In this document: one piece after another, positions 1-64,000 of the stretch
Layout: every line of letters starts with the position of its first letter
Numbering within the stretch: position 1 is the stretch's first letter
NCBI GenBank assembly: GCA_049968235.1
Contig: JBMFRC010000013.1
Location: forward strand, 18,422 to 82,421
Reading direction: 5' to 3'
Length of the DNA stretch: 64,000 bases
Source of the DNA: Candidatus Hydrogenedens sp.
Lineage (GTDB): Bacteria > Hydrogenedentota > Hydrogenedentia > Hydrogenedentales > Hydrogenedentaceae
Notes under the pieces: generated by a model
Database searches by the model: none
Seen by the model: only the letters and a program-made list of their open reading frames with translations
What the model was told of the DNA's origin: nothing
Position numbers and translations under genes: made by a program

Positions 1-144
1 AATATCCTCACAAATACCGATATTAATAAATTTAGGAGGGGAAATTAATATTTTTATACCTACATATATTTTTATTATAATATTACCTGTGAATGTATCT
101 TCATAAAAGTTTTTTCCATTGATGTAATTAGAGGCTGGATATAT

Positions 145-648
145 ATGACATTTACAGAATTTTACAATCTTATTTACGGTCATTTTGAGGATAATTGGAA
201 AATCTATGCTATTATCCTTGCCTTTATGATACCAACTATCATTATTACTCGAAAATGGTCTCTTCCTGTAATTTTCTATACGATAGAGACCACAATTTAC
301 CTTGTTTTTATGCATATCATCGTCCATGTATTTGTTATTGTGGTTGTCTGGTTTAAAGTTAACACCAGTATGAGAGCCCTCCGTGAAGATGGTACCCCTG
401 CTGAAGTCCCTGATTGGGCAACCCCCCTTTATGATTTCTGGAATTTAGAAGCATATATCCCCAAGTGGATTTCCTATGTGGAAATTGCCTTTGCAGTAAC
501 TATTATTTTGCTTGTTATCTGGTTACGTCCACCTGTCCTAGGTCCCGTCAGGTCAAAAAGAGCAAAAAGAAGGATGAAAGAACAATCCGCTGTCCGCGAA
601 GAAATGGAAAAGAAGAAAGCCCGTTATATGGATGACATTATGCCATAA
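145..648 (+). CDS. hypothetical integral membrane protein (about 3 TM helices)
   Basis: ORF with AGAGG about 10 nt upstream; hydrophobic segments; no recognisable family. Confidence 0.4.
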   Translation: MTFTEFYNLIYGHFEDNWKIYAIILAFMIPTIIITRKWSLPVIFYTIETTIYLVFMHIIVHVFVIVVVWFKVNTSMRALREDGTPAEVPDWATPLYDFWNLEAYIPKWISYVEIAFAVTIILLVIWLRPPVLGPVRSKRAKRRMKEQSAVREEMEKKKARYMDDIMP

Positions 649-794
649 CCAGACAAACCAACCTTTGTAGCATTATTCGCATATTACCTTATCGCTTTAT
701 TTCTCTGTTATTGATTTTTGCTGGTGGACAAATTTATAATTAAGATATCACCATAAATAAAAACGAAGTTGAAGGGTTCTTTTTAAATTAAGAT

Positions 795-1271
795 ATGAAT
801 TCAGAAATTAAGAAAATTGAAGATAAAATATGGTCTTTAATAAACGAAAGTCATTCGGAAAAGGTATCCAAAACGGTTATTCGGCGGAAATTGAGCCGGC
901 AGGGATATAAACTTTCGGATATTGAAAGTGCTATAAACCGAGTTTGGGAAAAACGGAAGGGAGCAAAAGTAAAAAGGATAAGTAACATGAATTTACCCAG
1001 ATTAGTTCCAACGACCTTTTATCTCCCCGATAATGACCAATTAAAGTTAACGGATGAAGCATACTGTGCATTACAGAGGTTGCACTATTACCAGATGCTA
1101 TCACCGATAGATAGAATTATACTTCTTGAGCAGATAGATAATGTTCGTGGAAGAATAGATTTAGAAAAATTGGTAGAGATTATCGAAACAGTCCTTGCTG
1201 AACGCTATCCTGTTGAAAATTTGAAAATTATAATTGCTGTGGCGGTTGGAGATAATTCCATTTTCATGTAA
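795..1271 (+). CDS. hypothetical protein
   Basis: 158-aa ORF, no motif recognised. Confidence 0.35.
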   Translation: MNSEIKKIEDKIWSLINESHSEKVSKTVIRRKLSRQGYKLSDIESAINRVWEKRKGAKVKRISNMNLPRLVPTTFYLPDNDQLKLTDEAYCALQRLHYYQMLSPIDRIILLEQIDNVRGRIDLEKLVEIIETVLAERYPVENLKIIIAVAVGDNSIFM

Positions 1272-1591
1272 TTTTAACCTCTTTATCAAATCATTTGACC
1301 CCCTCTATATTCTCCCATCTGTTTAAATAAATAATGAAATATCTGAACAATTCGTGTAAGAGGTTAGGTTATAAGTTAACATGTTTTTACGAGATAAAAT
1401 CCCGATGAGAAATCAAAATACAAAGGTCTGTATCTTTACTTGTATCCATTTTATTTTTTATTTTCTGTCAGTTCTTCTATCTTTTTATTACCTATGCATA
1501 GTTCCCCTCTTACTCCCTTAATCCCCCATACATCCGTTTCAAATTATATGCAGTCATTAGCAAGAAATGATATACTCCTCTCTCTATGCAC

Positions 1592-1667
1592 CTCCGTGCC
1601 CTCCGTGGTGAAAAAAAATAAAAATATCTCCGTGCCTCTCCGTGGTGAGAAAAAAATACTTCACCAC
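1592..1667. repeat. imperfect direct repeats (CTCCGTGCC-CTCCGTGGTGA, two units about 36 bp apart, CTCCGTG motif four times) plus GTGGTGA/TCACCAC hairpin, in a convergent 562-bp intergenic region
   Basis: read directly from the sequence at 1592-1611 and 1628-1648; hairpin arms at 1642-1648 and 1661-1667. Confidence 0.5.
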
Positions 1668-1833
1668 AGCGAACACAGAGATACCCGGAGAAGAAAGGAA
1701 AGGATTTTTTCAATGCACAAAACACAAACTTCACCTTTACAACCCCCTATCTCAAATATGATTTTATCCTTGTAATGTGGCAGAAATTTTTTTAGGATAG
1801 GAAAGGGATTGTTTTAATTGCTTACCCGGGGGA

Positions 1834-3327
1834 TTATTTCTCTTCTCTGTTTTTGAAAAGATAGTCTGTCATAGATTGTTTATGTTGAAATAAGACTATA
1901 GGTCTATAGGCTACTCTTTTCCCACCGGAATAAGGGCTTTTATCTTCCTGAAAAGCGTCAGATGAATAGAATTTAAAAAGCAGGTCTATATCTAAGGGAG
2001 TATATAAAGATAAACATATCCCATGGTTGGATGATGGTTGTTCAAGCCATTGATTGGTAAAATCAGAAATGTTTATTTTTATCCATCCTGTCCGAAATGG
2101 TAATTCCCAGATATTGAGAGGGTCATCCGAAGTATGAATTGGGGTATTCCAATTTGTTTCTAAAGAAGGAATACCATCAATACCTTCAAACTCATCCGAA
2201 AGCCCATCTCCTTCTTCCCATACATCATTTATCTTTTGAACTTTTATACGAACAGGCTCAGACCCAATTCTTTTTATCTCTGCCAGATATAACCAGATAA
2301 TGGCTTCTTTCAAATCTTCCTTTTTCCATTCTTTCGGCAAATCAAATTGAATTAGAATTTCTCGTCTTTGATTTTGTTCTATCCCGAGTGTTAGGTAAGG
2401 TTCTTTACCTGCATTATTTTCTGGTTTTCCTTGTATGATGGTGGTATCGCGAATGGACTGGATAGGAATAAAATCATTATTCTTCCGGACATAAGGTGCA
2501 TATTCCAGACTATTCTGGATAAAATAATCTCCCACAATTTTTGCGAAATAAAATTTCATAAATGTACTTACCGCAGATGCATTATGGTCAATACCCCCGT
2601 AATAATAATCTTTGTAATGCTGATATACCCAGTTATGTTTTTGTTTCATTATGTAAAATTGGGTCATGGCAACAAGTGGTCCGGAGGCAAGATAGCCCTG
2701 TTCACGGGTACAGCCTGCTTTTAATTGTTCTAAAGTTACCTGTTTATTTATTTTCTGGAAGCATGACAATATCGTTTCAAAGGGCCAGAATAGTTGTAAG
2801 GGTATGGGAGGAACAATTTCCTTTTCTGCGAACAGAAAAATATCCGTAGAGAATTCTGCTTCTCCATGAGAAGTTCCTCCTTCTTCTCGTGCAGAGGTTA
2901 AGAAGGAACGATGCTTTGCTTCATCGAAGTGCCAGGGAATATCGGAAATATCATGCACAATCATCCCGAGAAAAAATGCCAACTCTTTCCGTGCTTCTGC
3001 AGGGGGTAATTGGGGAAGTTTTTGTTGCAATACTTCCACGTATGCGGTTATAAAAGGGTTCCAGTGGGAAGTTTCTGCACAATCGGGATTTATTTCTCCA
3101 TAGCCCCAATCAGGGAAGGAACAACCTGCATAGAAAGCGGGATATACTTCTTTATCTTTGAACAACTCTGCTAATTCAAGATACTGTTTTTCCCATTCCA
3201 TAATATATTTCTGAATAGCCTCCATGCCTATCTCTATATGAGCCCGAACACCAATGGCATCAGTCCTGATACATAGAAATAAACAGAGGAGAATGAATAA
3301 GTATATATTTCTGTTTTTCATTCGCAT
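1834..3327 (-). CDS. secreted zinc-dependent phospholipase C family protein with C-terminal extension
   Basis: N-terminal signal peptide; blocks GVRAHIEIG, ETSHWNPF and FFLGMIVHDISDIPWH align with the zinc-ligand blocks of Clostridium alpha-toxin / B. cereus PLC (H11, DHFWDP, HYFGDIDTPYH). Confidence 0.6.
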   Translation of the reverse strand: MRMKNRNIYLFILLCLFLCIRTDAIGVRAHIEIGMEAIQKYIMEWEKQYLELAELFKDKEVYPAFYAGCSFPDWGYGEINPDCAETSHWNPFITAYVEVLQQKLPQLPPAEARKELAFFLGMIVHDISDIPWHFDEAKHRSFLTSAREEGGTSHGEAEFSTDIFLFAEKEIVPPIPLQLFWPFETILSCFQKINKQVTLEQLKAGCTREQGYLASGPLVAMTQFYIMKQKHNWVYQHYKDYYYGGIDHNASAVSTFMKFYFAKIVGDYFIQNSLEYAPYVRKNNDFIPIQSIRDTTIIQGKPENNAGKEPYLTLGIEQNQRREILIQFDLPKEWKKEDLKEAIIWLYLAEIKRIGSEPVRIKVQKINDVWEEGDGLSDEFEGIDGIPSLETNWNTPIHTSDDPLNIWELPFRTGWIKINISDFTNQWLEQPSSNHGICLSLYTPLDIDLLFKFYSSDAFQEDKSPYSGGKRVAYRPIVLFQHKQSMTDYLFKNREEK

Positions 3328-3509
3328 ATTTTATTTCTACATAAAATAATTTTGTATATAAGACTACCTGTTTACCTTTTTAGTTTCCTTTTTGTTAAAA
3401 AAGAATAGGTAAAACGGATGACAACAGATAAAAAACATCTCCATATAAACGATACTTCATAGTTACAAATAGGCAATATTTTGCAAGGTAAATAATGATT
3501 AAAGAGTAT

Positions 3510-4670
3510 TTATGGAGGGGTAATTTTTCCTAAAACTACTGGATGAGATGCTCCTGTAACCTGTGGTATATTGGCAGGTGTTCCACATATGGTTTCATTC
3601 CCGAGGATAGCAAAAGAAAGTGCCTCACGCGAAGAGTTTGGTATTCCATATTGGTCACTTGTAAATACCGGAATGGGTGCCAGACTTTTTGATAGCCACT
3701 TATGTATGGTTCTATTTTTCGCACCACCACCACCAATAATAATATGGTCGATTGTATATTGAGTTTTCACAAATCTTTCATAAGCATCAACAATGGTTCG
3801 AACTACCATAGTTGTTACCGTAGCGACAAGGTCTTCTACTGGATATTCCTTACGACTGGCTAAAGCATCTCTTAAATAATTTTCTTCACTGAAATCGTCT
3901 CTACTGGCTGTTTTAGGCGGAACTTTAACAAAAAAGGGATGGTCTAATAAATATTCAAGAAATTCATCAATAACCTTTCCATGTCTTGCCATACGACCAT
4001 CACGGTCCATATTTTCCGCTCCGCGTGTAAGAAGACGGACTGTTGCATCGATAGCCATATTTCCCGGACCTGTATCGAAGGCGAAGATTTTTTGGAAATC
4101 CGGGTCTATCACCGCCATATTAGATATACCCCCAATATTTATACAAAGAATAGTGCGGTTAGACCTGCGGAAAAGTATCCAATCCGCATAGGGCATTAAA
4201 GGAGCTCCCTGTCCACCAGCTGCCATGTCGCGGGCTCGAAAATCTGAAACCACAGGCAGACCTGTTCGTTCCGCAATTACCGCAGGTTCTCCAATTTGAA
4301 GGATACCCGTTTTTGAGAAGGTTGGTGGAGCAAGGTGTGCAATGGTATGCCCGTGAGAAGATATTAAATCCACTTCAATATTCTGCTCTTTGGCTATCTT
4401 CATCATTTCCAGCGCCGCCTGTGCCAATAACTCTCCCAGTTGAAAATTTAATTGGCAAATTTCTCGGTCCGTTTTATGTTCTGACAACAAAGCCAACCGA
4501 AAATCTTCGTCATAGGGAAATGTATTCGAAGCAAGTAATCTCATTGCCATTTCCGGACCGGAACCTTTCAGACGGACTAACACCGCATCAATACCATCAC
4601 AAGAAGTACCGGAAGAAAGACCTATTATATAACGCGGTATTTTTTGCTGAAGTGCTCGCAAATCAAACAT
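3510..4670 (-). CDS. anmK: anhydro-N-acetylmuramic acid kinase
   Basis: N-terminus IIGLSSGTSCDGIDAVLV matches the AnmK signature GLMSGTSxDGID; 386 aa. Confidence 0.85.
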   Translation of the reverse strand: MFDLRALQQKIPRYIIGLSSGTSCDGIDAVLVRLKGSGPEMAMRLLASNTFPYDEDFRLALLSEHKTDREICQLNFQLGELLAQAALEMMKIAKEQNIEVDLISSHGHTIAHLAPPTFSKTGILQIGEPAVIAERTGLPVVSDFRARDMAAGGQGAPLMPYADWILFRRSNRTILCINIGGISNMAVIDPDFQKIFAFDTGPGNMAIDATVRLLTRGAENMDRDGRMARHGKVIDEFLEYLLDHPFFVKVPPKTASRDDFSEENYLRDALASRKEYPVEDLVATVTTMVVRTIVDAYERFVKTQYTIDHIIIGGGGAKNRTIHKWLSKSLAPIPVFTSDQYGIPNSSREALSFAILGNETICGTPANIPQVTGASHPVVLGKITPP

Positions 4671-4714
4671 AAATCACTTTACCTTATGTATAGATTCAAT
4701 TTATTTACATACTT

Positions 4715-4756
4715 ATTATATAATTTATTGACACCATTGTCAATAATAAATATTCT
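4715..4756. promoter_or_regulatory. back-to-back divergent sigma-70 promoters sharing a palindrome TTATTGACA-N4-TGTCAATAA (4725-4746); minus-strand -35 TTGACA / 17 nt / -10 TATAAT for anmK; plus-strand TTGACA / 17 nt / TATTCT for the dprA-like gene
   Basis: hexamers and spacing read directly from the sequence. Confidence 0.5.
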
Positions 4757-4803
4757 CTAAAAAACATTTATTTAAGATAATATATTAATAATAATGCTCT
4801 TTT

Positions 4804-5793
4804 ATGATTTATAGTTCCTTTTCATCAAAAAAGAATGCCTATTTTATAACTTCTCTCTGTTTATCCATTCTAAAAAAAACAAAGCAATCATGGAAAACAG
4901 TTCATTCACTACTTTCTATGGATGAAGAAAAAATACTCGATATTTTTAACAATCTGGAAAACATTAAACAACTCGATTATCAAAACATTCACATTTCAAA
5001 TATTATTTTTCAAGAAATATCCACAATTACCCCGAAAGATATAAAAGAAGCAGAACAATTATTAATTAAGGTGCAAACAGAAGGTTGGAATATCTCTTTT
5101 TATAATGCAAAATATTATCCCCAACAATGGCAATATTTACAGGGACAACCACCTCCATTGATATTTTTTAAAGGAACACTCGAATTAAATAACAACAACA
5201 CAGGTATTGCCGTAGTAGGAACTACACAACCTACTGTAAGATGTGTAGAAAAAGTTAAAGAATTAGTTAAGTTCATTATCGATACTGGTGCTTATCATAT
5301 TTCAGGGGGTGCTTTGGGTGTTGACCGAACAGGACATGACACAGCCCTTCTGCTGGGTGGCACAAGTCAGGCAATTCTTCCCTGTGGTATTTTTCATTAC
5401 ACCATTCCTTATTATTGGGAAGAGGCGATTAAACACGATAAAATGCAAGTCATTAGCCCATGGCTCCCTACTGCAAAATGGGAATCGCAACAAGCAGTCC
5501 GAAGAAATCTGTTCATTGCAGTTCTTGCTAAAATAGGATGTATTTTACAACCAACCCATGAAGGGGGAAGTCTGCGCGTTGCTCAAGATATATTGTCGCG
5601 TAATTTACCTGTGTTTATATACGAACCTCAGTATTACGCAAAAGTATTAAGACATCTCCCCCAGGTATTACCGCTTGTAAACGATGAAGGAACAATAAAC
5701 TTTACTTTGGTGGAACAAGCCATAATAAAAGTCAGAGATATAATAGAGGAATCACCGGGAAATTTATTTGATTTGTCGAACAGGTCAGGTTAA
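4804..5793 (+). CDS. dprA: DprA/Smf-family DNA processing protein
   Basis: central Rossmann-like block GIAVVGTTQPT...ISGGALGVDRTGHDTAL typical of DprA; the exact start is uncertain (no SD at 4804). Confidence 0.55.
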   Translation: MIYSSFSSKKNAYFITSLCLSILKKTKQSWKTVHSLLSMDEEKILDIFNNLENIKQLDYQNIHISNIIFQEISTITPKDIKEAEQLLIKVQTEGWNISFYNAKYYPQQWQYLQGQPPPLIFFKGTLELNNNNTGIAVVGTTQPTVRCVEKVKELVKFIIDTGAYHISGGALGVDRTGHDTALLLGGTSQAILPCGIFHYTIPYYWEEAIKHDKMQVISPWLPTAKWESQQAVRRNLFIAVLAKIGCILQPTHEGGSLRVAQDILSRNLPVFIYEPQYYAKVLRHLPQVLPLVNDEGTINFTLVEQAIIKVRDIIEESPGNLFDLSNRSG

Positions 5794-5818
5794 ATTAACC
5801 CTTCCAAATTTATTTAAC

Positions 5819-6565
5819 TTAAATACCTAATCTCTGTTTTAATAATTGTTCTGTCTTCTGGAATACTTCATCGGGTGTCCCATCTGCAGTAATCGTTAGC
5901 AACAATCCCTCTTTTTCATAATAATCCGCTAATGGGGCTGTGCTTTCTTCATAAGTTTTCAATCGCACCCGTATGGCTTCAGGTTGGTCATCTTCCCGCT
6001 GGAACAATTCACCACCACATTTATCGCAAACACCTTCTACCTTTGGAGGATTAAAGATAATATGAGCGGTGCCTTTACACTGTTTACAGGTCCTACGACC
6101 ACTCAAACGTTTTACGACTTCCTCGGTATCCAATACATAGTTCAAAACAACATCTAATTGGATATTTAATTCTGCTAATAATTCCTTTAATGCTTCTGCT
6201 TGATGTACTGTTCGGGGAAAACCATCCAGTAAAAAACCATATCCACTGCTCAAACAATTTTTTCGTTCCCGAACAAGGTTAATAACGGTATCATCGGATA
6301 CAAGTTTACCTGCTTTCATTGCAACCATTGCTTCTCGCATAGCAGGACTTAAGGATTCTTCAGGTGTATTTTTTGCTGCACGAAAAACATCACCTGTGGA
6401 TAATTGAACCGCTCCATATTTTTTGCTAAGATACTCCGCCTGCGTCCCCTTACCAATTCCCGGCGCCCCTAAAAGGACAATGTGCAAAGGGCGAGCAGGT
6501 TTGGGAAGTTCACTTTTACATTCTGTTCCATAAAGCCATGCGTTTATGACACCTTCATTTGCCAT
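5819..6565 (-). CDS. adk: adenylate kinase with 28-aa N-terminal extension and Zn-binding lid
   Basis: P-loop LLGAPGIGKGTQAEYL; lid CKQCKG...CDKCGG; strong SD CAGGAGGG 7 nt before the ATG. Confidence 0.9.
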   Translation of the reverse strand: MANEGVINAWLYGTECKSELPKPARPLHIVLLGAPGIGKGTQAEYLSKKYGAVQLSTGDVFRAAKNTPEESLSPAMREAMVAMKAGKLVSDDTVINLVRERKNCLSSGYGFLLDGFPRTVHQAEALKELLAELNIQLDVVLNYVLDTEEVVKRLSGRRTCKQCKGTAHIIFNPPKVEGVCDKCGGELFQREDDQPEAIRVRLKTYEESTAPLADYYEKEGLLLTITADGTPDEVFQKTEQLLKQRLGI

Positions 6566-6735
6566 AAGGATACCCTCCTGATTATTTAAGGTTTTATCTT
6601 TTATTAATTAATGGAATGTGTATTAGTATAACAAAAAAGAAACTTTCTTTCATTTTTAAAGTCTTTTTCTTGAATACTCATATAAGATTAAATATACTCA
6701 TAACAGGGGTAAACAAAACTATTATAAGGAGTGAA

Positions 6736-9405
6736 ATGATGAAAACAACAAAAAATTTATTAGGAACTTTACTCATTTGTGTAATTCTCATTCCATGGTA
6801 TAGTTTTGCAGAGATACTACCTCTGGAACAGAACTGGCAGGTCCAGACATCCCGAGGATTGAATCTCGAAGGGAATGTATTATCAACTACCAATTGTGTT
6901 ACAGATAGTTGGTATAAAACAAAAGTGCCCAATACGATTCTTGCGGTGCTTGAAGATAGTAACGTTTATCCCAATTTATATTATGGAACAAATTTGAAGA
7001 AAGTACCGGGCTATCAAGATGACCTCTGGTTAATTATGCCGGAGAATAGTCCTTTCCGTGACCCGTGGTGGTATCGAACAGAGTTTTCTGTCCCTGCAGA
7101 ATGGAACGGGATGGAATGCACACTTCATTTTGAAGGTATCAATTATGAGGCGGAAATTTGGTTGAATGGACAAAAGATAGCGGACCGCTCTGAAGTGCGT
7201 GGTATGTTTCGTCGGTTTGAATTTTCTGTCTCCCAAAATCTGAAATATGGCGAAAAAAACGCATTGGCAGTGAAAATTTATCCGCCGGGTCTTTTACCGT
7301 ATAAAGATTATGATACAAAACAGATAGAAGCAACTACGGGTTGGGATGACCATAATCCACAACCACCGGATTTGAATATGGGAATATGGCAACCTGTGTA
7401 TATAAAAACACAGGGAAGCATTGCGTTACGACACCCGTATGTTGAAACTCAATTGAACCTTCCTTCATTGGATTCTGCAGATTTGACTGTATCTGCATGG
7501 ATAACAAATATGAAGGGGCAAGAAGTAGAAGTTACTGTGAGAGGGACTATCGAAGACCGTGTTTTTGAACAGAATGTTAAATTAAATCCCGGGGAGAAAC
7601 GGGAAATTATTTTCAAGCCAGAGGAATATCCTGTCCTGCACGTTCGATCTCCTCGTATCTGGTGGCCCGCACCGTTAGGGGAACAGAATTTATATATTCT
7701 TTCTATGGAAGCAATTACTCAGGGGAAAGTTTCTGATACGGCACAAACCCGTTTTGGAATTCGGGACATTCGTACCGAACTGAACGAAGAAGATTGGCGT
7801 GTTTATTATGTCAACGGGGAAAAAATACTTATTCGGGGTGGAGCATGGATGACTTCTGATATGCTCCTCCGTCTTACTCGAACCCGATATGAAGCATTAA
7901 TTCGCTATGCAAAAGAAGCCGGACTGAATATGCTCCGTTCGGAAGGTTTCTCTATACGTGAAACAAATATATTCTATGACCTCTGTGATGAATATGGGGT
8001 TATGGTAACACAGCAAATTTTCGGTAGAACAATATTAGAAGAGGACCTGGCAATTCAATGTGTTGAAGATATGATGCTTCGTATTCGCAATCATCCAAGT
8101 CTGGTTCATTTCTTAGGACATGACGAAACCTTTCCATCTGAAAAATTAGATACTGCATATCAGGAACTGATTGCCCGACATCGTATCCACCGAACCTATC
8201 AGCCCCATTCCGGAACATTTGTAACAACAACGCGTCGCTCCACAGGAGGAACACGCACAGGCACACGAGAACTATGGACCTACGCAGGACCTTCTCATTA
8301 TTACCTGAGAACTCACGATGGAGCATGGGGATTCGCACAATCCGGAGGGATTGGCGGGATTATTGCAAGTCCTACCAGTTTAAGAGAGATGCTTCCTGCA
8401 GACCAACTCTGGCCTGCATTAGACACCGAAGCATGGTCATTCCACACAGTCATTCAAGGTGGAAGTTACTTCTACGCTTTGCGGGAGGCAATGAACAGTT
8501 GTTATGGTTCTGCAAAAGATTTCAATGACTTTTCAAGGAAAATAGAAGCCATGAACTTTAACAGTGCAAGAGGAATGTTTGAAGCATATGCAAGGAATAA
8601 ATATAAAGCCACAGGAATTACAACATGGAAATATAACACCGCCTGGCCCGCGAGTATAACCTGGCAATATGTGGACTGGTATCTTCGTCCAACATCCGCA
8701 TATTACGGCGCTAAGAAAGCGTGTGAGCCAATTCATGTTTTATATGCCTATGATGATGAGTGTGTATGGGTGGTAAATAGTTATCGAAAAGAAATAGCAA
8801 ATTTGCGACTATCCGCAGAAGCGTTTCATCTTAACGGAGGAACCTTCTGGTCTCAAACAAAAGATAACATTACAGTAAGCCCGGACGGGAAAACAAAGAT
8901 TTGTGAAGTAAATATCCCCGAAGAACAGCGGAGACCCATGTTTTTCCTTCGTCTCCAACTATTTGATGAAACGAATCACCTCATCTCCACAAATACCTAT
9001 TGGCTTTCAGCGACCCCGGATATTCCCGGTGTTAGCGGGCATAATCTTAAAGGAATTTTTTATACTCGACCCAAATCCAAAGCGGATTTTACAAAATTAA
9101 ACGAATTGGAGAAAACAAAAATACATATCCGAGGGGAAGAAATTTTAAAAACAGAGAAAGAGCGTATTTTTAAAGTTCATGTAAAGAATACGGGTAGTAA
9201 TATTGCATTTATGCTCATCCCTGAATTATATGCCCCTGATAAACCCGGTTATGAACTTCCACGAGTTTATTGGTCAGAAGGAGGGATTATCCTGCGTCCA
9301 TCTGAAGAAATTACGATACAGGCAAAAGTCCCACTGGATACCTTACCCGAAAAGATATCGCCTTTGTTCAACGTTCGTGGTTGGAATGTAGAACAAATAC
9401 AATAA
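6736..9405 (+). CDS. secreted glycoside hydrolase family 2 protein (beta-mannosidase / exo-glucosaminidase-like)
   Basis: start moved to ATG 6736 (AAGGAG SD at 6726-6731, signal peptide MMKTTKNLL...); GH2 sugar-binding and TIM-barrel blocks (LHFEGINYEAEIWLNGQKI...). Confidence 0.8.
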   Translation: MMKTTKNLLGTLLICVILIPWYSFAEILPLEQNWQVQTSRGLNLEGNVLSTTNCVTDSWYKTKVPNTILAVLEDSNVYPNLYYGTNLKKVPGYQDDLWLIMPENSPFRDPWWYRTEFSVPAEWNGMECTLHFEGINYEAEIWLNGQKIADRSEVRGMFRRFEFSVSQNLKYGEKNALAVKIYPPGLLPYKDYDTKQIEATTGWDDHNPQPPDLNMGIWQPVYIKTQGSIALRHPYVETQLNLPSLDSADLTVSAWITNMKGQEVEVTVRGTIEDRVFEQNVKLNPGEKREIIFKPEEYPVLHVRSPRIWWPAPLGEQNLYILSMEAITQGKVSDTAQTRFGIRDIRTELNEEDWRVYYVNGEKILIRGGAWMTSDMLLRLTRTRYEALIRYAKEAGLNMLRSEGFSIRETNIFYDLCDEYGVMVTQQIFGRTILEEDLAIQCVEDMMLRIRNHPSLVHFLGHDETFPSEKLDTAYQELIARHRIHRTYQPHSGTFVTTTRRSTGGTRTGTRELWTYAGPSHYYLRTHDGAWGFAQSGGIGGIIASPTSLREMLPADQLWPALDTEAWSFHTVIQGGSYFYALREAMNSCYGSAKDFNDFSRKIEAMNFNSARGMFEAYARNKYKATGITTWKYNTAWPASITWQYVDWYLRPTSAYYGAKKACEPIHVLYAYDDECVWVVNSYRKEIANLRLSAEAFHLNGGTFWSQTKDNITVSPDGKTKICEVNIPEEQRRPMFFLRLQLFDETNHLISTNTYWLSATPDIPGVSGHNLKGIFYTRPKSKADFTKLNELEKTKIHIRGEEILKTEKERIFKVHVKNTGSNIAFMLIPELYAPDKPGYELPRVYWSEGGIILRPSEEITIQAKVPLDTLPEKISPLFNVRGWNVEQIQ

Positions 9406-9533
9406 TAAAATCCGCAATCATTATCCCTGATAAGCCATAGAACAAATAAGAGTGATGAGATAGATAAAAAAGAATTTAAATCATTATCCATACATTACGA
9501 AGCATTTATATTACTTATCCAAAAGAGTTTCGT

Positions 9534-11045
9534 TTAGTACACTTCTATTTCTACCACTTGAAATAAGGATTGATGTGTGGAATTGTATGTAGGAACAATA
9601 CGCAAATAACGAGCAATCTGTGGTGAAATTATATCTATTTGCCAACCCCGATTTTCTCCCTCGGTTTTATCTACAACCGTTTTCCAGTTATGACCATCTT
9701 CAGAAAGGTCTATATGATATTGGTAATAACGCTCATCCAGATTGAAAAGTAATAACTGTATCCGATGAACCATTATATCTTTTGAGAAGTCCAGAATAAT
9801 TTCTCCGGGAATACCACAACAGCCAAACCCTGCTGTTCCTGAATAGTTCGTTATATCCCCATCAATCATCCATTCCGGATTTAAGGATGAACAAAAACCC
9901 ACATCCGGTTTTATTATTTTCGTGCCATTATCCCGGTAAGCATAGTTATTACCATTGCGGTCAGGAATTTTGTATTCAACCATCGGTGGTAAATAGGAAG
10001 GCGGTTGATATGTTCCATGAATGAAATATGCAATGTCACGATAAATACTCTTCAATCTATCATCTTCACTATGAGCCAATTTATAAATGGTATCATTTGC
10101 CTGATACCAGGCTATAGGCTTCTTTCCCCATTGAAAATATATCCCAGCCTGCAAATATTGTTGAAAGCGTAATTGATGCGTTTCGGATGTAAGAATCCTA
10201 TCATCCAGTTCCATTTCTACACTACATTGAAACTGTTGAATACGATAGCCTGCCAGAACAAGTCGTTTTTCACCTCCGTCTCCCTCAAAAAAATAATTGG
10301 GTTGAAGAAACATAAAATCAAAGTTGAGGTCTTTCCATAACCAAACATTGTTCCCTGTAAAATAGGGTATCCAGAAGAATTTTAATTTGTTGTTGTGAAT
10401 TATTTCCGCTACAGACTTTATTAGATTTTCCCTGCCTGATGGAATAGACTCTGCAAGGTAGTAAAATCCCATGAAGTTCAAATGCTCATAATTTTCATTA
10501 TGAATTTGGTAGCAGACATCATCGATATACCATTGTAATGCCTTTAAGGCATCTTCCGTTTTCCGAAAATTTAGTGGGACTTCAGAACCCGGTAATGTCC
10601 CAAAATTTATGCAGTTTATATCCGGTTCCGGAATTGTAATGATGATATTTATTTTGTTTTGTATTTTCCCTTCGTTTTTTATTTTGCCGACGCATTGATT
10701 GATAACATTAAGACATGATGTCCATCTAGTGATAAGCCATTTCCACTGCTCAATTGTTGTAATTTCCTGTTCCTTGTCGCCACCCCAGAAAAATTTCCCA
10801 TCCGAAGAACGATACTCAATCAAAAGAAAAGTATCAAACAAAGGAAAAGACTTTCCTGTTACGTTATCCATATAAATAAGATATGGTTCAAAATCTTCTG
10901 ACTGCCAATTCCTTCGTTGGTCTGAACCATAATAAATTAAACAAATATTCTTTATATTTTCCTCTCCATACAAATGATTACACAAAAAGAGAATTACGAT
11001 ATTTGTTATCAGGACAAATTTTATAATGATAACTTTTTCTTTCAC
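9534..11045 (-). CDS. secreted protein with C-terminal discoidin (F5/8 type C) domain
   Basis: signal peptide; C-terminal about 130 aa resembles a galactose-binding-like F5/8 domain; N-terminal domain unassigned. Confidence 0.5.
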   Translation of the reverse strand: MKEKVIIIKFVLITNIVILFLCNHLYGEENIKNICLIYYGSDQRRNWQSEDFEPYLIYMDNVTGKSFPLFDTFLLIEYRSSDGKFFWGGDKEQEITTIEQWKWLITRWTSCLNVINQCVGKIKNEGKIQNKINIIITIPEPDINCINFGTLPGSEVPLNFRKTEDALKALQWYIDDVCYQIHNENYEHLNFMGFYYLAESIPSGRENLIKSVAEIIHNNKLKFFWIPYFTGNNVWLWKDLNFDFMFLQPNYFFEGDGGEKRLVLAGYRIQQFQCSVEMELDDRILTSETHQLRFQQYLQAGIYFQWGKKPIAWYQANDTIYKLAHSEDDRLKSIYRDIAYFIHGTYQPPSYLPPMVEYKIPDRNGNNYAYRDNGTKIIKPDVGFCSSLNPEWMIDGDITNYSGTAGFGCCGIPGEIILDFSKDIMVHRIQLLLFNLDERYYQYHIDLSEDGHNWKTVVDKTEGENRGWQIDIISPQIARYLRIVPTYNSTHQSLFQVVEIEVY

Positions 11046-11317
11046 AGGTAAGGTCCCTTTATAAGAAAAAACAAAACAAAAAATATGTTTATACTTTGCA
11101 GTTATTATACTTACTTGATGCTTCTTTTATAAATCTTTGTTATTAATCCCGGAATAACATTAAAATATATAAAAATATTATTTACATCTTGACTTTTACA
11201 ATATATTGTGGTATTGTAATAATTTGCACTCTATATAATGTGATTTTTGCTATAATATTAAAAGTTTGAATATAGGAAGATAAATATTGAAAAGTAGAAC
11301 ATCATAAGGTTTAGGTT

Positions 11318-11590
11318 ATGTCACCTGATATTCTTGTTGAAGTGGGAAGAAAAGCTATCTGGATAACGCTAATGGTTTCTGCTCCAATGTTGCTTACAGG
11401 AATGTTGGTTGGGCTTCTTATCAGCATTCTGCAATCCGTAACGCAAATCCAGGAAATTACCCTAACATTTGTGCCAAAGATATTAGCAGTTTTTATTGTC
11501 TTCTTAATTGCAATACCGTGGATTTCAAGTGTACTGATTATTTTTACACAAGACCTATTTAATCAAATTCTCGAATTTTCTCGACTATGA
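11318..11590 (+). CDS. fliQ: flagellar biosynthetic protein FliQ
   Basis: 90-aa two-TM protein; operon context with fliR-flhB-flhA. Confidence 0.85.
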   Translation: MSPDILVEVGRKAIWITLMVSAPMLLTGMLVGLLISILQSVTQIQEITLTFVPKILAVFIVFLIAIPWISSVLIIFTQDLFNQILEFSRL

Positions 11591-11604
11591 AGGGTTAATT
11601 ATGG

Positions 11605-12399
11605 ATGGATGAATTTTTACCGACACAAATATTTGAAGTAGATGTTTTTTTGTTCTTCATCCTTGTATTGATGCGGGTATCGGGTCTTTTTGTTTCTATG
11701 CCGATTTTAGGGTCGCAGAATGTTCCCATGATGGTTAAGGCAGGATTAGCAGGTTTAATAGCAATTATCCTTGTTTCAACAATGTCTCCCTTACCCCAGG
11801 GGATTCCTCGTAGTTTTGGGGCATTTCTGGTTGTAGGTGCTTATGAATTTCTTATCGGTGTCGGGATAGGTTTCATTGTTACTCTGATGTTTTCGGCTGT
11901 CCAAATTGCCGGTGAAATCATGGACTTACAGAGTGGCTTTGGAATGATGAACATTTTCAATCCTGCTATGGAAACGCAGTTCCCTATTTTTGGTTTTTAT
12001 CTATTTATTCTCTGGGCAATGTTTTTCTTATGGATAAATGGTCATCTGGTTGTATTACAAATATTAGGGGATAGTTATAAAACGCTTCCTATAGGCTTGA
12101 TGGGGCGAATGGATAATAACTTCGGATGGGAAATAACCAAATGGGGACAAATAATGTTTATGTACGGTGTCCGTCTTGCTGGACCTATCATTGTAACAAT
12201 GATATTGGCATATGCAGTTATGGGAATATTAGGTAGGGCTATTCCTCAGATACATCTTTTAGTTATTGGCTTTCCCATTACCATTGGTTTGGGAATGATT
12301 GTTATAGGAATTTCTTTAGGTGTTTATATAGGTGTTTTCGAGGATATGGCACAGGAAATGGTTCGTGAAGTTCAACTATTTATACGAGGTTTAGGATAG
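11605..12399 (+). CDS. fliR: flagellar biosynthetic protein FliR
   Basis: 264-aa polytopic membrane protein immediately after fliQ. Confidence 0.8.
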   Translation: MDEFLPTQIFEVDVFLFFILVLMRVSGLFVSMPILGSQNVPMMVKAGLAGLIAIILVSTMSPLPQGIPRSFGAFLVVGAYEFLIGVGIGFIVTLMFSAVQIAGEIMDLQSGFGMMNIFNPAMETQFPIFGFYLFILWAMFFLWINGHLVVLQILGDSYKTLPIGLMGRMDNNFGWEITKWGQIMFMYGVRLAGPIIVTMILAYAVMGILGRAIPQIHLLVIGFPITIGLGMIVIGISLGVYIGVFEDMAQEMVREVQLFIRGLG

Positions 12400-12405
12400 T
12401 ATCTT

Positions 12406-13524
12406 ATGCCAGAAGATGTCGGAGGTGAAAAAGTATTTCCGCCTACTCCACGAAAAAAGGAGCGGGCTCGGGAAGAAGGTAATGTAACACGAAGTCAAGA
12501 ATTGACGTCTGCTATCGGCTTAAGTTCTGCTATGGTGGCATTATGGTTTATTGCACCTTTGACTTTTCAACATTTATTAAATGTAACAAAACATTACTTT
12601 GAGGAACCCTGGCAATCTATTTCTGATGCTTCTGAACTTCAATCTTTGATGCTGGAAGTTGGAATTTATATTGGGATAGGTGCTTTGCCTTATATCTTAA
12701 TTATGATGTCTGCAGGTCTGGCTATTGCTTACGCACAGGTGGGCTTACTCTGGACAGGAAAACCTCTTATTCCAAAATTAAATCGAATAAATCCTATTTC
12801 CGGGTTTAATCGGTTTTTTTCTCTACGGGCTTTATACGAGTTGGGGAAAAACATTGCGAAACTGGCTCTTTTATTGGTTATGGTTTATTATGCCCTTCGC
12901 AATCGCTGGACAGAACTCATCCTTCTTCCGAATTACTCTATCGTTGATATTTTATATGTTAGCGGTGAACTATTTCTTGCGGTATGGTGGCGTATAACTC
13001 TTGTTATGTTGGTTCTGGGTATAGCGGATTACGGATTTCAATGGTGGCAACGTGAACAGGATTTGCGTATGACAGTTCGTGAGATGCGGGAAGAAATGAA
13101 AGAGATGGAAGGAGACCCGGCAATAAAAAGACGTGTTCGTCAGATGCAACGGCAAATTGCTTATCAACGAATGTTACGAGAAGTACCCAAAGCAGATGTT
13201 ATCATAACGAACCCAACAGAATTTGCTGTTGCCTTACAATACGATATGAATACAATGCCTGCACCCATCGTGATAGCGAAAGGTGCGAGACTTATAGCCG
13301 ACCGAATCCGCGAAATTGCAGTTCGGCACCAGGTCCCGATTGTGCAGAAACCAGAACTTGCACGGACCTTGTATAAAACGGTTGAGGTCGGTCAAACCGT
13401 CCCTGAAAATTTATTCCGTGCAGTGGCGGAAGTATTAGCCTTCGTATATCGCATCGACCGCAGAGAGGAAAAGCAAAAAGAGCGTCAAGAATTTTTATTA
13501 AAAGAAAACCGTAAAACAGCATAG
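12406..13524 (+). CDS. flhB: flagellar export gate protein FlhB (autocleavage site variant NPTE)
   Basis: 4 TM helices plus cytoplasmic domain with NPTEFAVAL in place of the canonical NPTH. Confidence 0.85.
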   Translation: MPEDVGGEKVFPPTPRKKERAREEGNVTRSQELTSAIGLSSAMVALWFIAPLTFQHLLNVTKHYFEEPWQSISDASELQSLMLEVGIYIGIGALPYILIMMSAGLAIAYAQVGLLWTGKPLIPKLNRINPISGFNRFFSLRALYELGKNIAKLALLLVMVYYALRNRWTELILLPNYSIVDILYVSGELFLAVWWRITLVMLVLGIADYGFQWWQREQDLRMTVREMREEMKEMEGDPAIKRRVRQMQRQIAYQRMLREVPKADVIITNPTEFAVALQYDMNTMPAPIVIAKGARLIADRIREIAVRHQVPIVQKPELARTLYKTVEVGQTVPENLFRAVAEVLAFVYRIDRREEKQKERQEFLLKENRKTA

Positions 13525-13532
13525 GATAGGAT

Positions 13533-15629
13533 ATGGCGGTAGCACCGGCAACACGCGTTCAACCGACAAATCTCTGGAATCTGGCACGCAGTCCAGACAT
13601 CGCACTGGCTATCTGCGTTGTCGGAGTACTGGTAGTGCTTATTATTCCTATTCCAAAAGTACTGATGGATTTACTATTAACATTAAATATTTCTCTTTCT
13701 GTGGTAGTGCTTTTGTCTTCCATGTATCTGCAAAGGGCAGTTGATTTTTCAATTTTCCCGTCATTATTGCTCATTCTTACGCTATTCCGACTAAGTCTAA
13801 ATGTGGCTTCAACTCGATTAATTCTAGCTCAGGCAGATGCGGGTTCGGTCATTCGTGCTTTCGGAACTTTCGTTACTTATGGGAATATCTTTGTTGGTAT
13901 TGTAATTTTTATTATACTCGTTGTTATTCAGTTTGTTGTAATTACTCGAGGAGCAACGCGTATTTCGGAAGTTGCAGCACGGTTTACCTTAGATGCAATG
14001 CCCGGTAAACAGATGGGTGTTGACTCCGATTTAAATGCAGGACTCATAACAGAAGAACAGGCGAGACAACGGCGACATGACATTGAGAGGGAAGCAGACT
14101 TTTATGGAGCTATGGATGGTGCTACAAAATTTGTTCGTGGCGATGCTATAGCAGGGCTTATTATTACCATCATTAATATCTCCGTAGGGCTTGTCATTGG
14201 CGTGTTAATGAACGGTATGTCTTTAGCCGATGCGGCTCGGATATATACACAACTCACTATTGGTGATGGTCTGGTTTCGCAAATTCCTGCGTTGATGATT
14301 TCTACCGCAGCAGGTCTGGTTGTTACACGCACCGTGTCAGAAGAAACCAGTTTAGGTGCAGATTTTACTATTCAATTCAGTCGTTATCCACGAGCATTAG
14401 CCGTCTCTGCAGGTTTATTAGCACTTTTCGGTATCGTACCCGGTATGCCTTTTGGTCCGTTTATTATAGTTGCATTTGTGCTTGGATTTATTGCATATAT
14501 GTCCGTTCAGGTCCAAAGAGAAAAAGAAGCAAAAGCAAAACAAGAAGAGGAACTTACTAAAAAGGCAAAAGAGAAACCAGAAAGTCCCACAGAACGAGCG
14601 GAAGCATTATTAACTATCGACCCCATTAAGGTTGAATTGGGTTTTGCTCTTATAAAATTAGCAGACCGCTCTCAAGGAGGAGATTTGCTATCTCGCGTTC
14701 AAAAAATTCGTGAGCAGATGGCATTGCAAATGGGCTTTGTTGTTCCTGTTGTTCGCATTGTAGACAATCTTCTATTGAAGCCCAATCAATATAGTATTAA
14801 AATTCGTGAAGCAACGGTAGGTTCCTATGAATTACTTCCCGACCATTACCTCGCTATGAATCCCGGAATTGTTGATAAGAATATACAGGGGATTGAGACA
14901 ACGGAACCGGCTTTTGGGCTTCCGGCACTATGGGTCCCTGCAAGTCAGAAAGAACAGGCAGAAAGTGCGGGATATACCGTGGTAGAACCGTCTGCGGTGC
15001 TGGCAACACACCTTTCTGAAATTCTTTCTACCCATGCCGGGGAATTGTTAACCCGTGAAGAAGTGCAACGATTGTTAAAACTATTAAAACAGACTTCCCC
15101 CACTGTGGTCGATGAACTTATACCGAACATTCTCTCATATGGTGAAGTTCAGAAGGTATTGCAAAATTTACTTCGTGAACGAGTGTCTATTCGTAATCTC
15201 GAAGTTATATGTGAGGTTTTGTGTGATTATGGTCCGAGGACCAAAGATACCGATGTATTAACGGAGTATGTTCGTCATGCACTGGCGAGAACCATTTGTG
15301 CACCGCTTGTAGATGAAAACAATACACTGCGAATTGTTACGCTTTCTCCTGCATTGGAGCAGGAAATATTAGATGCTGTAAAAAGAAGTGAAGGAGGTGA
15401 ATATGTCCCTGTTTCGCCTCAGCGTTCACAACAGATTTGTGAAAATACAGCTAAAACTATTCAGCGTCTTGTGTTGGAAGGGTACGAACCTATCGTAGTT
15501 TGCACGGCTAATGTGCGCCGGTTTCTATACCGAATTTTAGAACGAAAATTACCTAAAGTTCGTGTTCTTTCGTATAATGAGATAGATAGCTCAGTTAAAG
15601 TCGAGATTGAAGGACAAATCGAAGTCTAA
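13533..15629 (+). CDS. flhA: flagellar export gate protein FlhA
   Basis: 698 aa, FHIPEP region (ITRGATRISEVAARFTLDAMPGKQM) and large cytoplasmic domain. Confidence 0.9.
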   Translation: MAVAPATRVQPTNLWNLARSPDIALAICVVGVLVVLIIPIPKVLMDLLLTLNISLSVVVLLSSMYLQRAVDFSIFPSLLLILTLFRLSLNVASTRLILAQADAGSVIRAFGTFVTYGNIFVGIVIFIILVVIQFVVITRGATRISEVAARFTLDAMPGKQMGVDSDLNAGLITEEQARQRRHDIEREADFYGAMDGATKFVRGDAIAGLIITIINISVGLVIGVLMNGMSLADAARIYTQLTIGDGLVSQIPALMISTAAGLVVTRTVSEETSLGADFTIQFSRYPRALAVSAGLLALFGIVPGMPFGPFIIVAFVLGFIAYMSVQVQREKEAKAKQEEELTKKAKEKPESPTERAEALLTIDPIKVELGFALIKLADRSQGGDLLSRVQKIREQMALQMGFVVPVVRIVDNLLLKPNQYSIKIREATVGSYELLPDHYLAMNPGIVDKNIQGIETTEPAFGLPALWVPASQKEQAESAGYTVVEPSAVLATHLSEILSTHAGELLTREEVQRLLKLLKQTSPTVVDELIPNILSYGEVQKVLQNLLRERVSIRNLEVICEVLCDYGPRTKDTDVLTEYVRHALARTICAPLVDENNTLRIVTLSPALEQEILDAVKRSEGGEYVPVSPQRSQQICENTAKTIQRLVLEGYEPIVVCTANVRRFLYRILERKLPKVRVLSYNEIDSSVKVEIEGQIEV

Positions 15630-16942
15630 TGGGAAATAAATTTTTAAAAATACGATGCAAACATTTAAGTGAGGTAGCCAACAAGATACATGAATTGTTC
15701 GGTCCACACGCCATCGTTGTTGGAACACAGGAAGTATATGAAAAAGGGATACGAGGCTGGTTCGGACAAAAAACTTATGAGGTAACTGTTTCCATACCGG
15801 AAACAAATGCGACAGAGGAACGAAAAAAATCTGTTATTGAAAAGAAATATCTCGAACATTCCGCTTCACCTGTTGTAGAGGATGAAACAAAGAAGAAAAA
15901 AATTGAAGAATTTGAGCGTATCATTCGTGAGACACAACAGCGATTGAAACAAAAACCTATCACGGAAGGGGAAAGCATAATTCCCCAGAAAGCAAAGGTT
16001 TCCGGCGAAACAGAAACACCTGTGCTTCCTTTCCCTAAAGAAAAATTACGAGAAGCACCTCCTCGAGAAGATATTGTAAAAGCATTACGAGAGATTAGGG
16101 AACTCTTACAGGTTATGTCCGTAGAAACTGCACCAACAGGAATACCTAATGAAACAATTCCCTTTTATAAAGACCTTGTCCAGCAGGGAATGTCTAAACG
16201 GTTATCTGCCGATTTGATACATACTGTCCTACAAAATATGAGTCCGGAACATGCACGCGACCCAAAAATATTTATTGAACGCCTGGCTCTGGAATTAAGA
16301 AAACGAATTGTTACCACCAACGGTATTCCGGTTTGTAGCGGTGTCCCACGATGGATTGTCTTTTGTGGTCCTACAGGCGTCGGGAAAACCACATCCCTTG
16401 CAAAAATATCCGCTCACTTTGCCATTCATGAAAAAGTGCGTGTAGCCCTTGCCTCCACAGATACCTATCGTGTTGGGGCAACCGAACAACTTAAAATTTA
16501 CGCACAAATAATTGGTGTCCCTCTAAAAATTATTGATGACAAGAAAACCGCATGGGAAACAATGCAGGAATACTCAAAATATGACCTGATATTTTTAGAC
16601 ACCGCCGGCAATAGTCCTTTCAATACACGACAAGTAAAGGAACTTCGCGAGATATTACAGATAATAAAACCCTATGAGACGATTCTTGTCCTGGGAGCAC
16701 ATACACCCTTAGAAGATTTGAGATACAGTGTTGCCGGTTTTTCTTCTCTCAATCCGACAAGTCTCGTTTTTACAAAACTGGATGAAACACGCCGTTTCGG
16801 CTCTATGTTAAGTTTAATTTTAGAAACAGGCTTGCCTGTGAGTTACCTTACACATGGACAAAATGTTCCGGATGATTTTACTCTGGCAACTCCGGGCGGA
16901 ATTGTTGAATTACTAATAGAAGGGAAAAGAAATCGTGGCTGA
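15629..16942 (+). CDS. flhF: flagellar biosynthesis SRP-type GTPase FlhF
   Basis: G1 GPTGVGKTT, DTAG, TKLDET motifs; TAATG overlap with flhA. Confidence 0.8.
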   Translation: MGNKFLKIRCKHLSEVANKIHELFGPHAIVVGTQEVYEKGIRGWFGQKTYEVTVSIPETNATEERKKSVIEKKYLEHSASPVVEDETKKKKIEEFERIIRETQQRLKQKPITEGESIIPQKAKVSGETETPVLPFPKEKLREAPPREDIVKALREIRELLQVMSVETAPTGIPNETIPFYKDLVQQGMSKRLSADLIHTVLQNMSPEHARDPKIFIERLALELRKRIVTTNGIPVCSGVPRWIVFCGPTGVGKTTSLAKISAHFAIHEKVRVALASTDTYRVGATEQLKIYAQIIGVPLKIIDDKKTAWETMQEYSKYDLIFLDTAGNSPFNTRQVKELREILQIIKPYETILVLGAHTPLEDLRYSVAGFSSLNPTSLVFTKLDETRRFGSMLSLILETGLPVSYLTHGQNVPDDFTLATPGGIVELLIEGKRNRG

Positions 16943-17807
16943 CCAGGCAGAAAAATTAAGGAAATTAGCAGGACAAACAAAAAAACAATGTCGTGTCATT
17001 GCCATTACCAGCGGTAAAGGCGGTGTTGGGAAAACCAGTGTCAGTGTGAATCTGGCTCTGGCTCTGGCAACACAGGGAGCCCGTGTCGTTCTTGTGGATA
17101 CCGATTTGGGGTTGGGCAATGTCGAGGTTTTAATGGGTCTGCACTCGTTTTACAATCTGGCTCATGTAATTGAAGGGACAAAAACCTTAGAAGAAGTAGT
17201 CATAAAAGCACCCTTAGGGCTGGAAGTAGTACCAGGTTCGTCGGGACTATCCCGCATTGCAGACCTTGTGGACCGTGACCGTGAACGATTAGTCGAAGCA
17301 CTAATGTCCCTTTGTGAACGAAGTGATTTCTTGCTTTTAGACACCATGGCAGGAATTGGGAAAAATACCGTTTCATTTTGCACCTCTGCTGATGAGGTGC
17401 TGTTAGTAACCACACCCGAACCCTCTTCGATTGTAGACGCTTACGCTATGCTAAAAACTATCCATTATCAGAGAAGCGATGCCGTTATAAAGTTGATTGT
17501 AAATATGGTACTGAACTCTGCACAGGCACAAGCAGTAGCAACTAAATTAACAAATGTGGCACAACAATATTTAGGGCGTGGTTTAATCTATCTCGGACAT
17601 ATTGTTCGTGATACTCATGTCAACCAATCCATTATGCAAAGTCAGCCCTTCTTTATTGCCTATCCAAATGCCTCTGCAAGTCGTTGTGTTGAAGCAGTAT
17701 CACAACGACTATTCTATCAAGCACCTGCTATAGAACCTAAAAAGAAATTGGGGTTCATGAAACGATTAGCACAGAACTTCGGCTGGGTTGTAGGTGGCGA
17801 AATATAG
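16935..17807 (+). CDS. flhG: MinD-like ATPase FlhG/FleN (GTG start)
   Basis: deviant Walker A SGKGGVGKTS; 8-nt overlap with flhF. Confidence 0.75.
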   Translation: MADQAEKLRKLAGQTKKQCRVIAITSGKGGVGKTSVSVNLALALATQGARVVLVDTDLGLGNVEVLMGLHSFYNLAHVIEGTKTLEEVVIKAPLGLEVVPGSSGLSRIADLVDRDRERLVEALMSLCERSDFLLLDTMAGIGKNTVSFCTSADEVLLVTTPEPSSIVDAYAMLKTIHYQRSDAVIKLIVNMVLNSAQAQAVATKLTNVAQQYLGRGLIYLGHIVRDTHVNQSIMQSQPFFIAYPNASASRCVEAVSQRLFYQAPAIEPKKKLGFMKRLAQNFGWVVGGEI

Positions 17808-17858
17808 AAGATCTGCTATCATAAAAAATCATGCACATAACAGGAAAGGATAGTTTTA

Positions 17859-19343
17859 ATGAAACGGTATTTTATTCGGCTCATTCAGATAACTTTAATT
17901 TTTATATTGATATTGGTTTTTATTATTCTCTTTAAAACAGAACAGGCACGATGGAAAAGAGCCATTCCTGTCCGTGAAAAAGAACCTCTTTCTTTAGCCC
18001 ATAAACAGGAATATGCCTATCGTCTGGCTAAGGCACTTACATTTAAAACAATTTCATATCAGGAGGAACAGAATAATAATTGGGATGAATATAAAAATTT
18101 TATCCATTACCTCGAAGAAACATTTCCACAGGTCCATTCAACCTTAAAAAAGGACATCGTTAACAAATATAGCCTATTATTTACCTGGGAGGGAAAAAAA
18201 CCATCACTTCCACCTGCATTGTTTTTAGCCCATTATGATGTGGTCCCCGTAGAAGAAGGAACAGAAAATCAATGGAAATATCCTCCTTTCGGTGGCATAG
18301 TTGCTGAGGAATATATCTGGGGACGAGGGGCAATTGATATGAAGTGTAATGTTATCGCTTTATTGGAAAGTGTGAATTACTGGATTCAACAGGGCTATCA
18401 ACCCGAAAGGACATTATTGTTCGCCTTCGGACATGATGAAGAAGTAGGAGGAAGAAACGGTGCCCAAAAAATAGCCGAATTCCTGAAAGAACGAGGCATA
18501 TCGCCGGAATTTAGTTTGGATGAAGGCATGGCAATTAATGAAGGAATTATTCCAGGAATAAACGGACCTGTCGCTCTTATTGGCATTGCAGAAAAAGGGT
18601 ATCTATCTCTGCAACTATCTGTGTCCACACAGGGGGGACATTCCTCTGCTCCATCGGCTGAAAGTTCTATAGGGATTCTTGCCTCCGCTATATGTAAGAT
18701 AGAACAAAACCGTATGCCTGCAAAATTAGTAGGACCTATTCGCTGGATGTTTGAAGACCTTTCCCCTTATATGAATTTCCCTATGCGTATGGTATGTTCC
18801 AATCTATGGTTATTTGATAGATTAATGACGCATGTCTTTGCAAGAATTCCCAGCGCCAATTCCGCAATTCGAACCACTTTCGCACCCACACTTTTCCACG
18901 CCGGTGAAAAAGAAAATGTTCTCCCCACGAATGCCTATGCTGTCGTCAATATTCGTATGCTCCCCGGTGATACCACCGAAAAAGTAACCGATTATACTCG
19001 TAAAGTGGTAAACGATAAGAGAATAGAAATAAAACAATTTTCACCTGAAAAAACCGATGAAGCCAGTCCTATATCCGACAGAAATGCAGAAGGATATAAA
19101 ACCATTGTAAAAACCATTCATGAAGTATGGGGAGATATCCCTGTTGCTAGTGCTTTAACCTTAGCAGGAACTGATTCTGTAAATTATGTTGGCGTGGTAA
19201 AAAATCTATATCGATTCCAGCCATTTAAGTTTACAAAAGAAGATATAAAACTTATTCATGCAACCAATGAACGCCTTCATATAGATAATTATATGAACGG
19301 AATAGAATTTTTTATCCGTCTCTTAAAAAATGTCGGTAAGTAA
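17859..19343 (+). CDS. membrane-anchored M20 family metallopeptidase
   Basis: N-terminal TM; LAHYDVVP, GRGAIDMKC, FGHDEEVGG blocks typical of M20/ArgE/DapE family. Confidence 0.7.
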   Translation: MKRYFIRLIQITLIFILILVFIILFKTEQARWKRAIPVREKEPLSLAHKQEYAYRLAKALTFKTISYQEEQNNNWDEYKNFIHYLEETFPQVHSTLKKDIVNKYSLLFTWEGKKPSLPPALFLAHYDVVPVEEGTENQWKYPPFGGIVAEEYIWGRGAIDMKCNVIALLESVNYWIQQGYQPERTLLFAFGHDEEVGGRNGAQKIAEFLKERGISPEFSLDEGMAINEGIIPGINGPVALIGIAEKGYLSLQLSVSTQGGHSSAPSAESSIGILASAICKIEQNRMPAKLVGPIRWMFEDLSPYMNFPMRMVCSNLWLFDRLMTHVFARIPSANSAIRTTFAPTLFHAGEKENVLPTNAYAVVNIRMLPGDTTEKVTDYTRKVVNDKRIEIKQFSPEKTDEASPISDRNAEGYKTIVKTIHEVWGDIPVASALTLAGTDSVNYVGVVKNLYRFQPFKFTKEDIKLIHATNERLHIDNYMNGIEFFIRLLKNVGK

Positions 19344-19460
19344 TTTTATACATTTCTACAAATTGAATTATTCAATGGGTTACTTTCATATTTGCATAGT
19401 CCACCACCATTCAGTAAAATGTTAAATCGAAAAGAAATAAACACAATAAGGAGAAATGTT

Positions 19461-20951
19461 ATGAAATATTTCTTGAACAAACAAAACCCGATGTTATTTT
19501 CTATTTCTTTGTTTTGTATTACAGTTCTGACACTAACTGCTTCCGCGAAGAATCTCGCAGAAGGTCTTGCTGATGTTAAGAATCATACCGCACACCGCAT
19601 ATCCAGTTATGACCGCACAGGTGGCAATGCGGATGGAATGCAGGAAAAACCCATTGCAATAGGTGAAACAAGAACATTAGCAAAAATTGAAGGGGCGGGA
19701 GCCATTACTCATATCTGGGTTACCATTTCAAGTAAGGATAAATACCACTTAAAAAATTTGGTATTGCGTATGTATTGGGATGATGAGACAACGCCTTCTG
19801 TGGAATCGCCTATTGGCGACTTCTTCGGACTTGGACACGGGCAATACTATACATTTAGCAGTTTTCCTATTCAGATTGGAACATCTAACGCACTCAATTG
19901 CTTCTGGTATATGCCCTTCGCAAAAGGAGCTCTTATTACTATCACCAATGAGGGGACCGATGTATGCGGTGCTTTTTATTATTACATTGATTACAATGAA
20001 TACGAATCTATTGATACACCTCTTCGTTTCCACGCACATTACAGACAGGAATATCCCTGCACGGAAGGTAAAAATTATACTTTCCTCGAAGCACAAGGGA
20101 TGGGACATTATGTTGGTGTGAGTTTATCCATTCACAATCGTGCCGATGGTTGGTGGGGGGAAGGCGATGATATGTTTTTTGTTGATGGTGAAAAAGAGCC
20201 CTCCTTGCATGGAACAGGTTCGGAGGATTATTTCTGCGGAGCATGGTGTTATGGTCCTGCTTTCAGTTATCTGTTCTTTGGCTGCCCTCTTCGTGGGGAA
20301 CATAAAAAAGGCGAGAAATGGAATGTGTATCGTTTCCATATACTCGACCCTATTCCTTTCAAAAAGTCCATCGTCGTAAATATAGAACATGGACATGCCA
20401 ATGACCGCTCTGATGATTTCAGTTCAGTAGCCTACTGGTATCAAACGGAACCGCATGTTCCCTTTGAACCGTTACCTCCTGCAGAAAAAAGGCTTCCGGA
20501 AAAAGTGGCTTCTCAGGCAATACATTTTGAGCCCGGTGCTTTTGAGTTAGAAGGGGGATTGGTCGCTTTCCAGAATGCCGATAATACAGTTGTAGAACAG
20601 GATTTAAGCGGTTTTGGAAATGAATGGAGCAATAACAAACAATTATGGTTTACACCGGAAGGTCCTAAAAATTACTCTACAACGGTAGATGTCCCTTCGG
20701 ACATGGCAGGAGAGAAGAAAGTAACACTCTGGTACACCAAAGCACCGGATTACGGACAAGTTCAATTGTGGGTTAACCAGCAAAAAGTGGCAGAATGGGA
20801 TGGTTATAATGAAGGGAAAGTAGTTCGTGCATCTATTCAGTTTCCCGTAAAATTAGTAGAAGGTCCAAATATCCTTGAATTGAGAATCGTTGGTAAGAAC
20901 GAAAAATCTACCAATTATATGGCAGGTTTGGATTGCATTAAAGTTGAATAA
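19461..20951 (+). CDS. secreted DUF2961 / GH172 family protein
   Basis: start moved to ATG 19461 (AAGGAG 8 nt upstream, signal peptide); blocks WGEGDDMFFVDGE and GTGSEDYF match my recollection of the DUF2961 signature. Confidence 0.55.
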   Translation: MKYFLNKQNPMLFSISLFCITVLTLTASAKNLAEGLADVKNHTAHRISSYDRTGGNADGMQEKPIAIGETRTLAKIEGAGAITHIWVTISSKDKYHLKNLVLRMYWDDETTPSVESPIGDFFGLGHGQYYTFSSFPIQIGTSNALNCFWYMPFAKGALITITNEGTDVCGAFYYYIDYNEYESIDTPLRFHAHYRQEYPCTEGKNYTFLEAQGMGHYVGVSLSIHNRADGWWGEGDDMFFVDGEKEPSLHGTGSEDYFCGAWCYGPAFSYLFFGCPLRGEHKKGEKWNVYRFHILDPIPFKKSIVVNIEHGHANDRSDDFSSVAYWYQTEPHVPFEPLPPAEKRLPEKVASQAIHFEPGAFELEGGLVAFQNADNTVVEQDLSGFGNEWSNNKQLWFTPEGPKNYSTTVDVPSDMAGEKKVTLWYTKAPDYGQVQLWVNQQKVAEWDGYNEGKVVRASIQFPVKLVEGPNILELRIVGKNEKSTNYMAGLDCIKVE

Positions 20952-20985
20952 TTTAAATTAAAAAGGTATTTTTTCATTCTTTTAG

Positions 20986-21006
20986 GGAAGATGCCCACTT
21001 CCTTTT
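20986..21006 (+). terminator. possible rho-independent terminator (GGAAG-loop-CTTCC-TTTT)
   Basis: short hairpin plus T-run 35 nt after the GH172 stop. Confidence 0.3.
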
Positions 21007-21039
21007 ACATGAATAATATGCTCTAATGAGGTTATTTCC

Positions 21040-21501
21040 ATGAGTAAAAAAAGGATAGTTGTTGCTGGTGGTGTAGTTGTTGATACACAAAATAGGGTAC
21101 TTCTATTAGAGCGTAATGTAGTTAGAAATAATAAATATATAAATGAGATACGTTTACCTAAAGGACATGTAGATAAGGGAGAAACACATGAAAAATGTGC
21201 CTGTAGAGAAGTAGGCGAAGAAAGCGGGTATTGGGAAACCGAGATTATTGCCGATTTAGGATACGACCTGAGTAAATTTAAATATCAAGGTAAAAATATT
21301 ATACGAATTGAGCATTATTTTCTTATGAAAACAGAACCTGACAATAAAGGAAATCCCTCACCTATGGGGGACGAGGAAGCCCTTTTCCATACTATCTGGG
21401 TCCCCTTAGATACAGCAGAAGCGATGATGACTTACCCATCGGAAAGACACTTCATCCGTCGTGCCAAAGAATGGCTAAAAAGTCAGACCAGAAAAGTCTG
21501 A
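21040..21501 (+). CDS. NUDIX hydrolase
   Basis: Nudix box GHVDKGETHEKCACREVGEESGY. Confidence 0.75.
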   Translation: MSKKRIVVAGGVVVDTQNRVLLLERNVVRNNKYINEIRLPKGHVDKGETHEKCACREVGEESGYWETEIIADLGYDLSKFKYQGKNIIRIEHYFLMKTEPDNKGNPSPMGDEEALFHTIWVPLDTAEAMMTYPSERHFIRRAKEWLKSQTRKV

Positions 21502-21523
21502 ACTGTCCTATCTGTTCGAACCA

Positions 21524-22414
21524 CTAAATTAAAACGCCATCTTCCCAGCCTAATTTAACCAGTTCTATACGGTTATCATCGGCATTTCCCAGATGATATT
21601 TGTCCTGTGCCACCTGTATGTGATGAGGAGAAACAGCGAAAGGTTGTTCATTACCAAAATATTGTAATCGTTTTGCTTTTAATATTCGTAATCCTGTGGC
21701 ATCACAAGCAACTGGATCCGTGCCAATAACCAACCCCTGATAGTTCCATGTATACTCCTTATTATAGTGATGCGGTCCTTTCCCATGAAACAACGGGGTA
21801 ATCATAACAAGAATATTAAGTCGTGTTTTCCCTTTAACAATCGGCAGATCCCATAATCCTGCCAAATTTGCGCACGAATCCGCATGCCAGGTTGGAGGTT
21901 TTTCAGAAAACATAATGTAATTTTTCAACAGACTGCCAACACCTGCCCAATGATGTGTCCGCATGGGACGAACATTAATTAATGCAGTACTATTCTGGAA
22001 AATAGGATTTCGTAACACTCCACGGTCATCAACGGAAACTTTATCCGATGGCACCCCTGCCGATAGCACTCTGGTTTTTAAAATATCTTCCAGTTCGACA
22101 GGAGTACGAGGTGGCCCCGATACATTGCTTTTAATACCTACAATATCTTCAGGCTTAATTACCTTCTTCCAGGCTTCTTCAGGGGTAGTTGTTTGAAATA
22201 GATTTTTCACACCTTCATCAACCATTTTTTCCAGAACGGTTTTATTGATATTTCCATCTGCGTCCAGCAAATCCTTATCCCGTATAAGAACAACACGGGA
22301 TTTTTCTCCTGCTTGCGGAGATTGTGACTCGGAACTATAATGTGGTATGCCAAACAAGAATGCCGTGCCTAAGGCTCCTGTCTGTAAAAACTTTCTGCGA
22401 CTCGTTTTAATCAT
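21524..22414 (-). CDS. Tat-signal secreted protein of unknown function
   Basis: N-terminal SRRKFLQTGALGTAFLFG twin-arginine motif; family not recognised. Confidence 0.5.
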   Translation of the reverse strand: MIKTSRRKFLQTGALGTAFLFGIPHYSSESQSPQAGEKSRVVLIRDKDLLDADGNINKTVLEKMVDEGVKNLFQTTTPEEAWKKVIKPEDIVGIKSNVSGPPRTPVELEDILKTRVLSAGVPSDKVSVDDRGVLRNPIFQNSTALINVRPMRTHHWAGVGSLLKNYIMFSEKPPTWHADSCANLAGLWDLPIVKGKTRLNILVMITPLFHGKGPHHYNKEYTWNYQGLVIGTDPVACDATGLRILKAKRLQYFGNEQPFAVSPHHIQVAQDKYHLGNADDNRIELVKLGWEDGVLI

Positions 22415-22425
22415 AATTCTGGCTC

Positions 22426-23367
22426 CTATCGTTTTATCCTTGTTTCTATATCTTTAACATATAAGTCTGCAGTCTCTCTTTTCTTCCAATCGATAATCAA
22501 TATAAGATATTTATCACGGGAATGTATAAGTATCGAATTAAAGCCAAATTTCTTACTTCTTTCCTCTTTGCCCATTTCCTTTTCAGATTTATCAATAAAA
22601 TTTTTAAAATTTTGACCGACAAGCAAAGCCTTTTTCTTATCCTTATAACGAACAAGGATTATTTGAAACCGTTCATCCTGTTCAGGTAGAAAATAGCGAA
22701 CTAAAATTCCTTCTGTATCCTTGCCCAACTGCAATATATTTTCATCTGTGATGAAAAAGTGCACCTTTAAAAGGTCATAATCCTTAAAATAATGCACATG
22801 ACTTTTAACCTGTCCTTTTTCAGGGAGCAGATGTATAATTTCAGGTGGATTTCCTTTTTTGGGTATTTGATGGTCAATTATTTTGCCTAACTCCATTACT
22901 GTCTGATTTATCTCCGGAGAATCGCCCATTCCTACAATGGATATGAAATAACGGTCCTTCCAGAAAGCAAGTGAATTATTCATTCCTTCCGACTCAACCC
23001 CTAAACCCACATCTTTCTGGTCACGAATGTCATGATGATAGGCACCATACGCTAATGCGGAATTGCCCATATCAAAAATATCCATAAAAATCTCTACTTG
23101 CTGAGGATTAGACCAGCGATAAGCCAACACCTCTCTTACACCTAAGGAACGATAAACTTCTGCATTCCCATCGATATAATCGTATAACGTTTCCGAATCA
23201 TAACGGTCCGGATTTGTCTTTTCTAATTTCCATTGATTTACATTTTCCGGAAAAGAAAATACTATTGTTTCTTGTGTATTTTTATTTGTTGAATTCATAG
23301 TGGCACATGAAATACCTAAACATAGACATAAACAAACCATACATATTTCTATCTTTATTATATGCAT
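22426..23367 (-). CDS. hypothetical secreted/lipoprotein
   Basis: hydrophobic Cys-containing N-terminus; 11-nt gap to the downstream Tat protein suggests co-transcription. Confidence 0.45.
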   Translation of the reverse strand: MHIIKIEICMVCLCLCLGISCATMNSTNKNTQETIVFSFPENVNQWKLEKTNPDRYDSETLYDYIDGNAEVYRSLGVREVLAYRWSNPQQVEIFMDIFDMGNSALAYGAYHHDIRDQKDVGLGVESEGMNNSLAFWKDRYFISIVGMGDSPEINQTVMELGKIIDHQIPKKGNPPEIIHLLPEKGQVKSHVHYFKDYDLLKVHFFITDENILQLGKDTEGILVRYFLPEQDERFQIILVRYKDKKKALLVGQNFKNFIDKSEKEMGKEERSKKFGFNSILIHSRDKYLILIIDWKKRETADLYVKDIETRIKR

Positions 23368-23672
23368 TCACACAAACTTCCTAAAAAATTTATCTTGTGT
23401 CATTATACATCAATTCTTTAATTTTATAAAAGGAATCTGTTTCCCTAAAATTAAAATGAACATTATTTAATAACAATTTTTTATTGCATGAAGAATAAAT
23501 AAGAAATAGAAAGAAGGGAAAGAATTCTTATTAACACACATTACGATTGAGCGAATTTGTGGTTTATCATATAAAGTATTATTTAACTACCGTTCGGTAC
23601 TTTTTTAATAATACCTTATATTTCATTACAAATAAAATGGTAAACTTTCAACGAATTACCTGGAAATACAAA

Positions 23673-24050
23673 TTATTTAGCAAACTGCATATCTGAATAT
23701 GTATTATCATATAGATTGTTTCGGAACTTGGTCCCATATTCCTGTTCATACCAGGAATTAAACACATGGGCATACTTGATTATCCAGTCGTATGTAGCTT
23801 CAGTTCTAACATTTCTCCCCTGCTTTTCAGATTCAATCCATATATGTTTTTCTATCTCCTGTTTCTGGAGAATATTTTTGTGCAAGACCTTGATGTGATT
23901 CGGTGAAAATTCACATAAGTACCTTATCATTTCATCAATTATGTAGTTTTCAAGGGGGAAATTAAAAAACTGGCGAAGATTACATAAGAATAGTTCACGA
24001 TTACAACCTACGGATAAGAATGCTCTACCGTAACAACATTCACTATCCAT
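23673..24050 (-). CDS. hypothetical small Cys-rich protein in AT-rich islet
   Basis: 125-aa ORF flanked by about 300 and 170 nt AT-rich non-coding DNA. Confidence 0.3.
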   Translation of the reverse strand: MDSECCYGRAFLSVGCNRELFLCNLRQFFNFPLENYIIDEMIRYLCEFSPNHIKVLHKNILQKQEIEKHIWIESEKQGRNVRTEATYDWIIKYAHVFNSWYEQEYGTKFRNNLYDNTYSDMQFAK

Positions 24051-24223
24051 AAAACATACTCCTTTATAAAAAATAACATTATGAAAACATATATATAATC
24101 TATCAAAATTTTATACTAAATTCAACATTATTTGTCAACAATTATCAATAAATTTTTCCCATACTTTTGGTTAATTTTGTATTATTTCTATAAGTCGTTG
24201 ATATACCGCATATTATAACATTT

Positions 24224-25798
24224 CTATTGATGTGTCGTTTTTATAATTTTACTGTCGAGTTCTGCTATCCCTGCAATTTTTAACCGCCCTTTGTTAAGAC
24301 TTATTGTGATTTTGATTTTTTTGAATAACTTAATTTTATTGAATAAATCATTTATTTTTTCCGGGTTTTGAAATTGTAATACATTTGATTCCATTAGAAC
24401 TGCGACTGCATTGTTAATTTCTGTAATAAGTTTTTCCGGTTTCACCTGTAGAATCAATGAATAATTACCTTCAGATAAGGTGTTCTTATTTTTTATATGT
24501 TCTATTATCTGATTTTGTAATTCTCGGTTATTCGCAAATAGCAAAGAATCTTCTGCACACTGGATATGTAAATCTGTCTGAGAACTACCAATAAGAGGGA
24601 CAATATATTCATTGGAATTGGGAGAAGAAAGAGCCTTATTTTTCTCTCCAAGAACAATGATGGTAGGGTCGATAATTGCTTGAACAATATCTTCGCACAT
24701 ATTGGGGTTTGTTTTTGCAATAACACAATATCTGGGTATAAAGGGAATAATTTCATCTGTATAAAAAGAATCTACCGCAATATAAAACTCATTATTAACA
24801 AAAGGAGAAAAAGATTTTAACCAGTCTGCAAAGGGAATTTCTGTTGGATTGGTAAAGGGTTGTATAAGACTGGCTTTTGGTATGGTTTCAAAAGCACGGA
24901 GCCATGTTTTAATCGGTACACCTGTGTTAATAGAACAAGAAAAAAGTGTATCTACAGGTTCCTGTAAGGGGGATGAGACAACTTCCGAAAGTAAAATTGT
25001 CCACGGTGTTTCCATATCCGGAGTTATTTGTGTTTCACATTTAAGTCCCAATTGGTCTCTTGTTAAGGCAAGATAGAAATAAATTTGAGAAAAGAGTCCC
25101 TGAAAATCCTCATGTTGAGGTGTGAAAGTTCCCCATGCTAAATGCCTTTCCTGATTCCTCATGAGTTCAGCAGTGATGACTGTCTCTGTTTTTTTGTCTC
25201 CCTTTTGTGTTATGGATTGCACCAGTGTTTCGCGATTGGGTGATAAGAGCAGGACCCTTCCCTTACGTGCATAATATAATTTCTGTTCCGGTAGGTACCG
25301 CAGATTTAGACCACCTGCCCAATCTACTTCTATAGGCTGTGTCCATGAATAAAGTTTTTCAATAACACAACCAATGCATGATAGCCGAACAATTAACAGG
25401 GCATCTTCAAATGTTTTCAGGTCGTTCACAGAAAAATAGAAAAAGTCATAAATAAGATGTTTTATTACCCATAAAGGTATTCGTTGTTGGTCAGATAACA
25501 ATTTCTTTACTTCAAGTATCATTGAAGAAGGTTCTGCCAATTCCCAGAGAGGAGAGGCTATAAGGGTCTGGTAATTCTGCATAATTTGTGGACTGAAAAC
25601 TTGAAAGGCAGGTGCATTAGGAATAAATCGTTCCACAGGATATATATCTCTTGTTGACCATGTGAACCAGACGAAGAAAAGGAAAATAATCAGGGTAAAT
25701 AACTTCAATAAAAACTTTAAAAAACTTTTTTTAGGTCTTCGCCTTCGCATACCAGATACACGATATACACGCATAGTTTCACTCATAAAAATAATCAA
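24224..25798 (-). CDS. membrane-anchored hypothetical protein (N-terminal TM, large extracytoplasmic domain)
   Basis: Arg-rich stretch then one TM helix; ATGA overlap with upstream ceramidase-fusion gene. Confidence 0.5.
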   Translation of the reverse strand: MIIFMSETMRVYRVSGMRRRRPKKSFLKFLLKLFTLIIFLFFVWFTWSTRDIYPVERFIPNAPAFQVFSPQIMQNYQTLIASPLWELAEPSSMILEVKKLLSDQQRIPLWVIKHLIYDFFYFSVNDLKTFEDALLIVRLSCIGCVIEKLYSWTQPIEVDWAGGLNLRYLPEQKLYYARKGRVLLLSPNRETLVQSITQKGDKKTETVITAELMRNQERHLAWGTFTPQHEDFQGLFSQIYFYLALTRDQLGLKCETQITPDMETPWTILLSEVVSSPLQEPVDTLFSCSINTGVPIKTWLRAFETIPKASLIQPFTNPTEIPFADWLKSFSPFVNNEFYIAVDSFYTDEIIPFIPRYCVIAKTNPNMCEDIVQAIIDPTIIVLGEKNKALSSPNSNEYIVPLIGSSQTDLHIQCAEDSLLFANNRELQNQIIEHIKNKNTLSEGNYSLILQVKPEKLITEINNAVAVLMESNVLQFQNPEKINDLFNKIKLFKKIKITISLNKGRLKIAGIAELDSKIIKTTHQ

Positions 25799-28167
25799 AT
25801 CCCTGATTCTATGGATATAAATTCTGAAGGCTTTCCTTCATTATCTCTGACTGATAGCCAGACTTTATTTTCCGTCGGTTCAAAGATTACACTTAAACGA
25901 CTATTCCCATTCCATATTTGGGAAGGAGAACTATCTTGATTATCGGAAGATGTCATAATCGTTTTGAGTTCTTCCGGACTAATAATCCGTTCATCTTCTA
26001 TTTTTTTTATGAGATTTGAATATCTTTTTACAGTAGATTCCGAGGCAGTTGCAATGGAACCACAACCCAATAAGATACCCTGTTTAGAAAGGTCCTGAGC
26101 AATAGTATCTTCCGGTTTGAGCGAAGGGAATAGTAATGCAGACCATTTCCCTTTATTATCCTTCCCTGCAAGGAGTACATGGTATGCTTGTGGGATAATT
26201 ATTTTAGATATTTCTTCCACTGCCGACTCGAGGGTATTACATGTAGATAAAATATGTTTCATTGTAAATTCAGGACCCGGCGTATCCTCCGATAGATTTG
26301 TTTTTATAGAGGCATCCCGAGTTATAGACAAAACGATACCAGATTGATTCATCCCACATAGGGTTCCATCAAACCATGGAAAACCAATCTCAATAAAATT
26401 TACTCCATGGACAGGTTTATGTCGGAATATAACCGGCAATTCATTTATTGCCCAATCAACCGTATGAGCAATAAGAATATCCTTTGCTCCTGCTCGTTCT
26501 CCCAAAATAGCAACAGCGGTGCATAAGGGCGTATCAAATAGCGGATTATAAGATTGAGCATTCTGTATATTTATAGCATTTTGAAGAAGCCAGATTTTAT
26601 CGAACGGCATTTCCGCACCATCAGATATGCCTATGAGTTCATCTACTATTTCTGGATGCAATTTCTTTGCCCATGGTCGGATGCTAATTGCCATAGCAGG
26701 CAAGATTAAAGAACTAATATTTATCCATGATGATGGGATGAAGGAAAAGAAACCCTGTTCTGGCAGGTATCGTCCCTCCAGTATAGGTCTTTGTATTAAT
26801 TCATCAAATCGCTTCTGAATCTGCTCCTTTGAAAATTGTCCCCTTGCCGAACCTCTTTCGTAAGAAGTCCCCGATAGATTTATAATGGAAATGGAACCTA
26901 TCTTATCGATTTGAGGAATATCCACGGGAGTAATCTGTAATTCCGGCTTTTCTATTCCTATTAAAGATAAACATGTATTCAAGACCCACTTTTCTGCCTG
27001 AGGCCCAAAAAAATGAGCTCCTGCCTCGTATGTTTTATCAAAAAGGAGATGTTTCGGTACAAAATACACCAGATAATCATTTGCCAGACCCACTGTGAAA
27101 TGTGCTTTAAATCCTGCCTCTAACGCATGTTCACGAAGTTGGAGTGCGTATTCCACACACACTTCTCCGGGGAAAAAGGAAATAGCCAAACCATTTACCT
27201 GGAGTGAATGGAACAGTACCTTTTCCGGGAAAAAGGTCGCTATACTTATGGGTAGAGGTATTTCTTTTGCTGTTAATTTTAATTTTGCATCGGAAAGAGG
27301 AACACTTTTCTGTGCTTCATAAACACGCCGTGCCAAAATCCTCCCTACTTTTTCAGTTCGAGCCCAGCCGGAACTTTGTTCGGGGGCTTGAATAGTCTGG
27401 TTCCCTTCTGCACCGTTCAGAAAGAATGGGACACAACCCGGTGAAGATAACTGTTCTATTTCAAGATAGTAATATCCCGGATAATCGGAAGAGAAGGAAT
27501 AAAAATCCTCATCCCCAATGGATGTGGGATGCCCTGCCATATTGGCAATTATTGCAATCTCATTCCCGTTTGCATCTTCAATCACAATAAAACCAATTTG
27601 CGGGTCCATCGGACCTACCGGATAACGGCGATTGCAGGTTAAATCGTTTTGCTGAATACTCCCATACCCCAATACAGCATTTTGTGCTTTCTCTTTTGCA
27701 TCGCGAAGTGCCTGACTGATAATACGTGCTGTGCGTTCTACAAGTTCGGGGATATATCTGCCAGAGACAAAGCGGATAGGATAATTTTTGCACATTCCCC
27801 CAAAACCATTGTGGGTATGGGTCGCAGTCATAATAATATTTTGTGACGGGAAATTTTCAGGTGCCATAATAATAACTTTTTCTCGCAGTTCTCGGTCAAT
27901 AACACACAAATCCAAACTAACGAGAAATAGTTCTGTTTCATCATCTGCAAGATAAAGGACATGCGCCCACAAGGGGTCATGAACTGCTCTCGCTCCTTTT
28001 CCTAATCTCGCACCATAACCATTCAGAGGAACACCTAAATCCGGGGTAATTTCAACTTTAACCGCTCCTGCTTTAAGAGCCTCCGTACAAAATGGATAAA
28101 ATAACAGCAAAGAAAATATAAAACAGATAATAAAGACTTTATTTAAAAAGATACTCTGCTTTTTCAT
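25795..28167 (-). CDS. secreted fusion protein: neutral/alkaline ceramidase N-domain plus C45 (isopenicillin-N acyltransferase-like) Ntn-hydrolase domain
   Basis: N-terminal half has the ceramidase Zn block TATHTHNGFGG and GYGARLG; C-terminal about 360 aa begins GTSYERGSARGQ...(compare IAT GTPFEIGYEHGS) and carries the Cys nucleophile context PLCTAVAIL (IAT DGCTTAYC). Confidence 0.65.
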   Translation of the reverse strand: MKKQSIFLNKVFIICFIFSLLLFYPFCTEALKAGAVKVEITPDLGVPLNGYGARLGKGARAVHDPLWAHVLYLADDETELFLVSLDLCVIDRELREKVIIMAPENFPSQNIIMTATHTHNGFGGMCKNYPIRFVSGRYIPELVERTARIISQALRDAKEKAQNAVLGYGSIQQNDLTCNRRYPVGPMDPQIGFIVIEDANGNEIAIIANMAGHPTSIGDEDFYSFSSDYPGYYYLEIEQLSSPGCVPFFLNGAEGNQTIQAPEQSSGWARTEKVGRILARRVYEAQKSVPLSDAKLKLTAKEIPLPISIATFFPEKVLFHSLQVNGLAISFFPGEVCVEYALQLREHALEAGFKAHFTVGLANDYLVYFVPKHLLFDKTYEAGAHFFGPQAEKWVLNTCLSLIGIEKPELQITPVDIPQIDKIGSISIINLSGTSYERGSARGQFSKEQIQKRFDELIQRPILEGRYLPEQGFFSFIPSSWINISSLILPAMAISIRPWAKKLHPEIVDELIGISDGAEMPFDKIWLLQNAINIQNAQSYNPLFDTPLCTAVAILGERAGAKDILIAHTVDWAINELPVIFRHKPVHGVNFIEIGFPWFDGTLCGMNQSGIVLSITRDASIKTNLSEDTPGPEFTMKHILSTCNTLESAVEEISKIIIPQAYHVLLAGKDNKGKWSALLFPSLKPEDTIAQDLSKQGILLGCGSIATASESTVKRYSNLIKKIEDERIISPEELKTIMTSSDNQDSSPSQIWNGNSRLSVIFEPTENKVWLSVRDNEGKPSEFISIESGI

Positions 28168-28297
28168 AATAATTTCTCATATCTATAATCTCTTATTGTA
28201 TCACTGATGATAAGCAATAAGCGACTATATTACAGATGAAACAAATTCGCGAGAAAGATGCCCAACCGTCAACAGATTATCTTTTTATTAGCCTACA

Positions 28298-28705
28298 TTA
28301 ATGATGATGATTACATGTCAAACCCTCTTCATGCTTCAAAGAACCTTGAAGAAAAAGAGTAAGGGCTGTTTTTATATCTTTTTCTGATGTGATTATCGTT
28401 CTTATATTAGCAGACTCGAATCTGCTTTTCATCCCGTATCCCATTCCACCCGCAATTACCACATCAATATTCGCAAATCTTTGTGCTACTTGTTCGTGCG
28501 TATCTATAGAATGATTATGCTCATGGGAATGCGGTTGTGAATGTTCTGAATCATGAGAATGTTGGGCATGCCCGGTAATTGTATTCGGGATATACTCTTC
28601 ATTTACGATATTACCGTTCTCAATCTCGACAATTAAAAAACCTTTCGTTCGCCCAAAATGTGCTGAAATTGTTTTTTTATTATTTGTTGGAATAACAACT
28701 TTCAT
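28298..28705 (-). CDS. NifX/NifB-C-like (dinitrogenase FeMo-cofactor biosynthesis fold, PF02579-like) protein with His-rich insert and C-terminal CNHHH
   Basis: MKVVIPTNNKK..AHFGRTKGFLIVEI and ..IDVVIAGGMGYGM blocks; insert HAQHSHDSEHSQPHSHEHNHS. Confidence 0.6.
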   Translation of the reverse strand: MKVVIPTNNKKTISAHFGRTKGFLIVEIENGNIVNEEYIPNTITGHAQHSHDSEHSQPHSHEHNHSIDTHEQVAQRFANIDVVIAGGMGYGMKSRFESANIRTIITSEKDIKTALTLFLQGSLKHEEGLTCNHHH

Positions 28706-28738
28706 AATAGTTCCTCTCGAATTTCAGATTAGTAATTT

Positions 28739-29065
28739 TTACAGTTCTATGTTTTTCACCTTTGAAGCATGCAGGATGTTCCCTCTGGAACTGCGATAAA
28801 ATGCATGGGGTCCTCTACCACAGCGACATGGACCGATATAAGTCCATTCGGAAGATTCTGTTGTTTCGTTCGACAAATTGCTTTCCGGTGGGTTATCTGC
28901 TGGATTGTTCGGAGACATCCATCTCCAACCTTGACGATAATAACCCGGTGAAGATAATCCGGGGGTCGGACTGTTAGTAGACATCCATCTCCGACCTTGA
29001 CCACCACCGAAACGGAATTGTCCACGATTATTAAATGAATTAGCAAAATTTCTTTGGGTTCTCAT
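28739..29065 (-). CDS. small Arg/Gly/Pro-rich protein with internal tandem repeat (RRWMSTNSP / WRWMSPNNP) and CRCGRGPH motif
   Basis: AAGGAG SD 8 nt before the ATG; DNA-level direct repeat GACATCCATCTCC(A/G)ACCTTGAC about 75 bp apart; overlapping alternative-frame ORFs reflect low complexity. Confidence 0.45.
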   Translation of the reverse strand: MRTQRNFANSFNNRGQFRFGGGQGRRWMSTNSPTPGLSSPGYYRQGWRWMSPNNPADNPPESNLSNETTESSEWTYIGPCRCGRGPHAFYRSSRGNILHASKVKNIEL

Positions 29066-29089
29066 TGTTAATCTCCTTATTATTAAAGT

Positions 29090-29485
29090 TCATTGTTTAC
29101 TTTCATTTTTATTCCGGTCTGATTCTAAAAAATAAGCCTTCTGTTTACAATGCCTATGGCAATGTCTACCACCACCACGCTCCTTCTGTCTGCAAACAAA
29201 ATTGACAGGTCCCCCCATTATCCGAATGGGCTTCCCCTCTACAATAGCACCAACAATCTTCCTGCGTGCCTGCTCAATGATTCGTGAAAATGTGGGGCGT
29301 GAGACTCCCATTTCTTGCCCCGCTTCTTCATGATACATTCCCAAATAATCAGCGAGACGGAGTGCTTCAAACTCATCCAGAGAAAGCACTACTGGCTCTC
29401 TTTCCATTCCTCCCTGTTCACAAGGAATGAATTCCTTAACGGGCGGGCATGCATTCAATCTTCGGGAACAATAGGGTCTTGCCAT
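29090..29485 (-). CDS. DUF134 (UPF0251) family predicted DNA-binding protein with Cys/His-rich C-terminal tail
   Basis: Cys-containing N-terminal block (YCSRRLNACPP...FIPCEQ) plus sigma-70 region-4-like HTH (LSLDEFEALRLADYLGMYHEEAGQEMGVSRPTFSRIIEQARRKI) typical of DUF134; tail CRQKERGGGRHCHRHC. Confidence 0.6.
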   Translation of the reverse strand: MARPYCSRRLNACPPVKEFIPCEQGGMEREPVVLSLDEFEALRLADYLGMYHEEAGQEMGVSRPTFSRIIEQARRKIVGAIVEGKPIRIMGGPVNFVCRQKERGGGRHCHRHCKQKAYFLESDRNKNESKQ

Positions 29486-29514
29486 TATAATTCCTTTTTA
29501 ATTTTCACGATTCA

Positions 29515-29536
29515 TTATGAACATATGTTCATAATT
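29515..29536. promoter_or_regulatory. perfect 22-bp palindrome ATTATGAACATATGTTCATAAT, 30 nt upstream of the DUF134 gene and in the divergent aceE control region
   Basis: read directly; the sequence equals its own reverse complement. Confidence 0.6.
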
Positions 29537-29694
29537 ATAACGCAGTTTCGTAGCAAAAGTAAACAAAAATAACTAATTTTTTAGAAAGATACTCAAAAAA
29601 AAAAAAATAAATTAATCAATTAATTTGTTAGTATAATTGGATAATTAACATGGAATATTTAGTAAAATAAAAAAAAACAGAGGGGACGCTATTT

Positions 29695-32388
29695 ATGAGT
29701 AGTTCTGATTATAAAAATGAGATGCAAGAACAAATCAGTGCAATGACTTTTCCGGATGAAGAATGGATTGATGCATTAAAAGCCTATCTGGAAGAACGAG
29801 GTCCTCAGGCAACAGCAAAGTTGATTCGAAGACTTCAGGATTATACTTACCTTTTAGGTATTCGCAAGCCCTGCCCCGCAACTACGCCGTATGTTAATTC
29901 CATTCCTGTATCGGAACAGCCGGAATATCCAGGTAATCGTGAATTAGAACGAATTATTAAATCATATATCCGCTGGAATGCAATGGCAATGGTAGTTCGT
30001 GCAAACCGCGAAGCAGATGGTATTGGGGGGCATATATCTACTTATGCTTCTGTAGCCACCCTATATGAAGTAGGATTTAACCATTTTTTCAAGGCACGAA
30101 CTGAAGACTACGGTGGTGATTTAATTTATTTTCAGGGACATGCTTCACCGGGAATATATGCACGAGCTTACTTAGAGGGACGGCTTTCCGAGAATGACCT
30201 AAAAAACTTTCGACGCGAATTAAATAAAGGAGGAGGCTTGCCGTCATATCCACATCCACGACTTATGCCGGGATTCTGGCAATTCCCAACCGTTTCTATG
30301 GGACTGGGTCCTATTATGGCAATATATCAGGCACGGTTTAACAAATATTTAGAGAATCGGGGTTTGAAGCCTAAAAATGGTGGATATGTTTGGGCATTTT
30401 TGGGAGATGGCGAGACCGATGAGCCGGAAACATTAGGTGCTATTGGTTTAGCCAGTCGCGAGAAATTAGATAACCTAATTTTCGTCATCAACTGTAACTT
30501 ACAACGTTTAGATGGTCCTGTTCGTGGCAATGGAAAAATTATACAGGAGTTGGAAGCCATATTCCGCGGAGCAGGCTGGAATGTAATTAAAGTGGTTTGG
30601 GGTAGTGATTGGGACCCGCTATTTGAGAAGGATGAACATGGTTTATTGGTAAACGCATTAGGGGATATTGTTGATGGTGAGTATCAGAAATTTTCTGTTT
30701 CATCCGGGGAATATATTCGCAAAAAAATGATAGAACATGAACCGCGTCTGGCTCCGTATCTCGAACAGGTTTCAGATATTCAATTACGCCAATTGCGTAG
30801 GGGTGGACATGACCCGGTAAAGGTATATTCTGCGTATTATCATGCGTTACAAACACAAGGGACTCCTACGGTAATATTGGCAAAGACAATCAAAGGATAT
30901 GGACTTGGTGAAAGTGGCGAAGGGAAGAATATAACCCATCAACAAAAGAAACTCAATGAAGATGAACTACGCGAATTTCGGGCTCGCTTCGGGATTCCTG
31001 TCTCCGATGATGAGATTGCCTTCGCCCCGTTTTGTAAACCACCGGAAGACCATCCCGCTATGATATACCTCCAGGAACGACGCAAGGCATTAGGCGGGTA
31101 TTTGCCCCATCGCGATGTATTGGCACCGCCTTTACCTGCACCTGAAAACGAGCTGTTTGATGAGTTTTATAAAGGGACACCTCGTCCCGTCTCCACAACG
31201 ATGGCATTTGTTTCTATTTTACGAAAATTATTACAACATGAACGGATTGGCAAATTAATCGTTCCTATTGTGCCAGACGAAGCACGCACTTTCGGTATGG
31301 AAGGATTATTCCGTCAAATAGGAATTTATTCTTCGCAAGGACAAAAATACGAACCTGTAGATTCCGAATCGGTTCTGTATTACAAAGAAACAACAGATGG
31401 GCAAATCCTTGAAGAAGGGATTTCAGAAGCAGGTTCAATGGCTTCTTTTATTTCTGCAGGAACCGCTTATGCCAGTCATGGAATTAATACCATTCCTTTT
31501 TTCATCTTCTATTCTATGTTCGGATTTCAGCGGATTGGTGATTTAATCTGGGCATCTGCAGATATGAAAGTACGTGGATTTCTCGTAGGTGGCACTGCGG
31601 GCAGAACAACCCTTGCCGGGGAAGGTCTGCAACATCAGGATGGACACAGTCACCTCCTCGCTATGTCTGTTCCCTGCCTTCGTGCATATGACCCCGCGTA
31701 CGCCTACGAAATAGCCATTATTGTGCAGGAAGGCATTCGTAGCATGTATGAAAAGCAGGAACCGGTATTTTATTATTTAACTGTGGGCAATGAAAACTAC
31801 ACCATGCCACCTATCCCGGCGGGGAAAAAAATACGCGATGGGATTATTAAAGGTTTATATCTACTTCGACCTTCTTCCTTAAAAAAATCAAAAATGAAAG
31901 TAAATTTATTAGGCAGTGGTTCATTACTTAATGAAGCACTAAAAGCACAGTTCGTTCTCGAAGAGGAATTTAATATCTCTGCAGATGTATGGAGTGCCAC
32001 GAGTTATAAAATGCTCCGTGAAAATGCCCTGGAAACAGAACGCTGGAATCAGCTACATCCAATATCTACCAAAAAAATTCCGTATGTAACCGAATGCCTG
32101 AACAACAATGCACATGCAACCATTGCCGTTTCCGATTATGTAAAACTTGTTCCGGACAGTATATCCCGATGGGTTCCGCAAAGGTTTATATCCTTAGGAA
32201 CAGATGGTTTTGGGCGTTCCGATACACGAGAAGCCCTGCGACATTACTTTGAGGTAGATAGCCGGTATATCATACTATCTGCCCTGTCTGCACTGGCTCA
32301 AGATAAGAAAATAGATACAAATATCGTAAAAAAATACATGCGGTCCGCAGATATACCTGCAAATAAAAAGTCTCCTATGGACTTATAA
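29695..32388 (+). CDS. aceE: pyruvate dehydrogenase E1 component, homodimeric type
   Basis: 897 aa; ThDP-binding GDGE..N block (FLGDGETDEPE...NCN) and overall AceE architecture; GAGGGGA SD. Confidence 0.9.
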   Translation: MSSSDYKNEMQEQISAMTFPDEEWIDALKAYLEERGPQATAKLIRRLQDYTYLLGIRKPCPATTPYVNSIPVSEQPEYPGNRELERIIKSYIRWNAMAMVVRANREADGIGGHISTYASVATLYEVGFNHFFKARTEDYGGDLIYFQGHASPGIYARAYLEGRLSENDLKNFRRELNKGGGLPSYPHPRLMPGFWQFPTVSMGLGPIMAIYQARFNKYLENRGLKPKNGGYVWAFLGDGETDEPETLGAIGLASREKLDNLIFVINCNLQRLDGPVRGNGKIIQELEAIFRGAGWNVIKVVWGSDWDPLFEKDEHGLLVNALGDIVDGEYQKFSVSSGEYIRKKMIEHEPRLAPYLEQVSDIQLRQLRRGGHDPVKVYSAYYHALQTQGTPTVILAKTIKGYGLGESGEGKNITHQQKKLNEDELREFRARFGIPVSDDEIAFAPFCKPPEDHPAMIYLQERRKALGGYLPHRDVLAPPLPAPENELFDEFYKGTPRPVSTTMAFVSILRKLLQHERIGKLIVPIVPDEARTFGMEGLFRQIGIYSSQGQKYEPVDSESVLYYKETTDGQILEEGISEAGSMASFISAGTAYASHGINTIPFFIFYSMFGFQRIGDLIWASADMKVRGFLVGGTAGRTTLAGEGLQHQDGHSHLLAMSVPCLRAYDPAYAYEIAIIVQEGIRSMYEKQEPVFYYLTVGNENYTMPPIPAGKKIRDGIIKGLYLLRPSSLKKSKMKVNLLGSGSLLNEALKAQFVLEEEFNISADVWSATSYKMLRENALETERWNQLHPISTKKIPYVTECLNNNAHATIAVSDYVKLVPDSISRWVPQRFISLGTDGFGRSDTREALRHYFEVDSRYIILSALSALAQDKKIDTNIVKKYMRSADIPANKKSPMDL

Positions 32389-32413
32389 CACATAATTAAA
32401 GAAGGAATAGACC

Positions 32414-33739
32414 ATGCCAAAGGAATTCCGATTACCCTCGCTGGGGGAAAATGTTGCAGAAGCAACTATTGGTAAGATTTTAGTAAAGGTTGGAGATATT
32501 ATCCGTAAAGGACAGACTGTCTTGGAAATTGAAACGGATAAAGCGGTGGCAGAAATACCCTCTTCGCAGGAGGGTAAAATACTAGAAATCCATGTGAAGG
32601 AAGGGCAAAAAGTAAAGCCCGGCATCTTAATTTTTACTATAGAGGAGATAACAGGGACGAGCACACCACCTCCTGAGCCTGTTTCTACACCTGAAGGGGG
32701 AAAAGTATCTCCACCAAAACAAGAAAGGCTTGTTTCTCCTCTTGTCGAAAAACCTGTGCCATTACGACCTTCTTCAGTTTCGGTAGTCGCAAGTCAAAAA
32801 GCAACATCGAATATTCCCATTTTGGCTTCCCCATCGGTTCGTAGATTGGCACGCGAATTAGGAGTTTCACTTGAAGAAGTCCCTGCATCGGACACGTCCG
32901 GAAAAATCTCTACGGAAGATGTTATTGCGTATCATAAGAGAAAGACAGAAAATATAGCGATAGTGGAAACGGAGATAAGCCATGATATGCCCACATCTGA
33001 ATCTGCAGAAGAGATAGATATATCATCTTCCAAAGATTCCTGGGGACCTGTGGTTATTGAACCGATGAGTACCATTCGCAAAAAAACCGCGGAACAAATG
33101 ATGCGTAGTTGGTCTGCTCCACACGTAACCCATTTTGATAAAGCGAATATAACGCAATTGGAAGAACTCCGTGAGGCATGGTCAAAGAAAATTCAATCCG
33201 CCGGCGGTAGATTAAGCGTACTCATTTTTACATTGAAAGTCGTTGCCGAAGCATTAAAAAAATTCCCAAAGTTTAATACCAGCATTGACCTCGAAAAAGA
33301 ACAAATTATCTATAAAAAATATTATCATATCGGTGTTGCGGTTGATACAGAATACGGACTTCTGGTTCCTGTCCTGCGAAATGTGGATAAGAAGTCAATT
33401 AAAGAACTTTCTATTGAACTCCCAAAATTAGCGGAGAAAGCCCGACAACGGAAATTAACTTTAGAAGAATTGCAGGGTGCCACATTCACTATAAGTAATT
33501 TAGGCGGTTTAGGGGGTACTGGCTTTACACCGATTATAAATGCGCCACAGGTGGCTATTTTGGGGATGTCCCGTTCCAGTATGGAACCTATATACCAAAA
33601 TGGTAGTTTTATTCCACAACTCATGCTACCTTTAAGTTTGTCGTATGACCATCGTGTTATCGATGGAGCAGAGTCCGCTCGTTTTGTTCGCTGGATTTGT
33701 AATGCTCTTGAAAATCCATGGAATATATTTCTTGAATAA
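32414..33739 (+). CDS. aceF: dihydrolipoamide acetyltransferase E2
   Basis: single lipoyl domain (EIETDKAVAEIPS), Pro/Ser linker, E3-binding domain, catalytic DHRVIDGA. Confidence 0.85.
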   Translation: MPKEFRLPSLGENVAEATIGKILVKVGDIIRKGQTVLEIETDKAVAEIPSSQEGKILEIHVKEGQKVKPGILIFTIEEITGTSTPPPEPVSTPEGGKVSPPKQERLVSPLVEKPVPLRPSSVSVVASQKATSNIPILASPSVRRLARELGVSLEEVPASDTSGKISTEDVIAYHKRKTENIAIVETEISHDMPTSESAEEIDISSSKDSWGPVVIEPMSTIRKKTAEQMMRSWSAPHVTHFDKANITQLEELREAWSKKIQSAGGRLSVLIFTLKVVAEALKKFPKFNTSIDLEKEQIIYKKYYHIGVAVDTEYGLLVPVLRNVDKKSIKELSIELPKLAEKARQRKLTLEELQGATFTISNLGGLGGTGFTPIINAPQVAILGMSRSSMEPIYQNGSFIPQLMLPLSLSYDHRVIDGAESARFVRWICNALENPWNIFLE

Positions 33740-33767
33740 TTAAGAATTACAAACAGAAGGAGGTCTT

Positions 33768-35195
33768 ATGCCCGAAGTAATTCAAACACAGGTTGCAGTC
33801 ATTGGTGCAGGTCCGGGTGGTTATGGATGCGCCTTTATGTGTGCCGATTTAGGACTACAAACGGTTCTTATCGATGTAGAAAAGAATCCAGGCGGGACAT
33901 GCCTCTATCGAGGTTGTATCCCAACAAAATCTTTACTCCACATATCTCATGTAATTTCCAATGCGTTAGAGGCAAAAAAATTTGGCGTTCACTTCCAGAA
34001 ACCAAAATTAGATATTAATGAAATACGAAAAAATGTGCAGGGTGTCGTCGAACACTTAACCGGTGGTTTGGGTCAACTAACGAAGTTACGAAATATTAAT
34101 TATGTTCAGGGACGAGCCAGTTTCCTGGATTCAAACACATTAGAAGTTTTCTTGATGGATGGTCGAGAATTACGTATCCATGCAGAATATACTGTCATTT
34201 CTGCTGGTTCGAGACCCGCCTTATTTGGACAACCTATTGATTCGCCAGATATTATGAATTCCAATACTGCTATCAACATAGAGGATATACCCGAACGATT
34301 ACTGGTTATTGGTGGTGGATATATCGGGCTGGAATTAGGTACTGTTTATGCCACTTTAGGCTCTGAAGTAACACTCGTGGAGGTTACTGATGGACTACTC
34401 CCCGGTGTTGACCGTGATTTAGTGCGTCCTTTAGAAAAACATTTAGAAAATGTTATATATCAAATCCATTTAAAAACACTGGTCAAACAATTAAAACCGC
34501 AAAAGAAAGGTATTTCTGTTGAACTGGAAGGTGCGGAAATAAAAAAAACACAACAGATTTTTGATAAGGTTCTTGTATCAGTTGGCAGAAAACCCAATAG
34601 TAGCGGTTTAGGTTTAAAAAATACAAATGTGTCTGTGGACGAAAAAGGATTTATCCGTGTTGACGAACAAAGACACACAACTGACCCCTATATCTTTGCC
34701 ATTGGCGATGTTGCAGGAGGACCTATGTTAGCCCATAAAGCAACACATGAGGGACGAGTTGTTGCAGAGGTCATCTCCGGCAAGAATGTCGCCTTTGAAC
34801 CGCAAGCTATCCCTGCTGTTGTTTTCACTGACCCTGAAATTGCGTGGTGTGGACTTACCGAAGAACAAGCACGCTCAAAAAATATACCCGTTCAAGTATC
34901 AAGATTCCCATGGTCTGCTTCTGGCAGAGCCATGACAATGTTCCGTGGGGAGGGATTGACAAAACTCATAACCCATGCAGAAACACAACAAATTCTCGGT
35001 TTCGGTATCGTCGGAGCCAATGCTGGTGAACTTATCGGTGAAGCTACATTGGCTATTGAGATGGGTGCGACGCTCGAAGACCTCGACTTAACCATACACC
35101 CGCATCCTACTCTCAGTGAAACCATCATGGAATCTGCAGGTGCTTTACTCGGTAAAAGTACCCATGTTTACCGCAAACCCCAACGAAAAGAATAA
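33768..35195 (+). CDS. lpdA: dihydrolipoyl dehydrogenase E3
   Basis: FAD GAGPGG, redox-active GGTCLYRGCIPTK, C-terminal HPHPTLSE. Confidence 0.9.
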   Translation: MPEVIQTQVAVIGAGPGGYGCAFMCADLGLQTVLIDVEKNPGGTCLYRGCIPTKSLLHISHVISNALEAKKFGVHFQKPKLDINEIRKNVQGVVEHLTGGLGQLTKLRNINYVQGRASFLDSNTLEVFLMDGRELRIHAEYTVISAGSRPALFGQPIDSPDIMNSNTAINIEDIPERLLVIGGGYIGLELGTVYATLGSEVTLVEVTDGLLPGVDRDLVRPLEKHLENVIYQIHLKTLVKQLKPQKKGISVELEGAEIKKTQQIFDKVLVSVGRKPNSSGLGLKNTNVSVDEKGFIRVDEQRHTTDPYIFAIGDVAGGPMLAHKATHEGRVVAEVISGKNVAFEPQAIPAVVFTDPEIAWCGLTEEQARSKNIPVQVSRFPWSASGRAMTMFRGEGLTKLITHAETQQILGFGIVGANAGELIGEATLAIEMGATLEDLDLTIHPHPTLSETIMESAGALLGKSTHVYRKPQRKE

Positions 35196-35211
35196 ACTCC
35201 GGACAAATTGA

Positions 35212-35733
35212 CTATCCTTCATTATCGTTCATCTTATCTTCCTCATCAGGTCTTTTTATATACGTATCAATCCCATATTTATCATAAACATTAAAAATCT
35301 CCTCGCAAAACTGTATAATCCGCATATCACTTTTCTCTTTTGCTTCATTATAAAGCCTTATTATAAACCGTTTCCCAAACTCCGTTTGAGAATAATTCTT
35401 CTTTAAATAATTATTCACCGAACATAATGTTTGTCCATTTTCAACAGAATTTGTCCCTCCTTTATCCAGCGGAATCCTATGGTCCACATGTATCTCCACA
35501 CCATCTTCCCTACCCCTTACACAAACCACACAACGATAATTGTCCCTCTCAAATATTTCTTCCTTCACTGAATCAGTAAATTCAAATAACTCCCTTTTCT
35601 GAACCAAATCGGGGTCATATTTATAGACCCCTTTTTTTTCCTTTATTAGCCACCCACTTTGATGTAATTTTCGAATCCCCCACCAGGGATCTCTCGGTTT
35701 TCTCCCATACAACTTTTTATATTGTTCTTCCAC
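35212..35733 (-). CDS. HNH endonuclease (possible restriction-endonuclease remnant of an R-M pair)
   Basis: CVVC..HVDHRIP..NGQTLC HNH motif; adjacent to disrupted MTase. Confidence 0.65.
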   Translation of the reverse strand: MEEQYKKLYGRKPRDPWWGIRKLHQSGWLIKEKKGVYKYDPDLVQKRELFEFTDSVKEEIFERDNYRCVVCVRGREDGVEIHVDHRIPLDKGGTNSVENGQTLCSVNNYLKKNYSQTEFGKRFIIRLYNEAKEKSDMRIIQFCEEIFNVYDKYGIDTYIKRPDEEDKMNDNEG

Positions 35734-35834
35734 CTAATCTACAACGGGTCCATGAGATAATTATTTTTTCGGATGAGAAATAAAATATTCCATTATCAGG
35801 TCTTCAATACTAATATACTTCGACTCTTCCACTT

Positions 35835-36637
35835 CTATTCAGCCTTCCTTACCATATCGAACCTTAACTGGTCAATCTCTACCTCTTTTAACAACCGTTG
35901 TTTTGCTATTTTGCAATAGTTTTCATCTATTTCAATACCAATTCCTTTCCTATTCGTTGTGGCACATGCAAGAAGAGTTGTCCCGCTTCCTAAAAAGGGG
36001 TCTAATACCGTATCCCCGACAAAAGTAAACAATTTAATACATCGTCTTGGCAATTCAAGTGGAAACGGTGCCGGATGACCAATTCTCGTTTTGCTTTCTC
36101 CCATAAAAGTCCAAAACCCATTGGTCCACTGGACAAATTCATCTTTTGTTATGTCTGACTCTCCACTTCCACTTGTTTTTTTCCAATTATTTTTATACAG
36201 CACTGCTATCATTTCCACAGGAGCAATTACATACGGTGCCGAAGCAGATAACCATGAACCCCATGCGGTTCTTCAGGAAATATTTTGTTCATTCCAAACA
36301 ATTGCAGAATGGTATTTATAACCTATCTTTTTTGCGATAGTTATTACATCCGCAAATACACTTTGCTGTCCACCTTTGTTCTTATCCAATGGAATATTTA
36401 AACAAAACCTTCCGTCTCCTTTTAATACTCTATACGCTTTATCAAGCCAATTTGCCGTAAATGCCAGATATTCTTTATACGAAACTGTATCGTTATATGA
36501 ATTATAACTAATATCTACATTATACGGAGGGGAAGTTATAATCAAATCGATAGAATTCTCTTCAACACAATCCGTTACCAGGAAATCTGCATTGTAAATC
36601 TGCAGATTATTTCTTTCAAAATAAGTTTTTCTTTCAT
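35835..36637 (-). pseudogene. beta-class (N6A/N4C) DNA methyltransferase, disrupted by a -1 frameshift in an A5 tract (36626-36630) and an in-frame TGA (36273-36275)
   Basis: true start ATG 36637 with GAGGTG SD; motif IV DLIITSPPY precedes motif I DPFLGSGTT; frames reconstructed by hand. Confidence 0.6.
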
Positions 36638-36776
36638 GCTAAACACACCTCAAATCATTATTAACACAATCATACCATTATAATACCCCTTTTAACTTGC
36701 CTATACAAAATATTTACCTACCCGATGTATTGCTTCCTATTTACTATCATCTCATTTTCTTGTATCCCATTTTACT

Positions 36777-38924
36777 TTATTTATTTTCTGCAATCCTTTT
36801 TACTTTATCCGGCAATTTTTCTCTGTATTTGTCGGTGTATAGTCCGATTTGAGCAAAGGGGATGGGGTCGAAATTAAATCCTGATGTGATTAATATATCT
36901 TTATTTATCTCAAAATTTCCCTGTGTGAATTGAGGAAATAAGGCGTCGTCGTTATTAACTAGATTATCCTCGAAAATAATTTGGGATGCTTCCATTTTTC
37001 TCATGACTTCGTTGCATTTCCAGAATATATTTCTTCTCACGGTATTCTTATTTCTGTCCTCATAAATGTTTACTATTTCCGGATATTTTTGAACATACAA
37101 GTTGTAATCTATATCGGGCTTATTAAGGGCATCATTCACAATGTTTCTCCATTCTTCTTCGGTGCAGGTCTGAAAAGTAACGCCAATAAAACAATCCGCA
37201 AAGATATTATTTTCTATCAGGTTATCCTTACCTCCATTTACCTGAACGCCACCGAAAATGCCCTCCTTAGCACATGCTTTATAAAACACATTCCCGTAAA
37301 TCTTCACACCTGAGATAGGAAAATCCAGCCGAACTCCTCCCTGTAAAGGCAGACCAGGCTTGTCCCAATTCCCGATATGATGCCAGTAGTTGTAGCGATA
37401 TATCATACCGCGATAAGTGGGATTCCCATAACTATCCAAGCCACCCTGGTCATCTGATTCCTGAACCACATCGCAAACCTCATTATATTCAACAAGAATA
37501 TCATTTCCATCCATACGGAAAGCACTGCTCGGATTCTTATGCACAAAATTATGGGAAATCACATGTCCTACACCTTCTCCATACACCGCTGGTTTGTAAG
37601 TATGGTCAACACGGGCTAAATCATAAAAATAGCAGTTATCTACTTTGAACCCACTTGAGGTTAACGTTTTACGGTTACCCCCTTTCAAAAATACACCCCC
37701 TTTCCCTAAAGTCTCGAAGTCACAAGATTGGACACAATGGTTTTTTCCTCCATCTACGGCAACCCCATAGCCTCCACTCTGGCTAAAAGAACAACCCAAT
37801 ATTCGGATATCCTCTCCCTCAAAAATCTCTATTAGATTTCCAGAACTCAGTTTAAAATGTAATCCTTCTACATAGATATGGCTCGCATCTTCAAATGTAA
37901 ACATGGGTCCCTCAAACCATGAAAACTCAATAACTGCTCCATCCATATTTGCGGGCGGATAAAAATATAGGAGCATATTTTCCCTATCCAGATACCATTC
38001 ACCGGGCTGGTCCAATTCACACAATAGGTTAAGAGCATAAAATCTTGCCCCTTCCTTATACCCATAAGCCGAAGCAGATTGAGCCAATTTTATTTCCCTT
38101 TTATCCAGGTCAATCGAACCTATATATTCATAAGAATCCGACCAATCGTAATGCCAATATCCATGCAATAGAACATTAGGCTCATTTACCCAATTTTGAA
38201 GTGGGCAGTTCTCTACTTTGATTTTTACATTTGTCATTGTAGAAAATCCCGGTAATCGTTCAACAGTCTCTCCTTCTACTCCCGCAACATGAAGGAAACC
38301 CTCATTGGGATACCTTGCTAATGTCATAGCCTGCCCATTGAAAAATATCTCTACATATGGGAAAGCGGTATATCCTTTATAACCGCGGTCCTTCTGACGT
38401 AATTCCAGATTTCCAAATCCACCTAACTTCAACGGAGGGAGAGATTTTAATCCATACTCTTTCATATCTGCCACATAAAGTTTCTCCCATATTTCCTTTT
38501 TAATCCTACCTGAGGCATCTACTTCTCTCATCTTCTTAAAATTCTTTATCTAAATTCCACCGCTGATTATGTTTTCTGATTTATCTTCTGTGGTAATAAT
38601 AATCGGTTTCCCTTCTTCTCCACTATGCTCTTTTGTAAAAACTACTCTATCGGTTATTTTATATTCCCCTTTTTGCAGGACAATTTTTACCCCTTTTTCT
38701 GGGAATTTACCATTCTTTTTCAGTCCACCTATATAATTCAGGACTTCTTGAAATGTATTAAAAGATACCCCTTTATCAAATGCTTCCTTGTTATCATTTA
38801 CAGGCAAAACGCGGATTCTTTTTTGATAGGATAGTTCAGAGGCATACAGGAAATATCCATTTCCCATAAGAAAAAGTGCACAAACCCAGAGCACACCAAA
38901 ACGAAAAATATCCTTCGGCTTCAT
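36777..38924 (-). pseudogene. secreted right-handed parallel beta-helix (pectate-lyase fold) protein interrupted by a single in-frame TAG (38550-38552)
   Basis: the 124-aa signal-peptide ORF and the 584-aa beta-helix ORF are in the same frame, separated by TAG plus 6 sense codons; no SD for the second part. Confidence 0.5.
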
Positions 38925-39022
38925 AATCCATCCTTTACAAATTGCTTATTATAAATTTATGGTATCCATAACAAATCATCCTCTTTCATTATTTTCCCAT
39001 GTCGCAAATAACTGAGAACTTG

Positions 39023-39946
39023 CTATCTCTTACCTTTTATAAATTCTACCGTTTGGGTCAAACCTGTTTTAAGGTCAGTTTTGGGTTGCCAGCCTAAAAT
39101 TTGATATGCTTTCTCACCTGTAATAAAGATAGTTTGCACTTCACCGGGACGTAACGGTGCTAATTCCGGTTCTTCGTTATACCCTACAACCTTGGCAATA
39201 ATATCAAAGATTTCGCGGACTGTCGTCCCTTTTGCCGAACCTAAATTCACTGTTTCATTTACTCCCTTTTCCAGCCCTAATAAAAACGCTCGTGCTATAT
39301 CCTTCACAAAGACATAGTCGCGTTTGGGTGTGCCATAACCATACAAAACGGGTTTTTTCCCTTTCAACATAAGACCGGTAAGTATGGAACAAACACCGGC
39401 TTCCCCTTCGGGGCTCTGCCTCGGTCCATATACATTCGGTAATCGCAAAATAAGATAGTTCAGACCATGAAGTCGTTGATACAAACCTAAATAATGTTCA
39501 AAGGATAACTTACTTGTCCCATAGGGGGACATCGGTTTGGGGAAATAAGTTTCTGGCACAGGTAAAAGTTCCGATTCACCATATATAGCCCCACCTGTAG
39601 ACGAAAAAATAAATTTACTTACACCATATTTCACAGCATTATTTAACAGATTAATCCCACCTAATATGTTTACTTTTGCGTCAAATATCGGGTCTGTTAC
39701 ACTTTTTCGAACATCAATTTGAGCTGCTAAATGTGCCACAAAATCTGGACGAAATTCGTTAAATACCATATCCATTTGCTCTGAACATACATCCATTTCG
39801 ATAAACTTCGCTTTCGTATTTAAATTTTCAAGTTTCCCTGAACTTAAGTTATCAACAACAAGTACCTCGTGTTGATTTTCGAGCAATATATCTACCACAT
39901 GCGAGCCAATAAACCCTGCTCCACCTGTAACTATTACTTTTGACAT
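39023..39946 (-). CDS. NAD-dependent epimerase/dehydratase (UDP-sugar 4-epimerase/decarboxylase family)
   Basis: VTGGAGFIGSHV Rossmann motif and YGTSK catalytic Tyr-x3-Lys. Confidence 0.8.
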   Translation of the reverse strand: MSKVIVTGGAGFIGSHVVDILLENQHEVLVVDNLSSGKLENLNTKAKFIEMDVCSEQMDMVFNEFRPDFVAHLAAQIDVRKSVTDPIFDAKVNILGGINLLNNAVKYGVSKFIFSSTGGAIYGESELLPVPETYFPKPMSPYGTSKLSFEHYLGLYQRLHGLNYLILRLPNVYGPRQSPEGEAGVCSILTGLMLKGKKPVLYGYGTPKRDYVFVKDIARAFLLGLEKGVNETVNLGSAKGTTVREIFDIIAKVVGYNEEPELAPLRPGEVQTIFITGEKAYQILGWQPKTDLKTGLTQTVEFIKGKR

Positions 39947-40312
39947 AAGTAAACCTTTCTTTTTACAAAATTGCTGGATAAAATGAAATTAGATAATACC
40001 AAAAATATCTATTTATTTTCACAGAACATACTAAATACTCCACCCACAATAGATATTTTTTATATAGGTAATTTACCCATGATACTAATAAAACACAAAT
40101 TGTGGAAATATGAATAAAGAGCAAATTATAAAAAGATAATGCTAAAATCGTTGGGTTTCCTTAACAATATAAATAATTGGGTTAAAAATCAGTAGCCAAG
40201 GGAAGTGATGTTTGTAATAAGGTATATGGATTGAGAAAAATGCGTGTTTTGGTCGTATAGGTATCTATAACATCTTTTTCATTATTGTGTTATTGGGGAA
40301 ATATATCTCTAC

Positions 40313-41455
40313 TTATTTCTCGATGGAGTCGATGGTCCCGGCACCTAATACGATATCGTTATCATAGAAAACTGCGGTTTGTCCCGGGGTAATTGCGGAT
40401 TGGGGTTCATCGAAAATAACATGGACGATTTTTCCATAGTCATCAACTTTTTCTAATTGTGCGGATGCAGGTTCATGGCGTAATCGTATCTTGCAGTGAA
40501 TTTTCATAGGTGTTTCGGGCACATCAGGAATGGAAACCCAATTGCAATCTATAACTTTCATGGTTTGTTTTAATAGAGCAGATTTACGACCTACAATAAC
40601 ACGGTTGTGAATGGGGTCCAATCCGACAACATAATACGGTTCACCGGCTCCCCCTATTCCCAGACCTTTGCGTTGACCAATGGTGTAATGGATAATTCCG
40701 TGATGTTTTCCTAAAACATGTCCCTGCTCATCCATAATATCTCCTTCTTTCACTTCATCTTCTTGAAATAGCACATCGTATTTATTGCTCTCTAAAAAAT
40801 CCTGACTTTCACTTTGTTCGGCAAGTTCTGGGAAGCCCGCGTTTCGTGCTAAAATTCGGATTTGTGTCTTGGTCAAATTGCCTAATGGGAAAACAATCTT
40901 TTTCAATTGTTCTTGTTGTAACATAGCCAGGAAATAACTCTGGTCTTTTTCTAAATCTACACCACGGAGCAATAAATATCGATTTTGCACAGGGTCAAAA
41001 TGGACACGGGCATAATGTCCCGTTGCAAAATAGTCAAAGGGGATACCCGCTTTTTGTGCTCGTTCTATCAGAAATCCGAATTTTATTGTGCGATTACAAC
41101 GAACGCACGGATTGGGTGTTCTACCGGAGAGATATTCCTGACGAAAATATTCTAATACTGCTTTATTGTATTCATCTGCGAGTCGGATAACATAAAAGGG
41201 AATTTCTAATCGTTTTGCGACGGATTGTGCCATTGCAATTTCCTGTTCTTCACCGGGACCGAAACATCCTTTTACACCAGTATCCTGCAATGGGAACCGA
41301 TTATCCCATAGAGACATAGTCAAACCGATAACTTCGCATCCCCGCCGTTTCAATAGCCAGACCGCCATAGAAGAATCCACTCCACCACTCATCCCTACCG
41401 CTACTTTTGCTCCTGGCGAAGGTAGTAAGTCTAATATTTGCTCCGCAAATTCCAC
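40313..41455 (-). CDS. mnmA: tRNA-specific 2-thiouridylase MnmA (GTG start)
   Basis: PP-loop VAVGMSGGVDSS, catalytic Cys positions; 380 aa. Confidence 0.9.
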   Translation of the reverse strand: MEFAEQILDLLPSPGAKVAVGMSGGVDSSMAVWLLKRRGCEVIGLTMSLWDNRFPLQDTGVKGCFGPGEEQEIAMAQSVAKRLEIPFYVIRLADEYNKAVLEYFRQEYLSGRTPNPCVRCNRTIKFGFLIERAQKAGIPFDYFATGHYARVHFDPVQNRYLLLRGVDLEKDQSYFLAMLQQEQLKKIVFPLGNLTKTQIRILARNAGFPELAEQSESQDFLESNKYDVLFQEDEVKEGDIMDEQGHVLGKHHGIIHYTIGQRKGLGIGGAGEPYYVVGLDPIHNRVIVGRKSALLKQTMKVIDCNWVSIPDVPETPMKIHCKIRLRHEPASAQLEKVDDYGKIVHVIFDEPQSAITPGQTAVFYDNDIVLGAGTIDSIEK

Positions 41456-41685
41456 TATTTCATTGCCCTTATAATTTTTTATTCAACGGATGAAATATTA
41501 TAAAAGGATATTTCTGAAAACACTAATTCTTCTTTTAAAAGTTTTTGCATACTCTAACCTTAATATAAAATAGGAACCCATAACCTCCGCTTTTACTACT
41601 TAAAGAACAAATAAATCTTATAAACATTCGCACATAATGTTTTTGGGGACATAAAAAATCTACTATTGTGGGGATTGTAAAAAAA

Positions 41686-41762
41686 TGGTGGGCGGTGCAG
41701 GACTCGAACCTGCGACCCCCTGCGTGTAAAGCAGATGCTCTAACCAGCTGAGCTAACCGCCC
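41686..41762 (-). tRNA. tRNA-Val (anticodon TAC), CCA encoded
   Basis: cloverleaf folded by hand: acceptor GGGCGGT/ACCGCCC, D-arm GCTC-AGCTGGTTA-GAGC, anticodon stem TCTGC/GCAGG with loop TTTACAC, T-arm GCAGG-TTCGAGT-CCTGC. Confidence 0.85.
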
Positions 41763-41880
41763 CTATTTACCCTAATAGGGACTAATATATTATCAAAATA
41801 AAAATACTGTTATCAATTTTCATAATTGTATTATTTCATTTTCCAGATTGAAAATAGCATATAGATAGAAGTTATCAATG

Positions 41881-43272
41881 TTACTCAGAAGGAGAAATCA
41901 TTTTGTAGGGGTTAACAATCTGGTCAAATTCTTGTTCCGTGATTAAGCCTGTTTTTAGTGCTTCTTCTTTGAGGGTAGTACCGTTTTTATGTGCATTACG
42001 GGCGATTTGAGCGGAAACTTCATAGCCAAGTTTTCTATTTAGTGCAGTTACTAACATTAATGAATTTTGAAGGTAGTATGCTAATTTTTTGCGGTTAGGC
42101 TGGAGACCGTTCAAGCAATTTTGAGTAAAGGACTGGCATGCATCGGATAGAAGATGTATAGATTGAAGGATATTATAGATAATCACAGGTTTGTAAACAT
42201 TGAGTTCAAATTGTCCTGATGAACCAGCAATGTTAATAGCTACATCATTTCCTATTACTTGAGCACATACCATTGTCATCATTTCGCATTGAGTTGGATT
42301 AACTTTACCGGGCATAATGGAGGAGCCGGGTTCGTTCTCTGGGAGGAACAATTCTGCAAGGCCACAACGAGGACCGCTTCCCATCAGTCGAATATCATTG
42401 GCAATTTTCATGCAGGAACAAGCGATTGTTTTTAATATACCGGAAAGCATAACCAGGGCATCATGTCCTGCTAATGCTTCAAATTTATTTTCTGCGGGTC
42501 GGAAAGGTTGTTGGGTTAATTCTGCAATATAAGCAACTGCTTTTTCTGCGAAACCTACGGGGGCATTTAATCCTGTCCCGACAGCAGTTCCACCCAATGC
42601 CAATTCATACAGGTCTTTTAAGGATAATTGTATACGATTCATATCTTGTTCGATTTGTCGTGCATAACCGGAGAATTCCTGTCCTAAGGTAATTGGTGTT
42701 GCATCCATCATGTGTGTTCTGCCTGTTTTCACTAAATCTTTGTATTCTTCGGATTTGCGGGCAAGTGATTTATAAAATTCGTCCAGTGCAGGAAGCAAAC
42801 GGTTACTCAATTCCAGAACTGTTGCTACATGCATTGCTGTTGGGAACACATCATTTGAGGATTGAGACATATTTACATGGTCATTGGGATGAATCGGTTT
42901 TTTTGTGCTATGAGGTGAACCTAAAATTTCATTAGCACGTGTTGATATAACTTCATTCACATTCATATTTGTTTGCGTTCCACTTCCTGTCTGCCAGACA
43001 TGCAGAGGAAACTGGTCGTCCCATTTTCCTGTGAGGATTTCATCAACCACAGTAGTGATAATTTCGCAATATTCCGATTTAAGTAAACCGAGGTCATGAT
43101 TCGCCTTTGCACAGGCTTTCTTTATAAGTGCCAATGCATATACAACCTCCATAGGCATTTTTTCTTTGCCCACAGAAAAAAATTGAAGTGAACGAACCGT
43201 CTGACTACCGTAGTAGGCATCAAGAGGCACTTGAACTTCACCCAATGCATCTTTCTCTATACGAAATTCCAT
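41881..43272 (-). CDS. fumC: class II fumarate hydratase
   Basis: signature GSSIMPGKVNPTQCE. Confidence 0.85.
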   Translation of the reverse strand: MEFRIEKDALGEVQVPLDAYYGSQTVRSLQFFSVGKEKMPMEVVYALALIKKACAKANHDLGLLKSEYCEIITTVVDEILTGKWDDQFPLHVWQTGSGTQTNMNVNEVISTRANEILGSPHSTKKPIHPNDHVNMSQSSNDVFPTAMHVATVLELSNRLLPALDEFYKSLARKSEEYKDLVKTGRTHMMDATPITLGQEFSGYARQIEQDMNRIQLSLKDLYELALGGTAVGTGLNAPVGFAEKAVAYIAELTQQPFRPAENKFEALAGHDALVMLSGILKTIACSCMKIANDIRLMGSGPRCGLAELFLPENEPGSSIMPGKVNPTQCEMMTMVCAQVIGNDVAINIAGSSGQFELNVYKPVIIYNILQSIHLLSDACQSFTQNCLNGLQPNRKKLAYYLQNSLMLVTALNRKLGYEVSAQIARNAHKNGTTLKEEALKTGLITEQEFDQIVNPYKMISPSE

Positions 43273-43429
43273 CCTTTTATCCCTTTATTTGATTGAATAA
43301 TTTATACTTCTTATCTATTTTACTTCAATGCTGTATGACGAATAAATCTTTTTGTAGAACTTATAGAGGAGGTGTCTATGCTTTTTTGTAAAAGAGAAGT
43401 TTTAATTGAATGTGTATAAATAAAGTAAA

Positions 43430-43458
43430 GGCACGGGGAAGTTTCGTTTCCCTGTGCC
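43430..43458 (-). terminator. rho-independent terminator downstream of the Hsp20 operon
   Basis: minus-strand RNA GGCACAGGGAA-loop-UUCCCCGUGCC followed by UUUACUUUAUUUAU. Confidence 0.55.
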
Positions 43459-43508
43459 CTTGTCCATGTTGTAATGCGGTGTAGTATTAATACGAACCTG
43501 TGTAGATA

Positions 43509-44000
43509 TTATCCGACTTTAATCTGGATACGGTGTGCTTTTGCAGATTCGCTCTTGGGCAGACGAATCTGTAAGACACCGTTTTTGTAATTTGCCTCGG
43601 CTTTCTCAGCGATAATCTCACAAGGCAAAGGAATAACGCGGGAGAAAGAACCATATTGACATTCCGCATAATAGTATGAACGGTCTTTCTTTTCCTGCTG
43701 GAATTTCTTTTCACCCCGCAGGATAAGTCTCTGCCCTTGAAGCTCAACCTTAAAATCGTTTTCAGATAAGCCGGGCATTTCTGCGTTAATAATAACTTCG
43801 TCATTGTTTTCTTCGACATCCACCGCAGGGAATGTAGTGGTATTAAACCAGTCGAAGAAAACAGGTTCATGCGTGAGCCAATTCCCCGAGTCCTTACGGG
43901 TTGTTAAGAAACGGTCAAACCAATTGTTGAGGGTTTGACGCAAATCATTTATCTTTTCTTTTATCTGGATAGGGACTAATGTGTTACGCATAAACCTCAC
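43509..44000 (-). CDS. Hsp20/alpha-crystallin family small heat shock protein (3rd of 3)
   Basis: alpha-crystallin domain, C-terminal I-x-I (IQIKV). Confidence 0.8.
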   Translation of the reverse strand: MRFMRNTLVPIQIKEKINDLRQTLNNWFDRFLTTRKDSGNWLTHEPVFFDWFNTTTFPAVDVEENNDEVIINAEMPGLSENDFKVELQGQRLILRGEKKFQQEKKDRSYYYAECQYGSFSRVIPLPCEIIAEKAEANYKNGVLQIRLPKSESAKAHRIQIKVG

Positions 44001-44056
44001 CTCCTTTTATTGTTCAAGTGGGCAGATTCGTTGTATGCGAACCTGCCCTTTTATTA

Positions 44057-44455
44057 TTAACTAACGGTAATCGGTATTTGTTTGGGTTTGGCTTCTTCTT
44101 TCTTGGGTAAGTGGATAATTAATACACCATTTTTCATTTCAGCCTTGATTTTCTCCTGGTCCGTCTTATCGCTTAACTGGAACTGACGGAAGTAAGGATA
44201 TAGGTCAAATTCCTGATAAGTCAGGTCGACATTCAAATTACTTTTTGCACCTGCTTTAATAGTCAGAATGTCGTTCTCCACCTGAATCTGGACATCCTCT
44301 TTCTGGACACCGGGCAAATCTGCGATGACAGTTAAGCCCTCGGCGGTTTCAAAGATGTCCACAGGTGGTCGGAGTGTCTTTGAACTGTCCCGTGTATCGG
44401 GAACATGTTTGGATTGTGTCTTGACGGGAATTGTTGTTTCTTTCATAGCCAACAC
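44057..44455 (-). CDS. Hsp20/alpha-crystallin family small heat shock protein (2nd of 3)
   Basis: alpha-crystallin domain. Confidence 0.8.
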   Translation of the reverse strand: MLAMKETTIPVKTQSKHVPDTRDSSKTLRPPVDIFETAEGLTVIADLPGVQKEDVQIQVENDILTIKAGAKSNLNVDLTYQEFDLYPYFRQFQLSDKTDQEKIKAEMKNGVLIIHLPKKEEAKPKQIPITVS

Positions 44456-44475
44456 CTCCTTTTTGTTATGGGTTA

Positions 44476-44940
44476 TTATTTTACACTTATTGATATTTGT
44501 TTGGGTTTTGCGGATTCGGCTTTAGGTAGAGTTAACAGAAGAATACCGTTCTTATACTCTGCTTTTACTTTGTCAGCATCTACTTCGACAGGAAGTGATA
44601 ATGTGCGGATAAATTTACCAGCACCACGCTCATTGCGATGGAATGCCTCCGGTTTTACATCCTTTATTGCAGGTTTCTCTCCTGCAATACGCACGGTATT
44701 ATTCAGCACGGAGACTTCCAACGACTCAGGGTCAATACCCGGAGCCAATGCCTCCACATAAACATTATCCTTATCCTCTGCAAGATTGACAAGAGGATAA
44801 GAGCGAGTGGAGACACCCGGCAAGAACGAGAAACGGAATGACGGGATGTCCCAGACATCCTCATTGAAAATACGGAACAAATCATCCATCTCGCGTCTGA
44901 GTTGCTCTAACTCTTGAATTGGGTCCCACCATCTTCTCAT
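44476..44940 (-). CDS. Hsp20/alpha-crystallin family small heat shock protein (1st of 3)
   Basis: alpha-crystallin domain; AAGGAGGT SD. Confidence 0.8.
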   Translation of the reverse strand: MRRWWDPIQELEQLRREMDDLFRIFNEDVWDIPSFRFSFLPGVSTRSYPLVNLAEDKDNVYVEALAPGIDPESLEVSVLNNTVRIAGEKPAIKDVKPEAFHRNERGAGKFIRTLSLPVEVDADKVKAEYKNGILLLTLPKAESAKPKQISISVK

Positions 44941-45005
44941 AGGTCATACCTCCTTTGGTTAAGGTTTACTTTTTTTCTATGTTATTCAATTTTCATATTG
45001 AATTT

Positions 45006-45021
45006 AGCAAACAGCATGCCA
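45006..45021 (-). promoter_or_regulatory. sigma-54 (-24/-12) promoter TGGCATG-N4-TTGCT driving the Hsp20 trio
   Basis: minus-strand TGGCATGCTGTTTGCT; GG and GC elements at the canonical 10-nt spacing, about 65 nt upstream of the first Hsp20 ATG. Confidence 0.55.
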
Positions 45022-45093
45022 GGTCGTAATGAACAAAAATCAATTGAAAATATGAAGGTTTATGCAGACCGTTCCTAAGACAAAAACGCTCCT

Positions 45094-45131
45094 GTTTCAT
45101 TTCTTTGCTGAAAAATGAAACATTCGTTTCA
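45094..45131. promoter_or_regulatory. candidate enhancer/UAS: overlapping inverted repeats GTTTCATT...AATGAAAC and TGAAAC-N4-GTTTCA about 75-125 nt upstream of the sigma-54 -24 element
   Basis: read directly from the sequence; position is typical of bEBP binding sites. Confidence 0.4.
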
Positions 45132-45290
45132 CTATGCTACGAAAAACCATGCCCAACCCTGGCTGATTTGTCCGACCTGTATGACCCTAAACTTAACTAC
45201 AAGATTTTAAATACAATGCAAAATATGTTATCATATGTATAATCCCTCTAAATTTATCCCATTCAGCAATATAAATCAGGTGTTTTTTTT

Positions 45291-45644
45291 ATGTGGTATC
45301 GTTCTATTCCAATTATTTTGTTGATATTATCCAATCTGTTCATGACTTACGCATGGTATGGACACTTAAAAGATTTAAAAAACAAACCTTTGTTTATGGC
45401 AATTGTATTCAGTTGGTGTGTGGCATTTTTTGAGTATTGTCTGCAAGTTCCTGCCAACCGTATCGGATTTCAGTTCCTAAATTTAAGTCAGTTAAAAGTT
45501 CTTCAAGAAGTAATTACAATGATTGTGTTTGCTATATTTTCTGTCGTATATATGAAAGAGCAAATCCGCATGGATTTTGTATGGGCATCATTATGTCTGG
45601 TCGGTGCTGTATATTTTATGTTCCGCGGTATGTTCGTTCATTAA
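45291..45644 (+). CDS. small DMT-superfamily membrane protein (DUF486-like)
   Basis: 117 aa, 4 TM helices. Confidence 0.5.
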   Translation: MWYRSIPIILLILSNLFMTYAWYGHLKDLKNKPLFMAIVFSWCVAFFEYCLQVPANRIGFQFLNLSQLKVLQEVITMIVFAIFSVVYMKEQIRMDFVWASLCLVGAVYFMFRGMFVH

Positions 45645-46414
45645 TCTGCAAGATTATCCCATACGGATAGAAAAGGAGATTGCTGGAGGATATCCAGGAC
45701 GCCTAAAATGTCGGGGTAGGGAGAGATGTAATCGGCGTATTCTTTTATTTCTTTATGTGCATTGGCAGGGCACGCAAAGAAACCTACCTGTTCTCGAATA
45801 GCCATATCACCTAAGGTATCTCCAATTCCTACTGCTTCATTTCGGTTCGAACCTAATTCGTTCAATATAATCTTTATGGCTTCACCTTTATTGACGCCGG
45901 CAAGTGAAATATTTAAGTAGTAGTGGCTCGGTTGAATAACTAATTCCGGTCCTCCCTGTTGTTTAACAAAATCGTTGATTGCATCTATCATTTCCTGAAA
46001 CAATTCTGGTTTCTGGCTAAACAAAGAAAGTTGTGCCTCTTTACCAAACTGATAAATAACTTCGGGTTGGCTGGGTAAAAGTTTTTTTTCTATAAACCCC
46101 CTCAGATTGCGTAATCTCTGGATTTTCTCTGGCGTTACGCCGGGACCGAATCGTGATAAATTGTCCTTTAAGGTGTATATCACTGCACCATTTTCACATA
46201 CAAGGGGAGCTCGCAAATCAAAAATTTTTGCCCATACTTCTACATACGGCTGAGGTCTGCCTGTGCATAGAATTAATGGCACAGGATAAAAATTGTTTCT
46301 CTTCCTTTCATAAAAAAACTCGGCTAATTGTTTAAAGGTTTCCCAATCCCATGCTTCTGAGGTTTCCGGAGAGAGACAACCATCAATATCACTTACTATC
46401 CAGCGATAACTCAC
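45641..46414 (-). CDS. HAD-IIB family sugar-phosphate phosphatase-like hydrolase
   Basis: motif I VSDIDGCL, motif IV GIGDTLGDMAI. Confidence 0.65.
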   Translation of the reverse strand: MSYRWIVSDIDGCLSPETSEAWDWETFKQLAEFFYERKRNNFYPVPLILCTGRPQPYVEVWAKIFDLRAPLVCENGAVIYTLKDNLSRFGPGVTPEKIQRLRNLRGFIEKKLLPSQPEVIYQFGKEAQLSLFSQKPELFQEMIDAINDFVKQQGGPELVIQPSHYYLNISLAGVNKGEAIKIILNELGSNRNEAVGIGDTLGDMAIREQVGFFACPANAHKEIKEYADYISPYPDILGVLDILQQSPFLSVWDNLAD

Positions 46415-46480
46415 AAAAAGACTCCTTCTTTATTTTTTTATGATAAACATCTGTAAAAACGATAAACGGATTGTCGTTTT

Positions 46481-46882
46481 TCACTTAATTCTTTGTCTAA
46501 ATTTATTGGATATACTAACAATAATAACGGATAGTATACCAATGATAAAGTAAAATACAACGGAAGGGAAACACAGCATCTCAAAGTCACTACCATTTGC
46601 AAAGTTAAAGAATCGGACAGACATATAGGATTCCATTAAAATTGAATTTCTAATTACTAATAGATCGCTAACTACATAGGAGCCGATAAGAACAAAGAAT
46701 TTTCCCCAAAGTCTAAATTGGTTCCAGAGATTAGTTTTCGCATTTAGAAATCCCAAAGTAAATGTGAATATACCGATGATAATAGAGGCTCCAAAATATC
46801 TAATATACGAGGAGAGATAAACAGGAATAGGAAATATAAATAAAATAAATGGATGATAAAGAAGGCAATAAACCATCCCCAC
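46481..46882 (-). CDS. hypothetical integral membrane protein
   Basis: 133 aa, 4 hydrophobic helices. Confidence 0.4.
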   Translation of the reverse strand: MGMVYCLLYHPFILFIFPIPVYLSSYIRYFGASIIIGIFTFTLGFLNAKTNLWNQFRLWGKFFVLIGSYVVSDLLVIRNSILMESYMSVRFFNFANGSDFEMLCFPSVVFYFIIGILSVIIVSISNKFRQRIK

Positions 46883-46999
46883 ATTATCATAATAAAATAA
46901 AAACCGGGATTTCAGATATAGTTCATCATTATTATTTAGGAAATTCTTTAACTAAAAGTGGAATTCTCTGTCAGGTTAAGAGATTTTTGGGGGATTTAT

Positions 47000-47449
47000 T
47001 TATGGTATTGGTAAGAATGGAAACCACTGTTTAAAAAATTCAATGGCTTCTGGATCATGTTCTGTTGCGGAGATAACATATTTGCCATACGCACCACCGC
47101 CAAAAGCATAATACCCGAATGCGCCACCACCTATGGCTATAATTCCTATCACTGCACCACCTATGACAACAGCACCGACACCGAAACCACCCATTGCGAT
47201 AATACCCAGAGAAAGGCCACCTATAGAGATAATGCCGATAGATACCCCACCGAATGTAACAATACCAACAGCCAGTCCACCAATAGCAATCCAGCCTCTG
47301 GCAACATCACCGATAGCAATAATGCCGTTAGCATAACCTCGTATTTCATTCTTCTCTAAATCAGGACCAATAGCAATAGTAATCAGTGGAAGCCCGAAAA
47401 CAGTTATGTTTGACTGCTTACGAATACCTTGGAGCATTTTCTTTCCCAT
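47000..47449 (-). CDS. glycine-zipper repeat protein (seven 10-residue x3GxxxxGG repeats)
   Basis: AAGGAAA SD; repeat region encoded by a 30-bp tandem DNA repeat. Confidence 0.5.
   Translation of the reverse strand: MGKKMLQGIRKQSNITVFGLPLITIAIGPDLEKNEIRGYANGIIAIGDVARGWIAIGGLAVGIVTFGGVSIGIISIGGLSLGIIAMGGFGVGAVVIGGAVIGIIAIGGGAFGYYAFGGGAYGKYVISATEHDPEAIEFFKQWFPFLPIP
47084..47338. repeat. about 30-bp in-frame tandem repeat (about 7-8 units) encoding the xxxGxxxxGG decapeptide repeats
   Basis: the repetitive DNA leaves long ORFs open in several frames on both strands (47057-47359, 47133-47336). Confidence 0.55.
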
Positions 47450-47563
47450 ATTTTTCCTTTATTTACTATACACTAATTATAACCTATAAGGTGCAGGTTA
47501 TCAAGAATTTTTTTTGGATGGTGATTAAATAATTTTTAATGAAACTATTGGAACGGATTTTAC

Positions 47564-48274
47564 TCACTCCTGCTGACAGAAAAGGAATGAAACCCAAGAA
47601 CATAAATCGTCAATAGTTCCTAGGGTATACAATGATGTTATGAAAGGTATAGATTCGAAAGGGGCATTAATACCATAAGTATCCATTATCAATGTCTGGA
47701 ATGCATAGGTCTGAACTACGAGTGTAGATAATGAATCTATTAGCCCTTGAATTTGAGGTTCCTGGTCGGAACGAAATGTGAGCATAGGCGTAGTAGTGTA
47801 ACCGCAGAGTTTTTCCGGAGTTTCTTCTACCTGCCAGTTGTTCATCAAAGACAACCAATAAGACCATATCTCCCAATATTCTTGTTCGCTCACTTCTCCG
47901 CAGGTTGTCTCACTGCATAATTTCGTTGTCCACTCACTAACGGGGATAGGTCCATCCTGTATGGACAGGTCTATAATACAGACATTCCCTTCGACATTTA
48001 TAACGACCGCATGATGATAGGGCCAATAAACATGTATGGGTTCGTTGGGAAAAGTAATATCATTTGTTGATATAAAATTCTGAAACACAATCAGAGGACC
48101 CGTAATGTTTATGGATGCCACATCTATATACGGTTGAGCGAGTACTTGCTGAATTTTTGTTTCTGTCAAGTCATTCGTGTCAAGTATCACATCCGTTTCG
48201 GGAATAGGGTCGGGCGTCGAAGCAATTAAATATTGCAATAAAAGGCTTCGCTCCTGACAGGACTGGTTTATCAT
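47564..48274 (-). CDS. hypothetical protein; the frame stays open upstream to 48481 and probably forms the C-terminal part of a frameshifted PASTA lipoprotein gene
   Basis: hand translation shows no stop in this frame from 48481 to 48274, overlapping the 3-prime end of the PASTA ORF. Confidence 0.4.
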   Translation of the reverse strand: MINQSCQERSLLLQYLIASTPDPIPETDVILDTNDLTETKIQQVLAQPYIDVASINITGPLIVFQNFISTNDITFPNEPIHVYWPYHHAVVINVEGNVCIIDLSIQDGPIPVSEWTTKLCSETTCGEVSEQEYWEIWSYWLSLMNNWQVEETPEKLCGYTTTPMLTFRSDQEPQIQGLIDSLSTLVVQTYAFQTLIMDTYGINAPFESIPFITSLYTLGTIDDLCSWVSFLFCQQE

Positions 48275-48411
48275 GGACCACGCTATTGGGACAAGAATTC
48301 CATCTTCAGAACGAATTTTTGCCTTTCTTACATAACTTGCGACACGAGTTGCTTTTTCACGGGTAATTGGATGCAGTCCGTAAGGGTTGGGCTTCCTGCC
48401 CAGGGAAATGG

Positions 48412-48849
48412 TTATATTAACTTTACTCCCAAAAATAACTTTGGTCCCAAATTTAGGCTCTGAGGATAAATATCTGAAAACTCACGAGAAATAGTTCCCA
48501 CTTTCAGAGAAGATTGATGAAGTATATCGATACCATCTTTTTGTGTTATTCCGATGATATACGGAACACTAACTTTATCTGAACCTCGAGAAATTACAAG
48601 TGTGACTTTTATTCCTTCATCTACCTTTGAACCACCAGCGGGGTCCTGACTTATTACATGGTTCTCAGCAACATCATCCGAATACATATACATTACGGAT
48701 ATAGAATAAAAACCTGCAGACCGAATTTCATCCATAGCCATACTTTCCGGATAACCAACAACATTTGGAAGTGTAATGATTTTGGGGCAGGCAGAACAAA
48801 GAACACACATAACTATCAGGAGAAAAAACTGTTTAATGTATTTATTCAT
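48412..48849 (-). CDS. lipoprotein with two PASTA domains (possibly truncated by a frameshift)
   Basis: lipobox LCSAC; two blocks resembling PASTA (PNVVGYPESMAMDEIRSAGF..., VSVPYIIGITQKDGIDILHQSSLKVG...). Confidence 0.5.
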   Translation of the reverse strand: MNKYIKQFFLLIVMCVLCSACPKIITLPNVVGYPESMAMDEIRSAGFYSISVMYMYSDDVAENHVISQDPAGGSKVDEGIKVTLVISRGSDKVSVPYIIGITQKDGIDILHQSSLKVGTISREFSDIYPQSLNLGPKLFLGVKLI

Positions 48850-48974
48850 GTTATATTACCCCATTAATCTATATTTTTCAGATTTATATATTGTAATATT
48901 AATTAACTATAATATTACAATATTTTAATGTTTTGTTATATTTTTTTGATATACAAGAATAGAAAAGGAAGGTT

Positions 48975-49772
48975 ATGAATTGTTCCGTTTGCAATAAAAA
49001 TCAGCCAGTTGCAAAATGTTCTTTTTGTGGTGGTGTAATATGTAGAACTTGCGGGATTTTGTGTCCTTCCTGTAAAAAGCCTATATGCAGGTCGCATCTG
49101 ATTCGGTTACCCGACGGTAAAATTGCGTGCCGTTTATGTGCAGTCCCAGAACAGATATTGTCATCTCCAAAGACAGCAGGAACGCAAAAAATTTCTCATC
49201 CACCAATTATCTCTGAAAAGAAGGAAGAGAAAGTATCTCTTAGTTTTGAGGATTTAATGTCCGAGATGGGCGATATTCGTATTAAAATTTCAGACGAGTC
49301 CAATGGAGAAAAAAGACCTGAGGATAAAAAAGGCTTGATAGGGGCCACAGAAGAGATTATGGAAAAAGAAACGATAAAAGACCCCTTTTCTGTAAGTGCG
49401 GGACCTCAAGAAAAAGAAGATACTGCTCCTGTTGGTTATAAACACTTAAAACGGAAACCCAGTGATGACCCTAATGAATTTCGAATATTGACAGCAAGTT
49501 CCCCAAAACCAACGCCCATGTGGGTAAGTGGATTAATAAGTGCAATTTTAGCAGTTATACTTTCTATCCCTCTTGTGAAAAATAGTCAATCCCCGTTTTT
49601 CCCGTCTTTTTTTTCTTATTCTGTAATCCTCTTATCTGGAGGTTCTGCTTTCTGGAACGGGTATGGTCTGTTTTGGACAGAGGATAATGCTTTTAATAGG
49701 CTGATGTGTATCCCGGGAATAATTCTGGCATTTATTGCAATTGGAATAGGAATTTTCTTCGGTTTAAGATAA
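48975..49772 (+). CDS. membrane protein with N-terminal Cys-rich double zinc-ribbon
   Basis: CSVC..CSFCGGVICRTCGILCPSCKKPICRSH...CRLC followed by a low-complexity linker and 3 TM helices. Confidence 0.5.
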   Translation: MNCSVCNKNQPVAKCSFCGGVICRTCGILCPSCKKPICRSHLIRLPDGKIACRLCAVPEQILSSPKTAGTQKISHPPIISEKKEEKVSLSFEDLMSEMGDIRIKISDESNGEKRPEDKKGLIGATEEIMEKETIKDPFSVSAGPQEKEDTAPVGYKHLKRKPSDDPNEFRILTASSPKPTPMWVSGLISAILAVILSIPLVKNSQSPFFPSFFSYSVILLSGGSAFWNGYGLFWTEDNAFNRLMCIPGIILAFIAIGIGIFFGLR

Positions 49773-49783
49773 GGATTTATATT

Positions 49784-49888
49784 ATGGACATAGGTCAAAT
49801 TATTCAATTTTTAATTGACTATAAGTGGACAATTGCGGTTCTGATACCCGTAGTATTAGCTATCATTATTGTAAAAATTCGCGGATAA
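49784..49888 (+). CDS. possible 34-aa single-TM peptide
   Basis: AAGGA SD 8 nt upstream of ATG; MDIGQIIQFLIDYKWTIAVLIPVVLAIIIVKIRG. Confidence 0.25.
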   Translation: MDIGQIIQFLIDYKWTIAVLIPVVLAIIIVKIRG

Positions 49889-49992
49889 TTCTTTTTTATT
49901 ATATATTAGTGCAAATATTTCCTTATTTTTTTGTTATTTGTTATTTATTTGTTTTACAATCATTTCAAATTGTTTATGAGGAGAGTTTATTG

Positions 49993-50652
49993 ATGCAAAA
50001 TTTTATTTTTGCCATTATTGTAATGGCATTTTTCTTATTAATGTGTTTATATGGTGAATATACAAAGAAACCATGGACACGCGCAGTTGGTAAAATGATG
50101 GCGTCCAATTGTTTTTTATACATAGCCTTTTCTACATATTGGTTTTACGATGTGCCGGATTCTCTCTATTTAACAATGGTATGGATTATAATCGGACTGG
50201 TGTGTTCCTGGTGGGGCGATTTATTTTTATTATCAAGAAATTCTGCAATTTTTCTATTAGGATTGGCTTCCTTCTGGTTAGCCCATGTATGTTATATCCT
50301 TGCATTCTTCTTTGCTCAAGTGGATTGGTATCTTACAATTTCTGCTATGGCTATATCTACCGTGCCTGCAATAGCCATTGCCTTCTGGCTAAACCCCAAT
50401 CTTGGCACCATGCGAATCCCTGTGTATATGTATATGATAATTATTAGTTGCATGGTATCGTTTGCAATAGGGGCATGGGCGTATGGAGGTTTGTGGAATT
50501 TCCCCATAGGAGCGATTATTTTTTATGCATCGGATATATTTGTTGCCCGTGACCGATTTAAGACTGCGGATAAATGGAATTTTCTAATTGGAGGTCCCTT
50601 ATATTTTTTAGGTCAGGTATTTTTAGCCTCTACTCCCCTCTGGGCAAACTGA
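49993..50652 (+). CDS. YhhN-family (lysoplasmalogenase-like) membrane protein
   Basis: start moved to ATG 49993 (GAGGAG SD); WWGDLFLL and FWLAHVCYILAF blocks. Confidence 0.6.
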   Translation: MQNFIFAIIVMAFFLLMCLYGEYTKKPWTRAVGKMMASNCFLYIAFSTYWFYDVPDSLYLTMVWIIIGLVCSWWGDLFLLSRNSAIFLLGLASFWLAHVCYILAFFFAQVDWYLTISAMAISTVPAIAIAFWLNPNLGTMRIPVYMYMIIISCMVSFAIGAWAYGGLWNFPIGAIIFYASDIFVARDRFKTADKWNFLIGGPLYFLGQVFLASTPLWAN

Positions 50653-50703
50653 TGTAATACAGTGATAGGATAATAATCATCTAAAGAATAAAGGAGATAA
50701 AGT

Positions 50704-51501
50704 ATGCGAATTTGTGTGGCAGGTGCGTTAGGTAAGATGGGTCGAAGAATACTAGAAGTTTCCGGCTGGGAAGATGATATTCAGGTGTGCGGAGCTTTTG
50801 ACTTGCCCGAATCTGCCGGAAAAATTATTTCTTATGGTGGAGAAAAATCGACACCCAAAGAAATCACCTTAGGAAGTAATGCTAAGATAGAATTGCAGAA
50901 AGCAGATGTGTTGATAGATTTTACACAACCTTCTTCTTCACTTCAACATGCAGAGATTGCTTATCATTTGCGAAAAGGGATTGTGATTGGTACAACAGGC
51001 TTATCTGCGGAGCAAGAGCAGACTTTACGACGATATGCACAGAAGATACCTATTGTATATGCCCCTAATATGAGTGTAGGTGTAAATTTACTTTTCCGAT
51101 TAGTGAAAGAAGTTTCAGAGTGTTTGGGATTGGATTACAATGTAGAGATTGTGGAAATTCACCATAATCAAAAGAAAGACAGTCCCAGTGGAACTGCCTT
51201 ACGATTGGCAAAAGAAGTAGCAGATGGATTGAAATTAAATCTTCAAACGCAAGCGGTATATGGCAGAGAAGGGGTCATTGGACCGAGAAAGAAAGATGAA
51301 ATTGGTGTAATGGCAGTTCGTGGTGGAGATGTTGTAGGAGAACATACCGTTTATTTTATTGGACATGGAGAACGATTACAATTGACCCATATAGCACATA
51401 ATCGTGATAACTTTGCCCGGGGTGCTGTCCGTGCAGCACGATATGTTTATTCCCACAACCCCGGTCTCTATGACATGATGAATGTCTTAGGGTTTAGATA
51501 G
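50704..51501 (+). CDS. dapB: 4-hydroxy-tetrahydrodipicolinate reductase
   Basis: EIVEIHHNQKKDSPSGTAL signature. Confidence 0.9.
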   Translation: MRICVAGALGKMGRRILEVSGWEDDIQVCGAFDLPESAGKIISYGGEKSTPKEITLGSNAKIELQKADVLIDFTQPSSSLQHAEIAYHLRKGIVIGTTGLSAEQEQTLRRYAQKIPIVYAPNMSVGVNLLFRLVKEVSECLGLDYNVEIVEIHHNQKKDSPSGTALRLAKEVADGLKLNLQTQAVYGREGVIGPRKKDEIGVMAVRGGDVVGEHTVYFIGHGERLQLTHIAHNRDNFARGAVRAARYVYSHNPGLYDMMNVLGFR

Positions 51502-51874
51502 AACTCTCATTCCTGAGATACATTCCGAACATACTTAATAAAATGTTATCTTATACCATTTAAACTTTCACTTTGTACACGGACATAGATAGGATATATT
51601 TCCTTCACAAATCTATAAACATCCCCTCCTTTGGCTTTTCCATTTCTATTACTGCTCTTTCTTTCTTCTTTTGTAAAAAATTGTAAAACACTTTTTCTCA
51701 TTGGGTTCAAGTTTATCCTCAATATCTTTCTTGTTAAACTGTAGAATACAATTTCTCTAATGTGTGTTAACAAAATATAGAATGCAAAAACTGATGTGAT
51801 AATAAATTTTTGTGTTAAAACATAATATACCTGATACAGGTATTAATTCCTGGTTTTGAGGAATACATGTCTTT

Positions 51875-54766
51875 TCATGGTTTCTTTTTTGTAGGGGGAA
51901 TGATGAGTTTTTGCCCTATCTGGAGAGTTGATTGGGATGTTAATTGATTGGCTTCTAATAAAGCATTTAACGAAATCCCATATTTCTTACTAATGATATA
52001 AGGATTATCACCTTTTTCAACAGTATGTATTAAAGGCTCTGAGTTTTTTTGCTCTTCACCAGGTTTTGTTTCTGTTGTTTGTTCCTTTTGCTCTTTCTTT
52101 TCAATGGATTGTTTCTGCGTTTTTTCAGATTTTGGGGAGGGTATTTTTAATTCCTGTCCGGCTCGTAGTTTTGTAGGGTCTTTAATATTGTTATATTCCA
52201 TAAGTTTTTGAACAGATATACCAAATTTTTTAGATATTACCGCAGGGGTATCTCCCGGATTAAGTTTGTAAATTTGAATTTCTTCTGTAGTGGATGTCTC
52301 TTGAACTGTATTATCCGTTTCAGGAGTGGAAATAGATGTTGGGTGTTTTGCAAGTGCTTTCTCAGCAATTTCTTCTTTTTTAGGTGTAGATGGTTCTGCT
52401 GCTTTTTCCCCTTCCTGGGGTTTGGCTCCGGGAACTTTTAGTTTTTGACCTATTTTAAGTTTTGACTTTTCTGTCAAATCATTTGTTTTGAGTAATTCTG
52501 CTGTGGTTACACCTAACTTTTTAGCAATTAATCCGGGATAGTCTCCAGCCTGAACAATATATTCTGTTCCTTCCCATTTGGGTGTAGGTGTCGGGGTAGA
52601 TGTAGATGAAGTAATCGGTTTGGCTTCTTCCTCTTTCTGTTTTCTTGCAATCTGAATTTTATAGACTTTTCCTGCTTTTAATGTTGCCCCTTTACGGACA
52701 CCGTTCCACGAGCAAAATTCATCTTCTGTAATACCATAGAGTTTGCAAATAGAAGAGATTGTTTCGCCTCGTTTTACAGTATGTTCCAGAGGTCCGGTAG
52801 GTTTGAGTATGGTTCCTTCTTCTTTCGGGACTTGAGATGTTTCCGGTTTTGCTGGCTTTATAGGAGTTGGAGGAGGAACGGATGGTGGAGTTGTCGTTTC
52901 TTCTTTTTTGGCTATTACTGTTGTGGCGGGTGGTGTGGCTTTGTTTATATCATTTGTCATAGGGTTTTGTCGAAGGAATTCCAGAGATTGGGCTCGACTT
53001 TCTGCCAAATATGCTAATCCTACCGCTTCAATTCGTTTGCCATTAGATGTAATTTTCCCTGCACGGTCAATAAGTTGGTGGACTTCTTCTAATATCCAGT
53101 TTGCGCGGTAATCTTTTTCTGAAGAAGAGGAAGAACCTGTTAGATATTCGGTGATTCGTTCTTCACTACGGGTAAGAATGTCCAAAAGTGGTTCACGGAA
53201 AGGTTCTCCTCGATATTGTTCTGTAATACAGACGCATCGTAAGAAATTAGAAAGTTTTGCTATAAAAAGTCTTTTTTGAGCCTGTGCTTCATAGGTATCG
53301 AATTTTTGTCCTTCCAGATGGGGCAATTCACGAAACAGATTTAATACATGAACACGATTTTGATTGTTTTTGGGGTCCTGTGCTATTACCTTCAATGCTT
53401 CTGAAATTACGGGAGTTCTCAAAAAGGAAAATTCATTGCGATTCATTTCCCCTGCTATAGATTTCAACTCATTAACCGCAGTAGCGTAAAGCACCTCATA
53501 AGCATTGCCTATCAGGTATTGGGGAGAAGGTTTATCATCTAAAACCAAAGTATTATCATTTATTTGTGGAAGTGTAGAAGGATTTCCGTAACTGTCGAAA
53601 AATTGTGTGGTGGCAAGCCCTTCTCCTGAAAAATTTAGAGATCCCGTTCCCCAGAAAATCATTATCCAGTGCGAAAGTGCATAGTAAACGAAAGCATTTG
53701 TTGTTTCGGAACGACTATACCAACCTAAAGGTTCCACCCCATCTGTCCACACTCGCGTAGTTCCACATAAAAATGAAAATAGTTGCGAAATATTTCCATC
53801 TTTTACCAGTATAGAATAGGGAAGTGTGATTGTCCGAGCCCCCGCATACTTCGCAATCCATATTTGTTGTATTTGTTCTACAGGGTTGGAAGAAATATTT
53901 TCTGAATTGAACCGTAAAGAAAAAGGTGTCCCTTCTCCTCTGTGTAAAAAGATTGTATCTCTTAATTGTTTTAAATCTTCCACTGTAAAGGAATGCCCAC
54001 ACCAGGAAACTTCATTGATTATCTCTTCCGGTACGGAATAGAGAATCTCGGGTAAAGTTTCGATATTGGAAATGGATGCCCGAAAAACTGCTATTCCTTT
54101 CGTTTTCCGGACTCGTGCAAAGAAATTTATAAGTTGTTCAGAAGTATAGTTTCCCGCAATCTCCCAGACACTAACCAATTCCCCTAATTTGCTATTTAAG
54201 TCTTCAAAAATATCTATAGGGGAAGGATTTTTATTCACATCGAAAACAATCGTAACTCGACAACCAAAAGAAATCGCTTTTTTTACTTGTTCGACAAGGT
54301 TCGGAAAAGTGCTGTCAAAAGATACCTCTTTAATACCTTGCATTTGTGCAAGATATAACCCGGCTCCATCCGGGTTGTGTAGAACGAAAGGAGGAGCAAT
54401 TGCCTTATCCGTATTCCTATCCATTCTACAAAAAGGTATTTCCCAATTATGCATCTCGTTTTTGTATTTAATTGAAATATTTGAAATAAAATATCCACGA
54501 TTAGCAGGTAGGTCTGCTACAGTTACCCAAAACTTTCCATTCAGGTAAGTAGAGGGTTTGTTGGGCTGTAATTGAGTGAGGGTTTCTCCATCAGGCTTTG
54601 CAATCGTAATGAGCATATCAAAGGGAGTATTGGGAGGACCTGAAACACTGACAATAAGAGGTTCATTTGTATAGGTTATTGGCAAGACCTGGTCAGGAGC
54701 CAGAGTTACTTCAAAAGGTGGTGTAGAGAAAATTGCTAATATGCATAATATAACAAAAGATGACAT
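51875..54766 (-). CDS. large secreted/anchored protein with four C-terminal LysM peptidoglycan-binding repeats
   Basis: four approximately 45-aa LysM units (HTVKRGETISSICKLYGI..., YIVQAGDYPGLIAKKLGV..., etc.) separated by Pro/Thr/Lys-rich linkers; N-terminal 600 aa unassigned. Confidence 0.7.
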   Translation of the reverse strand: MSSFVILCILAIFSTPPFEVTLAPDQVLPITYTNEPLIVSVSGPPNTPFDMLITIAKPDGETLTQLQPNKPSTYLNGKFWVTVADLPANRGYFISNISIKYKNEMHNWEIPFCRMDRNTDKAIAPPFVLHNPDGAGLYLAQMQGIKEVSFDSTFPNLVEQVKKAISFGCRVTIVFDVNKNPSPIDIFEDLNSKLGELVSVWEIAGNYTSEQLINFFARVRKTKGIAVFRASISNIETLPEILYSVPEEIINEVSWCGHSFTVEDLKQLRDTIFLHRGEGTPFSLRFNSENISSNPVEQIQQIWIAKYAGARTITLPYSILVKDGNISQLFSFLCGTTRVWTDGVEPLGWYSRSETTNAFVYYALSHWIMIFWGTGSLNFSGEGLATTQFFDSYGNPSTLPQINDNTLVLDDKPSPQYLIGNAYEVLYATAVNELKSIAGEMNRNEFSFLRTPVISEALKVIAQDPKNNQNRVHVLNLFRELPHLEGQKFDTYEAQAQKRLFIAKLSNFLRCVCITEQYRGEPFREPLLDILTRSEERITEYLTGSSSSSEKDYRANWILEEVHQLIDRAGKITSNGKRIEAVGLAYLAESRAQSLEFLRQNPMTNDINKATPPATTVIAKKEETTTPPSVPPPTPIKPAKPETSQVPKEEGTILKPTGPLEHTVKRGETISSICKLYGITEDEFCSWNGVRKGATLKAGKVYKIQIARKQKEEEAKPITSSTSTPTPTPKWEGTEYIVQAGDYPGLIAKKLGVTTAELLKTNDLTEKSKLKIGQKLKVPGAKPQEGEKAAEPSTPKKEEIAEKALAKHPTSISTPETDNTVQETSTTEEIQIYKLNPGDTPAVISKKFGISVQKLMEYNNIKDPTKLRAGQELKIPSPKSEKTQKQSIEKKEQKEQTTETKPGEEQKNSEPLIHTVEKGDNPYIISKKYGISLNALLEANQLTSQSTLQIGQKLIIPPTKKKP

Positions 54767-54776
54767 GAATAATTCC

Positions 54777-55391
54777 TTAATATTCTCCTACAAAAGGATT
54801 GTATTTTCGTTCCTCTCCTATGGTAGTTGCAGGTCCATGACCCGGGTAAACAACCGTATCATCCGGTAAGAGAAATAATTTTTCTTTTATAGACGATATT
54901 AATGTTTCAAAATCTCCACCGGGCAGGTCAGTCCTTCCAATGGAGCCCTGAAAAAGGACATCACCGACAAAAACAAAGCCATCTCCTTTAAGGGAGATAT
55001 GTCCCGGTGCGTGTCCCGGAGTGTATAGCACTTTCACTTTTAAGTTGCCCACTTGAATTTCATCCCCCTCTTGTAAATATCCATCTGGCGGAGGAGATGC
55101 CTGGAAAGGGACTCCAAATAAAAGTGCCTGCTGTCCCAATGTTTGCAGGACAACCTCACTTTCCGGATGCATCAATAAAGGTGCAGATGTAGTCCTGCAA
55201 ATACTGGCATTGCCCCCACAGTGGTCAATATGGCAATGAGTATTTATAACTGCTTTTACTTTTAGTTTTTCTAAATCCTTAATTAACCGTAAGTTACTTT
55301 CACCGGGGTCTATAACAATGGCTTCTCCATTATCAATTAGAATATAAGTATTCACTAAAAATGGCGTAATTTCATATACTTTAACTTCCAA
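54777..55391 (-). CDS. MBL-fold metallo-hydrolase (glyoxalase II-like)
   Basis: HCHIDHCGG motif. Confidence 0.75.
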   Translation of the reverse strand: MEVKVYEITPFLVNTYILIDNGEAIVIDPGESNLRLIKDLEKLKVKAVINTHCHIDHCGGNASICRTTSAPLLMHPESEVVLQTLGQQALLFGVPFQASPPPDGYLQEGDEIQVGNLKVKVLYTPGHAPGHISLKGDGFVFVGDVLFQGSIGRTDLPGGDFETLISSIKEKLFLLPDDTVVYPGHGPATTIGEERKYNPFVGEY

Positions 55392-55443
55392 AGTAAAACT
55401 CCTTATATTTTTTATCTTTTTATATTATATTGAAAATATGAAA

Positions 55444-57462
55444 TCAATATAAATTTAATTTAATTTTATTCAAAGTATTGATGATAAGGTTTCTGATTTG
55501 TATTTCTCCCTCTGAAGTAAGGATAAATAACGGAGGGACTTCTTGTTGTGAGTCTAATCCCAAATGGATACGATAATTTCCCTGATTGGCTCGCGAATGT
55601 TCCGCTTCACCGATAATACGCAATTTTGACACCTTTCCCTTTGTTTTACACAAAACCTGGGTAGTAAAGGCATGTGGATTCCCTTTCGGTCCTTGAAGTT
55701 CTAAAGTTATCCAGTTACCGATGTTGCTTGTGTTTTTCAGAAAACTGAGATACCACCAATCACCATAACCTGATGGATTATCTCCTTTAATGCGGTAGCC
55801 CAACATAACATCTTGCTTACCATCGTTATCTACATCGAAACTTTGAACACGGGCGTCACTCATTTCTGTTAGAGGAATGTGTGTTAACGTCAACAAATCC
55901 ATTTTCTCGAAGGTTCTACCTTGATGATTTAAAAAGATACCCTCCGGAATAGAGATTAATTCGTCATATCCATCGTTATTCAGGTCAGCCCAACATACCC
56001 AGATAGATATTGGTGGCAATTGGAAATCTTCAGGATTTAACCACTCAAATGTAGTATTTCCTCTGTGTCGGAATACAAAAATTTTATGGTCTGGTTGATT
56101 GGCAAAGAGAAATTCCATACTTCCATCATTGTTAAAATCGCATGGAGCAAGGAAAGAGGGAAGCAACTCTATATTTTCCGTTCCCTCAACAAATTGTTTT
56201 TGGAACTGTTTCCCTTGTTGATTTATAAAGATAGTCAGTTTTTTATTGTAGAAAGATATTAAATCCGCATAACCGTCATTATTCATATCGAACCAGAAAA
56301 TAGGTTGGTCTCCTTGAATATCCAATCCATAATCCATAGCACATTCTTTGTATATATTCTCTTTATCTTCTTTCCGGAACAATCGGCAGAACTCATTTCG
56401 GGCACAGAGAATAAATAATTCAAGGTTATCATCATTATCAATATTTACCCAACATGATTTTCTTGTTCCACAACTACAATTTTCCAGTCCACTTGTGTCA
56501 TAAACGTTCTCAAACCTGTTTCCATGAACATTTAGAAATAGTTGGTCTTTCATTTTTTTTCGTAAATGGTCATATTCAGGACTACCCCGCAGTCCACCCC
56601 TGCCTGAAAAAACATCTATTTTCCCATCTGCGTTTATGTCCGCCCAACTATAACTGTGTCTATCGAAGGTATTTAAGGTAAAAGTATGTCCCGAAGGGGA
56701 TATTTTTGCCGGACCTATATATATTTTATTTAAGGGGAATGTATTTGAGACTGTAAACTGTGTAGAAATAGCAGGGCGGTCAATATCAATCACAACAAGG
56801 GCTTCGTGTTCCATATTCAGTTTATATTGGGTTAATCCTGCAGATTTCTCGTCTTCTTGCGTTTGAATTTTGCTGATACTGACATTTCCTTTTGTCTCAA
56901 TTGTTTCTGTTCGAGTATGAGGGACTATCACTTCAATTTGTAGTGGAACTGTATCTCGGGACAATTCTATGTAATAAATATGAACTTTATGCCAGAGATA
57001 GAATATATATAAGCCTCTTTCTACTATTTTATGGGGTGCAATACTACACGCAAAATCAGGAATATCAGGTTGTAATCCTAAATTCAATTCCAGAATAGCA
57101 TTTTCAAAAGTTACTTCTCCGCGGTTTAAAAGAATAGAAGGACGGAAATTACAATTACTGGAAAATATATCGAGAAGCCCATCCTGATTTATATCTGCAA
57201 CACCGAAGTCAAATAATTGATACCGATGTATGGGAATGGAGACAGGCTCAAACTGAAAAGGTTCTTTTTTAAGGGTTAAAAAGAAAAGTTCATAGCGAGG
57301 TAATCCTGTTTCATCTAAGGATGATGGATGTCCTAATAAAATCTGGGGATTTACAGGTTCCTCTTTATTAAAAATGGAAAGGAAGGAATCTTCAAAAAAA
57401 ACAAATAGCCCGATACCTATGAAAAAGAGAAGAATACAGGCTACAACTAATCGTAAGATCAC
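55444..57462 (-). CDS. membrane-anchored FG-GAP repeat / ASPIC-UnbV (CRTAC1-like) protein
   Basis: repeated D-x-N/D-x-DG-x-x-D calcium-binding FG-GAP-like units; C-terminal block ending RIHLGLD. Confidence 0.6.
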   Translation of the reverse strand: MILRLVVACILLFFIGIGLFVFFEDSFLSIFNKEEPVNPQILLGHPSSLDETGLPRYELFFLTLKKEPFQFEPVSIPIHRYQLFDFGVADINQDGLLDIFSSNCNFRPSILLNRGEVTFENAILELNLGLQPDIPDFACSIAPHKIVERGLYIFYLWHKVHIYYIELSRDTVPLQIEVIVPHTRTETIETKGNVSISKIQTQEDEKSAGLTQYKLNMEHEALVVIDIDRPAISTQFTVSNTFPLNKIYIGPAKISPSGHTFTLNTFDRHSYSWADINADGKIDVFSGRGGLRGSPEYDHLRKKMKDQLFLNVHGNRFENVYDTSGLENCSCGTRKSCWVNIDNDDNLELFILCARNEFCRLFRKEDKENIYKECAMDYGLDIQGDQPIFWFDMNNDGYADLISFYNKKLTIFINQQGKQFQKQFVEGTENIELLPSFLAPCDFNNDGSMEFLFANQPDHKIFVFRHRGNTTFEWLNPEDFQLPPISIWVCWADLNNDGYDELISIPEGIFLNHQGRTFEKMDLLTLTHIPLTEMSDARVQSFDVDNDGKQDVMLGYRIKGDNPSGYGDWWYLSFLKNTSNIGNWITLELQGPKGNPHAFTTQVLCKTKGKVSKLRIIGEAEHSRANQGNYRIHLGLDSQQEVPPLFILTSEGEIQIRNLIINTLNKIKLNLY

Positions 57463-57548
57463 TTAAACTTCCTTTTTTATATTCATTTTATTTTATCGTA
57501 TTATATCATTCAACAGTGTAAATATGAACCGTAAAAGGGTAATTTGCT

Positions 57549-58037
57549 ATGAAAAAGAAGAAAGACATTACAGGAAAAGTAAAAGTTATTCGCAATTTTA
57601 AGCCTCAGGGGAAAACACTCCCGTTCAAAGGTCCCGAAGCAATAGAAAGTAACTGCCTGGAATGCTTTGAATATGAATATAAGACTACTGAGTCAGGTAG
57701 AAATATGGAAATTGTTTCTATGACCGATGAATTTACTTCTGTTTGTCCATTTTCTGGGTTGCCCGATTTTGCGAAGGTAACGATTCGTTATGTTCCAGAC
57801 CGATACTGTCTTGAACTGCGGTCACTAAAATATTACCTTTTATCGTATCGCGATGTAGGGATCTGGTATGAACATTTAGTTAATCGCATGTTAGAAGACC
57901 TTGTTTTTGCATGTAGACCCCGAAAAATGACCGTAGTAATCGAATGTAATCCACGGGGTGGAATTGCCAGCACTGTTTCTGCAAGTTATGATGCGGAGAC
58001 GATGGGTAGTCCTGAAAAATGGAAAGGATACTATTAA
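57549..58037 (+). CDS. queF: NADPH-dependent 7-cyano-7-deazaguanine reductase
   Basis: catalytic Cys in VCPFSGLPDFA and QueF motif LELRSLKYYLLSYR. Confidence 0.85.
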   Translation: MKKKKDITGKVKVIRNFKPQGKTLPFKGPEAIESNCLECFEYEYKTTESGRNMEIVSMTDEFTSVCPFSGLPDFAKVTIRYVPDRYCLELRSLKYYLLSYRDVGIWYEHLVNRMLEDLVFACRPRKMTVVIECNPRGGIASTVSASYDAETMGSPEKWKGYY

Positions 58038-58081
58038 ATTTGTTAGACCACTCTACCCCTTCTACATAGTCGAAGTACTTA

Positions 58082-59131
58082 TTATAAGTTTCTCTTAAAA
58101 AACTTTAACATCGGTTCTACGGCAATTTCATGCCCTCCATGATGAATAACCAATTCTGCTTTCTCCTCTGCATTAAACACTTTATACAATGGTATTATTT
58201 CTGCCCATGCTTTTTGTGCTAAGGACGGTGGAAACTGGTCCGGAGGTTCTTTTTCGCCGTTCTGGCATTGTAAAGCACGAGGAGGTATCAAACCATAAAT
58301 GTCCGGGAAATCTACCAACTCACGTAACCCTTCAAATTTCCAGCACAAGCAATGATTTTTCTCCATCTGGTCCATGTAAGTAAGAAAGCCACAAACTACC
58401 ACCGCCTGAATTCGAGTATCCATCGCCCCCAACCACATTGCCATTTCTCCACCCAATGATAATCCCGTACATCCTATACGATTTTTATCTACAAAGGGGA
58501 GCGTTTCCAGGTAATCTACACAACGCATCAGGTCCCATAATCGCTCTCCCATTAATGTTCGGTCTTTCTCATAGACCTCGTGCTGCCCTATATCTGTCGT
58601 TATTACTACAAACCCATTCTGTACCAATATCTTGCCAAATTCGTGATAGGGCGAAGGCTCTTTTTCAAAAGCGGTATACCGATTTCCCCCATGACCGTGA
58701 ATGCATACAATTGCAGGATATTTGTTCGCTTCTTCATGAGAAGGCGTAGCAAGACAAATATACATTTGTCTATGTGAGGTACTCTGTGCCTCTATTTCTT
58801 CTAACTTCCACTTTGGATTCTCCTCTTTTTTTATTTGCTTTACATCAAAAGACAGCGGTCTCGAATCAGGAAGGGATAAACGTTGTGATAATTCGTGCCG
58901 AACTTTGCTCTGCCATGAAATAATACTTTCCTGCCCAGTAGACAATTCCGGAATTTTCAACTTACGCAGTGGCTTATCTTCTGCATATGAAGAATTTGTG
59001 GACGTGGTCGGAATAAAGGAAATAACTATTACCATATATAAAAAAAACGGGATATGAAAACCTGAAAGTGTTTTATTTCGTTCTTTTTTTATCATGTTAA
59101 TTTTTTCCTTTATTTGAGTATAAAATGCCAT
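58082..59131 (-). CDS. secreted alpha/beta hydrolase (dienelactone hydrolase / acetyl esterase-like)
   Basis: nucleophile elbow GLSLGG, HGHGG oxyanion region. Confidence 0.6.
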   Translation of the reverse strand: MAFYTQIKEKINMIKKERNKTLSGFHIPFFLYMVIVISFIPTTSTNSSYAEDKPLRKLKIPELSTGQESIISWQSKVRHELSQRLSLPDSRPLSFDVKQIKKEENPKWKLEEIEAQSTSHRQMYICLATPSHEEANKYPAIVCIHGHGGNRYTAFEKEPSPYHEFGKILVQNGFVVITTDIGQHEVYEKDRTLMGERLWDLMRCVDYLETLPFVDKNRIGCTGLSLGGEMAMWLGAMDTRIQAVVVCGFLTYMDQMEKNHCLCWKFEGLRELVDFPDIYGLIPPRALQCQNGEKEPPDQFPPSLAQKAWAEIIPLYKVFNAEEKAELVIHHGGHEIAVEPMLKFFKRNL

Positions 59132-59234
59132 TTATGATACATTTATTGTTCAATTAGCAAAATCGCATTTTGCAATTATGTTTGTTTCTCAATCAATTTA
59201 ACTGGAATTTTTAAAGTATAAAAGGTCTCAGTCT

Positions 59235-61163
59235 ATGATTCAAGATTTAATGAGGAAACACCGTCGTGCTGTTTTATTATTTGTAGTTCTTGTAATTGCG
59301 GTGCCATTTGTTTTGTTTTTTGGTATGCCGGGAAAATACCGTTCGTCAACACCGGAGTTTAATGATAATCCGATAGCGACTGTTGCGAATTTACCTGTAT
59401 TGGAGAGTGAATTCCGCCGAAATTTAAATATGCTCATTCAGCAAAGGTCAACACCGGATAAACCCGCATCAATAGAAGAATTAGAGAAAAATGGCGAAAC
59501 AGAGAAGATTTTACAACAGATGATAGATTCAAACTTGATAACTTTAGAAGAGCAAAAACGGAATTTTAAAGTGGACCGTAGTCTGCTTATTGAACAGATG
59601 CAGAAGTGGTCCCAATTCCGCACGGAAGATGGTAAACTCGACCGTGAAGCGTGGAATGCATGGGTCGAAACTAATAAGGGAAAGATTAATTGGAATGAGA
59701 TTTATACAGACCTTCAAAAATCCATATCGCGTCAGGTTTTTATGAATGCAATTCTGGCACCTGCTCGTTTCGATCCCACAACAATTGATAAAAAAGTAAT
59801 GAATAATTTCACACATATCCGCATCAAATATGCAAAGATTGCCCCACCGATAGAAATAAAAGATGAGGAACTGGCTAAATACTTCGAAGAGAATAAAGAA
59901 ACCTATCGTGACCCGGATACACTGGTGGCAGAAGCCGTAAAAATCTCTTTAGTTCCACCTGTTCCCGATAAGGCTATCGAAGCTTATAATAAAGCCAAAG
60001 AGGGTGCAGATTTTGCGGAACTAGCAAATACCTATTCGGACCAAAAAAGTCAACCGGGAGGTGATTTAGGATGGCAATCACAACGGGAAACGGAACCTCC
60101 CCATCGACAGGTCTTGTTCTCCTTAAAGGTTGGTGAGGTAAACGAACCGGTATATACCTTCGGTGCTTATTATATATTCAAAGTGGAAGAAGAACGCACA
60201 AATCCAGATACGGGTGCCCGTGAAATTCATGCTCGCCAGATTATGATTCGTACCTCGCTAAGTGATGAAGAAAAGAAACAAAAGGAAGAACAGGCAAAAG
60301 AGATAGCCCAAAAAGCCAATGAAGAAAAGACACTTGAAAAGGTATCTCAGGAAAAGGGATTGGAAATTGTTAAAATTGGTCCCTTTACTAAAGAATCAAA
60401 ATCCATCGAGGGATTGAACCAATTTGATATATACTCATTCCGTAGTGCGTTTATAACACCGGAAAAGGATTCGGAGTATCAGACAATTACCGCAAGAGAC
60501 AATATATTTGTTGCAAAAGTCTTAGAACGAACTAAAGGAGAAATTCCCCCACTTGAAAAGGTGCGTGAGCGTGTAGAGAAAGATTATACAAACATGGTAA
60601 AACTCCAGGATGATTACAAGAAGAAAGTCGAAGAAATTTCCAACAAAATAAAAACAGAAGCAAAATCAATTGATGATCTGCCCGGGTTATTCCCCGATTT
60701 GAAGATTGAAATTAAAGAGACGGCAAAATCCTTTACAGCCAAAGATTACCTTTTCCAGGAAGGTCTGATGATTTCACCGGAAACTATATTCAACGAATTG
60801 GAAGGTAAAGATATTGGCGCTCTTGTAGGCCCTATTAAAGATTTCAGTAATGAACATTATTTCGTGCAATTATTAGAGCGAACATTGCCTACGGATGCAG
60901 ATAAACCTAAAATGGAAGAAGATAAGAAAAATATGCGAGATATGGACATTCGTATGGCTCAGAATGAAATATTAGAAGACTATCGCCTTTATTTGCGCGA
61001 AAAAGCAATGAAAAGTGGTGTACCTATAAAAATAAATCAGCAATTGATTGCTTCTATATTAGGTAAAGATAAAGAAGCAGAAAAGAAAGAAAAACAGGAC
61101 GGGAAAGCCCCTTCTCATCCCGCTAATGATTTGCAAAAATTAAATACTCTTATCGGGGATTGA
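59235..61163 (+). CDS. membrane-anchored PpiD/SurA-like parvulin-type peptidyl-prolyl isomerase
   Basis: N-terminal TM; parvulin block FAELANTYSDQKSQPGGDLGW. Confidence 0.65.
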   Translation: MIQDLMRKHRRAVLLFVVLVIAVPFVLFFGMPGKYRSSTPEFNDNPIATVANLPVLESEFRRNLNMLIQQRSTPDKPASIEELEKNGETEKILQQMIDSNLITLEEQKRNFKVDRSLLIEQMQKWSQFRTEDGKLDREAWNAWVETNKGKINWNEIYTDLQKSISRQVFMNAILAPARFDPTTIDKKVMNNFTHIRIKYAKIAPPIEIKDEELAKYFEENKETYRDPDTLVAEAVKISLVPPVPDKAIEAYNKAKEGADFAELANTYSDQKSQPGGDLGWQSQRETEPPHRQVLFSLKVGEVNEPVYTFGAYYIFKVEEERTNPDTGAREIHARQIMIRTSLSDEEKKQKEEQAKEIAQKANEEKTLEKVSQEKGLEIVKIGPFTKESKSIEGLNQFDIYSFRSAFITPEKDSEYQTITARDNIFVAKVLERTKGEIPPLEKVRERVEKDYTNMVKLQDDYKKKVEEISNKIKTEAKSIDDLPGLFPDLKIEIKETAKSFTAKDYLFQEGLMISPETIFNELEGKDIGALVGPIKDFSNEHYFVQLLERTLPTDADKPKMEEDKKNMRDMDIRMAQNEILEDYRLYLREKAMKSGVPIKINQQLIASILGKDKEAEKKEKQDGKAPSHPANDLQKLNTLIGD

Positions 61164-61299
61164 GACAATTCTTGTTGAGTTATACAGGTTAGGTAAGTCC
61201 GATTTGTTTAAGGTGTCTGTCCTTACTGATAATTTCTCTCCTCAAACAGTTTGTAATAAAAATCTTTTTTGATTGTTTCATGTTATATAATATATTTAT

Positions 61300-62223
61300 A
61301 TGACATGGTATCAAGTATTTTATAGTGAAAAAAAAGGTTTTACCCTGATTGAGTTGCTGGTCGTTATTGCCATCATTGCAATTCTGGCTGGTATTCTTTT
61401 ACCTGCCTTATCCCGTGCCCGCGAAGCAAGCAGACGCTCTTCCTGTGCAAACAATTTGAAACAGATTGGCTTATCCCTAATTATGTATGCCAACGAAAGC
61501 AAAGGGAATTTCTATCCCCCTATTAAAGCAATAAAGACCCCCTGGACGGAGAATGCAATCCCCTGTAGCGTGGTAAATACAGAAGAATCATTTTTTGAAC
61601 CAAAATGGATGTATCCAGAATATCTGTCTGATTTGAACATATTGATTTGCCCTTCGGATATTGACCGCTCTATTGCATTGGGTCCAGGGGGTTGGATTAA
61701 TCAAGAAACCGATGAACCCGATTTATGCAAAATCAATGACATTTCATATAGCTACCTAGGCTGGGTAGTCATTCCATCACTTTATTTAATCCCCAACGGA
61801 AATGAACAGGCACCTGACCCACGCACAGAGATTGAAGGGGCCTTTGTTACTGTATTCCGTGAGATGCTGGATGAAGCATCGAACGCACCCCTTAATTCCG
61901 TTGCGAAGATATACGACCGTGATTTGCCTTTTTATCCATTTTATCCCGGTGATACTCAAAAACGAGTGGTATATCGTTTAAGAGATGGCGTGGAAAGGTT
62001 CTTGAATTTCAGTACCTCTACAACAGGAATCCCGATAATATGGGATAATTTATTCAAAAAAGGAGAAGGCGAAGAGTATAATACACCCATGTTAAATCAT
62101 CAGCCCGGCGGAGGAAATGTTTTATATCTTGACGGACATGTTGAATTCATCCGTTATCCATACCAATTCCCTTATACCCACGTATGGTTAACAGTATGCA
62201 ATCAAATGAATGGCTTCCATTAG
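61300..62223 (+). CDS. prepilin-type N-terminal cleavage/methylation domain protein of the DUF1559 (H-X9-DG) family
   Basis: [25 protein letters not shown] pilin-like N-terminus; C-terminal [14 protein letters not shown]. Confidence 0.7.
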
Positions 62224-62297
62224 GGAACTTAAAATTACCAGGAGTGTTTATTATTATCAGATTGCCATACAAAAAAAATGGTTAGAAGGAAAAGAAT

Positions 62298-63764
62298 ATG
62301 AAAAACATGTCGCGTCGTGAGTTTGTGCAGAGAATTTCAGCCTTCAGCATAGGTTCATTTATACTTTCGCAAACGGCTTTTCCTGATGGAAACAAAAAGA
62401 AGAAACATAGTCGCCCCAATTTTATTGTCATATTAGCGGATGACCTCGGAGCAAAGGAACTATCTTGCTATGGGAATAAAGAAATACACACACCCAACTT
62501 AGACCGTATGGCACAGGAAGGTGTGAAGTTTGAAACTTGCTATGCTACACCAATTTGTCATCCGACACGAGTTATGCTGTTAACAGGACAGTATGGGTGT
62601 CATAATGGAATCTATAATTTTGCTAATATGCGAGGTGGAGCGGAGCCTAACAGTGATATAGAAGACATTGCAAAAAGTCATAGAACCTTTATTAATCTGC
62701 TGAAAGAAGCAGGCTATGCAACTGCCATGTCCGGCAAATGGCAACTTTCCGGTAAACTTCCCAAACTTATTTTTGAATGCGGATTTGACGAATATTGCAC
62801 ATGGGCATATAAAGAATATATACCGCCGGATGTTCAATATACAAGTGGATTTGAAGGTGATGGTAAATATGCCCGCTATTGGCACCCATCCATCGTCCGC
62901 AATGGGGAATATGTCCCTACAAAACCTGATGACTATGGACCAGATATACATAACCAATTCGTTATTGATTTTATAAACCGCCATAAAGACCAACTGTTTG
63001 TGGTTTATTATCCGACCTGTTTGACCCATGCACCACATCTACCAACACCCGATTCCAAGAAAGAAGGAGATGATTTAACAAAGAATGATAAACGGAACTT
63101 CAAAGCCGATGTAGAATATCTGGATAAATTAATGGGCAAACTATTGCAGGAAATTGAGAAAGCAGAACTGAAGGAAAAAACCATCGTTATTTTCACAGGA
63201 GATAATGGCACAGGTGGAGCAGGAAAAGGTGAACCTACGGAATTGGGGGCACGTGTACCCATGATAATCTGGGGACCGGGCTATGTCAAACAACAGGGTA
63301 GTGTAATGGAACTGACCGACCTATCTGATATTCTCCCAACACTATGCGATTGGGCTGGTGTCTCCATACCCAAGGACAAACCTATTGATGGCGTATCGTT
63401 AGTGCCATTTTTAACAGGAAAAAGCAAGTCGACTCGTGAGTGGATATTCAGTTTTATTGCAGACCGTCGCATTTTGCGGACAAAACATTGGTTATTAGAA
63501 GACAATTCGCCTCTCCATTATGGAAAACTTTTTGACTGCGGTGACAGTCGCGACGGAACTGGCTATAAAAAAGTAACAAATTCCGATGACCCCGAAGTTA
63601 TCAAAGCCAAAGAATATTTCAACCAACTATTAGAAAAACTTCCCGCTCCTAAATTAGACCACGAAGGTCCCCCCACAGAAAAGAAAAAAGGACGAAGAAA
63701 CAAACAAGAACGAAAAGAAAATAAAACTAACAAGAGAACAAAGATAAATACTTCGACTACATAA
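62298..63764 (+). CDS. Tat-exported formylglycine-dependent sulfatase
   Basis: SRREFVQR twin-arginine signal; sulfatase signature CHPTR within YATPICHPTRVMLLTGQY. Confidence 0.8.
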   Translation: MKNMSRREFVQRISAFSIGSFILSQTAFPDGNKKKKHSRPNFIVILADDLGAKELSCYGNKEIHTPNLDRMAQEGVKFETCYATPICHPTRVMLLTGQYGCHNGIYNFANMRGGAEPNSDIEDIAKSHRTFINLLKEAGYATAMSGKWQLSGKLPKLIFECGFDEYCTWAYKEYIPPDVQYTSGFEGDGKYARYWHPSIVRNGEYVPTKPDDYGPDIHNQFVIDFINRHKDQLFVVYYPTCLTHAPHLPTPDSKKEGDDLTKNDKRNFKADVEYLDKLMGKLLQEIEKAELKEKTIVIFTGDNGTGGAGKGEPTELGARVPMIIWGPGYVKQQGSVMELTDLSDILPTLCDWAGVSIPKDKPIDGVSLVPFLTGKSKSTREWIFSFIADRRILRTKHWLLEDNSPLHYGKLFDCGDSRDGTGYKKVTNSDDPEVIKAKEYFNQLLEKLPAPKLDHEGPPTEKKKGRRNKQERKENKTNKRTKINTSTT

Positions 63765-64000
63765 AGCCATCATTTTGTATGCTTCCACAGAATATAATTT
63801 GAAAGAACAAAAGAGGTCCTAAAAGGGTAAAGATTTTTGCATACCTCTCTACCATTTCAATAACCAAGATTTGTTGGTCAACAGCCATTGTTTGTAAAGG
63901 TAATTAAATGAGAAATTTCCATTTATACCCATCAGATGTGTCCAAACTGTCCGATAAAATCCGACTTCCCTCCCCACTACTAAAAAATGATAGAAAGTCC

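What the first reader, a model, noticed from the sequence alone, without database searches (positions are those of the whole stretch)
24224..28167. Ceramidase N-domain fused to a C45 (IAT-like) Ntn-hydrolase, co-transcribed with a single-pass membrane protein
The 790-aa secreted protein carries two unrelated amidohydrolase folds in one chain. The N-terminal 430 aa form a neutral/alkaline ceramidase domain with the zinc block TATHTHNGFGG. The C-terminal 360 aa align to the opening block of isopenicillin-N acyltransferase (GTSYERGSARGQ versus GTPFEIGYEHGS) and to its autoproteolytic Cys nucleophile context. Ntn hydrolases of this clan include acid ceramidase and NAAA, so the fusion joins two independent solutions for N-acyl amide hydrolysis. 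I do not recall this architecture being described. The gene overlaps by ATGA with a 524-aa membrane-anchored protein of unknown function, suggesting a dedicated lipid-amide (sphingolipid/aminolipid) processing module. A zinc phospholipase-C-like secreted enzyme at 1834-3327 adds to a lipid-degrading theme.
Basis: partly seen in the sequence, partly recalled or inferred. Interest (0 to 1): 0.75.

Follow-up and report, generated by a model that had tools for sequence, protein, structure and literature searches.

The report
Two-amidase fusion with membrane partner
An exported protein of an uncultivated Hydrogenedens bacterium joins a zinc ceramidase-like enzyme to a self-cleaving cysteine amidase and always sits next to a membrane-anchored partner gene; the same two enzymes are adjacent or fused in other phyla, so they very probably work together on an unknown amide-linked, probably lipid, substrate.

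Summary
ORF 25795-28167(-) encodes a 790-aa protein with a predicted signal peptide. It carries a compact neutral-ceramidase-type zinc domain (res ~31-430) with all seven active-site residues present. It also carries a C45/NAAA-like Cys-Ntn proenzyme domain (431-790, nucleophile C549). HMMs, a confident AlphaFold model (pLDDT 91) and fold search all agree.

The architecture is not unique. More than 115 full-length homologues exist, nearly all in Candidatus Hydrogenedentota MAGs. The membrane-anchored ~520-aa partner follows directly in all 34 assessable related loci, as it does in the window.

New here: in Omnitrophota and Planctomycetia the two enzyme domains are separate, adjacent, often overlapping genes, each with its own export signal. 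They appear to have fused at least twice. That argues strongly for functional coupling.

The partner is lineage-restricted and weakly resembles TP0453, a proposed lipid carrier. Seven deep-branching lineages have lost the Ntn cysteine, and three of them the zinc site too, yet all keep the partner.

The substrate is unknown. The window offers no lipid context. The junction is TTGA or an 8-nt gap, not ATGA. No literature on the fusion was found.

Verdict: a real, uncharacterised variant built from two known amidase families. Moderate interest.

The parts
25795..28167 (-). Gene for the 790-aa two-domain amidohydrolase (stop TGA at 25795-25797).
   Evidence: An identical protein is in NCBI as MGC8738893.1. 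Model pLDDT 91, pTM 0.88.
28078..28167 (-). Predicted signal peptide, residues 1-30. It has a KK n-region and a hydrophobic core, with a T-E-A | L cleavage-type site just before the conserved LKAGAVKVEITP block.
   Evidence: Hydropathy: 53 of 58 homologues have a strong N-terminal hydrophobic stretch. The model shows a helix at 2-23. The cleavage site itself is inferred.
26878..28077 (-). Compact neutral-ceramidase-type zinc hydrolase domain (residues ~31-430). It lacks the Ig-like C-terminal domain of characterised neutral ceramidases.
   Evidence: Pfam PF04734 E=4.8e-16. The profile hits 2ZWS at 8.6e-28 and 4WGK at 3.2e-27. Foldseek hits 2ZWS at 1.4e-24.
27796..27828 (-). Zinc block TATHTHNGFGG (residues 114-124). 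H117 aligns with Zn ligand His97 of P. aeruginosa ceramidase, and H119 with catalytic His99.
   Evidence: Alignments. H117 is conserved in 58/58 and H119 in 55/58.
27019..27636 (-). Span that holds the remaining ceramidase-type site residues: R180 (27628-27630), H213 (27529-27531), E335 (27163-27165), Y368 (27064-27066) and Y380 (27028-27030).
   Evidence: They align with R160, H204, E411, Y448 and Y460 of 2ZWS. Each is conserved in 55-57 of 58 sequences. Coordinates.
25798..26877 (-). C45/NAAA-like Cys-Ntn hydrolase proenzyme domain (residues 431-790). The alpha part is 431-548 and the beta part is 549-790.
   Evidence: NCBIfam NF040521 scores 89.7 bits against cutoff 85. Foldseek hits IAT 2X1D at 3.4e-13 (TM 0.71), NAAA 6DXW at 1.4e-9 and acid ceramidase 5U84 at 1e-8.
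26521..26550 (-). Predicted autoprocessing region. It contains the disordered linker at residues 540-546 and the scissile L548|C549 bond. C549 (26521-26523) is the predicted N-terminal nucleophile.
   Evidence: This linker is the only segment with pLDDT below 50. C549 is conserved in 56/58. It aligns with the Cys of 3GVZ.
25909..26466 (-). Span that holds the Ntn auxiliary residues: H568 (Arg in most of the family), D571, N607, R715 and N753.
   Evidence: D571, N607 and R715 are each 58/58. Position 568 is Arg in 47 and His in 9. The family block GRNLDW aligns with GRNLDY of the NAAA beta-subunit.
24224..25786 (-). Partner gene (520 aa from the ATG at 25786; 524 aa if the TTG at 25798 is used). 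The protein has a basic N-terminus, one TM helix (residues 20-44, window 25655-25729) and a ~475-aa periplasmic alpha/beta region.

Best explanation
This is a two-gene envelope operon of Candidatus Hydrogenedens.

Gene 1 encodes a Sec-exported protein that fuses two amide-bond hydrolases:
- The first is a compact zinc enzyme of the neutral-ceramidase fold.
- The second is a C45/NAAA-like cysteine Ntn hydrolase. It is predicted to activate itself by cutting the L548|C549 bond. That would leave a non-covalent complex of [ceramidase-like domain + Ntn alpha part] with [Ntn beta part].

Gene 2 encodes a type-II anchored periplasmic protein with a weak resemblance to lipid-carrier folds.

The two catalytic modules form a functionally coupled pair. 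In other phyla they are separate, adjacent, separately exported proteins, and they have fused more than once.

The most likely job is stepwise hydrolysis, or hydrolysis plus acyl transfer, of N-acyl amide bonds in an amphiphilic envelope or scavenged lipid-like substrate at the periplasmic face of the inner membrane. In this reading the partner tethers the enzyme or presents the substrate.

Shown: the architecture, the conservation of both active sites, the predicted export signals, the conserved operon, and the split/fused pattern.

Inferred: autoproteolysis, a physical complex, a lipid substrate, and the partner's role.
For: Domains and active sites:
- The PDB profile hits and residue-level alignments are.
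- The AlphaFold model has pLDDT 91 and pTM 0.88. Its only disordered stretch lies just before C549.
- Foldseek matches neutral ceramidases, then IAT, NAAA and acid ceramidase.
- The zinc-site set HHRHEYY and the Ntn set C/T/(R or H)/D/N/R/N are conserved in most of 58 diverse homologues. They are also conserved in 27 species representatives.

Export and operon:
- The fusion has a signal peptide, and the partner has a basic N-terminus followed by one TM helix.
- The partner lies directly downstream in all 34 assessable Hydrogenedentota loci, often with 4-8-nt overlaps.

Coupling of the two enzymes:
- In 16 Omnitrophota/Planctomycetia-type loci the two domains are separate adjacent genes with gaps from -61 to +224 nt, most of them overlapping or within about 20 nt. 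Each C45 protein has its own signal peptide or lipobox.
- In 5 further loci they are fused.
- All of these keep the catalytic residues.
- A neighbour-joining tree places the second fused clade among split forms.

Lipid leads:
- An enoyl-CoA hydratase gene lies directly upstream of the fusion in 12 Hydrogenedentota loci.
Against: - There is no evidence at all on the substrate.
- The window's neighbours have no link to lipids.
- The N-domain fails the neutral-ceramidase equivalog model by a wide margin, and it lacks the C-terminal domain.
- Seven deep-branching lineages have lost the Ntn Cys (L026, L028, L031, L034, plus L025, L027, L035). Three of them (L025, L027, L035) have also lost zinc-site residues. 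All seven keep the partner, so catalysis is not universally required.
- The window's own clade has His568 where most of the family and NAAA have Arg.
- The partner model is only medium quality (pLDDT 74), and its fold matches are weak.
- The partner family is confined to this phylum: 153 representatives among 1.84 billion proteins. It was not detected beside the split pairs. It is therefore not needed for the coupling of the two enzymes.
- The tree has no support values.
- I could not measure the geometry between the two active sites, because model coordinates are not exposed.
Confidence: 0.55

Rival explanations
1. It is a true sphingolipid catabolic module. Both domains would be ceramidases, one of neutral type and one of acid type. 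They would degrade host or environmental ceramides and sphingolipids for carbon.
For: All neutral-ceramidase zinc and catalytic residues are present. The C-domain resembles acid ceramidase and NAAA. An enoyl-CoA hydratase gene lies upstream in 12 related loci, which could feed released fatty acids into beta-oxidation.
Against: The ceramidase equivalog HMM scores 31.7 bits against a cutoff of 1200, and the Ig-like domain is absent. No sphingolipid gene was seen among the annotated genes of the window or the recurrent neighbours in related loci. The pair recurs across the whole sampled phylum with a dedicated partner, which looks more like housekeeping than niche catabolism. Two enzymes for one bond is redundant.
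Confidence: 0.15
2. It is an N-acyl remodelling machine that works without CoA. The Ntn domain, like isopenicillin-N acyltransferase, would form an acyl-thioester on C549 and pass the acyl group to another amine. The zinc domain would supply or remove the free amine or fatty acid. From memory, neutral ceramidases can also run in reverse.
For: The closest solved fold of the C-domain is IAT, an acyltransferase. It matches the C45 'acyltransferase/hydrolase' model. Obligate pairing of two amide-active enzymes fits a two-step exchange better than plain hydrolysis does.
Against: There is no biochemical evidence. The GRNLDW motif is closer to the hydrolases NAAA and acid ceramidase than to what I recall for IAT. 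No acyl acceptor or donor can be named.
Confidence: 0.13
3. The substrate is not a lipid. The pair would process a soluble or polymer-bound amide, such as a peptide, a peptidoglycan-derived compound, an N-acyl-homoserine lactone, or a beta-lactam or secondary-metabolite side chain.
For: From memory, C45 and related Ntn families include enzymes acting on beta-alanyl amines and penicillin precursors. AnmK and glycosidases are elsewhere in the window. The compact N-domain may lack the ceramide channel, which I could not test.
Against: Every solved relative of both domains with a known substrate handles hydrophobic acyl or steroid amides. The partner is membrane-anchored, and its only fold matches are lipid-binding types.
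Confidence: 0.12
4. The main role is structural or sensory, not catalytic. The fusion protein and its partner would form an envelope complex in which the old enzyme pockets serve as binding sites.
For: Seven deep-branching lineages have lost the Ntn Cys, and three of them the zinc site too, yet they keep the full-length protein and the partner gene.
Against: 27 species representatives, including the window, keep both catalytic sets intact. So do all split and fused outgroup forms. That implies purifying selection on catalysis in most lineages.
Confidence: 0.05
5. The fusion is an assembly or annotation artefact: two genes joined by a sequencing error.
For: None found. Split forms do exist in other phyla.
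Against: The 790-aa sequence is identical in independent MAG assemblies. More than 115 full-length homologues come from separate contigs. The model shows a continuous, confidently packed two-domain fold.
Confidence: 0.01

Closest known systems
Neutral ceramidase (P. aeruginosa PaCD, PDB 2ZWS/2ZXC; human ASAH2, PDB 4WGK; Pfam PF04734)
   Same: It has the same catalytic fold (Foldseek E=1e-24). It has the same zinc ligands and catalytic residues: H117, H213, E335 and Y368, plus H119, R180 and Y380. It is also exported.
   Different: Sequence identity is only ~15-19%. The catalytic domain is about 400 aa and more compact. The Ig-like C-terminal domain is replaced by an Ntn hydrolase. It fails the NCBIfam equivalog model (31.7 bits against 1200). 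Its substrate is unknown.
Isopenicillin-N acyltransferase and the C45 family (PDB 2X1C/2X1D/2X1E; Pfam PF03417; NCBIfam NF040521)
   Same: This is the best solved fold match for residues 431-790 (E=3.4e-13, TM 0.71). The whole proenzyme profile is matched above the curated cutoff. It shares the opening G-x-x-[YF]-x-x-G block, an internal Cys nucleophile and a flexible linker before it.
   Different: Identity is ~12%. The scissile bond is L|C here, whereas I recall G|C in IAT. The domain is fused behind another enzyme and exported to the periplasm, where no acyl-CoA is available. The Pfam AAT score is marginal.
Acid ceramidase and NAAA (C89 Ntn hydrolases; PDB 5U7Z/5U84, 6DXW/6DY3), which work with saposin activator proteins
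   Same: It has the Cys-Ntn fold. Its GRNLDW block aligns with GRNLDY of NAAA. The idea of a lipid amidase helped by a separate lipid-presenting protein is a possible functional analogy for the partner. That analogy rests on my own knowledge of saposins.
   Different: These matches are weaker than those to C45. There are three extra residues between the Cys and the R-x-x-D motif. The window's clade has His instead of that Arg. The partner is unrelated to saposins.
TP0453 of Treponema pallidum (PDB 3K8G-3K8J), a membrane-associated lipoprotein proposed to carry lipids and glycolipids
   Different: There is no detectable sequence similarity. The match covers under half of the partner. TM-scores are ~0.4, E is ~2e-3 and the model is of medium confidence. 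The partner is anchored by a TM helix, not by a lipid.

Membership tests
Neutral/alkaline ceramidase (PF04734; EC 3.5.1.23) | Match to the family HMM above the curated threshold | tested here: met
   PF04734 scores 58.9 bits against GA 32.1, but over profile positions 4-227 of 509 only. The rest of the domain is recovered in PDB profile alignments.
Neutral/alkaline ceramidase (PF04734; EC 3.5.1.23) | Zinc ligands His, His, Glu and Tyr, plus catalytic His, Arg and Tyr (PaCD H97, H204, E411, Y448; H99, R160, Y460; numbering recalled from the PaCD structure paper) | tested here: met
   H117, H213, E335, Y368, H119, R180 and Y380 align to exactly these positions of 2ZWS. Each is conserved in 55-58 of 58 sequences.
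Neutral/alkaline ceramidase (PF04734; EC 3.5.1.23) | Catalytic-domain fold | tested here: met
   Foldseek hits 2ZWS at E=1.4e-24 and 4WGK at E=2.2e-22.
Neutral/alkaline ceramidase (PF04734; EC 3.5.1.23) | Ig-like C-terminal domain (Ceramidase_alk_C) | tested here: not met
   No such Pfam hit at E<=1. Residues 431-790 are an Ntn hydrolase instead.
Neutral/alkaline ceramidase (PF04734; EC 3.5.1.23) | Orthology to characterised enzymes (NCBIfam equivalog NF041649) | tested here: not met
   31.7 bits against a cutoff of 1200.
Neutral/alkaline ceramidase (PF04734; EC 3.5.1.23) | Hydrolysis of ceramide | not testable with these tools
   Needs an enzyme assay.
C45 autoproteolytic acyltransferase/hydrolase (IAT-like Ntn) | Match to the family HMM above the curated threshold | tested here: met
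   NF040521 scores 89.7 bits against 85, end to end. Pfam AAT is inconclusive: 21.2 bits on the full protein and 24.1 on the C-half, against GA 23.2. Many homologues carry a precomputed PF03417 hit.
C45 autoproteolytic acyltransferase/hydrolase (IAT-like Ntn) | Alpha-beta-beta-alpha Ntn fold | tested here: met
   Foldseek hits IAT 2X1D at E=3.4e-13 with TM 0.71. NAAA, acid ceramidase, BSH and PVA follow.
C45 autoproteolytic acyltransferase/hydrolase (IAT-like Ntn) | Internal Cys nucleophile with auxiliary Arg/Asp/Asn/Arg residues | tested here: met
   C549 is 56/58. D571, N607 and R715 are each 58/58. Position 568 is Arg in 47 and His in 9, with His in the window. The Cys aligns with the Cys of 3GVZ, and R-x-x-D aligns with NAAA.
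C45 autoproteolytic acyltransferase/hydrolase (IAT-like Ntn) | Autoproteolytic cleavage that exposes the Cys as the new N-terminus | not testable with these tools
   The only indirect hint is the disordered linker at 540-546 just upstream of C549.
Acid ceramidase / NAAA (C89) | Sequence membership | tested here: inconclusive
   The family profile hits the NAAA beta-subunit at E=4.3e-5 over ~180 residues. The C45 model and IAT fit better. No C89 family appeared in the Pfam or NCBIfam scans.
TP0453-like / LppX-LprG-type lipid carriers (partner protein) | Fold similarity and a lipid-binding cavity | tested here: inconclusive

The most novel reading that the evidence does not exclude
The zinc ceramidase-like enzyme, the Cys-Ntn enzyme and (in Hydrogenedentota) the membrane-anchored TP0453-like protein together form an undescribed periplasmic machine. 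It would deacylate and re-acylate an amide-linked envelope lipid of Hydrogenedentota, Omnitrophota and Planctomycetia without CoA or ATP. The partner would act as a bacterial counterpart of the saposin-type activator proteins. This would point to a class of N-acyl envelope lipids, and a turnover pathway for them, that has not been recognised in these uncultivated phyla.
Probability: 0.15. Interest if true: 0.8.

Novelty: new variant of a known kind. Interest (0 to 1): 0.5.

Why it matters
Neutral ceramidase (zinc) and acid ceramidase/NAAA (Cys-Ntn) are textbook examples of unrelated folds that solve the same chemistry. Here relatives of both are obligately paired. They are adjacent in some phyla and fused, apparently independently, in others. 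That makes a strong and testable prediction: the two act together on one substrate or pathway.

The pair recurs throughout the sampled members of one candidate phylum together with a lineage-specific membrane partner. This suggests an envelope housekeeping role in organisms whose lipid biology is unknown.

If the substrate is found, it would do three things:
- It would assign a function to the large, uncharacterised family of short bacterial ceramidase-like proteins.
- It would give bacterial C45 enzymes their first physiological context.
- It could reveal new amide-linked lipids, or useful amidases and transacylases.

The lineages with dead active sites also offer a natural experiment in pseudoenzyme evolution.

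Tried and rejected
- **F8 as a remote partner homologue.** In Omnitrophota a ~500-aa gene (F8) sits just upstream of the split pair. I tested it against the partner and rejected it: hhalign probability 0.2%. By eye it looks like a CCA-adding/HD-domain enzyme.
- **Partner HMM beside the split pairs.** It found nothing at E<1e-3.
- **L037 as an exception without a partner.** I rejected this. tblastn finds the partner directly downstream (E=2e-38), broken by a 100-N scaffold gap.
- **A lipid theme in the window.** Twenty-six further window ORFs were annotated. Apart from the distant PLC-like gene, none relates to lipid metabolism.
- **Regulatory RNA and signals.** No Rfam match reached its gathering score in 23000-30000. 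Promoter-like and terminator-like matches do not exceed the shuffled controls.
- **Deeper partner alignment.** The third homologue search returned essentially the same 16 proteins. The partner model therefore rests on only 15 sequences.
- **AFDB fold search.** The library was not available.
- **Literature.** Four searches found nothing on the fusion or on the short ceramidase-like family. One search on Hydrogenedentes physiology was badly framed and uninformative.
- **Alignment artefact behind the degenerate active sites.** I rejected this after an independent MAFFT alignment gave the same result.

Full report

Yes. The minus strand carries an uninterrupted 790-aa ORF at 25795-28167, followed by a second ORF that ends at 24224.
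- TATHTHNGFGG is at residues 114-124.
- GTSYERGSARGQ is at residues 433-444.
- The Cys context DTPLCTAVA is at residues 545-553.

The HMM results are as follows:
- Pfam gives Ceramidase_alk at E=4.8e-16 (58.9 bits against GA 32.1).
- Pfam gives a marginal AAT hit: 21.2 bits on the whole chain and 24.1 bits on the C-half, against GA 23.2.
- NCBIfam places residues 432-768 end to end on the C45_proenzyme model, above its curated cutoff (89.7 against 85).

The identical protein is deposited from independent Candidatus Hydrogenedens sp. MAG assemblies: MGC8738893.1 on an 82-kb contig and MGC8845279.1. The partner, MGC8738892.1, is the next accession. A frame break is excluded.

One detail is wrong. 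The stop TGA lies at 25797-25795. The longest downstream ORF begins at a TTG that overlaps it as TTGA. The deposited 520-aa model and the family alignment begin at the ATG at 25786, 8 nt after the stop. Either way the two genes are tightly linked.

**2. The N-terminal domain**

phmmer and a 58-sequence family profile hit only neutral ceramidases in the PDB for this half: 2ZWS at 8.6e-28 and 4WGK at 3.2e-27. I counted through the printed alignments. H117, H119, R180, H213, E335, Y368 and Y380 fall on His97, His99, Arg160, His204, Glu411, Tyr448 and Tyr460 of the Pseudomonas enzyme. From the published structure work I recall those as the four zinc ligands and three catalytic residues. Each is conserved in 55-58 of 58 homologues.

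Pfam sees only the first 227 of 509 profile positions. PF04734 is known to give many such partial matches (PMC4443539). The second half is nevertheless present and aligned.

This is not an orthologue of characterised ceramidases. The equivalog model scores 31.7 bits against a cutoff of 1200, and the Ig-like C-terminal domain is absent.

**3. The C-terminal domain**

The AlphaFold model built on the family alignment is confident (pLDDT 91, pTM 0.88). Its only disordered segment, residues 540-546, lies directly before C549. That is the usual look of an Ntn propeptide linker.

After the ceramidases, Foldseek returns these matches:
- isopenicillin-N acyltransferase, precursor and mature forms (E=3.4e-13, target TM 0.71);
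- the NAAA precursor (1.4e-9);
- acid ceramidase precursors (1e-8);
- 3GVZ;
- bile-salt hydrolases.

The family profile aligns its 'lCTmfa' block with 'aCTLWG' of 3GVZ. It aligns 'vGRNLDW' with 'hGRNLDY' of the NAAA beta-subunit. I recall the latter as the catalytic Arg and Asp of NAAA.

C549 is conserved in 56/58 sequences. D571, N607 and R715 are each conserved in 58/58. The window's own clade has His568 in place of the Arg.

**4. Localisation**

The fusion has a classical signal peptide, and 53 of 58 homologues show a strong N-terminal hydrophobic stretch. The partner has 4-10 Lys/Arg residues followed by a single TM helix (residues 20-44 in the window protein). That predicts an N-in, C-out anchor with about 475 residues in the periplasm. 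Both gene products should therefore meet outside the inner membrane.

**5. Distribution**

The fusion is a family, not a curiosity. There are 147 hits, and more than 115 of them are full length (~770-840 aa) at 100% down to 32% identity. Most have precomputed PF04734+PF03417 annotation.

I scanned one genome per GTDB species and annotated all fetched loci with domain HMMs built here. Full-length fusions occur almost only in Candidatus Hydrogenedentota MAGs. A few records carry other labels such as Nitrospiraceae, which I did not verify.

The partner gene lies immediately downstream in all 34 assessable loci. The one apparent exception, L037, is a scaffold gap.

An exhaustive HMMER search of 1.84 billion representatives finds only 153 partner relatives. 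Most are ~500-550 aa and the rest are shorter fragments. The partner has no Pfam or NCBIfam family.

**6. The key new result: the two enzymes are a coupled pair**

Among the 46 more distant loci, the pattern is as follows:
- In 16 loci (Omnitrophota, Planctomycetia and unclassified MAGs), a ~420-460-aa ceramidase-like gene is directly followed by a ~400-420-aa C45-like gene. Most of these gaps are overlaps or under about 20 nt, including several 4-nt overlaps.
- In 5 further loci the two are fused into 820-920-aa proteins (the copy in L040 is cut by the contig end).
- One 'split' case, L054, has an N-run at the junction and is probably fused as well.

All of these keep the HHRH(E/D)YY set and the C/R/D set; the Asn equivalent to N607 is Ser in three of them. 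The separate C45 proteins carry their own signal peptides or lipoboxes, and these are absent from the fused forms.

A neighbour-joining tree of the ceramidase-like domain puts all Hydrogenedentota fusions in one clade. It nests the other fused clade among split forms. The tree has no support values, so 'at least two independent fusions' is likely but not proven.

The same domain also occurs alone in many phyla (25 loci, though at least one of these is cut by a contig end). The C45 partnership is therefore a specialisation within a broad family of short ceramidase-like proteins.

**7. The partner**

**8. What tempers the enzymatic story**

Seven deep-branching Hydrogenedentota lineages have lost the Ntn Cys:
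- L026, L028, L031 and L034 still have an intact zinc site.
- L025, L027 and L035 have also lost zinc-site residues.

An independent alignment confirms this. All seven keep the partner gene. Across the assessable Hydrogenedentota loci the partnership is thus more constant than catalysis. Even so, 27 species representatives, including the window, keep both sites.

**9. Context**

The window's flanking genes do not help. They are DUF6599, DUF362, a small ORF with no hit, a Nitro_FeMo-Co protein and DUF134. The wider window is mixed chromosomal content:
- flagellar export genes;
- AnmK, DprA and Adk;
- a GH2 glycosidase;
- an M20 peptidase;
- the pyruvate dehydrogenase complex.

The PLC-like gene is real but lies 21 kb away.

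In related loci, an enoyl-CoA hydratase gene precedes the fusion in 12 Hydrogenedentota loci. Across several phyla, an alpha/beta-hydrolase lipoprotein (F3) and a secreted PHP-domain protein (F7) recur beside ceramidase-like genes. These hints are compatible with stepwise dismantling of a complex acylated, phosphorylated molecule. They are unproven.

**10. Mechanism, novelty and score**

My best reading has confidence about 0.55. It is a periplasmic, self-activating double amidase whose two modules act together on N-acyl amide bonds of an amphiphilic substrate, with the partner tethering the enzyme or presenting the substrate. The rivals are:
- plain sphingolipid catabolism;
- CoA-independent acyl remodelling;
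- a non-lipid amide substrate;
- a mainly structural role.

No paper on the fusion was found. Databases label it only as a ceramidase N-terminal domain protein.

Both domains belong to known families. The new elements are the conserved pairing and fusion, and the lineage-specific partner. I therefore rate it a new variant of a known kind, with moderate interest (0.5). The coupling signal is solid and testable. The function is unknown, and the hosts are uncultivated.

Noticed in passing
L025, L026, L027, L028, L031, L034, L035 (fusion genes; e.g. L025:4920-7331, L027:2006-4351): Deep-branching Hydrogenedentota lineages have lost the Ntn Cys nucleophile. L025, L027 and L035 have also lost zinc-site residues. 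All still keep the full-length protein and the partner gene, so these are possible pseudoenzymes. P0119, which has both sites dead, stands for 72 member sequences.
   Followed up: partly
L039, L042, L044, L046, L049, L050, L051, L061, L068, L073, L077, L083 (family F3); L041, L042, L044, L046, L051, L065, L067, L077 (family F7): An alpha/beta-hydrolase lipoprotein (F3, weak DLH/S9/BAAT_C hits) and a secreted PHP-domain protein (F7) recur next to ceramidase-like genes. They appear with or without C45, in Omnitrophota, Nitrospirota, Thermodesulfobacteriota, Bacteroidales and Planctomycetota. This may be a wider multi-enzyme module.
   Followed up: partly
L001, L002, L004, L005, L012, L017, L018, L022, L026, L029, L032, L034 (gene directly upstream of the fusion): An enoyl-CoA hydratase (ECH_1, E=7e-67) sits directly upstream, on the same strand, in 12 Hydrogenedentota loci. 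It does not do so in the window. ScpA follows the partner in 9 loci.
   Followed up: partly
L041:1938-5091 and L044:1726-5023: Nitrospirota/Manganitrophaceae loci carry two ceramidase-like genes in tandem. The first (568-603 aa) matches only the N-terminal half of the domain (site pattern HHDH---). The second (~465 aa) is complete.
   Followed up: no
window 1834-3327 (-): This 497-aa protein has a Zn_dep_PLPC domain at residues 55-177 (E=5.5e-9) and about 300 further residues with no confident family. It lies 21 kb from the operon, separated from it by unrelated genes.
   Followed up: partly
window 21524-23367 (-): Two genes separated by only 11 nt encode exported-looking proteins downstream of the operon: a DUF6599 protein (313 aa) and a DUF362 protein with a twin-arginine-like N-terminus (RRKFLQTGALG, 296 aa). 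Their function is unknown.
   Followed up: no
window 28298-29485 (-): A small gene cluster lies upstream of the fusion. It comprises a DUF134 HTH protein, a 108-aa Gly/Arg/Trp-rich ORF with no family, and a Nitro_FeMo-Co (NifX/NifB-like) protein with a His-rich insert (HSHDSEHSQPHSHEHNHS).
   Followed up: no
window 11605-17807 (+): A flagellar export gene cluster carries the Pfam families expected for FliR, FlhB, FlhA, FlhF and FlhG (Bac_export_1, Bac_export_2, FHIPEP, SRP54, AAA_31/ParA). This Hydrogenedens population therefore appears to encode flagella.
   Followed up: no
window 36001-40000: This stretch has strongly negative GC skew (-0.24 to -0.26), the most extreme in the window. It covers a 584-aa beta-helix protein (36777-38531) and an NAD-dependent epimerase/dehydratase (39023-39946).
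   Followed up: no
window 51875-54766 (-): This 963-aa protein has four LysM domains at its C-terminal end (E=6.5e-50). The N-terminal ~700 residues have no hit at E<=1e-4.
   Followed up: no

What the first reader, a model, noticed from the sequence alone, without database searches (positions are those of the whole stretch)
28298..29536. Operon of DUF134 regulator, Arg/Gly tandem-repeat mini-protein and His-rich NifX-like protein behind a perfect 22-bp palindrome
Three small genes on the minus strand are spaced by 24 and 33 nt, and each has Cys/His-rich patches (CRQKERGGGRHCHRHC; CRCGRGPH; HAQHSHDSEHSQPHSHEHNHS...CNHHH). DUF134 proteins are recurrently linked to NifB/NifX-fold (PF02579) genes in anaerobes, but the inserted repeat protein and the His-rich insert are unusual. 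Thirty nt upstream lies ATTATGAACATATGTTCATAAT, an exact 22-bp palindrome, which is an ideal operator for a dimeric HTH protein, presumably DUF134 itself. The palindrome is shared with the divergent aceE promoter region. The cluster reads straight into the ceramidase-fusion operon, forming an 8-gene same-strand block down to 21524. The trio may be a metal- or cofactor-handling module with autoregulation.
Basis: partly seen in the sequence, partly recalled or inferred. Interest (0 to 1): 0.65.

Follow-up and report, generated by a model that had tools for sequence, protein, structure and literature searches.

The report
DUF134 operon with its conserved operator
A three-gene operon in a Candidatus Hydrogenedens genome encodes a predicted DNA-binding repressor and two small metal-binding-type proteins, and the perfect palindrome in front of it matches a motif found in front of genes for this uncharacterised regulator family (DUF134) across many bacterial phyla, so it is probably the family's operator and the family's function can now be tested directly.

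Summary
Three minus-strand genes lie 24 and 33 nt apart: DUF134 (29090-29485), a 108-aa mini-protein (28739-29065) and a PF02579/NifX-like protein (28298-28705). They sit behind an exact 22-bp palindrome (29514-29535) that abuts a sigma-70-like -10 box. Both family assignments pass Pfam thresholds.

The trio is a conserved unit in Hydrogenedentes. The same gene order recurs in Nitrospirales, Caldisericota, WOR-3, Caldatribacterium, Ignavibacteriales and Bathyarchaeia. The mini-protein is a regular partner defined by the motif YIGPCRCGxGPHAFY, not an oddity. Only its 22-aa duplication is species-specific.

A blind metagenome scan with TTATGARCATATGYTYATAA returned 120 loci. At least 91 have a DUF134 gene starting a few to about 35 nt downstream. 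The motif often fills the 17-bp spacer of a consensus TTGACA/TATAAT promoter. Three of these genes are DUF134-PF02579 fusions.

Best reading: DUF134 is a Cys-bearing autorepressor that binds this operator. The PF02579 protein is its cofactor-binding partner, and the mini-protein supplies an Arg/Gly/Trp-rich cationic segment like the IssA tail. The ligand is unknown.

The proposed links to the ceramidase operon and to aceE are not conserved. I found no literature on the operator.

The parts
29558..29563 (-). -35-like hexamer TTTACT of the operon promoter
   Evidence: Promoter scan. The block TGTTTACTTTT is invariant in four diverged Hydrogenedentes intergenic regions.
29534..29539 (-). -10 hexamer TATAAT, overlapping the palindrome by 2 nt
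   Evidence: Invariant in the alignment A2.
29514..29535 (.). Exact 22-bp palindrome ATTATGAACATATGTTCATAAT; proposed DUF134 operator covering the predicted transcription start
   Evidence: Unique in the window. Conserved as an island in Hydrogenedentes. The same motif lies upstream of DUF134 genes in at least 9 other bacterial lineages. At least 91 of 120 blind metagenome hits have a DUF134 gene immediately downstream.
29090..29485 (-). DUF134/UPF0251 protein, 131 aa: sigma-70-region-4-like HTH core (residues about 30-95), N-terminal MARPYC, C-terminal Cys/His tail C98...H108-C109-H-R-H-C113
   Evidence: PF02001 E=1.3e-22. AF2 core pLDDT >90, tail <50. Foldseek top hits are ECF sigma region 4 and the DeoR HTH, rmsd 0.7-1.0 A over about 47 aa, but with weak E-values of 0.04-0.3. 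C6, C109 and C113 are at least 90% conserved in 73 homologs.
28739..29065 (-). Mini-protein, 108 aa: disordered cationic Arg/Gly/Trp/Pro-rich residues 1-70 (contains the 22-aa duplication) plus a small beta-knuckle at residues 72-104 carrying C80, C82, H87 and H99 (motif YIGPCRCGRGPHAFY...G..H)
   Evidence: Homologs and invariant motif. AF2 model. Composition: pI 12.0 for residues 1-60. Repeat. No Pfam hit.
28298..28705 (-). PF02579 (NifX/NifB-C/IPR003731-type) protein, 135 aa, with a His-rich loop (9 His in residues 44-72) and a C-terminal CNHHH
   Evidence: PF02579 E=6.9e-16. Closest solved relative is TM1290 (1t3v/1o13, E=3e-4). H16, H46, H65, H70, C131 and H133 are invariant in 7 relatives. 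Loop subtypes.
28168..28297 (-). 130-nt gap before the ceramidase-C45 fusion gene; the boundary of the conserved trio
   Evidence: No intrinsic terminator and no unusual fold, z = -0.1. The downstream neighbours differ in related genomes.

Best explanation
The locus is a self-contained, sigma-70-driven three-gene operon. It is a minimal member of a widespread gene-cluster type found in anaerobes (DUF134 regulator, small Gly/Arg-rich protein, PF02579 cofactor-binding protein). Proposed mechanism: a dimer of the DUF134 protein binds the 22-bp palindrome through its sigma-4-like helix-turn-helix. Because the site abuts the -10 box and covers the transcription start, binding blocks RNA polymerase and represses the operon, including the DUF134 gene itself. 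A thiophilic metal, metal-sulfur cluster or related signal is sensed through the conserved cysteines (C6 plus the C-terminal Cys/His patch) and/or through the PF02579 protein acting as the ligand-binding partner, and this changes DNA binding. The two structural products would then hold or buffer that inorganic species: the PF02579 fold with its His-rich loop and CxHHH tail, and the mini-protein with a Cys2His2 knuckle and a disordered cationic Arg/Gly/Trp segment that resembles the IssA tail supplied in trans. Shown here: the operon structure, the family assignments, conservation of the trio, and the cross-phylum linkage of the operator to DUF134 genes and its position inside promoters. Inferred: that DUF134 is the binder, that binding represses, and that the ligand is a metal or metal-sulfur species.
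For: (1) The promoter-plus-palindrome block is a conserved island in otherwise diverged Hydrogenedentes intergenic DNA. It is identical in L011, which has a different upstream neighbour. (2) The motif TTATGARCATATGYTYATAA lies directly upstream of DUF134 genes in Nitrospirales, Caldisericota, Deltaproteobacteria (two copies), Caldatribacterium, Coatesbacteria, WOR-3, Ignavibacteriales and Desulfobacterales. In 681 kb of loci plus the window, 23 of 25 hits with at most 2 mismatches lie within 100 nt upstream of a DUF134 gene or a mini-protein gene. (3) A blind metagenome scan with the 20-mer gave 120 loci. Ninety have a DUF134 start within 200 nt downstream (mostly 2-35 nt), one more was found by Pfam, and three have PF02579 directly downstream. 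Only four of the 120 contain the mini-protein, so the motif tracks DUF134. (4) Architecture in 88 unique sites: about half read cTTGACa-N2-3-TTATGAGCATATGCTTATAAT. That is a consensus -35, a 17-bp spacer filled by the operator, and a -10 formed by the operator's 3' half. The others have the operator just after the -10, as in the window. Both are classic repressor positions. (5) The HTH recognition helix differs by operator class: SRPTF[GS]R with ATGARCATATGYTCAT in bacteria, SQPTFNR with ATGAATTATAATTCAT in Thermoplasmata, and SRGT[VI]WR with TGTGCA-NN-TG[AC]ACA in Bathyarchaeia. (6) Three operator-preceded genes are DUF134-PF02579 fusions, and one carries the same His-rich loop subtype. (7) About half of the operator-preceded DUF134 genes are followed by PF02579. 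Other downstream genes encode Mrp/NUBPL ATPases, Fer4-MinD ATPases, DUF5320, ArsP_1 permeases, SAM methyltransferases, DUF364 and CoADR-rhodanese, a metal/sulfur theme. (8) C6 and the C-terminal Cys pair are at least 90% conserved in 73 homologs. (9) Residues 1-60 of the mini-protein (pI 12.0; 8 Arg, 8 Gly, 9 aromatic, 7 Pro) resemble the unstructured Arg/Trp/Gly/Pro-rich IssA tail that is proposed to bind anionic thioferrate (PMC5524996).
Against: There is no experimental binding data. The helix-operator covariation is confounded by phylogeny. Archaeal DUF134 proteins lack the Cys tail and Bathyarchaeial ones lack C6, so the cysteines cannot be the universal sensor. The C-terminal tail is modelled at low confidence. 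Only one operator copy occurs in the 64-kb window, and the rest of the genome could not be scanned. In some lineages the mini-protein follows a PadR regulator or stands alone, so its link to DUF134 is not obligatory. Nothing here identifies the ligand. The His-rich features point to Ni/Zn/Co-type ions as much as to metal-sulfur clusters. Foldseek E-values for the HTH are weak (0.04-0.3).
Confidence: 0.62

Rival explanations
1. The palindrome is a LexA (SOS) box. Its core GAACATATGTTC equals the GAAC-N4-GTTC Cheo-box core of Gram-positive-type LexA, so the operon would be DNA-damage inducible and DUF134 would be irrelevant to the site.
For: Sequence resemblance only (the Cheo-box consensus CGAACATATGTTCG is from my own knowledge).
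Against: In other phyla the same element reads GAGCATATGCTT/GCTC, which departs from GAAC/GTTC. At least 91 of 120 blind hits precede DUF134 genes. None of the remaining flanking ORFs hit LexA, RecA or Uvr families. Related palindromes precede the cluster in archaea, which lack LexA as far as I know.
Confidence: 0.03
2. The palindrome is an operator, but a different factor binds it: either the mini-protein (basic N-terminus, with a coiled coil in most relatives, bZIP-like) or a regulator encoded elsewhere. DUF134 would have another target.
For: In Aminicenantes and Chloroflexota loci the motif lies directly upstream of the mini-protein gene with no adjacent DUF134 gene. Methanococcales have a related palindrome before a stand-alone mini-protein gene. 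Weak bZIP-like hits come from the coiled coil.
Against: Only 4 of the 120 operator loci contain the mini-protein, while at least 91 contain DUF134. The window's mini-protein lacks the coiled coil. DUF134 has a confident sigma-4-type HTH, and its recognition helix changes with operator class.
Confidence: 0.1
3. DUF134 binds the site but acts as a MerR-like activator from within the promoter spacer rather than as a repressor.
For: In about half of the sites the operator lies between -35 and -10, as MerR-family operators do.
Against: The spacers are the optimal 17-18 bp with consensus TTGACA/TATAAT, not the 19-20 bp suboptimal spacers that define MerR-type promoters (the MerR spacer rule is from my own knowledge; the counts are). 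In the window and in a second class of sites the operator lies downstream of the -10, over the start site. The fold is sigma-4-like, not MerR winged-helix plus coiled coil.
Confidence: 0.08
4. Same regulatory logic, but the cargo is a free divalent metal ion (Ni, Zn, Co or Cu). The operon would be a metal-buffering or chaperone module of the SmtB/SmtA or RcnR type, not a metal-sulfur cluster or thiometallate handler.
For: The PF02579 protein has 14 His, 9 of them in a 29-residue loop, plus a CNHHH tail. The Hydrogenedentes and Nitrospirales regulators have His-enriched tails (HCHRHC, FCHRRR.C), whereas most homologs have RCCRxHD. So His enrichment appears in both proteins of the same lineages.
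Against: Characterised PF02579/IPR003731 proteins bind inorganic clusters: FeMo-co, the Mo-Cu sulfide cluster of Orp8, Fe-S in MrpORP, thioferrate in IssA (PMC6345978; PMC5524996). Related operator-controlled operons are rich in Fe-S carrier ATPases. The cationic Arg/Gly/Trp segment suits an anionic ligand.
Confidence: 0.25
5. The trio is functionally part of one eight-gene transcription unit with the ceramidase-C45 fusion, DUF6599 and DUF362 genes.
For: All eight genes are on the same strand. No terminator is predicted in the 130-nt gap. The same adjacency is seen in two assemblies of the same species.
Against: In every other Hydrogenedentes locus where the downstream gene is on the contig and oriented (L003-L009), the trio is followed by convergent, unrelated genes. 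In other phyla the ceramidase never appears in the cluster.
Confidence: 0.1

Closest known systems
Orange-protein (ORP) gene cluster of Desulfovibrio vulgaris (Orp3/4/5/8/9, MrpORP)
   Same: An anaerobe-associated cluster built around a single-domain PF02579 protein. Related operator-controlled DUF134 operons contain the same partners: Mrp/NUBPL ATPases, Fer4-MinD ATPases and small Gly-rich proteins (PMC6345978).
   Different: The window operon has no ATPases. It uses a sigma-70-type promoter with a DUF134 operator, whereas ORP uses sigma-54 plus the activator DVU2106. Its PF02579 protein is the His-loop subtype, not the Orp8 type. I could not check whether Orp5 (DVU2105) is a DUF134 or DUF5320 protein.
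IssA iron-sulfur storage protein of Pyrococcus furiosus
   Same: An IPR003731/PF02579 globular domain together with an unstructured cationic Arg/Trp/Gly/Pro-rich repeating segment proposed to wrap anionic thioferrate (PMC5524996). The window encodes both kinds of element.
   Different: Here the two elements are on separate polypeptides. The PF02579 protein ends in CNHHH and has a His-rich loop. The mini-protein adds a Cys2His2 knuckle that IssA lacks. Thioferrate binding is untested.
Autoregulated metal or cluster sensor-repressors (IscR/Rrf2, ArsR/SmtB, CsoR/RcnR types)
   Same: The logic is the same: a small dimeric repressor with Cys ligands, a palindromic operator overlapping its own promoter, and co-transcription with the proteins that handle the sensed species.
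   Different: The fold and family are unrelated: a sigma-70-region-4-like HTH, PF02001. The sensor site and ligand are unknown. A partner protein (PF02579) may supply the sensing, as the fusions suggest.
DUF5320 (PF17253) small proteins
   Same: Same genomic niche next to DUF134 and PF02579. Same layout in the wider family: a Gly/Pro motif, an Arg/Gly/Trp-rich region and a C-terminal coiled coil. 14 of 45 relatives of the mini-protein hit PF17253.
   Different: The window protein has no Pfam hit and lacks the coiled coil. Profile-profile similarity is confined to that coiled coil. Its core motif CRCGxGPHAFY replaces the GTGPMGMGPMTGRG motif of DUF5320.
TM1290 / MTH1175 / PH0822 structural-genomics PF02579 proteins
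   Same: Closest solved relatives by sequence, with the same single-domain size. TM1290 also ends in HDHHH as deposited.
   Different: Similarity is weak (E=3e-4 to 0.02), they have no long His-rich loop, and their functions are unknown.

Membership tests
DUF134 / UPF0251 (PF02001) | Pfam HMM score above the gathering threshold | tested here: met
   80.7 bits against 27, residues 2-93. The source annotation of the identical protein is 'DUF134 domain-containing protein'.
DUF134 / UPF0251 (PF02001) | NCBIfam equivalog PRK04217 (NF003257) cutoff | tested here: not met
   70.7 bits against a cutoff of 115. It is a family member but not that equivalog.
DUF134 / UPF0251 (PF02001) | Helix-turn-helix DNA-binding core | tested here: met
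   AF2 core pLDDT >90 with helices 36-47, 52-59 and 63-83. Best PDB matches are sigma-70 region 4 and the DeoR HTH, rmsd 0.7-1.0 A, with weak E-values. Sub-threshold Sigma70_r4 hits.
Nitro_FeMo-Co / IPR003731 (PF02579) | Pfam HMM score above the gathering threshold | tested here: met
   58.8 bits against 26.3, residues 10-119.
NifX proper (TIGR02663) | Equivalog cutoff and a nif context | tested here: not met
   20.1 bits against 112, N-terminal 39 residues only. No nif genes were seen in the ORFs examined at 20000-34000. 'NifX-like' should be read as fold only.
MrpORP (NF041136) | P-loop Mrp/NBP35 domain fused to a PF02579 domain | tested here: not met
   42.7 bits against 450. Only the C-terminal Di-Nase part aligns (profile positions 265-365).
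DUF5320 (PF17253) | Pfam HMM match | tested here: not met
   No hit even at E<=10 for the window protein and its Hydrogenedentes orthologs. 14 of 45 wider relatives hit, but the hhalign overlap is only the coiled coil that is absent here.
IssA-type iron-sulfur storage protein | IPR003731 domain followed on the same chain by a cationic Gly/Arg/aromatic tail | tested here: not met
   The PF02579 protein ends ...GLTCNHHH with no tail. A tail-like segment exists, but on the separate mini-protein.
IssA-type iron-sulfur storage protein | Thioferrate binding and nanoparticle formation | not testable with these tools
   Requires purification and XAS/TEM, as in PMC5524996.
ORP complex cluster | Mrp/NBP35 and Fer4-MinD ATPase genes in the cluster; sigma-54 promoter with its activator | tested here: not met
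   None of the eight same-strand proteins has these domains. The promoter is sigma-70-like. Relatives of the operon do carry the ATPases.
LexA (Cheo-type) SOS box | GAAC-N4-GTTC palindrome upstream of SOS genes across the regulon | tested here: not met
   The core matches in the window, but the orthologous sites read GAGC...GCTY and precede DUF134 genes, not SOS genes.
MerR-type spacer operator | Palindrome within an over-long 19-20 bp -35/-10 spacer | tested here: not met
   Spacers are 17 bp in the metagenome sites and 18 bp in the window, where the operator lies after the -10.

The most novel reading that the evidence does not exclude
DUF134/UPF0251 is an ancient family of autorepressors spanning bacteria and archaea. 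Its operator core (…CA-TA-TG… flanked by lineage-specific half-sites) and its recognition helix have co-evolved from bacteria to Thermoplasmata, Bathyarchaeia and possibly Methanococcales. It senses an inorganic metal-sulfur or thiophilic-metal species not by itself alone but through a PF02579 partner, which may be separate or fused. The mini-protein is a new Cys2His2 small-protein family that supplies an IssA-like cationic tail in trans. Together these would define a previously undescribed homeostasis circuit for metal-sulfur species in anaerobes.
Probability: 0.3. Interest if true: 0.8.

Novelty: new variant of a known kind. Interest (0 to 1): 0.6.

Why it matters
DUF134/UPF0251 and DUF5320-like proteins are widespread in anaerobic bacteria and archaea. 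I found essentially no functional literature on them. Single-domain PF02579 proteins (orange protein, IssA) are still poorly understood players in metal-sulfur metabolism. This work assigns a specific operator, conserved across phyla, to the family. It shows the operator sits inside near-consensus promoters. It also finds DUF134-PF02579 fusions. Together these turn a 'domain of unknown function' into a concrete, cheap-to-test regulatory hypothesis: EMSA with a 22-mer, and reporter fusions. They also give a handle for defining the regulon, and hence the physiological signal, in many uncultured lineages.

Tried and rejected
Literature: whole-word searches for DUF134, PF02001, UPF0251, DUF5320, PF17253, COG1342 and the operator sequences returned nothing functional. 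I could not establish whether Orp5 (DVU2105 / Dde_3197, said to resemble a [2Fe-2S] protein) is a DUF134 or DUF5320 protein. The key paper, PMC3133258, is not held.

LexA box: rejected (see rivals).

Rex box: rejected on half-site spacing, judged from my own knowledge of Rex operators.

Rfam scan of 27900-29900: only a sub-threshold chance hit.

Terminator or stable structure in the 28168-28297 gap: none.

Further copies of the palindrome in the window: none beyond chance.

Solved structures: none for DUF134, and only weak relatives for the PF02579 protein.

DUF5320 membership of the mini-protein: rejected at sequence level.

My local PF02579 HMM drifted on a second iteration. I rebuilt it with one strict iteration.
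Full report
**Observation.**
The window comes from a Candidatus Hydrogenedens MAG. Three minus-strand ORFs lie at 29090-29485 (131 aa), 28739-29065 (108 aa) and 28298-28705 (135 aa). They are separated by 24 and 33 nt, and each has a Shine-Dalgarno-like GGAG/AGGA. Pfam assigns the first to DUF134 (PF02001, 80.7 bits, cutoff 27) and the third to Nitro_FeMo-Co (PF02579, 58.8 bits, cutoff 26.3). The middle protein has no Pfam or NCBIfam hit, even at E<=10. The 22-bp palindrome ATTATGAACATATGTTCATAAT (29514-29535) is exact and unique in the window. It overlaps by two bases a TATAAT box that has TTTACT 18 nt upstream, so it covers the expected transcription start.

**The trio is a conserved unit, and the ceramidase block is not part of it.**
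Orthologs of the mini-protein were found in other Hydrogenedentes assemblies and metagenomes. In every locus the order is DUF134, mini-protein, PF02579. Where the downstream gene is on the contig and oriented (L003-L009), it is convergent and unrelated (a TPR protein, or NYN/alanine racemase). The ceramidase-C45 fusion follows only in this species. No terminator is predicted in the 130-nt gap, so read-through here cannot be excluded. The divergent pyruvate dehydrogenase operon is the upstream neighbour in most Hydrogenedentes loci, but not in L011, which still carries the identical palindrome. In an alignment of four intergenic regions, the block from the -35 through the palindrome is a conserved island within diverged sequence. 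A second island, nearer aceE, looks like the aceE -10.

**The mini-protein.**
Eight close homologs share the invariant motif Y-I-G-P-C-R-C-G-R-G-P-H-A-F-Y...G...H. The window protein differs from its nearest relative (86 aa) by a 22-residue internal duplication, visible as a 34-nt direct repeat at 66-nt spacing. An exhaustive HMMER search found about 45 cluster representatives, all small proteins with the same core, and most with a C-terminal coiled coil. Fourteen of these 45 hit DUF5320. However, profile-profile comparison with canonical DUF5320 proteins aligns only the coiled coil, which the window protein lacks. AlphaFold models residues 1-70 as disordered. Residues 72-104 form a small three-stranded knuckle (pLDDT 75-91) carrying C80, C82, H87 and H99. 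Residues 1-60 have pI 12.0 with 8 Arg, 8 Gly, 9 aromatic and 7 Pro residues. This is close to the described composition of the IssA tail, which is thought to wrap anionic thioferrate (PMC5524996).

**Distribution of the gene order.**
A scan of species-representative genomes with the motif gave 80 loci from many anaerobic and thermophilic bacteria and archaea. With local HMMs, 79 loci had a mini-protein call. Of these, 39 have a PF02579 gene immediately downstream and 15 have DUF134 immediately upstream. Twelve have the full order, in Nitrospirales, Caldisericota, Coatesbacteria, Caldatribacterium, WOR-3, Ignavibacteriales and Bathyarchaeia.

**The palindrome is probably the DUF134 operator.**
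Upstream of the DUF134 genes in those distant phyla the same element recurs, with consensus TTATGARCATATGYTYATAA. In 681 kb of fetched DNA, 23 of 25 matches with at most 2 mismatches lie within 100 nt upstream of a DUF134 or mini-protein gene.

I then used the 20-mer, without any protein information, to scan metagenome contigs. In 90 of them a DUF134 gene starts within 200 nt downstream, typically 8-34 nt. One more was recognised by Pfam, three have a PF02579 gene directly downstream, and several of the rest are cut by contig ends. Only four of the 120 contain the mini-protein, so the motif tracks DUF134. The flanking sequences of 88 unique sites are unrelated.

In about half of these sites the arrangement is cTTGACa-N2-3-TTATGAGCATATGCTTATAAT. 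That is a consensus -35, a 17-bp spacer occupied by the operator, and a -10 formed by the operator's 3' half. In the others, as in the window, the operator follows the -10. A near-consensus promoter whose spacer or start site is a conserved palindrome is the signature of a tightly repressed promoter. The 17-18-bp spacing argues against a MerR-like mechanism.

Archaeal clusters carry related but distinct palindromes just after a TATA box:
- ATGAATTATAATTCAT in Thermoplasmata.
- TGTGCA-NN-TG[AC]ACA in Bathyarchaeia, and TGTGCATATGCACA in Helarchaeota.
- ACACATATGTGT in Methanococcales.

The HTH recognition helix of DUF134 changes in step: SRPTF[GS]R, SQPTFNR and SRGT[VI]WR. This is suggestive but confounded by phylogeny.

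**The regulator.**
AlphaFold gives a confident core (residues 30-95). Its best structural matches are sigma-70 region 4 domains and the B. subtilis DeoR HTH, with rmsd 0.7-1.0 A over about 47 residues but weak E-values. No DUF134 structure is solved. In 73 bacterial homologs C6 and a C-terminal Cys pair (consensus R-C-C-R-x-H-D) are at least 90% conserved. The Hydrogenedentes and Nitrospirales clade has His-enriched versions (HCHRHC). Some homologs have CxxC...CxxC ribbons, and archaeal ones lack the tail.

**The PF02579 protein.**
It belongs to a subtype with SAHFGR, NTxTGH, a His-rich loop, DxH and a C-terminal CxHH(H). This differs from the ORP/IssA-like subtype, which has GGAGIQAA and often a GRGMGRGRG tail. 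Its closest solved relative is TM1290.

**Functional coupling.**
Three operator-preceded genes encode DUF134-PF02579 fusions, and one has the His-loop subtype. About half of the operator-preceded DUF134 genes are followed by PF02579. Other recurrent downstream genes encode Mrp/NUBPL and Fer4-MinD ATPases (the ORP-complex partners described in PMC6345978), DUF5320, ArsP_1 permeases with SAM methyltransferases, DUF364 and CoA-disulfide-reductase/rhodanese. This is a consistent metal/sulfur theme.

**Mechanism, with its status.**
- Shown: operon structure, family assignments, conservation of the trio, operator-DUF134 linkage, and operator position in promoters.
- Inferred with good support: DUF134 binds the palindrome and represses its own operon.
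- Inferred with moderate to weak support: the signal is a thiophilic metal or metal-sulfur species sensed through the conserved cysteines and/or the PF02579 partner. The PF02579 protein and the mini-protein together hold that species, the latter acting like an IssA tail in trans.
- A free-ion (Ni/Zn/Co) role suggested by the His enrichment remains a serious alternative.

**Rivals considered.**
A LexA box is rejected. The core GAAC-N4-GTTC matches, but orthologous sites read GAGC/GCTY, precede DUF134 genes rather than SOS genes, and related palindromes occur in archaea. Binding by the mini-protein or a third factor is unlikely given the 4 against 91 counts, but is not excluded for lineages where the motif precedes a mini-protein gene alone. 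MerR-like activation is unlikely. An eight-gene functional unit with the ceramidase block is not conserved.

**Novelty.**
The components belong to catalogued but uncharacterised families, and the cluster type is related to the ORP and IssA systems. What I could not find described anywhere in the searchable literature is:
- the operator and its cross-phylum conservation;
- the DUF134-PF02579 fusions read as a regulator-sensor pair;
- the CRCGxGPHAFY mini-protein family.

I rate the locus a new variant of a known kind, of moderate to high interest because it makes the function of DUF134 directly testable.

Noticed in passing
L017, L019, L026, L027, L030, L045, L055, L058 (gene immediately upstream of the mini-protein gene, e.g. 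L027:3511-3891): In Aquificota, Deferribacteres and Thermodesulfobacteriota the mini-protein gene is preceded by a PadR-family regulator (PF03551, E=4e-19) instead of DUF134. This looks like a non-orthologous replacement of the regulator.
   Followed up: partly
L024:3715-3930, L028:1191-1376, L031:15-206, L051:3801-3986, L072:2984-3178; L021:3361-3912: A 45-71-aa double zinc-ribbon protein ([43 protein letters not shown]) sits just upstream of the mini-protein in several lineages. In Caldisericota it is fused to the C-terminus of DUF134 (183 aa). It may be a fourth recurrent component of the cluster.
   Followed up: partly
L104, L138, L145, L115, L197, L210 (metagenome loci): Short DUF134 genes (about 100 aa) preceded by the operator head operons that encode an ArsP_1 permease (PF03773), often with a SAM methyltransferase. 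This hints that some family members control export or methylation of a thiophilic metalloid.
   Followed up: partly
L034, L042, L043, L060, L073, L074, L077, L079, L082, L087, L088 (about 40-60 nt upstream of the mini-protein start): In Methanococcales a stand-alone mini-protein gene is preceded by a TATA box followed by a conserved ACACATATGTGT-type palindrome. It shares the CATATG core of the bacterial operator. Whether these genomes encode DUF134 elsewhere was not checked.
   Followed up: no
window 29621-29640 (plus-strand TATAAT at 29632-29637): A second conserved block (TAATTATACTAACAAATT on the minus strand) in the aceE-DUF134 intergenic region of Hydrogenedentes is probably the aceE -10 region. 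It lies about 100 bp from the palindrome.
   Followed up: partly
window 25795-28167 (minus strand): A 790-aa fusion of a neutral/alkaline ceramidase N-terminal domain (PF04734) with a C45 autoproteolytic acyltransferase/hydrolase domain (NF040521, 89.7 bits against 85). It is followed by unannotated 524-aa and 125-aa ORFs and by DUF6599 and DUF362 proteins.
   Followed up: no
L174:4165-5868, L196:3566-5257: A CoA-disulfide-reductase-like flavoprotein with a C-terminal rhodanese domain lies directly after DUF134-PF02579 in L174 (Pfam). L196 has a same-sized ORF (563 aa) in the same position, which was not scanned individually. This links the regulon to persulfide or polysulfide chemistry.
   Followed up: no
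L094, L105 and other metagenome loci where the operator has no DUF134 gene nearby: Among operator copies with no DUF134 gene nearby, single flanking ORFs hit MoeA, DUF1847, OsmC, CusB/HlyD, ExbB and canonical DUF5320. One search reports hits per family, not per locus, so the hits are not assigned to individual loci. These are possible further regulon members.
   Followed up: partly

Follow-up and report, generated by a model that had tools for sequence, protein, structure and literature searches.

A probably fully decayed Type II restriction-modification cassette in Candidatus Hydrogenedens

Gene layout and lesions of the two genes

The DNA analyzed here, referred to as the window, is a stretch of 64,000 nucleotides from Candidatus Hydrogenedens sp. 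(contig JBMFRC010000013.1). On its minus strand lies a remnant of a two-gene Type II restriction-modification (R-M) system, in which a gene for a β-class DNA methyltransferase (MTase) is followed, 2 nt on, by that for a winged-helix + HNH endonuclease (Table 1). The 3′ end of the HNH gene is 16 nt from the stop codon of lpd, which is convergent, and the 173-aa HNH ORF that the original prediction had placed next to lpd was confirmed there. The surrounding genes are of the housekeeping type (PDH E1, E2 and E3, an epimerase, MnmA and fumarase), and neither mobile-element genes nor a defence island were found near the locus. A scan of positions 35000-37000 for promoters and terminators gave no terminator and no more sites than shuffled controls. 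The locus was compared with two further assemblies of the species, L001 (GCA_049971155.1) and L085 (GCA_049969095.1), and with one sister Hydrogenedens species, represented by L002, L003 (GCA_020216745.1) and L004.

Table 1. Positions of the two genes, their lesions and their motifs in the window
Feature	Position	Strand	Evidence
Probable pseudogene of a β-class N4/N6 DNA methyltransferase, ATG 36637 to TAG 35837-35835	35835..36637	−	PF01555, PADLOC, homologues
Shine-Dalgarno-like element GAGGTG, 8 nt 5′ of the ATG	36646..36651	−	kept in intact orthologue
Frameshift site, A5 (36630-36626) and single C (36625); CC in orthologue	36625..36630	−	DNA alignment with L003 and L004
Motif IV SPPY, catalytic	36522..36533	−	residues S36, P37, P38 and Y39 invariant
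In-frame TGA for conserved Arg codon (AGG in orthologue)	36273..36275	−	homologue and DNA alignment
Motif I FLGSGTT, AdoMet binding, 3′ of the TGA	35976..35996	−	direct reading of the repaired frame
Probable pseudogene of the partner restriction endonuclease (winged helix + HNH), GTG 35832 to TAG 35214-35212, 206 codons	35212..35832	−	homologues, PF01844
In-frame TAA, codon 24, for Glu or Asp (GAA in orthologue)	35761..35763	−	alignments; present in L001 and L085
In-frame TAG, codon 33, for conserved Trp (TGG in orthologue)	35734..35736	−	alignments; present in L001 and L085
Residual 173-aa ORF, GTG start, without the first 33 residues	35212..35733	−	ORF list; AF2 model of homologue
AAT codon, His140 to Asn, third residue of H-N-H	35413..35415	−	CAT in L085 and in 119/119 homologues
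GTG codon, Ala116 to Val, conserved HADH motif	35485..35487	−	GCG in L085

The start codon (36637-36635) and the GAGGTG element upstream of it (36651-36646) were read directly and agree with the original assignment. The frame opened at this ATG ends after 20 codons (MKEKLILKEIICRFTMQISW, then a stop), and a one-base shift after codon 4, at the A5 run, yields a frame (...YFERNNLQIYNADFLVTDCVEENSIDLIITSPPY...) that reaches the terminal TAG with one in-frame TGA, giving a repaired product of 267 aa. This repaired translation covered PF01555 (N6_N4_Mtase) from end to end (1-221/221, E = 3e-49, 168.4 bits against a cut-off of 26.7), so that the HMM placement, on which the original prediction had been staked, put the ORF inside the DNA MTase family. 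The MTase also matched the PADLOC profile MTase_II PDLC03353 (E = 2.6e-96); the top database match shared 91% identity over 100% of the length (E = 9e-167), much more than chance would give, and the intact 267-aa protein P0001 was likewise 91% identical. SPPY at residues 36-39 stands ahead of FLGSGTT at residues 215-221, which is the circularly permuted order of the β class and bears out the class originally assigned. N4-cytosine enzymes typically have their motif IV in the form SPPY, which suggests that the target modification was m4C; the PDB matches of the MTase include both m4C and m6A enzymes. An uninterrupted MTase reading frame is absent, with a 1-nt deletion after codon 4 and a TGA at codon 122 in three assemblies. 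This TGA, which had been noticed originally, was confirmed, and the residue at its site is R in 12 of 13 homologues and K in the remaining one (1/13). With its MTase disrupted too, the locus does not qualify as an orphan (solitary) methyltransferase.

Regarding the nuclease, a database search gave 1331 homologues, typically of ~197 aa, which align from their first residues with the stretch after GTG 35832. Translation from this codon reads VEESKYISIEDLIMEYFISHPKK-stop-LSHGPVVD-stop-VEEQYKK..., and the HNH part was recognized by profiles of Pfam (PF01844, E = 1.9e-7) and PADLOC (REase_II, E = 1.8e-7). In the AlphaFold prediction for one intact homologue (pLDDT 83.5), a winged helix (residues 8-70) is joined by a linker to the HNH domain (86-146), after which come two C-terminal helices, and the N-terminal domain both models as and fold-matches a generic winged helix. 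Both stops, TAA and TAG, fall inside this winged-helix domain, and judging from the model the residual ORF would miss helix 1, strand 1 and a portion of helix 2 of it. In an alignment of 119 homologues, the window protein is changed at invariant columns (E139V, H140N and H191Y) and at near-invariant ones (R51W, V65E and A116V). Among the HNH residues, DH (117-118) and N132 are present, whereas at the third His position the window and L001 have Asn, and L085 and the 119 homologues have His. Since HNH motifs with Asn at the third position are active in some other nuclease families, H140N alone is no proof of inactivity.

The 173-aa ORF is identical to NCBI protein MGC8738900.1 and to P0241. MGC8738900.1, MGC9053364.1 and MGC8846948.1, deposited from three Candidatus Hydrogenedens MAGs, are publicly named 'HNH endonuclease' and appear in reality to be the 3′ part of a pseudogene.

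We consider it very unlikely that the 173-aa ORF still works without a cognate methylase, be it as a domesticated or non-specific nuclease or as a modification-dependent, McrA-like one. What speaks for such a function is that the ORF is uninterrupted with a recognizable HNH domain, that HNN variants of the motif are active elsewhere as mentioned above, that JGI calls many of the homologues 'McrA', and that EcoKMcrA is the top, though weak, Foldseek match (E = 0.014). On the other hand, the first 33 residues of the protein are gone, leaving the predicted winged helix incomplete, no SD-like sequence is evident before GTG 35733, and the three invariant and three near-invariant residues listed above are replaced, two of these replacements varying between strains as drift predicts. 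A Type IV or McrA-like role also fits poorly with the fact that the family is nearly always MTase-coupled, as would be expected of a methylation-sensitive Type II enzyme.

The nuclease had originally been called intact; the TAA and TAG in its N-terminal domain together with R51W, A116V, E139V, H140N and H191Y contradict this, and the stops and invariant-residue substitutions agree instead with the alternative, offered at the same time, that the HNH protein is also inactive. With the nuclease disrupted as well, the paradox of a dead methylase next to a live nuclease does not arise.

A further gene with an interrupted frame lies directly upstream of the MTase gene. This β-helix gene (38924..36777, minus strand) has a single in-frame TAG (38550-38552) where the sister species has Gln; outside this codon its protein is well conserved (76% amino acid identity, dN/dS 0.10), and the TAG comes from one assembly. 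Counting it with the MTase and HNH lesions, nonsense lesions are found in three adjacent minus-strand genes.

Lesions in sibling strains and sister species

L001 is 99.86% identical to the window over positions 29424-36672 (7.2 kb), with 6 SNPs and one indel, and L085 is 99.49% identical over positions 34834-37003, with 11 SNPs. All four lesions, i.e. the 1-nt deletion, TGA, TAA and TAG, are common to the window, L001 and L085. Because L001, L085 and the window can all be told apart at other positions, L001 and L085 represent separate assemblies of separate strains, and the recurrence of four lesions in three assemblies leaves assembly error as a very unlikely source of the three stop codons. 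In this Candidatus Hydrogenedens species the lesions are probably fixed. L085 has an ATG start and retains Ala116 and His140.

Sequencing error had been named originally as an alternative to decay. According to this explanation the organism itself has both genes whole and the lesions are errors of the consensus, for which one can point to the 1-nt deletion abutting a homopolymer and to the fallibility of MAG consensus sequences, exemplified by one sister MAG, where the PDH E2 gene, although essential-looking, has a singleton TAA. The three MAGs also carry neighbouring accession numbers (JBMFLO, JBMFPN) and could stem from a single study with a single sequencing technology, and a small chance of a systematic error at the homopolymer-abutting site AAAAAC(C), which would affect the 1-nt deletion only, persists. 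However, the four lesions recur in two more independent MAGs that differ from the window by SNPs, three of the four are stop-creating substitutions, which are atypical of homopolymer error, and the HNH gene has a raised dN/dS along with several invariant-residue replacements. We regard an artefact as highly improbable.

The E2 stop just mentioned is in L001, where Lys295 of the gene at window positions 32414-33739 is replaced by TAA (at window position 33296), while the gene is uninterrupted in the window; this TAA is either a genuine knockout confined to that strain or an error of the MAG consensus. The sole indel of the 7.2 kb alignment is at an A13 tract (plus strand, window positions 29595-29607) upstream of PDH E1, which is 4 nt shorter in L001.

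Intact orthologues, with a 267-aa MTase and a 209-aa HNH protein, were found in the sister species (L002, L003 and L004) at a DNA identity of 81-85%, and there too the HNH gene begins 2 nt beyond the MTase stop. Comparison with related genomes had been recommended as a check, and these orthologues allow the lesions to be traced codon by codon. At the frameshift site, the intact orthologue has GAAAAACCTTAT where the window has GAAAAACTTAT; the codon alignment shows AAA CCT turned into AAA C-T, with an A run of 5 in each and one C of CC missing. Residue 5 of the MTase was thus originally Pro, as in the closest homologues, and not Thr. As to the stops, the orthologue indicates that TGA arose from the Arg codon AGG, TAA from GAA and TAG from TGG. 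The original account of a homopolymer frameshift after codon 4 accordingly holds for the frameshift and its site, while the base was lost from CC and the A5 tract is unchanged.

This result bears on the idea, also raised originally, that the MTase is phase-variable and switched ON and OFF by slippage of the A tract in a phasevarion-like manner. A5 lies beside the frameshift and very near the gene's 5′ end, where switches of this kind are typically placed. Nevertheless, A5 also occurs in the intact orthologue, the base that was lost belonged to CC, the tract length is constant across the window, L001 and L085, an A5 run is short for a contingency tract, and the TGA 120 codons downstream would be fatal in either phase. 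The probability of phase variation is in our view practically negligible.

Two further origins of the stops were considered and rejected. Reassignment of stop codons (TGA, TAA and TAG in frame) is at odds with the rest of the window, which consists of long standard-code ORFs, and we know of no bacterial code that reassigns all three stops. Deaminase-type C-to-T mutagenesis does not account for the lesions, since the changes AGG/AGA to TGA, GAA to TAA and TGG to TAG together with a deletion form no single mutational class.

The window and the sister species share a block of genes in the order epimerase, β-helix, M and R, and the presence of the same block in the sister species indicates that the module was probably in the common ancestor of both. 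With L002 and L003, the edges of the block are at window positions 35224 and 39963, and synteny is gone on both sides. On one side the break coincides exactly with the 3′ terminus of the HNH gene, which is followed by lpd in the window and by a FAD-linked oxidase in the sister species; the C-termini of the HNH proteins differ between the two. A run of 56 nt with perfect identity to the sister across the M/R junction was considered as a regulatory element or a trace of recent gene conversion, and discarded since the epimerase gene has a similar run of 64 nt.

Order of decay and the wider family

The two genes are set apart by two measures. Against the sister species, dN/dS was 0.044 for the MTase and 0.168 for HNH, compared with 0.09-0.10 for the flanking genes, and deviations at invariant columns amounted to 0/80 in the MTase and 3/42 in HNH, those at near-invariant columns to 2/55 and 3/47, respectively, a difference in conserved-column deviation that is only marginal (Fisher p = 0.06). 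The low dN/dS and few deviations of the MTase point to strong purifying selection for nearly all of the divergence and to a recent death, and these figures suggest that the nuclease has been unconstrained for longer than the MTase. Since L085 has the same stops and yet the ancestral Ala116 and His140, the changes in the catalytic core are later than the stops; such substitutions match what neutral drift predicts for a dead gene.

The low dN/dS could also be taken as a sign of residual MTase activity, obtained either by recoding (frameshifting at AAA-AAC plus read-through of the TGA) or from a split enzyme made of two fragments, a 90-aa one with SPPY (36545-36273) and a 127-aa one with motif I (36218-35835). 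Apart from its lesions the coding sequence is indeed pristine, with the 0/80 and 0.044 given above, both fragment ORFs exist, and split MTases such as M.AquI are known. However, recoding would require two independent events, neither the internal GTG 36218 nor TTG 36545 is preceded by an evident SD-like sequence, a very recent inactivation explains the low dN/dS equally well, and with the nuclease dead there would be no selection for methylation unless the MTase was co-opted. We hold residual activity to be extremely improbable.

In order to place the locus in its family, GTDB species representatives were scanned. The scan gave 80 loci spread over numerous phyla of bacteria and archaea, at 50-78% identity in the MTase. 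The HNH partner was surveyed at loci with an MTase identity of ~69% or more, plus L051, where 'intact' denotes a full-length tblastn match without internal stops and not a curated gene model. At 19 surveyed loci, spread over many phyla, an HNH gene follows the MTase gene at a distance of 6-42 nt and both are without internal stops, so that the pair has the separate, adjacent and co-conserved genes expected of a Type II system. At nine loci the MTase is apparently intact while its HNH partner is missing, truncated or frameshifted: six, representing orphan states of the module, have no HNH gene within the flanks (L014, L019, L020, L023, L027 and L029), two have HNH reduced to the winged-helix part next to an intact methylase (L022, 6789-7037; L032, 6825-6980), and one has a frameshifted HNH gene (L028, 6774-7353). 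Both genes are broken at L051 (4443-5835), a WOR-3 MAG. L051, L028, L022 and L032 thus display decay of the module that took place independently in other phyla. A broken MTase with an intact HNH was found at none of the surveyed loci; L010, an apparent instance, merely has its natural stop codon within the tblastn alignment.

Across L005-L084 the MTases of distant bacterial phyla and archaea (Bathyarchaeia, Thermoplasmata, Archaeoglobales) are 65-78% identical, implying frequent horizontal transfer. Below an MTase identity of ~69%, the HNH partner is no longer adjacent.

According to PMC6471742 (discussing Seshasayee et al. 2012), R-M cassettes are lost stepwise, the REase first and the MTase being orphaned or lost later. 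The heavier damage of the nuclease and the lack of surveyed relatives with a broken MTase and an intact HNH agree with this published nuclease-first order.

Taken together, we read the locus, with a probability of about 0.9, as an ordinary, fully decayed Type II R-M cassette in which both genes are pseudogenes. The original description of a decaying R-M islet is thus upheld by lesions in both genes, and by the same nonsense and frameshift lesions the locus would not be a Type II system in the sense of having both activities. The following course of events is proposed from the sequence comparisons. The common ancestor of the two species would have carried the M-R module. The nuclease was probably inactivated first, by nonsense codons in its N-terminal DNA-binding domain followed by substitutions in the catalytic core. 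Once the nuclease was dead the MTase may have become dispensable, and it would then have acquired its two lesions recently, namely the 1-nt deletion and the change of Arg to TGA upstream of motif I. At present neither protein is likely to be made in active form, so that the locus would confer neither restriction nor methylation and would be drifting neutrally.

The significance of this reading lies mainly in annotation, in that the 173-aa 'HNH endonuclease' deposited from three MAGs would be the tail of a pseudogene and, with the neighbouring MTase also dead, the species should lack the corresponding methylation motif. The locus would be a clean natural case of the accepted order of R-M decay, nuclease then methylase, and as such of little novelty; its assets are the intact orthologue in the sister species and a strain polymorphism that reveals drift of the catalytic site after gene death. 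The winged-helix + HNH / β-MTase module is very widespread and its nuclease is without a solved structure, so it is the family, and not the broken copy, that may interest enzyme hunters. There is also a very slim chance that the lesions are not terminal and that the locus has a low-level recoded MTase with heterogeneous marking, or a 173-aa remnant, lacking the winged helix, that is retained as a nuclease in a new role, or that a milder reading at the level of the family applies. Were recoding true, it would mean heterogeneous epigenetic marking without any DNA switch; on the milder reading, the intact module would represent a Type II family that is uncharacterised and unusually mobile.

Comparison with known systems

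The best solved relative of the MTase is TTHA0409 of Thermus thermophilus (2ZIE, E = 1.3e-31), and M.PvuII (1BOO), M.RsrI (1EG2), CcrM and N4-cytosine enzymes are remoter ones. For the nuclease, a profile search of PDB with the HNH alignment matched no solved chain, and Foldseek gave no whole-protein fold match (best E = 0.014), only matches at the level of domains. The Gme HNH nicking endonuclease (4H9D) superposes on the HNH domain (TM 0.54, 30% identity), and the weak fold match to EcoKMcrA (6GHC, E = 0.014) has a TM of 0.32.

As a gene pair, the locus resembles Type II systems with a PF01555 MTase in its motif order and in the near-abutting arrangement of M and then R, and differs from them in that the window copy is, on the reading preferred here, a pseudogene. 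HNH Type II endonucleases such as R.KpnI, R.Hpy99I and R.PacI likewise have an HNH core with CxxC and DH...N...H and an MTase as neighbour, whereas the present family is marked by its winged-helix recognition domain and the window copy by two added nonsense codons and H140N. Phasevarions of Haemophilus, Neisseria and Helicobacter share with the window MTase a frameshift near the 5′ end beside a homopolymer; unlike them, the window MTase has neither a hypervariable tract nor length polymorphism, and it has an extra fixed nonsense codon. The same nuclease-heavier damage is found in the REase-first decay of R-M 'addiction' cassettes, and relative to these the window locus appears to have gone past the orphan-MTase stage, its MTase being probably dead as well.

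What the first reader, a model, noticed from the sequence alone, without database searches (positions are those of the whole stretch)
36777..38924. Single in-frame amber codon splits a secreted beta-helix protein into signal-peptide and passenger ORFs
ORFs 38550-38924 (signal peptide plus first beta-strands) and 36777-38531 (584-aa parallel beta-helix) are in the same frame and separated only by TAG plus six sense codons (IKNFKK). There is no SD before the downstream ATG. The gene sits behind an NAD-dependent epimerase and is probably co-transcribed with it. This is either a recent nonsense mutation (pseudogene), a base-call error, or a case of stop-codon readthrough. Together with the MTase and PASTA lesions this makes three disrupted genes within 13 kb.
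Basis: seen in the sequence. Interest (0 to 1): 0.5.

Follow-up and report, generated by a model that had tools for sequence, protein, structure and literature searches.

The report
Recent amber mutation splitting a secreted enzyme gene
A single C-to-T change has turned a glutamine codon into a stop codon inside a secreted GH141-like sugar-cleaving enzyme gene of an uncultured Hydrogenedens bacterium; a near-identical sister assembly still has the intact codon, so this is an ordinary, very recent knock-out allele and not a recoding signal.

Summary
On the minus strand, a 124-codon ORF (38924-38553) carries a signal peptide. It is followed by TAG (38552-38550), six sense codons (IKNFKK), and the ATG of a 584-codon beta-helix ORF that ends at 36777, all in one frame.

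The window comes from a Candidatus Hydrogenedens MAG. Orthologues at 70-81% identity are uninterrupted proteins of 689-717 aa with Gln at the TAG column. A sibling assembly contig that is 99.93% identical has CAG at this codon. Another sibling has the same TAG plus an extra frameshift.

TAG is a normal terminator in this genome. It ends 12 of 54 long ORFs, and the epimerase's TAG stop is conserved in three lineages. I found no other in-frame TAG, no suppressor tRNA and no RNA structure after the stop.

The protein is a GH141-like right-handed beta-helix glycoside hydrolase. The 124-aa piece holds the export signal and part of the catalytic domain, so the truncated product should be inactive.

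Verdict: a real, recent CAG-to-TAG nonsense polymorphism, and ordinary. One curiosity remains. Sister Hydrogenedens lineages carry a different in-frame TAG, at codon 371 of the same gene, apparently acquired twice. This hints at recurrent loss or attenuation of the enzyme.

The parts
36777..38924 (-). Whole ancestral gene: 715 codons plus the terminal TAA, encoding a secreted GH141-like right-handed beta-helix protein, now interrupted at codon 125
   Evidence: collinear with uninterrupted orthologues of 689-717 aa (70-81% identity). AF2 model (pLDDT 86) whose best PDB fold match is GH141 BT_1002 (5mqp, E 1e-18).
38553..38924 (-). Upstream ORF of 124 codons: Sec-type signal peptide (residues 1-28, by eye) plus the first strands of the catalytic beta-helix, including the conserved EHSG...P and SGG motifs
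   Evidence: Invariant columns S101, G102, P107, G122 and G123. This stretch aligns with residues about 20-152 of PDB 9rx2 and about 26-123 of 5mqp.
38550..38552 (-). In-frame amber codon TAG. The ancestral and sibling state is CAG (Gln). The SNP is at window base 38552 (T on the minus strand).
   Evidence: L002 (GCA_049969095.1) has C here; L001 (GCA_049971155.1) has T. Gln (CAG or CAA) in the closest orthologues.
38532..38549 (-). Six sense codons (IKNFKK) between the TAG and the internal ATG; part of the conserved motif GGIQIKNFKK
36777..38531 (-). Downstream ORF of 584 codons plus TAA: beta-sandwich insertion and the main beta-helix coils. It has no signal peptide and no SD. It is annotated in the public record as a separate CDS.
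   Evidence: PF13229 E 2.8e-14; GH141_M sub-threshold. (NCBI MGC8738901.1, 100% identical).
38925..39022 (-). 98-nt spacer between the epimerase and the beta-helix gene. Its 3' 40 nt (AT-rich block plus AAAGG before the ATG) are conserved in sister lineages, so it may hold the gene's own promoter and RBS.
   Evidence: spacer comparison of window, L003 and L006. (no terminator predicted).
39023..39946 (-). NAD-dependent sugar epimerase/dehydratase, the conserved upstream neighbour. Its TAG stop is conserved at the same position in three lineages.
   Evidence: PF01370 E 6e-58. (synteny). (conserved TAG terminator).

Best explanation
The locus is one gene for a secreted GH141-like beta-helix glycoside hydrolase. 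In this strain it carries a very recent CAG(Gln125)-to-TAG nonsense mutation, a C-to-T change on the coding strand at window base 38552.

Shown: the TAG is derived. It segregates among near-identical Hydrogenedens genomes, with two assemblies carrying TAG and one carrying CAG. TAG is an ordinary terminator in this genome.

Inferred: translation stops after 124 residues, releasing a signal peptide plus a fragment of the catalytic domain. Any re-initiation at the ATG 18 nt downstream would give a 584-aa protein that lacks both the export signal and the N-terminal part of the catalytic beta-helix. That product would stay in the cytoplasm and be inactive.

The allele is therefore a null, or at best a strong hypomorph. 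Rare near-cognate reading of UAG by tRNA-Gln would regenerate the wild-type protein at trace level.

The gene appears dispensable or counter-selected in some populations, because sister lineages carry independent amber alleles of the same gene.
For: -: anatomy as described.
- orthologues P0002-P0006 (70-81% identity) are continuous and have Q at the TAG column.
- protein P0123 from a sibling MAG reads ...SGGIQIKNFKKMREV... straight through.
- the L002 contig differs from the window at 3 of 4349 bases, all transitions, one of them C versus T at 38552. L001 shares the T and adds one A in an A6 run at 37746, a second disabling lesion on the TAG background.
- TAG ends 12 of 54 long ORFs. The epimerase's TAG stop is positionally conserved in window, L003 and L006, and the sequence after it is not conserved.
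- no other gene is split by an in-frame TAG in the 64-kb window or in roughly 100 kb of related loci.
-, with PMC10154630: the N-terminal ~108 residues of GH141 BT1002 belong to its catalytic domain, and the window's residues ~25-154 align to that region.
- independent TAG alleles occur in orthologues, so nonsense alleles of this gene are real and recurrent.
Against: - No reads were available, so a consensus error in the MAG cannot be formally excluded.
- The three sibling assemblies probably come from one project, and their independence is not documented.
- The downstream ORF shows no decay, which is expected for a mutation this recent, so loss of function is inferred and not shown.
- Four of four nonsense events seen in this family are TAG, and codon 371 was hit twice. 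Purely neutral, random pseudogenisation does not predict this.
Confidence: 0.8

Rival explanations
1. Selected loss or attenuation. The amber allele is favoured, or held at intermediate frequency, because losing or turning down this secreted enzyme is advantageous in some settings. Possible reasons are saving the cost of a public good or escaping something that targets the protein. Rare near-cognate UAG readthrough would leave a trickle of functional enzyme.
For: -: H. terephthalaticus (L003/L004/L005/L010/L071) carries TAG at codon 371 as its only lesion.
- L007 and L008 are 99% identical to L006, which has GAG at that codon, yet they carry TAG at the same codon as an isolated change in an L006-like background. 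This is a second origin.
- about 325 nonsense changes are possible, so same-site recurrence has p of roughly 0.003-0.01.
- flanking syntenic genes are intact, so only this gene is hit.
- Both TAGs sit at variable, tolerant columns, and the ancestral residue at 125 is Gln, which is what near-cognate decoding of UAG inserts (established knowledge from E. coli, recalled and not tested here).
Against: - Only three or four events are known.
- Recombination among these lineages is frequent, so an unsampled donor could explain the shared TAG371.
- On the L003 branch the N/S ratio is raised about 2.4-fold in both halves of the gene. That fits simple relaxation after inactivation.
- No expression data exist.
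Confidence: 0.12
2. Sequencing or assembly consensus error. The true base at 38552 is C and the gene is intact in this organism.
For: - The source is a MAG.
- Other lesions nearby include homopolymer-associated frameshifts: a probable A5/A6 problem at the methyltransferase start, and A6 versus A7 in L001. That is typical of error-prone consensus.
- All three differences from L002 are transitions.
Against: - The same T is present in a second, differently fragmented assembly (L001, GCA_049971155.1).
- The site is not in a homopolymer.
- Transitions are also the commonest natural SNPs.
- At the third difference (37265) the window has the ancestral-like Glu and L002 the derived Lys. This looks like real strain divergence.
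Confidence: 0.05
3. Programmed recoding. UAG is decoded, as Gln, pyrrolysine or another residue, by a dedicated suppressor or by context-dependent readthrough, and the full-length secreted protein is the normal product.
For: - The ORF is perfectly intact on both sides of the TAG.
- All four nonsense events seen in the family are TAG, against an expectation of about 0.33-0.37 per event.
- UAG followed by A is a comparatively weak termination context in E. coli (recalled, not tested).
Against: - The TAG is not conserved: the sibling has CAG and orthologues have CAG or CAA.
- TAG is a conserved true terminator in the genus and ends 12 of 54 long ORFs.
- No other in-frame TAG is present.
- No tRNA-CUA is present in the window or the fetched loci.
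- The RNA after the TAG folds no better than shuffles (z = +0.86), and there is no Rfam hit.
- The full-text search turned up no paper on stop-codon recoding or pyrrolysine use in Hydrogenedentes; the few hits were judged from titles and abstracts and were not opened.
- One TAG haplotype already has a second lesion.
Confidence: 0.03

Closest known systems
Ordinary nonsense-mutation pseudogene or segregating loss-of-function allele in a bacterial population
   Same: A single derived stop codon, one substitution away from the ancestral sense codon. The ORF is otherwise intact. Intact alleles occur in near-identical genomes, and one haplotype has a second lesion.
   Different: Nothing essential differs. 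The only unusual point is that sister lineages carry independent amber alleles of the same gene, one codon apparently hit twice.
E. coli K-12 rpoS codon-33 amber polymorphism (TAG / CAG / GAG alleles, with internal re-initiation downstream); recalled from memory, not checked in the paper library
   Same: One codon alternates between TAG, CAG and GAG among close relatives. The amber allele acts as an attenuated form, not a cleanly dead gene. A start codon lies shortly downstream of the stop.
   Different: In rpoS the truncated product keeps its function and supE suppressors are present in laboratory strains. Here the truncated product loses its signal peptide and part of the catalytic domain. 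No suppressor is known, and no phenotype data exist.
Glycoside hydrolase family GH141 (BT_1002 of Bacteroides thetaiotaomicron, PDB 5MQP; XynE of Acetivibrio thermocellus; endo-fucanases)
   Same: [quoted passage not shown] 5mqp is the best fold match, and the sequence profile matches the N-terminal segment (SGGIxIxxFKK against SGGIRIGGWKK).
   Different: Only about 14% identity. Pfam GH141_M is below its gathering score. The catalytic Asp pair was not mapped. Substrate is unknown. The family (over 1200 homologues in Hydrogenedentota, Planctomycetota and Verrucomicrobiota) is best called GH141-like and uncharacterised.
Amber reassignment or suppression systems (genetic code 15 in some phages, pyrrolysine decoding, supE-type tRNA-Gln(CUA))
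   Same: An in-frame TAG at a position where Gln is ancestral.
   Different: TAG is a regular, conserved terminator in this genome. There is a single in-frame TAG in 64 kb. It is not conserved even in a sibling strain. No machinery was found.

Membership tests
Nonsense-mutation pseudogene / loss-of-function allele | In-frame stop at a position that is a sense codon in orthologues, with collinear homology on both sides | tested here: met
   Q in five closest orthologues; E, R, K and others in distant ones. CAG in sibling L002.
Nonsense-mutation pseudogene / loss-of-function allele | Stop reachable from the ancestral codon by one substitution | tested here: met
   CAG to TAG, a C-to-T transition at window 38552.
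Nonsense-mutation pseudogene / loss-of-function allele | Truncation removes parts needed for function | tested here: met
   The signal peptide and residues aligning to the N-terminal part of the GH141 catalytic domain are in the 124-aa piece (domain limits of BT1002 from PMC10154630). Loss of activity itself is inferred.
Nonsense-mutation pseudogene / loss-of-function allele | Signs of decay (further lesions, relaxed selection) | tested here: inconclusive
   L001 has an additional 1-nt insertion on the TAG haplotype, but it lies in a homopolymer of a short contig. The window lineage is too recent for dN/dS. The L003 lineage shows a 2.4-fold raised N/S ratio.
Programmed stop-codon readthrough / recoding | The stop codon is conserved at that position among relatives | tested here: not met
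   only the window and L001 have TAG at codon 125.
Programmed stop-codon readthrough / recoding | Stimulatory RNA element downstream of the stop | tested here: not met
   MFE -14.3 kcal/mol against shuffles at -16.7 ± 2.8 (z = +0.86); no Rfam match.
Amber reassignment / suppressor tRNA / pyrrolysine | Many genes with in-frame TAG, and TAG rarely used as a terminator | tested here: not met
   one in-frame TAG in 64 kb. 12 of 54 long ORFs end in TAG. The epimerase TAG stop is conserved in three lineages.
Amber reassignment / suppressor tRNA / pyrrolysine | tRNA with CUA anticodon and/or pylTSBCD genes in the genome | not testable with these tools
   Only tRNA-Val(TAC) in the window, and none with CUA in the fetched loci. 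The rest of the genome is not available.
GH141 glycoside hydrolases | Right-handed parallel beta-helix catalytic domain interrupted by a beta-sandwich insertion after the first ~110 residues | tested here: met
   (secondary structure of the AF2 model). (5mqp top hit, E 1e-18, TM 0.48-0.60)..
GH141 glycoside hydrolases | Significant match to the family's sequence models | tested here: not met
   PF21231 GH141_M scores 20.9 bits, below the gathering score of 27; no NCBIfam hit. The precomputed Pfam annotation lists PF22842 Pel9A-like beta-helix for most homologues.
GH141 glycoside hydrolases | Equivalents of the catalytic residues D523 and D564 of BT1002 | not tested
   Invariant acidic residues exist (E479, E482, E489, D491, D492, D497, D534), but no residue-level structural superposition was available.
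Sec-dependent secreted protein | N-terminal signal peptide with a positively charged n-region, a hydrophobic core and a small-residue cleavage site | not tested
   Judged by eye only (MKPKDIFR / FGVLWVCALFLMGNGYFLYA / SEL). The AF2 model shows an N-terminal helix at residues 3-31. No signal-peptide predictor was available.

The most novel reading that the evidence does not exclude
Amber alleles of this secreted GH141-like enzyme may be a recurrent, selected way of switching the gene down in Hydrogenedens populations. The known cases are codon 125 in this lineage and codon 371, hit twice, in sister lineages. Trace near-cognate (Gln) readthrough, or an as-yet unseen amber suppressor, would keep a low level of functional enzyme. 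This would be a natural counterpart of the E. coli rpoS-33 amber polymorphism in an uncultured phylum.
Probability: 0.08. Interest if true: 0.55.

Novelty: already known. Interest (0 to 1): 0.2.

Why it matters
For annotation, the two CDSs in the public record (a 124-aa hypothetical protein and a 584-aa beta-helix protein) should be merged and flagged as one disrupted gene. The 584-aa entry should not be used as a representative of the family.

For biology, the finding is a small example of strain-level loss-of-function polymorphism in a secreted polysaccharide-active enzyme of a poorly known phylum. It says nothing new about the genetic code.

The only point that might repay more work is why the same gene carries independent amber codons in several Hydrogenedens populations.

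Tried and rejected
1. Genome-wide amber reassignment. Rejected: other same-frame adjacent ORF pairs in the window are separate genes (FliR|FlhB, M20 peptidase|DUF2961, DUF134|unknown). TAG is a frequent and conserved terminator.

2. Readthrough-stimulating RNA or a known RNA family near the TAG. Nothing found.

3. Suppressor tRNA. None in the window or in 18 related loci.

4. Literature search for stop-codon recoding or pyrrolysine in Hydrogenedentes. By title and abstract, none of the few hits looked relevant; I did not open them.

5. Restriction-site avoidance. The CAG allele forms GAATTC and the TAG allele destroys it, next to a decayed R-M locus. GAATTC is only mildly under-represented (18 observed against 30.6 ± 5.7 expected), so I dropped the idea.

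6. Short gene-conversion import of TAG371 from the L003 type into L007/L008. The flanking informative sites are L006-like on both sides, so no simple tract explains it.

7. Look-up of the window's own 584-aa protein by exact match found no contig on record. The 124-aa ORF and P0123 did work.

8. One homologue search was wasted on a mistyped query and gave nothing.

9. dN/dS for the window lineage is uninformative, with only 3 SNPs against the sibling.

Full report
**Observation**

On the minus strand the sequence reads ATG(38924)...GGT GGA ATT TAG ATA AAG AAT TTT AAG AAG ATG(38531)...TAA(36779-36777). This gives a 124-codon ORF, one TAG at 38552-38550, six sense codons (IKNFKK) and a 584-codon ORF, all in one frame. 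The first ORF begins with a signal-peptide-like segment (MKPKDIFR-FGVLWVCALFLMGNGYFLYA-SEL, judged by eye). The second ORF matches Pfam Beta_helix (PF13229, E 2.8e-14) and, below threshold, the GH141 insertion domain.

No Shine-Dalgarno-like sequence lies at the usual distance from the internal ATG. The upstream gene (39946-39023) is an NAD-dependent epimerase. The spacer is 98 nt and has no predicted terminator.

**Source and orthologues**

A homologue search with the read-through protein identified the organism as a Candidatus Hydrogenedens MAG. The 584-aa ORF is present in NCBI as MGC8738901.1 and the 124-aa ORF as MGC8738902.1, so the public annotation already lists two CDSs.

The closest orthologues (P0002-P0006, 70-81% identity) are uninterrupted proteins of 689-717 aa. 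In the alignment all five have Gln at the TAG column, inside the conserved motif SGGIQIKNFKK. More distant relatives have E, R, K, C or V there.

**Sibling assemblies**

The 90% cluster of the window's protein contains a 622-aa partial protein, P0123, from another MAG. It reads straight through with Gln. I fetched the DNA and compared it base by base.

- Contig L002 (GCA_049969095.1, 4349 bp) differs from the window at only three positions, all transitions. One is C (CAG) against T (TAG) at window 38552.
- Contig L001 (GCA_049971155.1, 2362 bp) has the same TAG. It also has one extra A in an A6 run at 37746, which frameshifts the downstream part.
- At the third SNP (37265) the window keeps the ancestral-like Glu and L002 has Lys, so each haplotype carries its own derived state.

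The TAG is therefore a derived C-to-T transition that segregates among near-identical genomes. It appears in two differently fragmented assemblies, which makes a random base-call error unlikely. Without reads this is not proof.

**Is TAG decoded here?**

TAG terminates 12 of 54 long ORFs in the window. The epimerase's TAG stop sits at exactly the same position in the window, L003 and L006, and the sequence after it is unconserved.

The other same-frame adjacent ORF pairs in the window are distinct genes: FliR|FlhB with its own ATG and RBS, M20 peptidase|DUF2961, and others. In about 100 kb of related Hydrogenedens loci, the only coding region split by an in-frame TAG is this same gene.

The window has a single tRNA, Val-TAC, and 18 related loci have no CUA tRNA. 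The 131 nt around and after the TAG fold no better than shuffled sequence (z = +0.86). No Rfam family matches nearby apart from the tRNA. By title and abstract, none of the few literature hits looked relevant to recoding or pyrrolysine in this phylum; I did not read them. Recoding or programmed readthrough thus has no positive support.

**What the protein is, and what the TAG does to it**

An AlphaFold2 model built from 19 family members has mean pLDDT 86. Its best PDB fold match is GH141 BT_1002 (5mqp, E 1e-18, TM 0.48-0.60), followed by GH120 and GH110 enzymes and PL6 lyases. A sequence profile of the family hits 9rx2 ("parallel beta-helix repeat protein") and 5mqp in the N-terminal segment, query residues ~25-154.

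According to PMC10154630, the catalytic domain of BT1002 consists of residues 1-108 plus 296-619, with a beta-sandwich inserted between them. Mapped onto the window's protein, the 124-aa ORF carries the export signal and the N-terminal part of the catalytic beta-helix, including invariant S101, G102, P107, G122 and G123.

I infer that termination at codon 125 yields a useless fragment. Any re-initiation at the ATG 18 nt downstream would give a cytoplasmic, incomplete enzyme. The allele is a null or a strong hypomorph.

Membership in GH141 proper is not established. Identity is about 14%, GH141_M scores below its gathering threshold, and the catalytic Asp pair was not mapped. "GH141-like, uncharacterised" is the honest label. 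The family is large: 1237 hits at E <= 0.001, mostly in Hydrogenedentota, Planctomycetota and Verrucomicrobiota.

**The other two lesions**

- The methyltransferase (PF01555) is split by TGA at 36275-36273. This replaces a nearly invariant Arg in NISRRTAWGSW.
- Its only nearby ATG (36636) is out of frame by one base across an A5 run, so it probably has a second lesion (direct reading).
- The PASTA lipoprotein (48849-48412) is frameshifted inside its second PASTA domain near 48455.

These are three different kinds of lesion: amber, opal and frameshift. That argues for ordinary gene decay or consensus errors and against a codon-specific phenomenon.

**An unexpected extra**

The 90% cluster of orthologue P0002 also contains split members. 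In Candidatus Hydrogenedens terephthalaticus the orthologous gene has a single in-frame TAG at codon 371 (...NLIEIL*GEDIRISGC...). This allele is in the SAG assembly GCA_000405125.1, the AWNW01 combined assembly, two JGI metagenomes and a Logan assembly, and the three copies compared base by base (L003, L004, L005) are 100% identical over 2154 nt. The window and P0002 have GAG at that codon.

Two short contigs from other datasets (L007, L008) are 99% identical to the intact L006 gene, yet they also have TAG at codon 371. Informative sites on both sides of that TAG are L006-like. It is therefore either an independent G-to-T change or a very short conversion from an unsampled donor. A distant homologue (L023) has CAG-to-TAG at the invariant Gln561.

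About 325 single-base changes in this gene create a stop, and only about 33-37% of them create TAG. Four TAGs out of four events (p about 0.02) and one codon hit twice (p about 0.003-0.01) are mildly surprising.

Flanking syntenic genes are intact in these lineages. On the H. terephthalaticus branch the ratio of non-synonymous to synonymous codon changes is 40/49, against 35/102 in intact lineages. Pairwise dN/dS stays at 0.08-0.16. This indicates some relaxation but far from neutrality.

Recombination among these lineages is evident: L009 and L011 are mosaics. This weakens the case for independent origins. The most economical reading is that this secreted enzyme is repeatedly lost or attenuated in Hydrogenedens populations. 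A selected "amber hypomorph", as at codon 33 of E. coli rpoS (recalled from memory), is possible but unproven.

**Verdict**

It is a very recent CAG-to-TAG nonsense polymorphism in a secreted GH141-like beta-helix enzyme gene. Confidence is about 0.8 for a genuine mutation that inactivates the gene. The rivals are about 0.12 for a selected or attenuating allele, 0.05 for a consensus error and 0.03 for programmed recoding.

This is an ordinary phenomenon and interest is low (0.2). The recurrent amber alleles in sister lineages are recorded as a curiosity worth a read-level population survey.

Noticed in passing
L003 7111-7113 (also L004, L005, L010, L071); L007 1390-1392; L008 1373-1375: The orthologue of the window's gene carries a different single in-frame TAG, at codon 371 (GAG in the window, L006 and L009). 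It occurs in H. terephthalaticus across five datasets. It also occurs, as an isolated change, in two contigs that are 99% identical to the intact L006 gene. This looks like the same nonsense change arising twice.
   Followed up: partly
L023 about 4567-4569 (codon 523 of the match): A distant homologue (41% identity, high-GC contig OBLW0100009585.1) has CAG-to-TAG at the family's invariant Gln (FGGV*IHGGKDN). This is another amber-disrupted copy.
   Followed up: no
window 35835-36638 (-): An N6/N4 DNA methyltransferase is split by an in-frame TGA (36275-36273) that replaces a nearly invariant Arg in NISRRTAWGSW. Its only nearby ATG (36636) is out of frame by one base across an A5 run, so it probably has two lesions. 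An HNH endonuclease gene (35733-35212) follows, so this is a decayed restriction-modification pair.
   Followed up: partly
window 47564-48849 (-), junction near 48455: A lipoprotein with PASTA domains is frameshifted within its second PASTA domain. The continuation (…KVNITISLG…) and a Gln_deamidase_2-like C-terminal region lie in another frame.
   Followed up: partly
window 35200-36700 versus L006 10380-12378: The position just downstream of the beta-helix gene holds different restriction-modification genes in different lineages. The window has a methyltransferase plus an HNH nuclease. L006 has a methyltransferase plus a BsaWI-like endonuclease. L003 has unrelated genes. It appears to be a variable defence-island slot.
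   Followed up: no
window 38925-38965 (-); L003 5960-6000; L006 7960-8000: The last ~40 nt of the epimerase to beta-helix spacer are conserved across lineages that are about 79% identical in the gene (GATACyATAAATTTrTmATAwrCAAnTTTnTAAAGG). The rest of the spacer is not conserved. This could be the gene's own promoter and RBS, so co-transcription with the epimerase is not certain.
   Followed up: no
L009 and L011 (whole gene), compared with L003 and L006: Orthologous genes are recombination mosaics. L009 switches between L006-like and L003-like blocks. L011 (P0136) has a divergent N-terminal third joined to a P0002-like C-terminal part.
   Followed up: partly
window 38547-38557: The ancestral CAG allele forms a GAATTC palindrome (GGAATTCAG) and the TAG allele destroys it. 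GAATTC is mildly under-represented in the window (18 observed against 30.6 ± 5.7 expected).
   Followed up: yes
window 12397-12408 (+): fliR ends in TAG, and flhB starts 7 nt later in the same frame (TAG TAT CTT ATG). This looks like a split gene in ORF lists but is two normal genes.
   Followed up: yes
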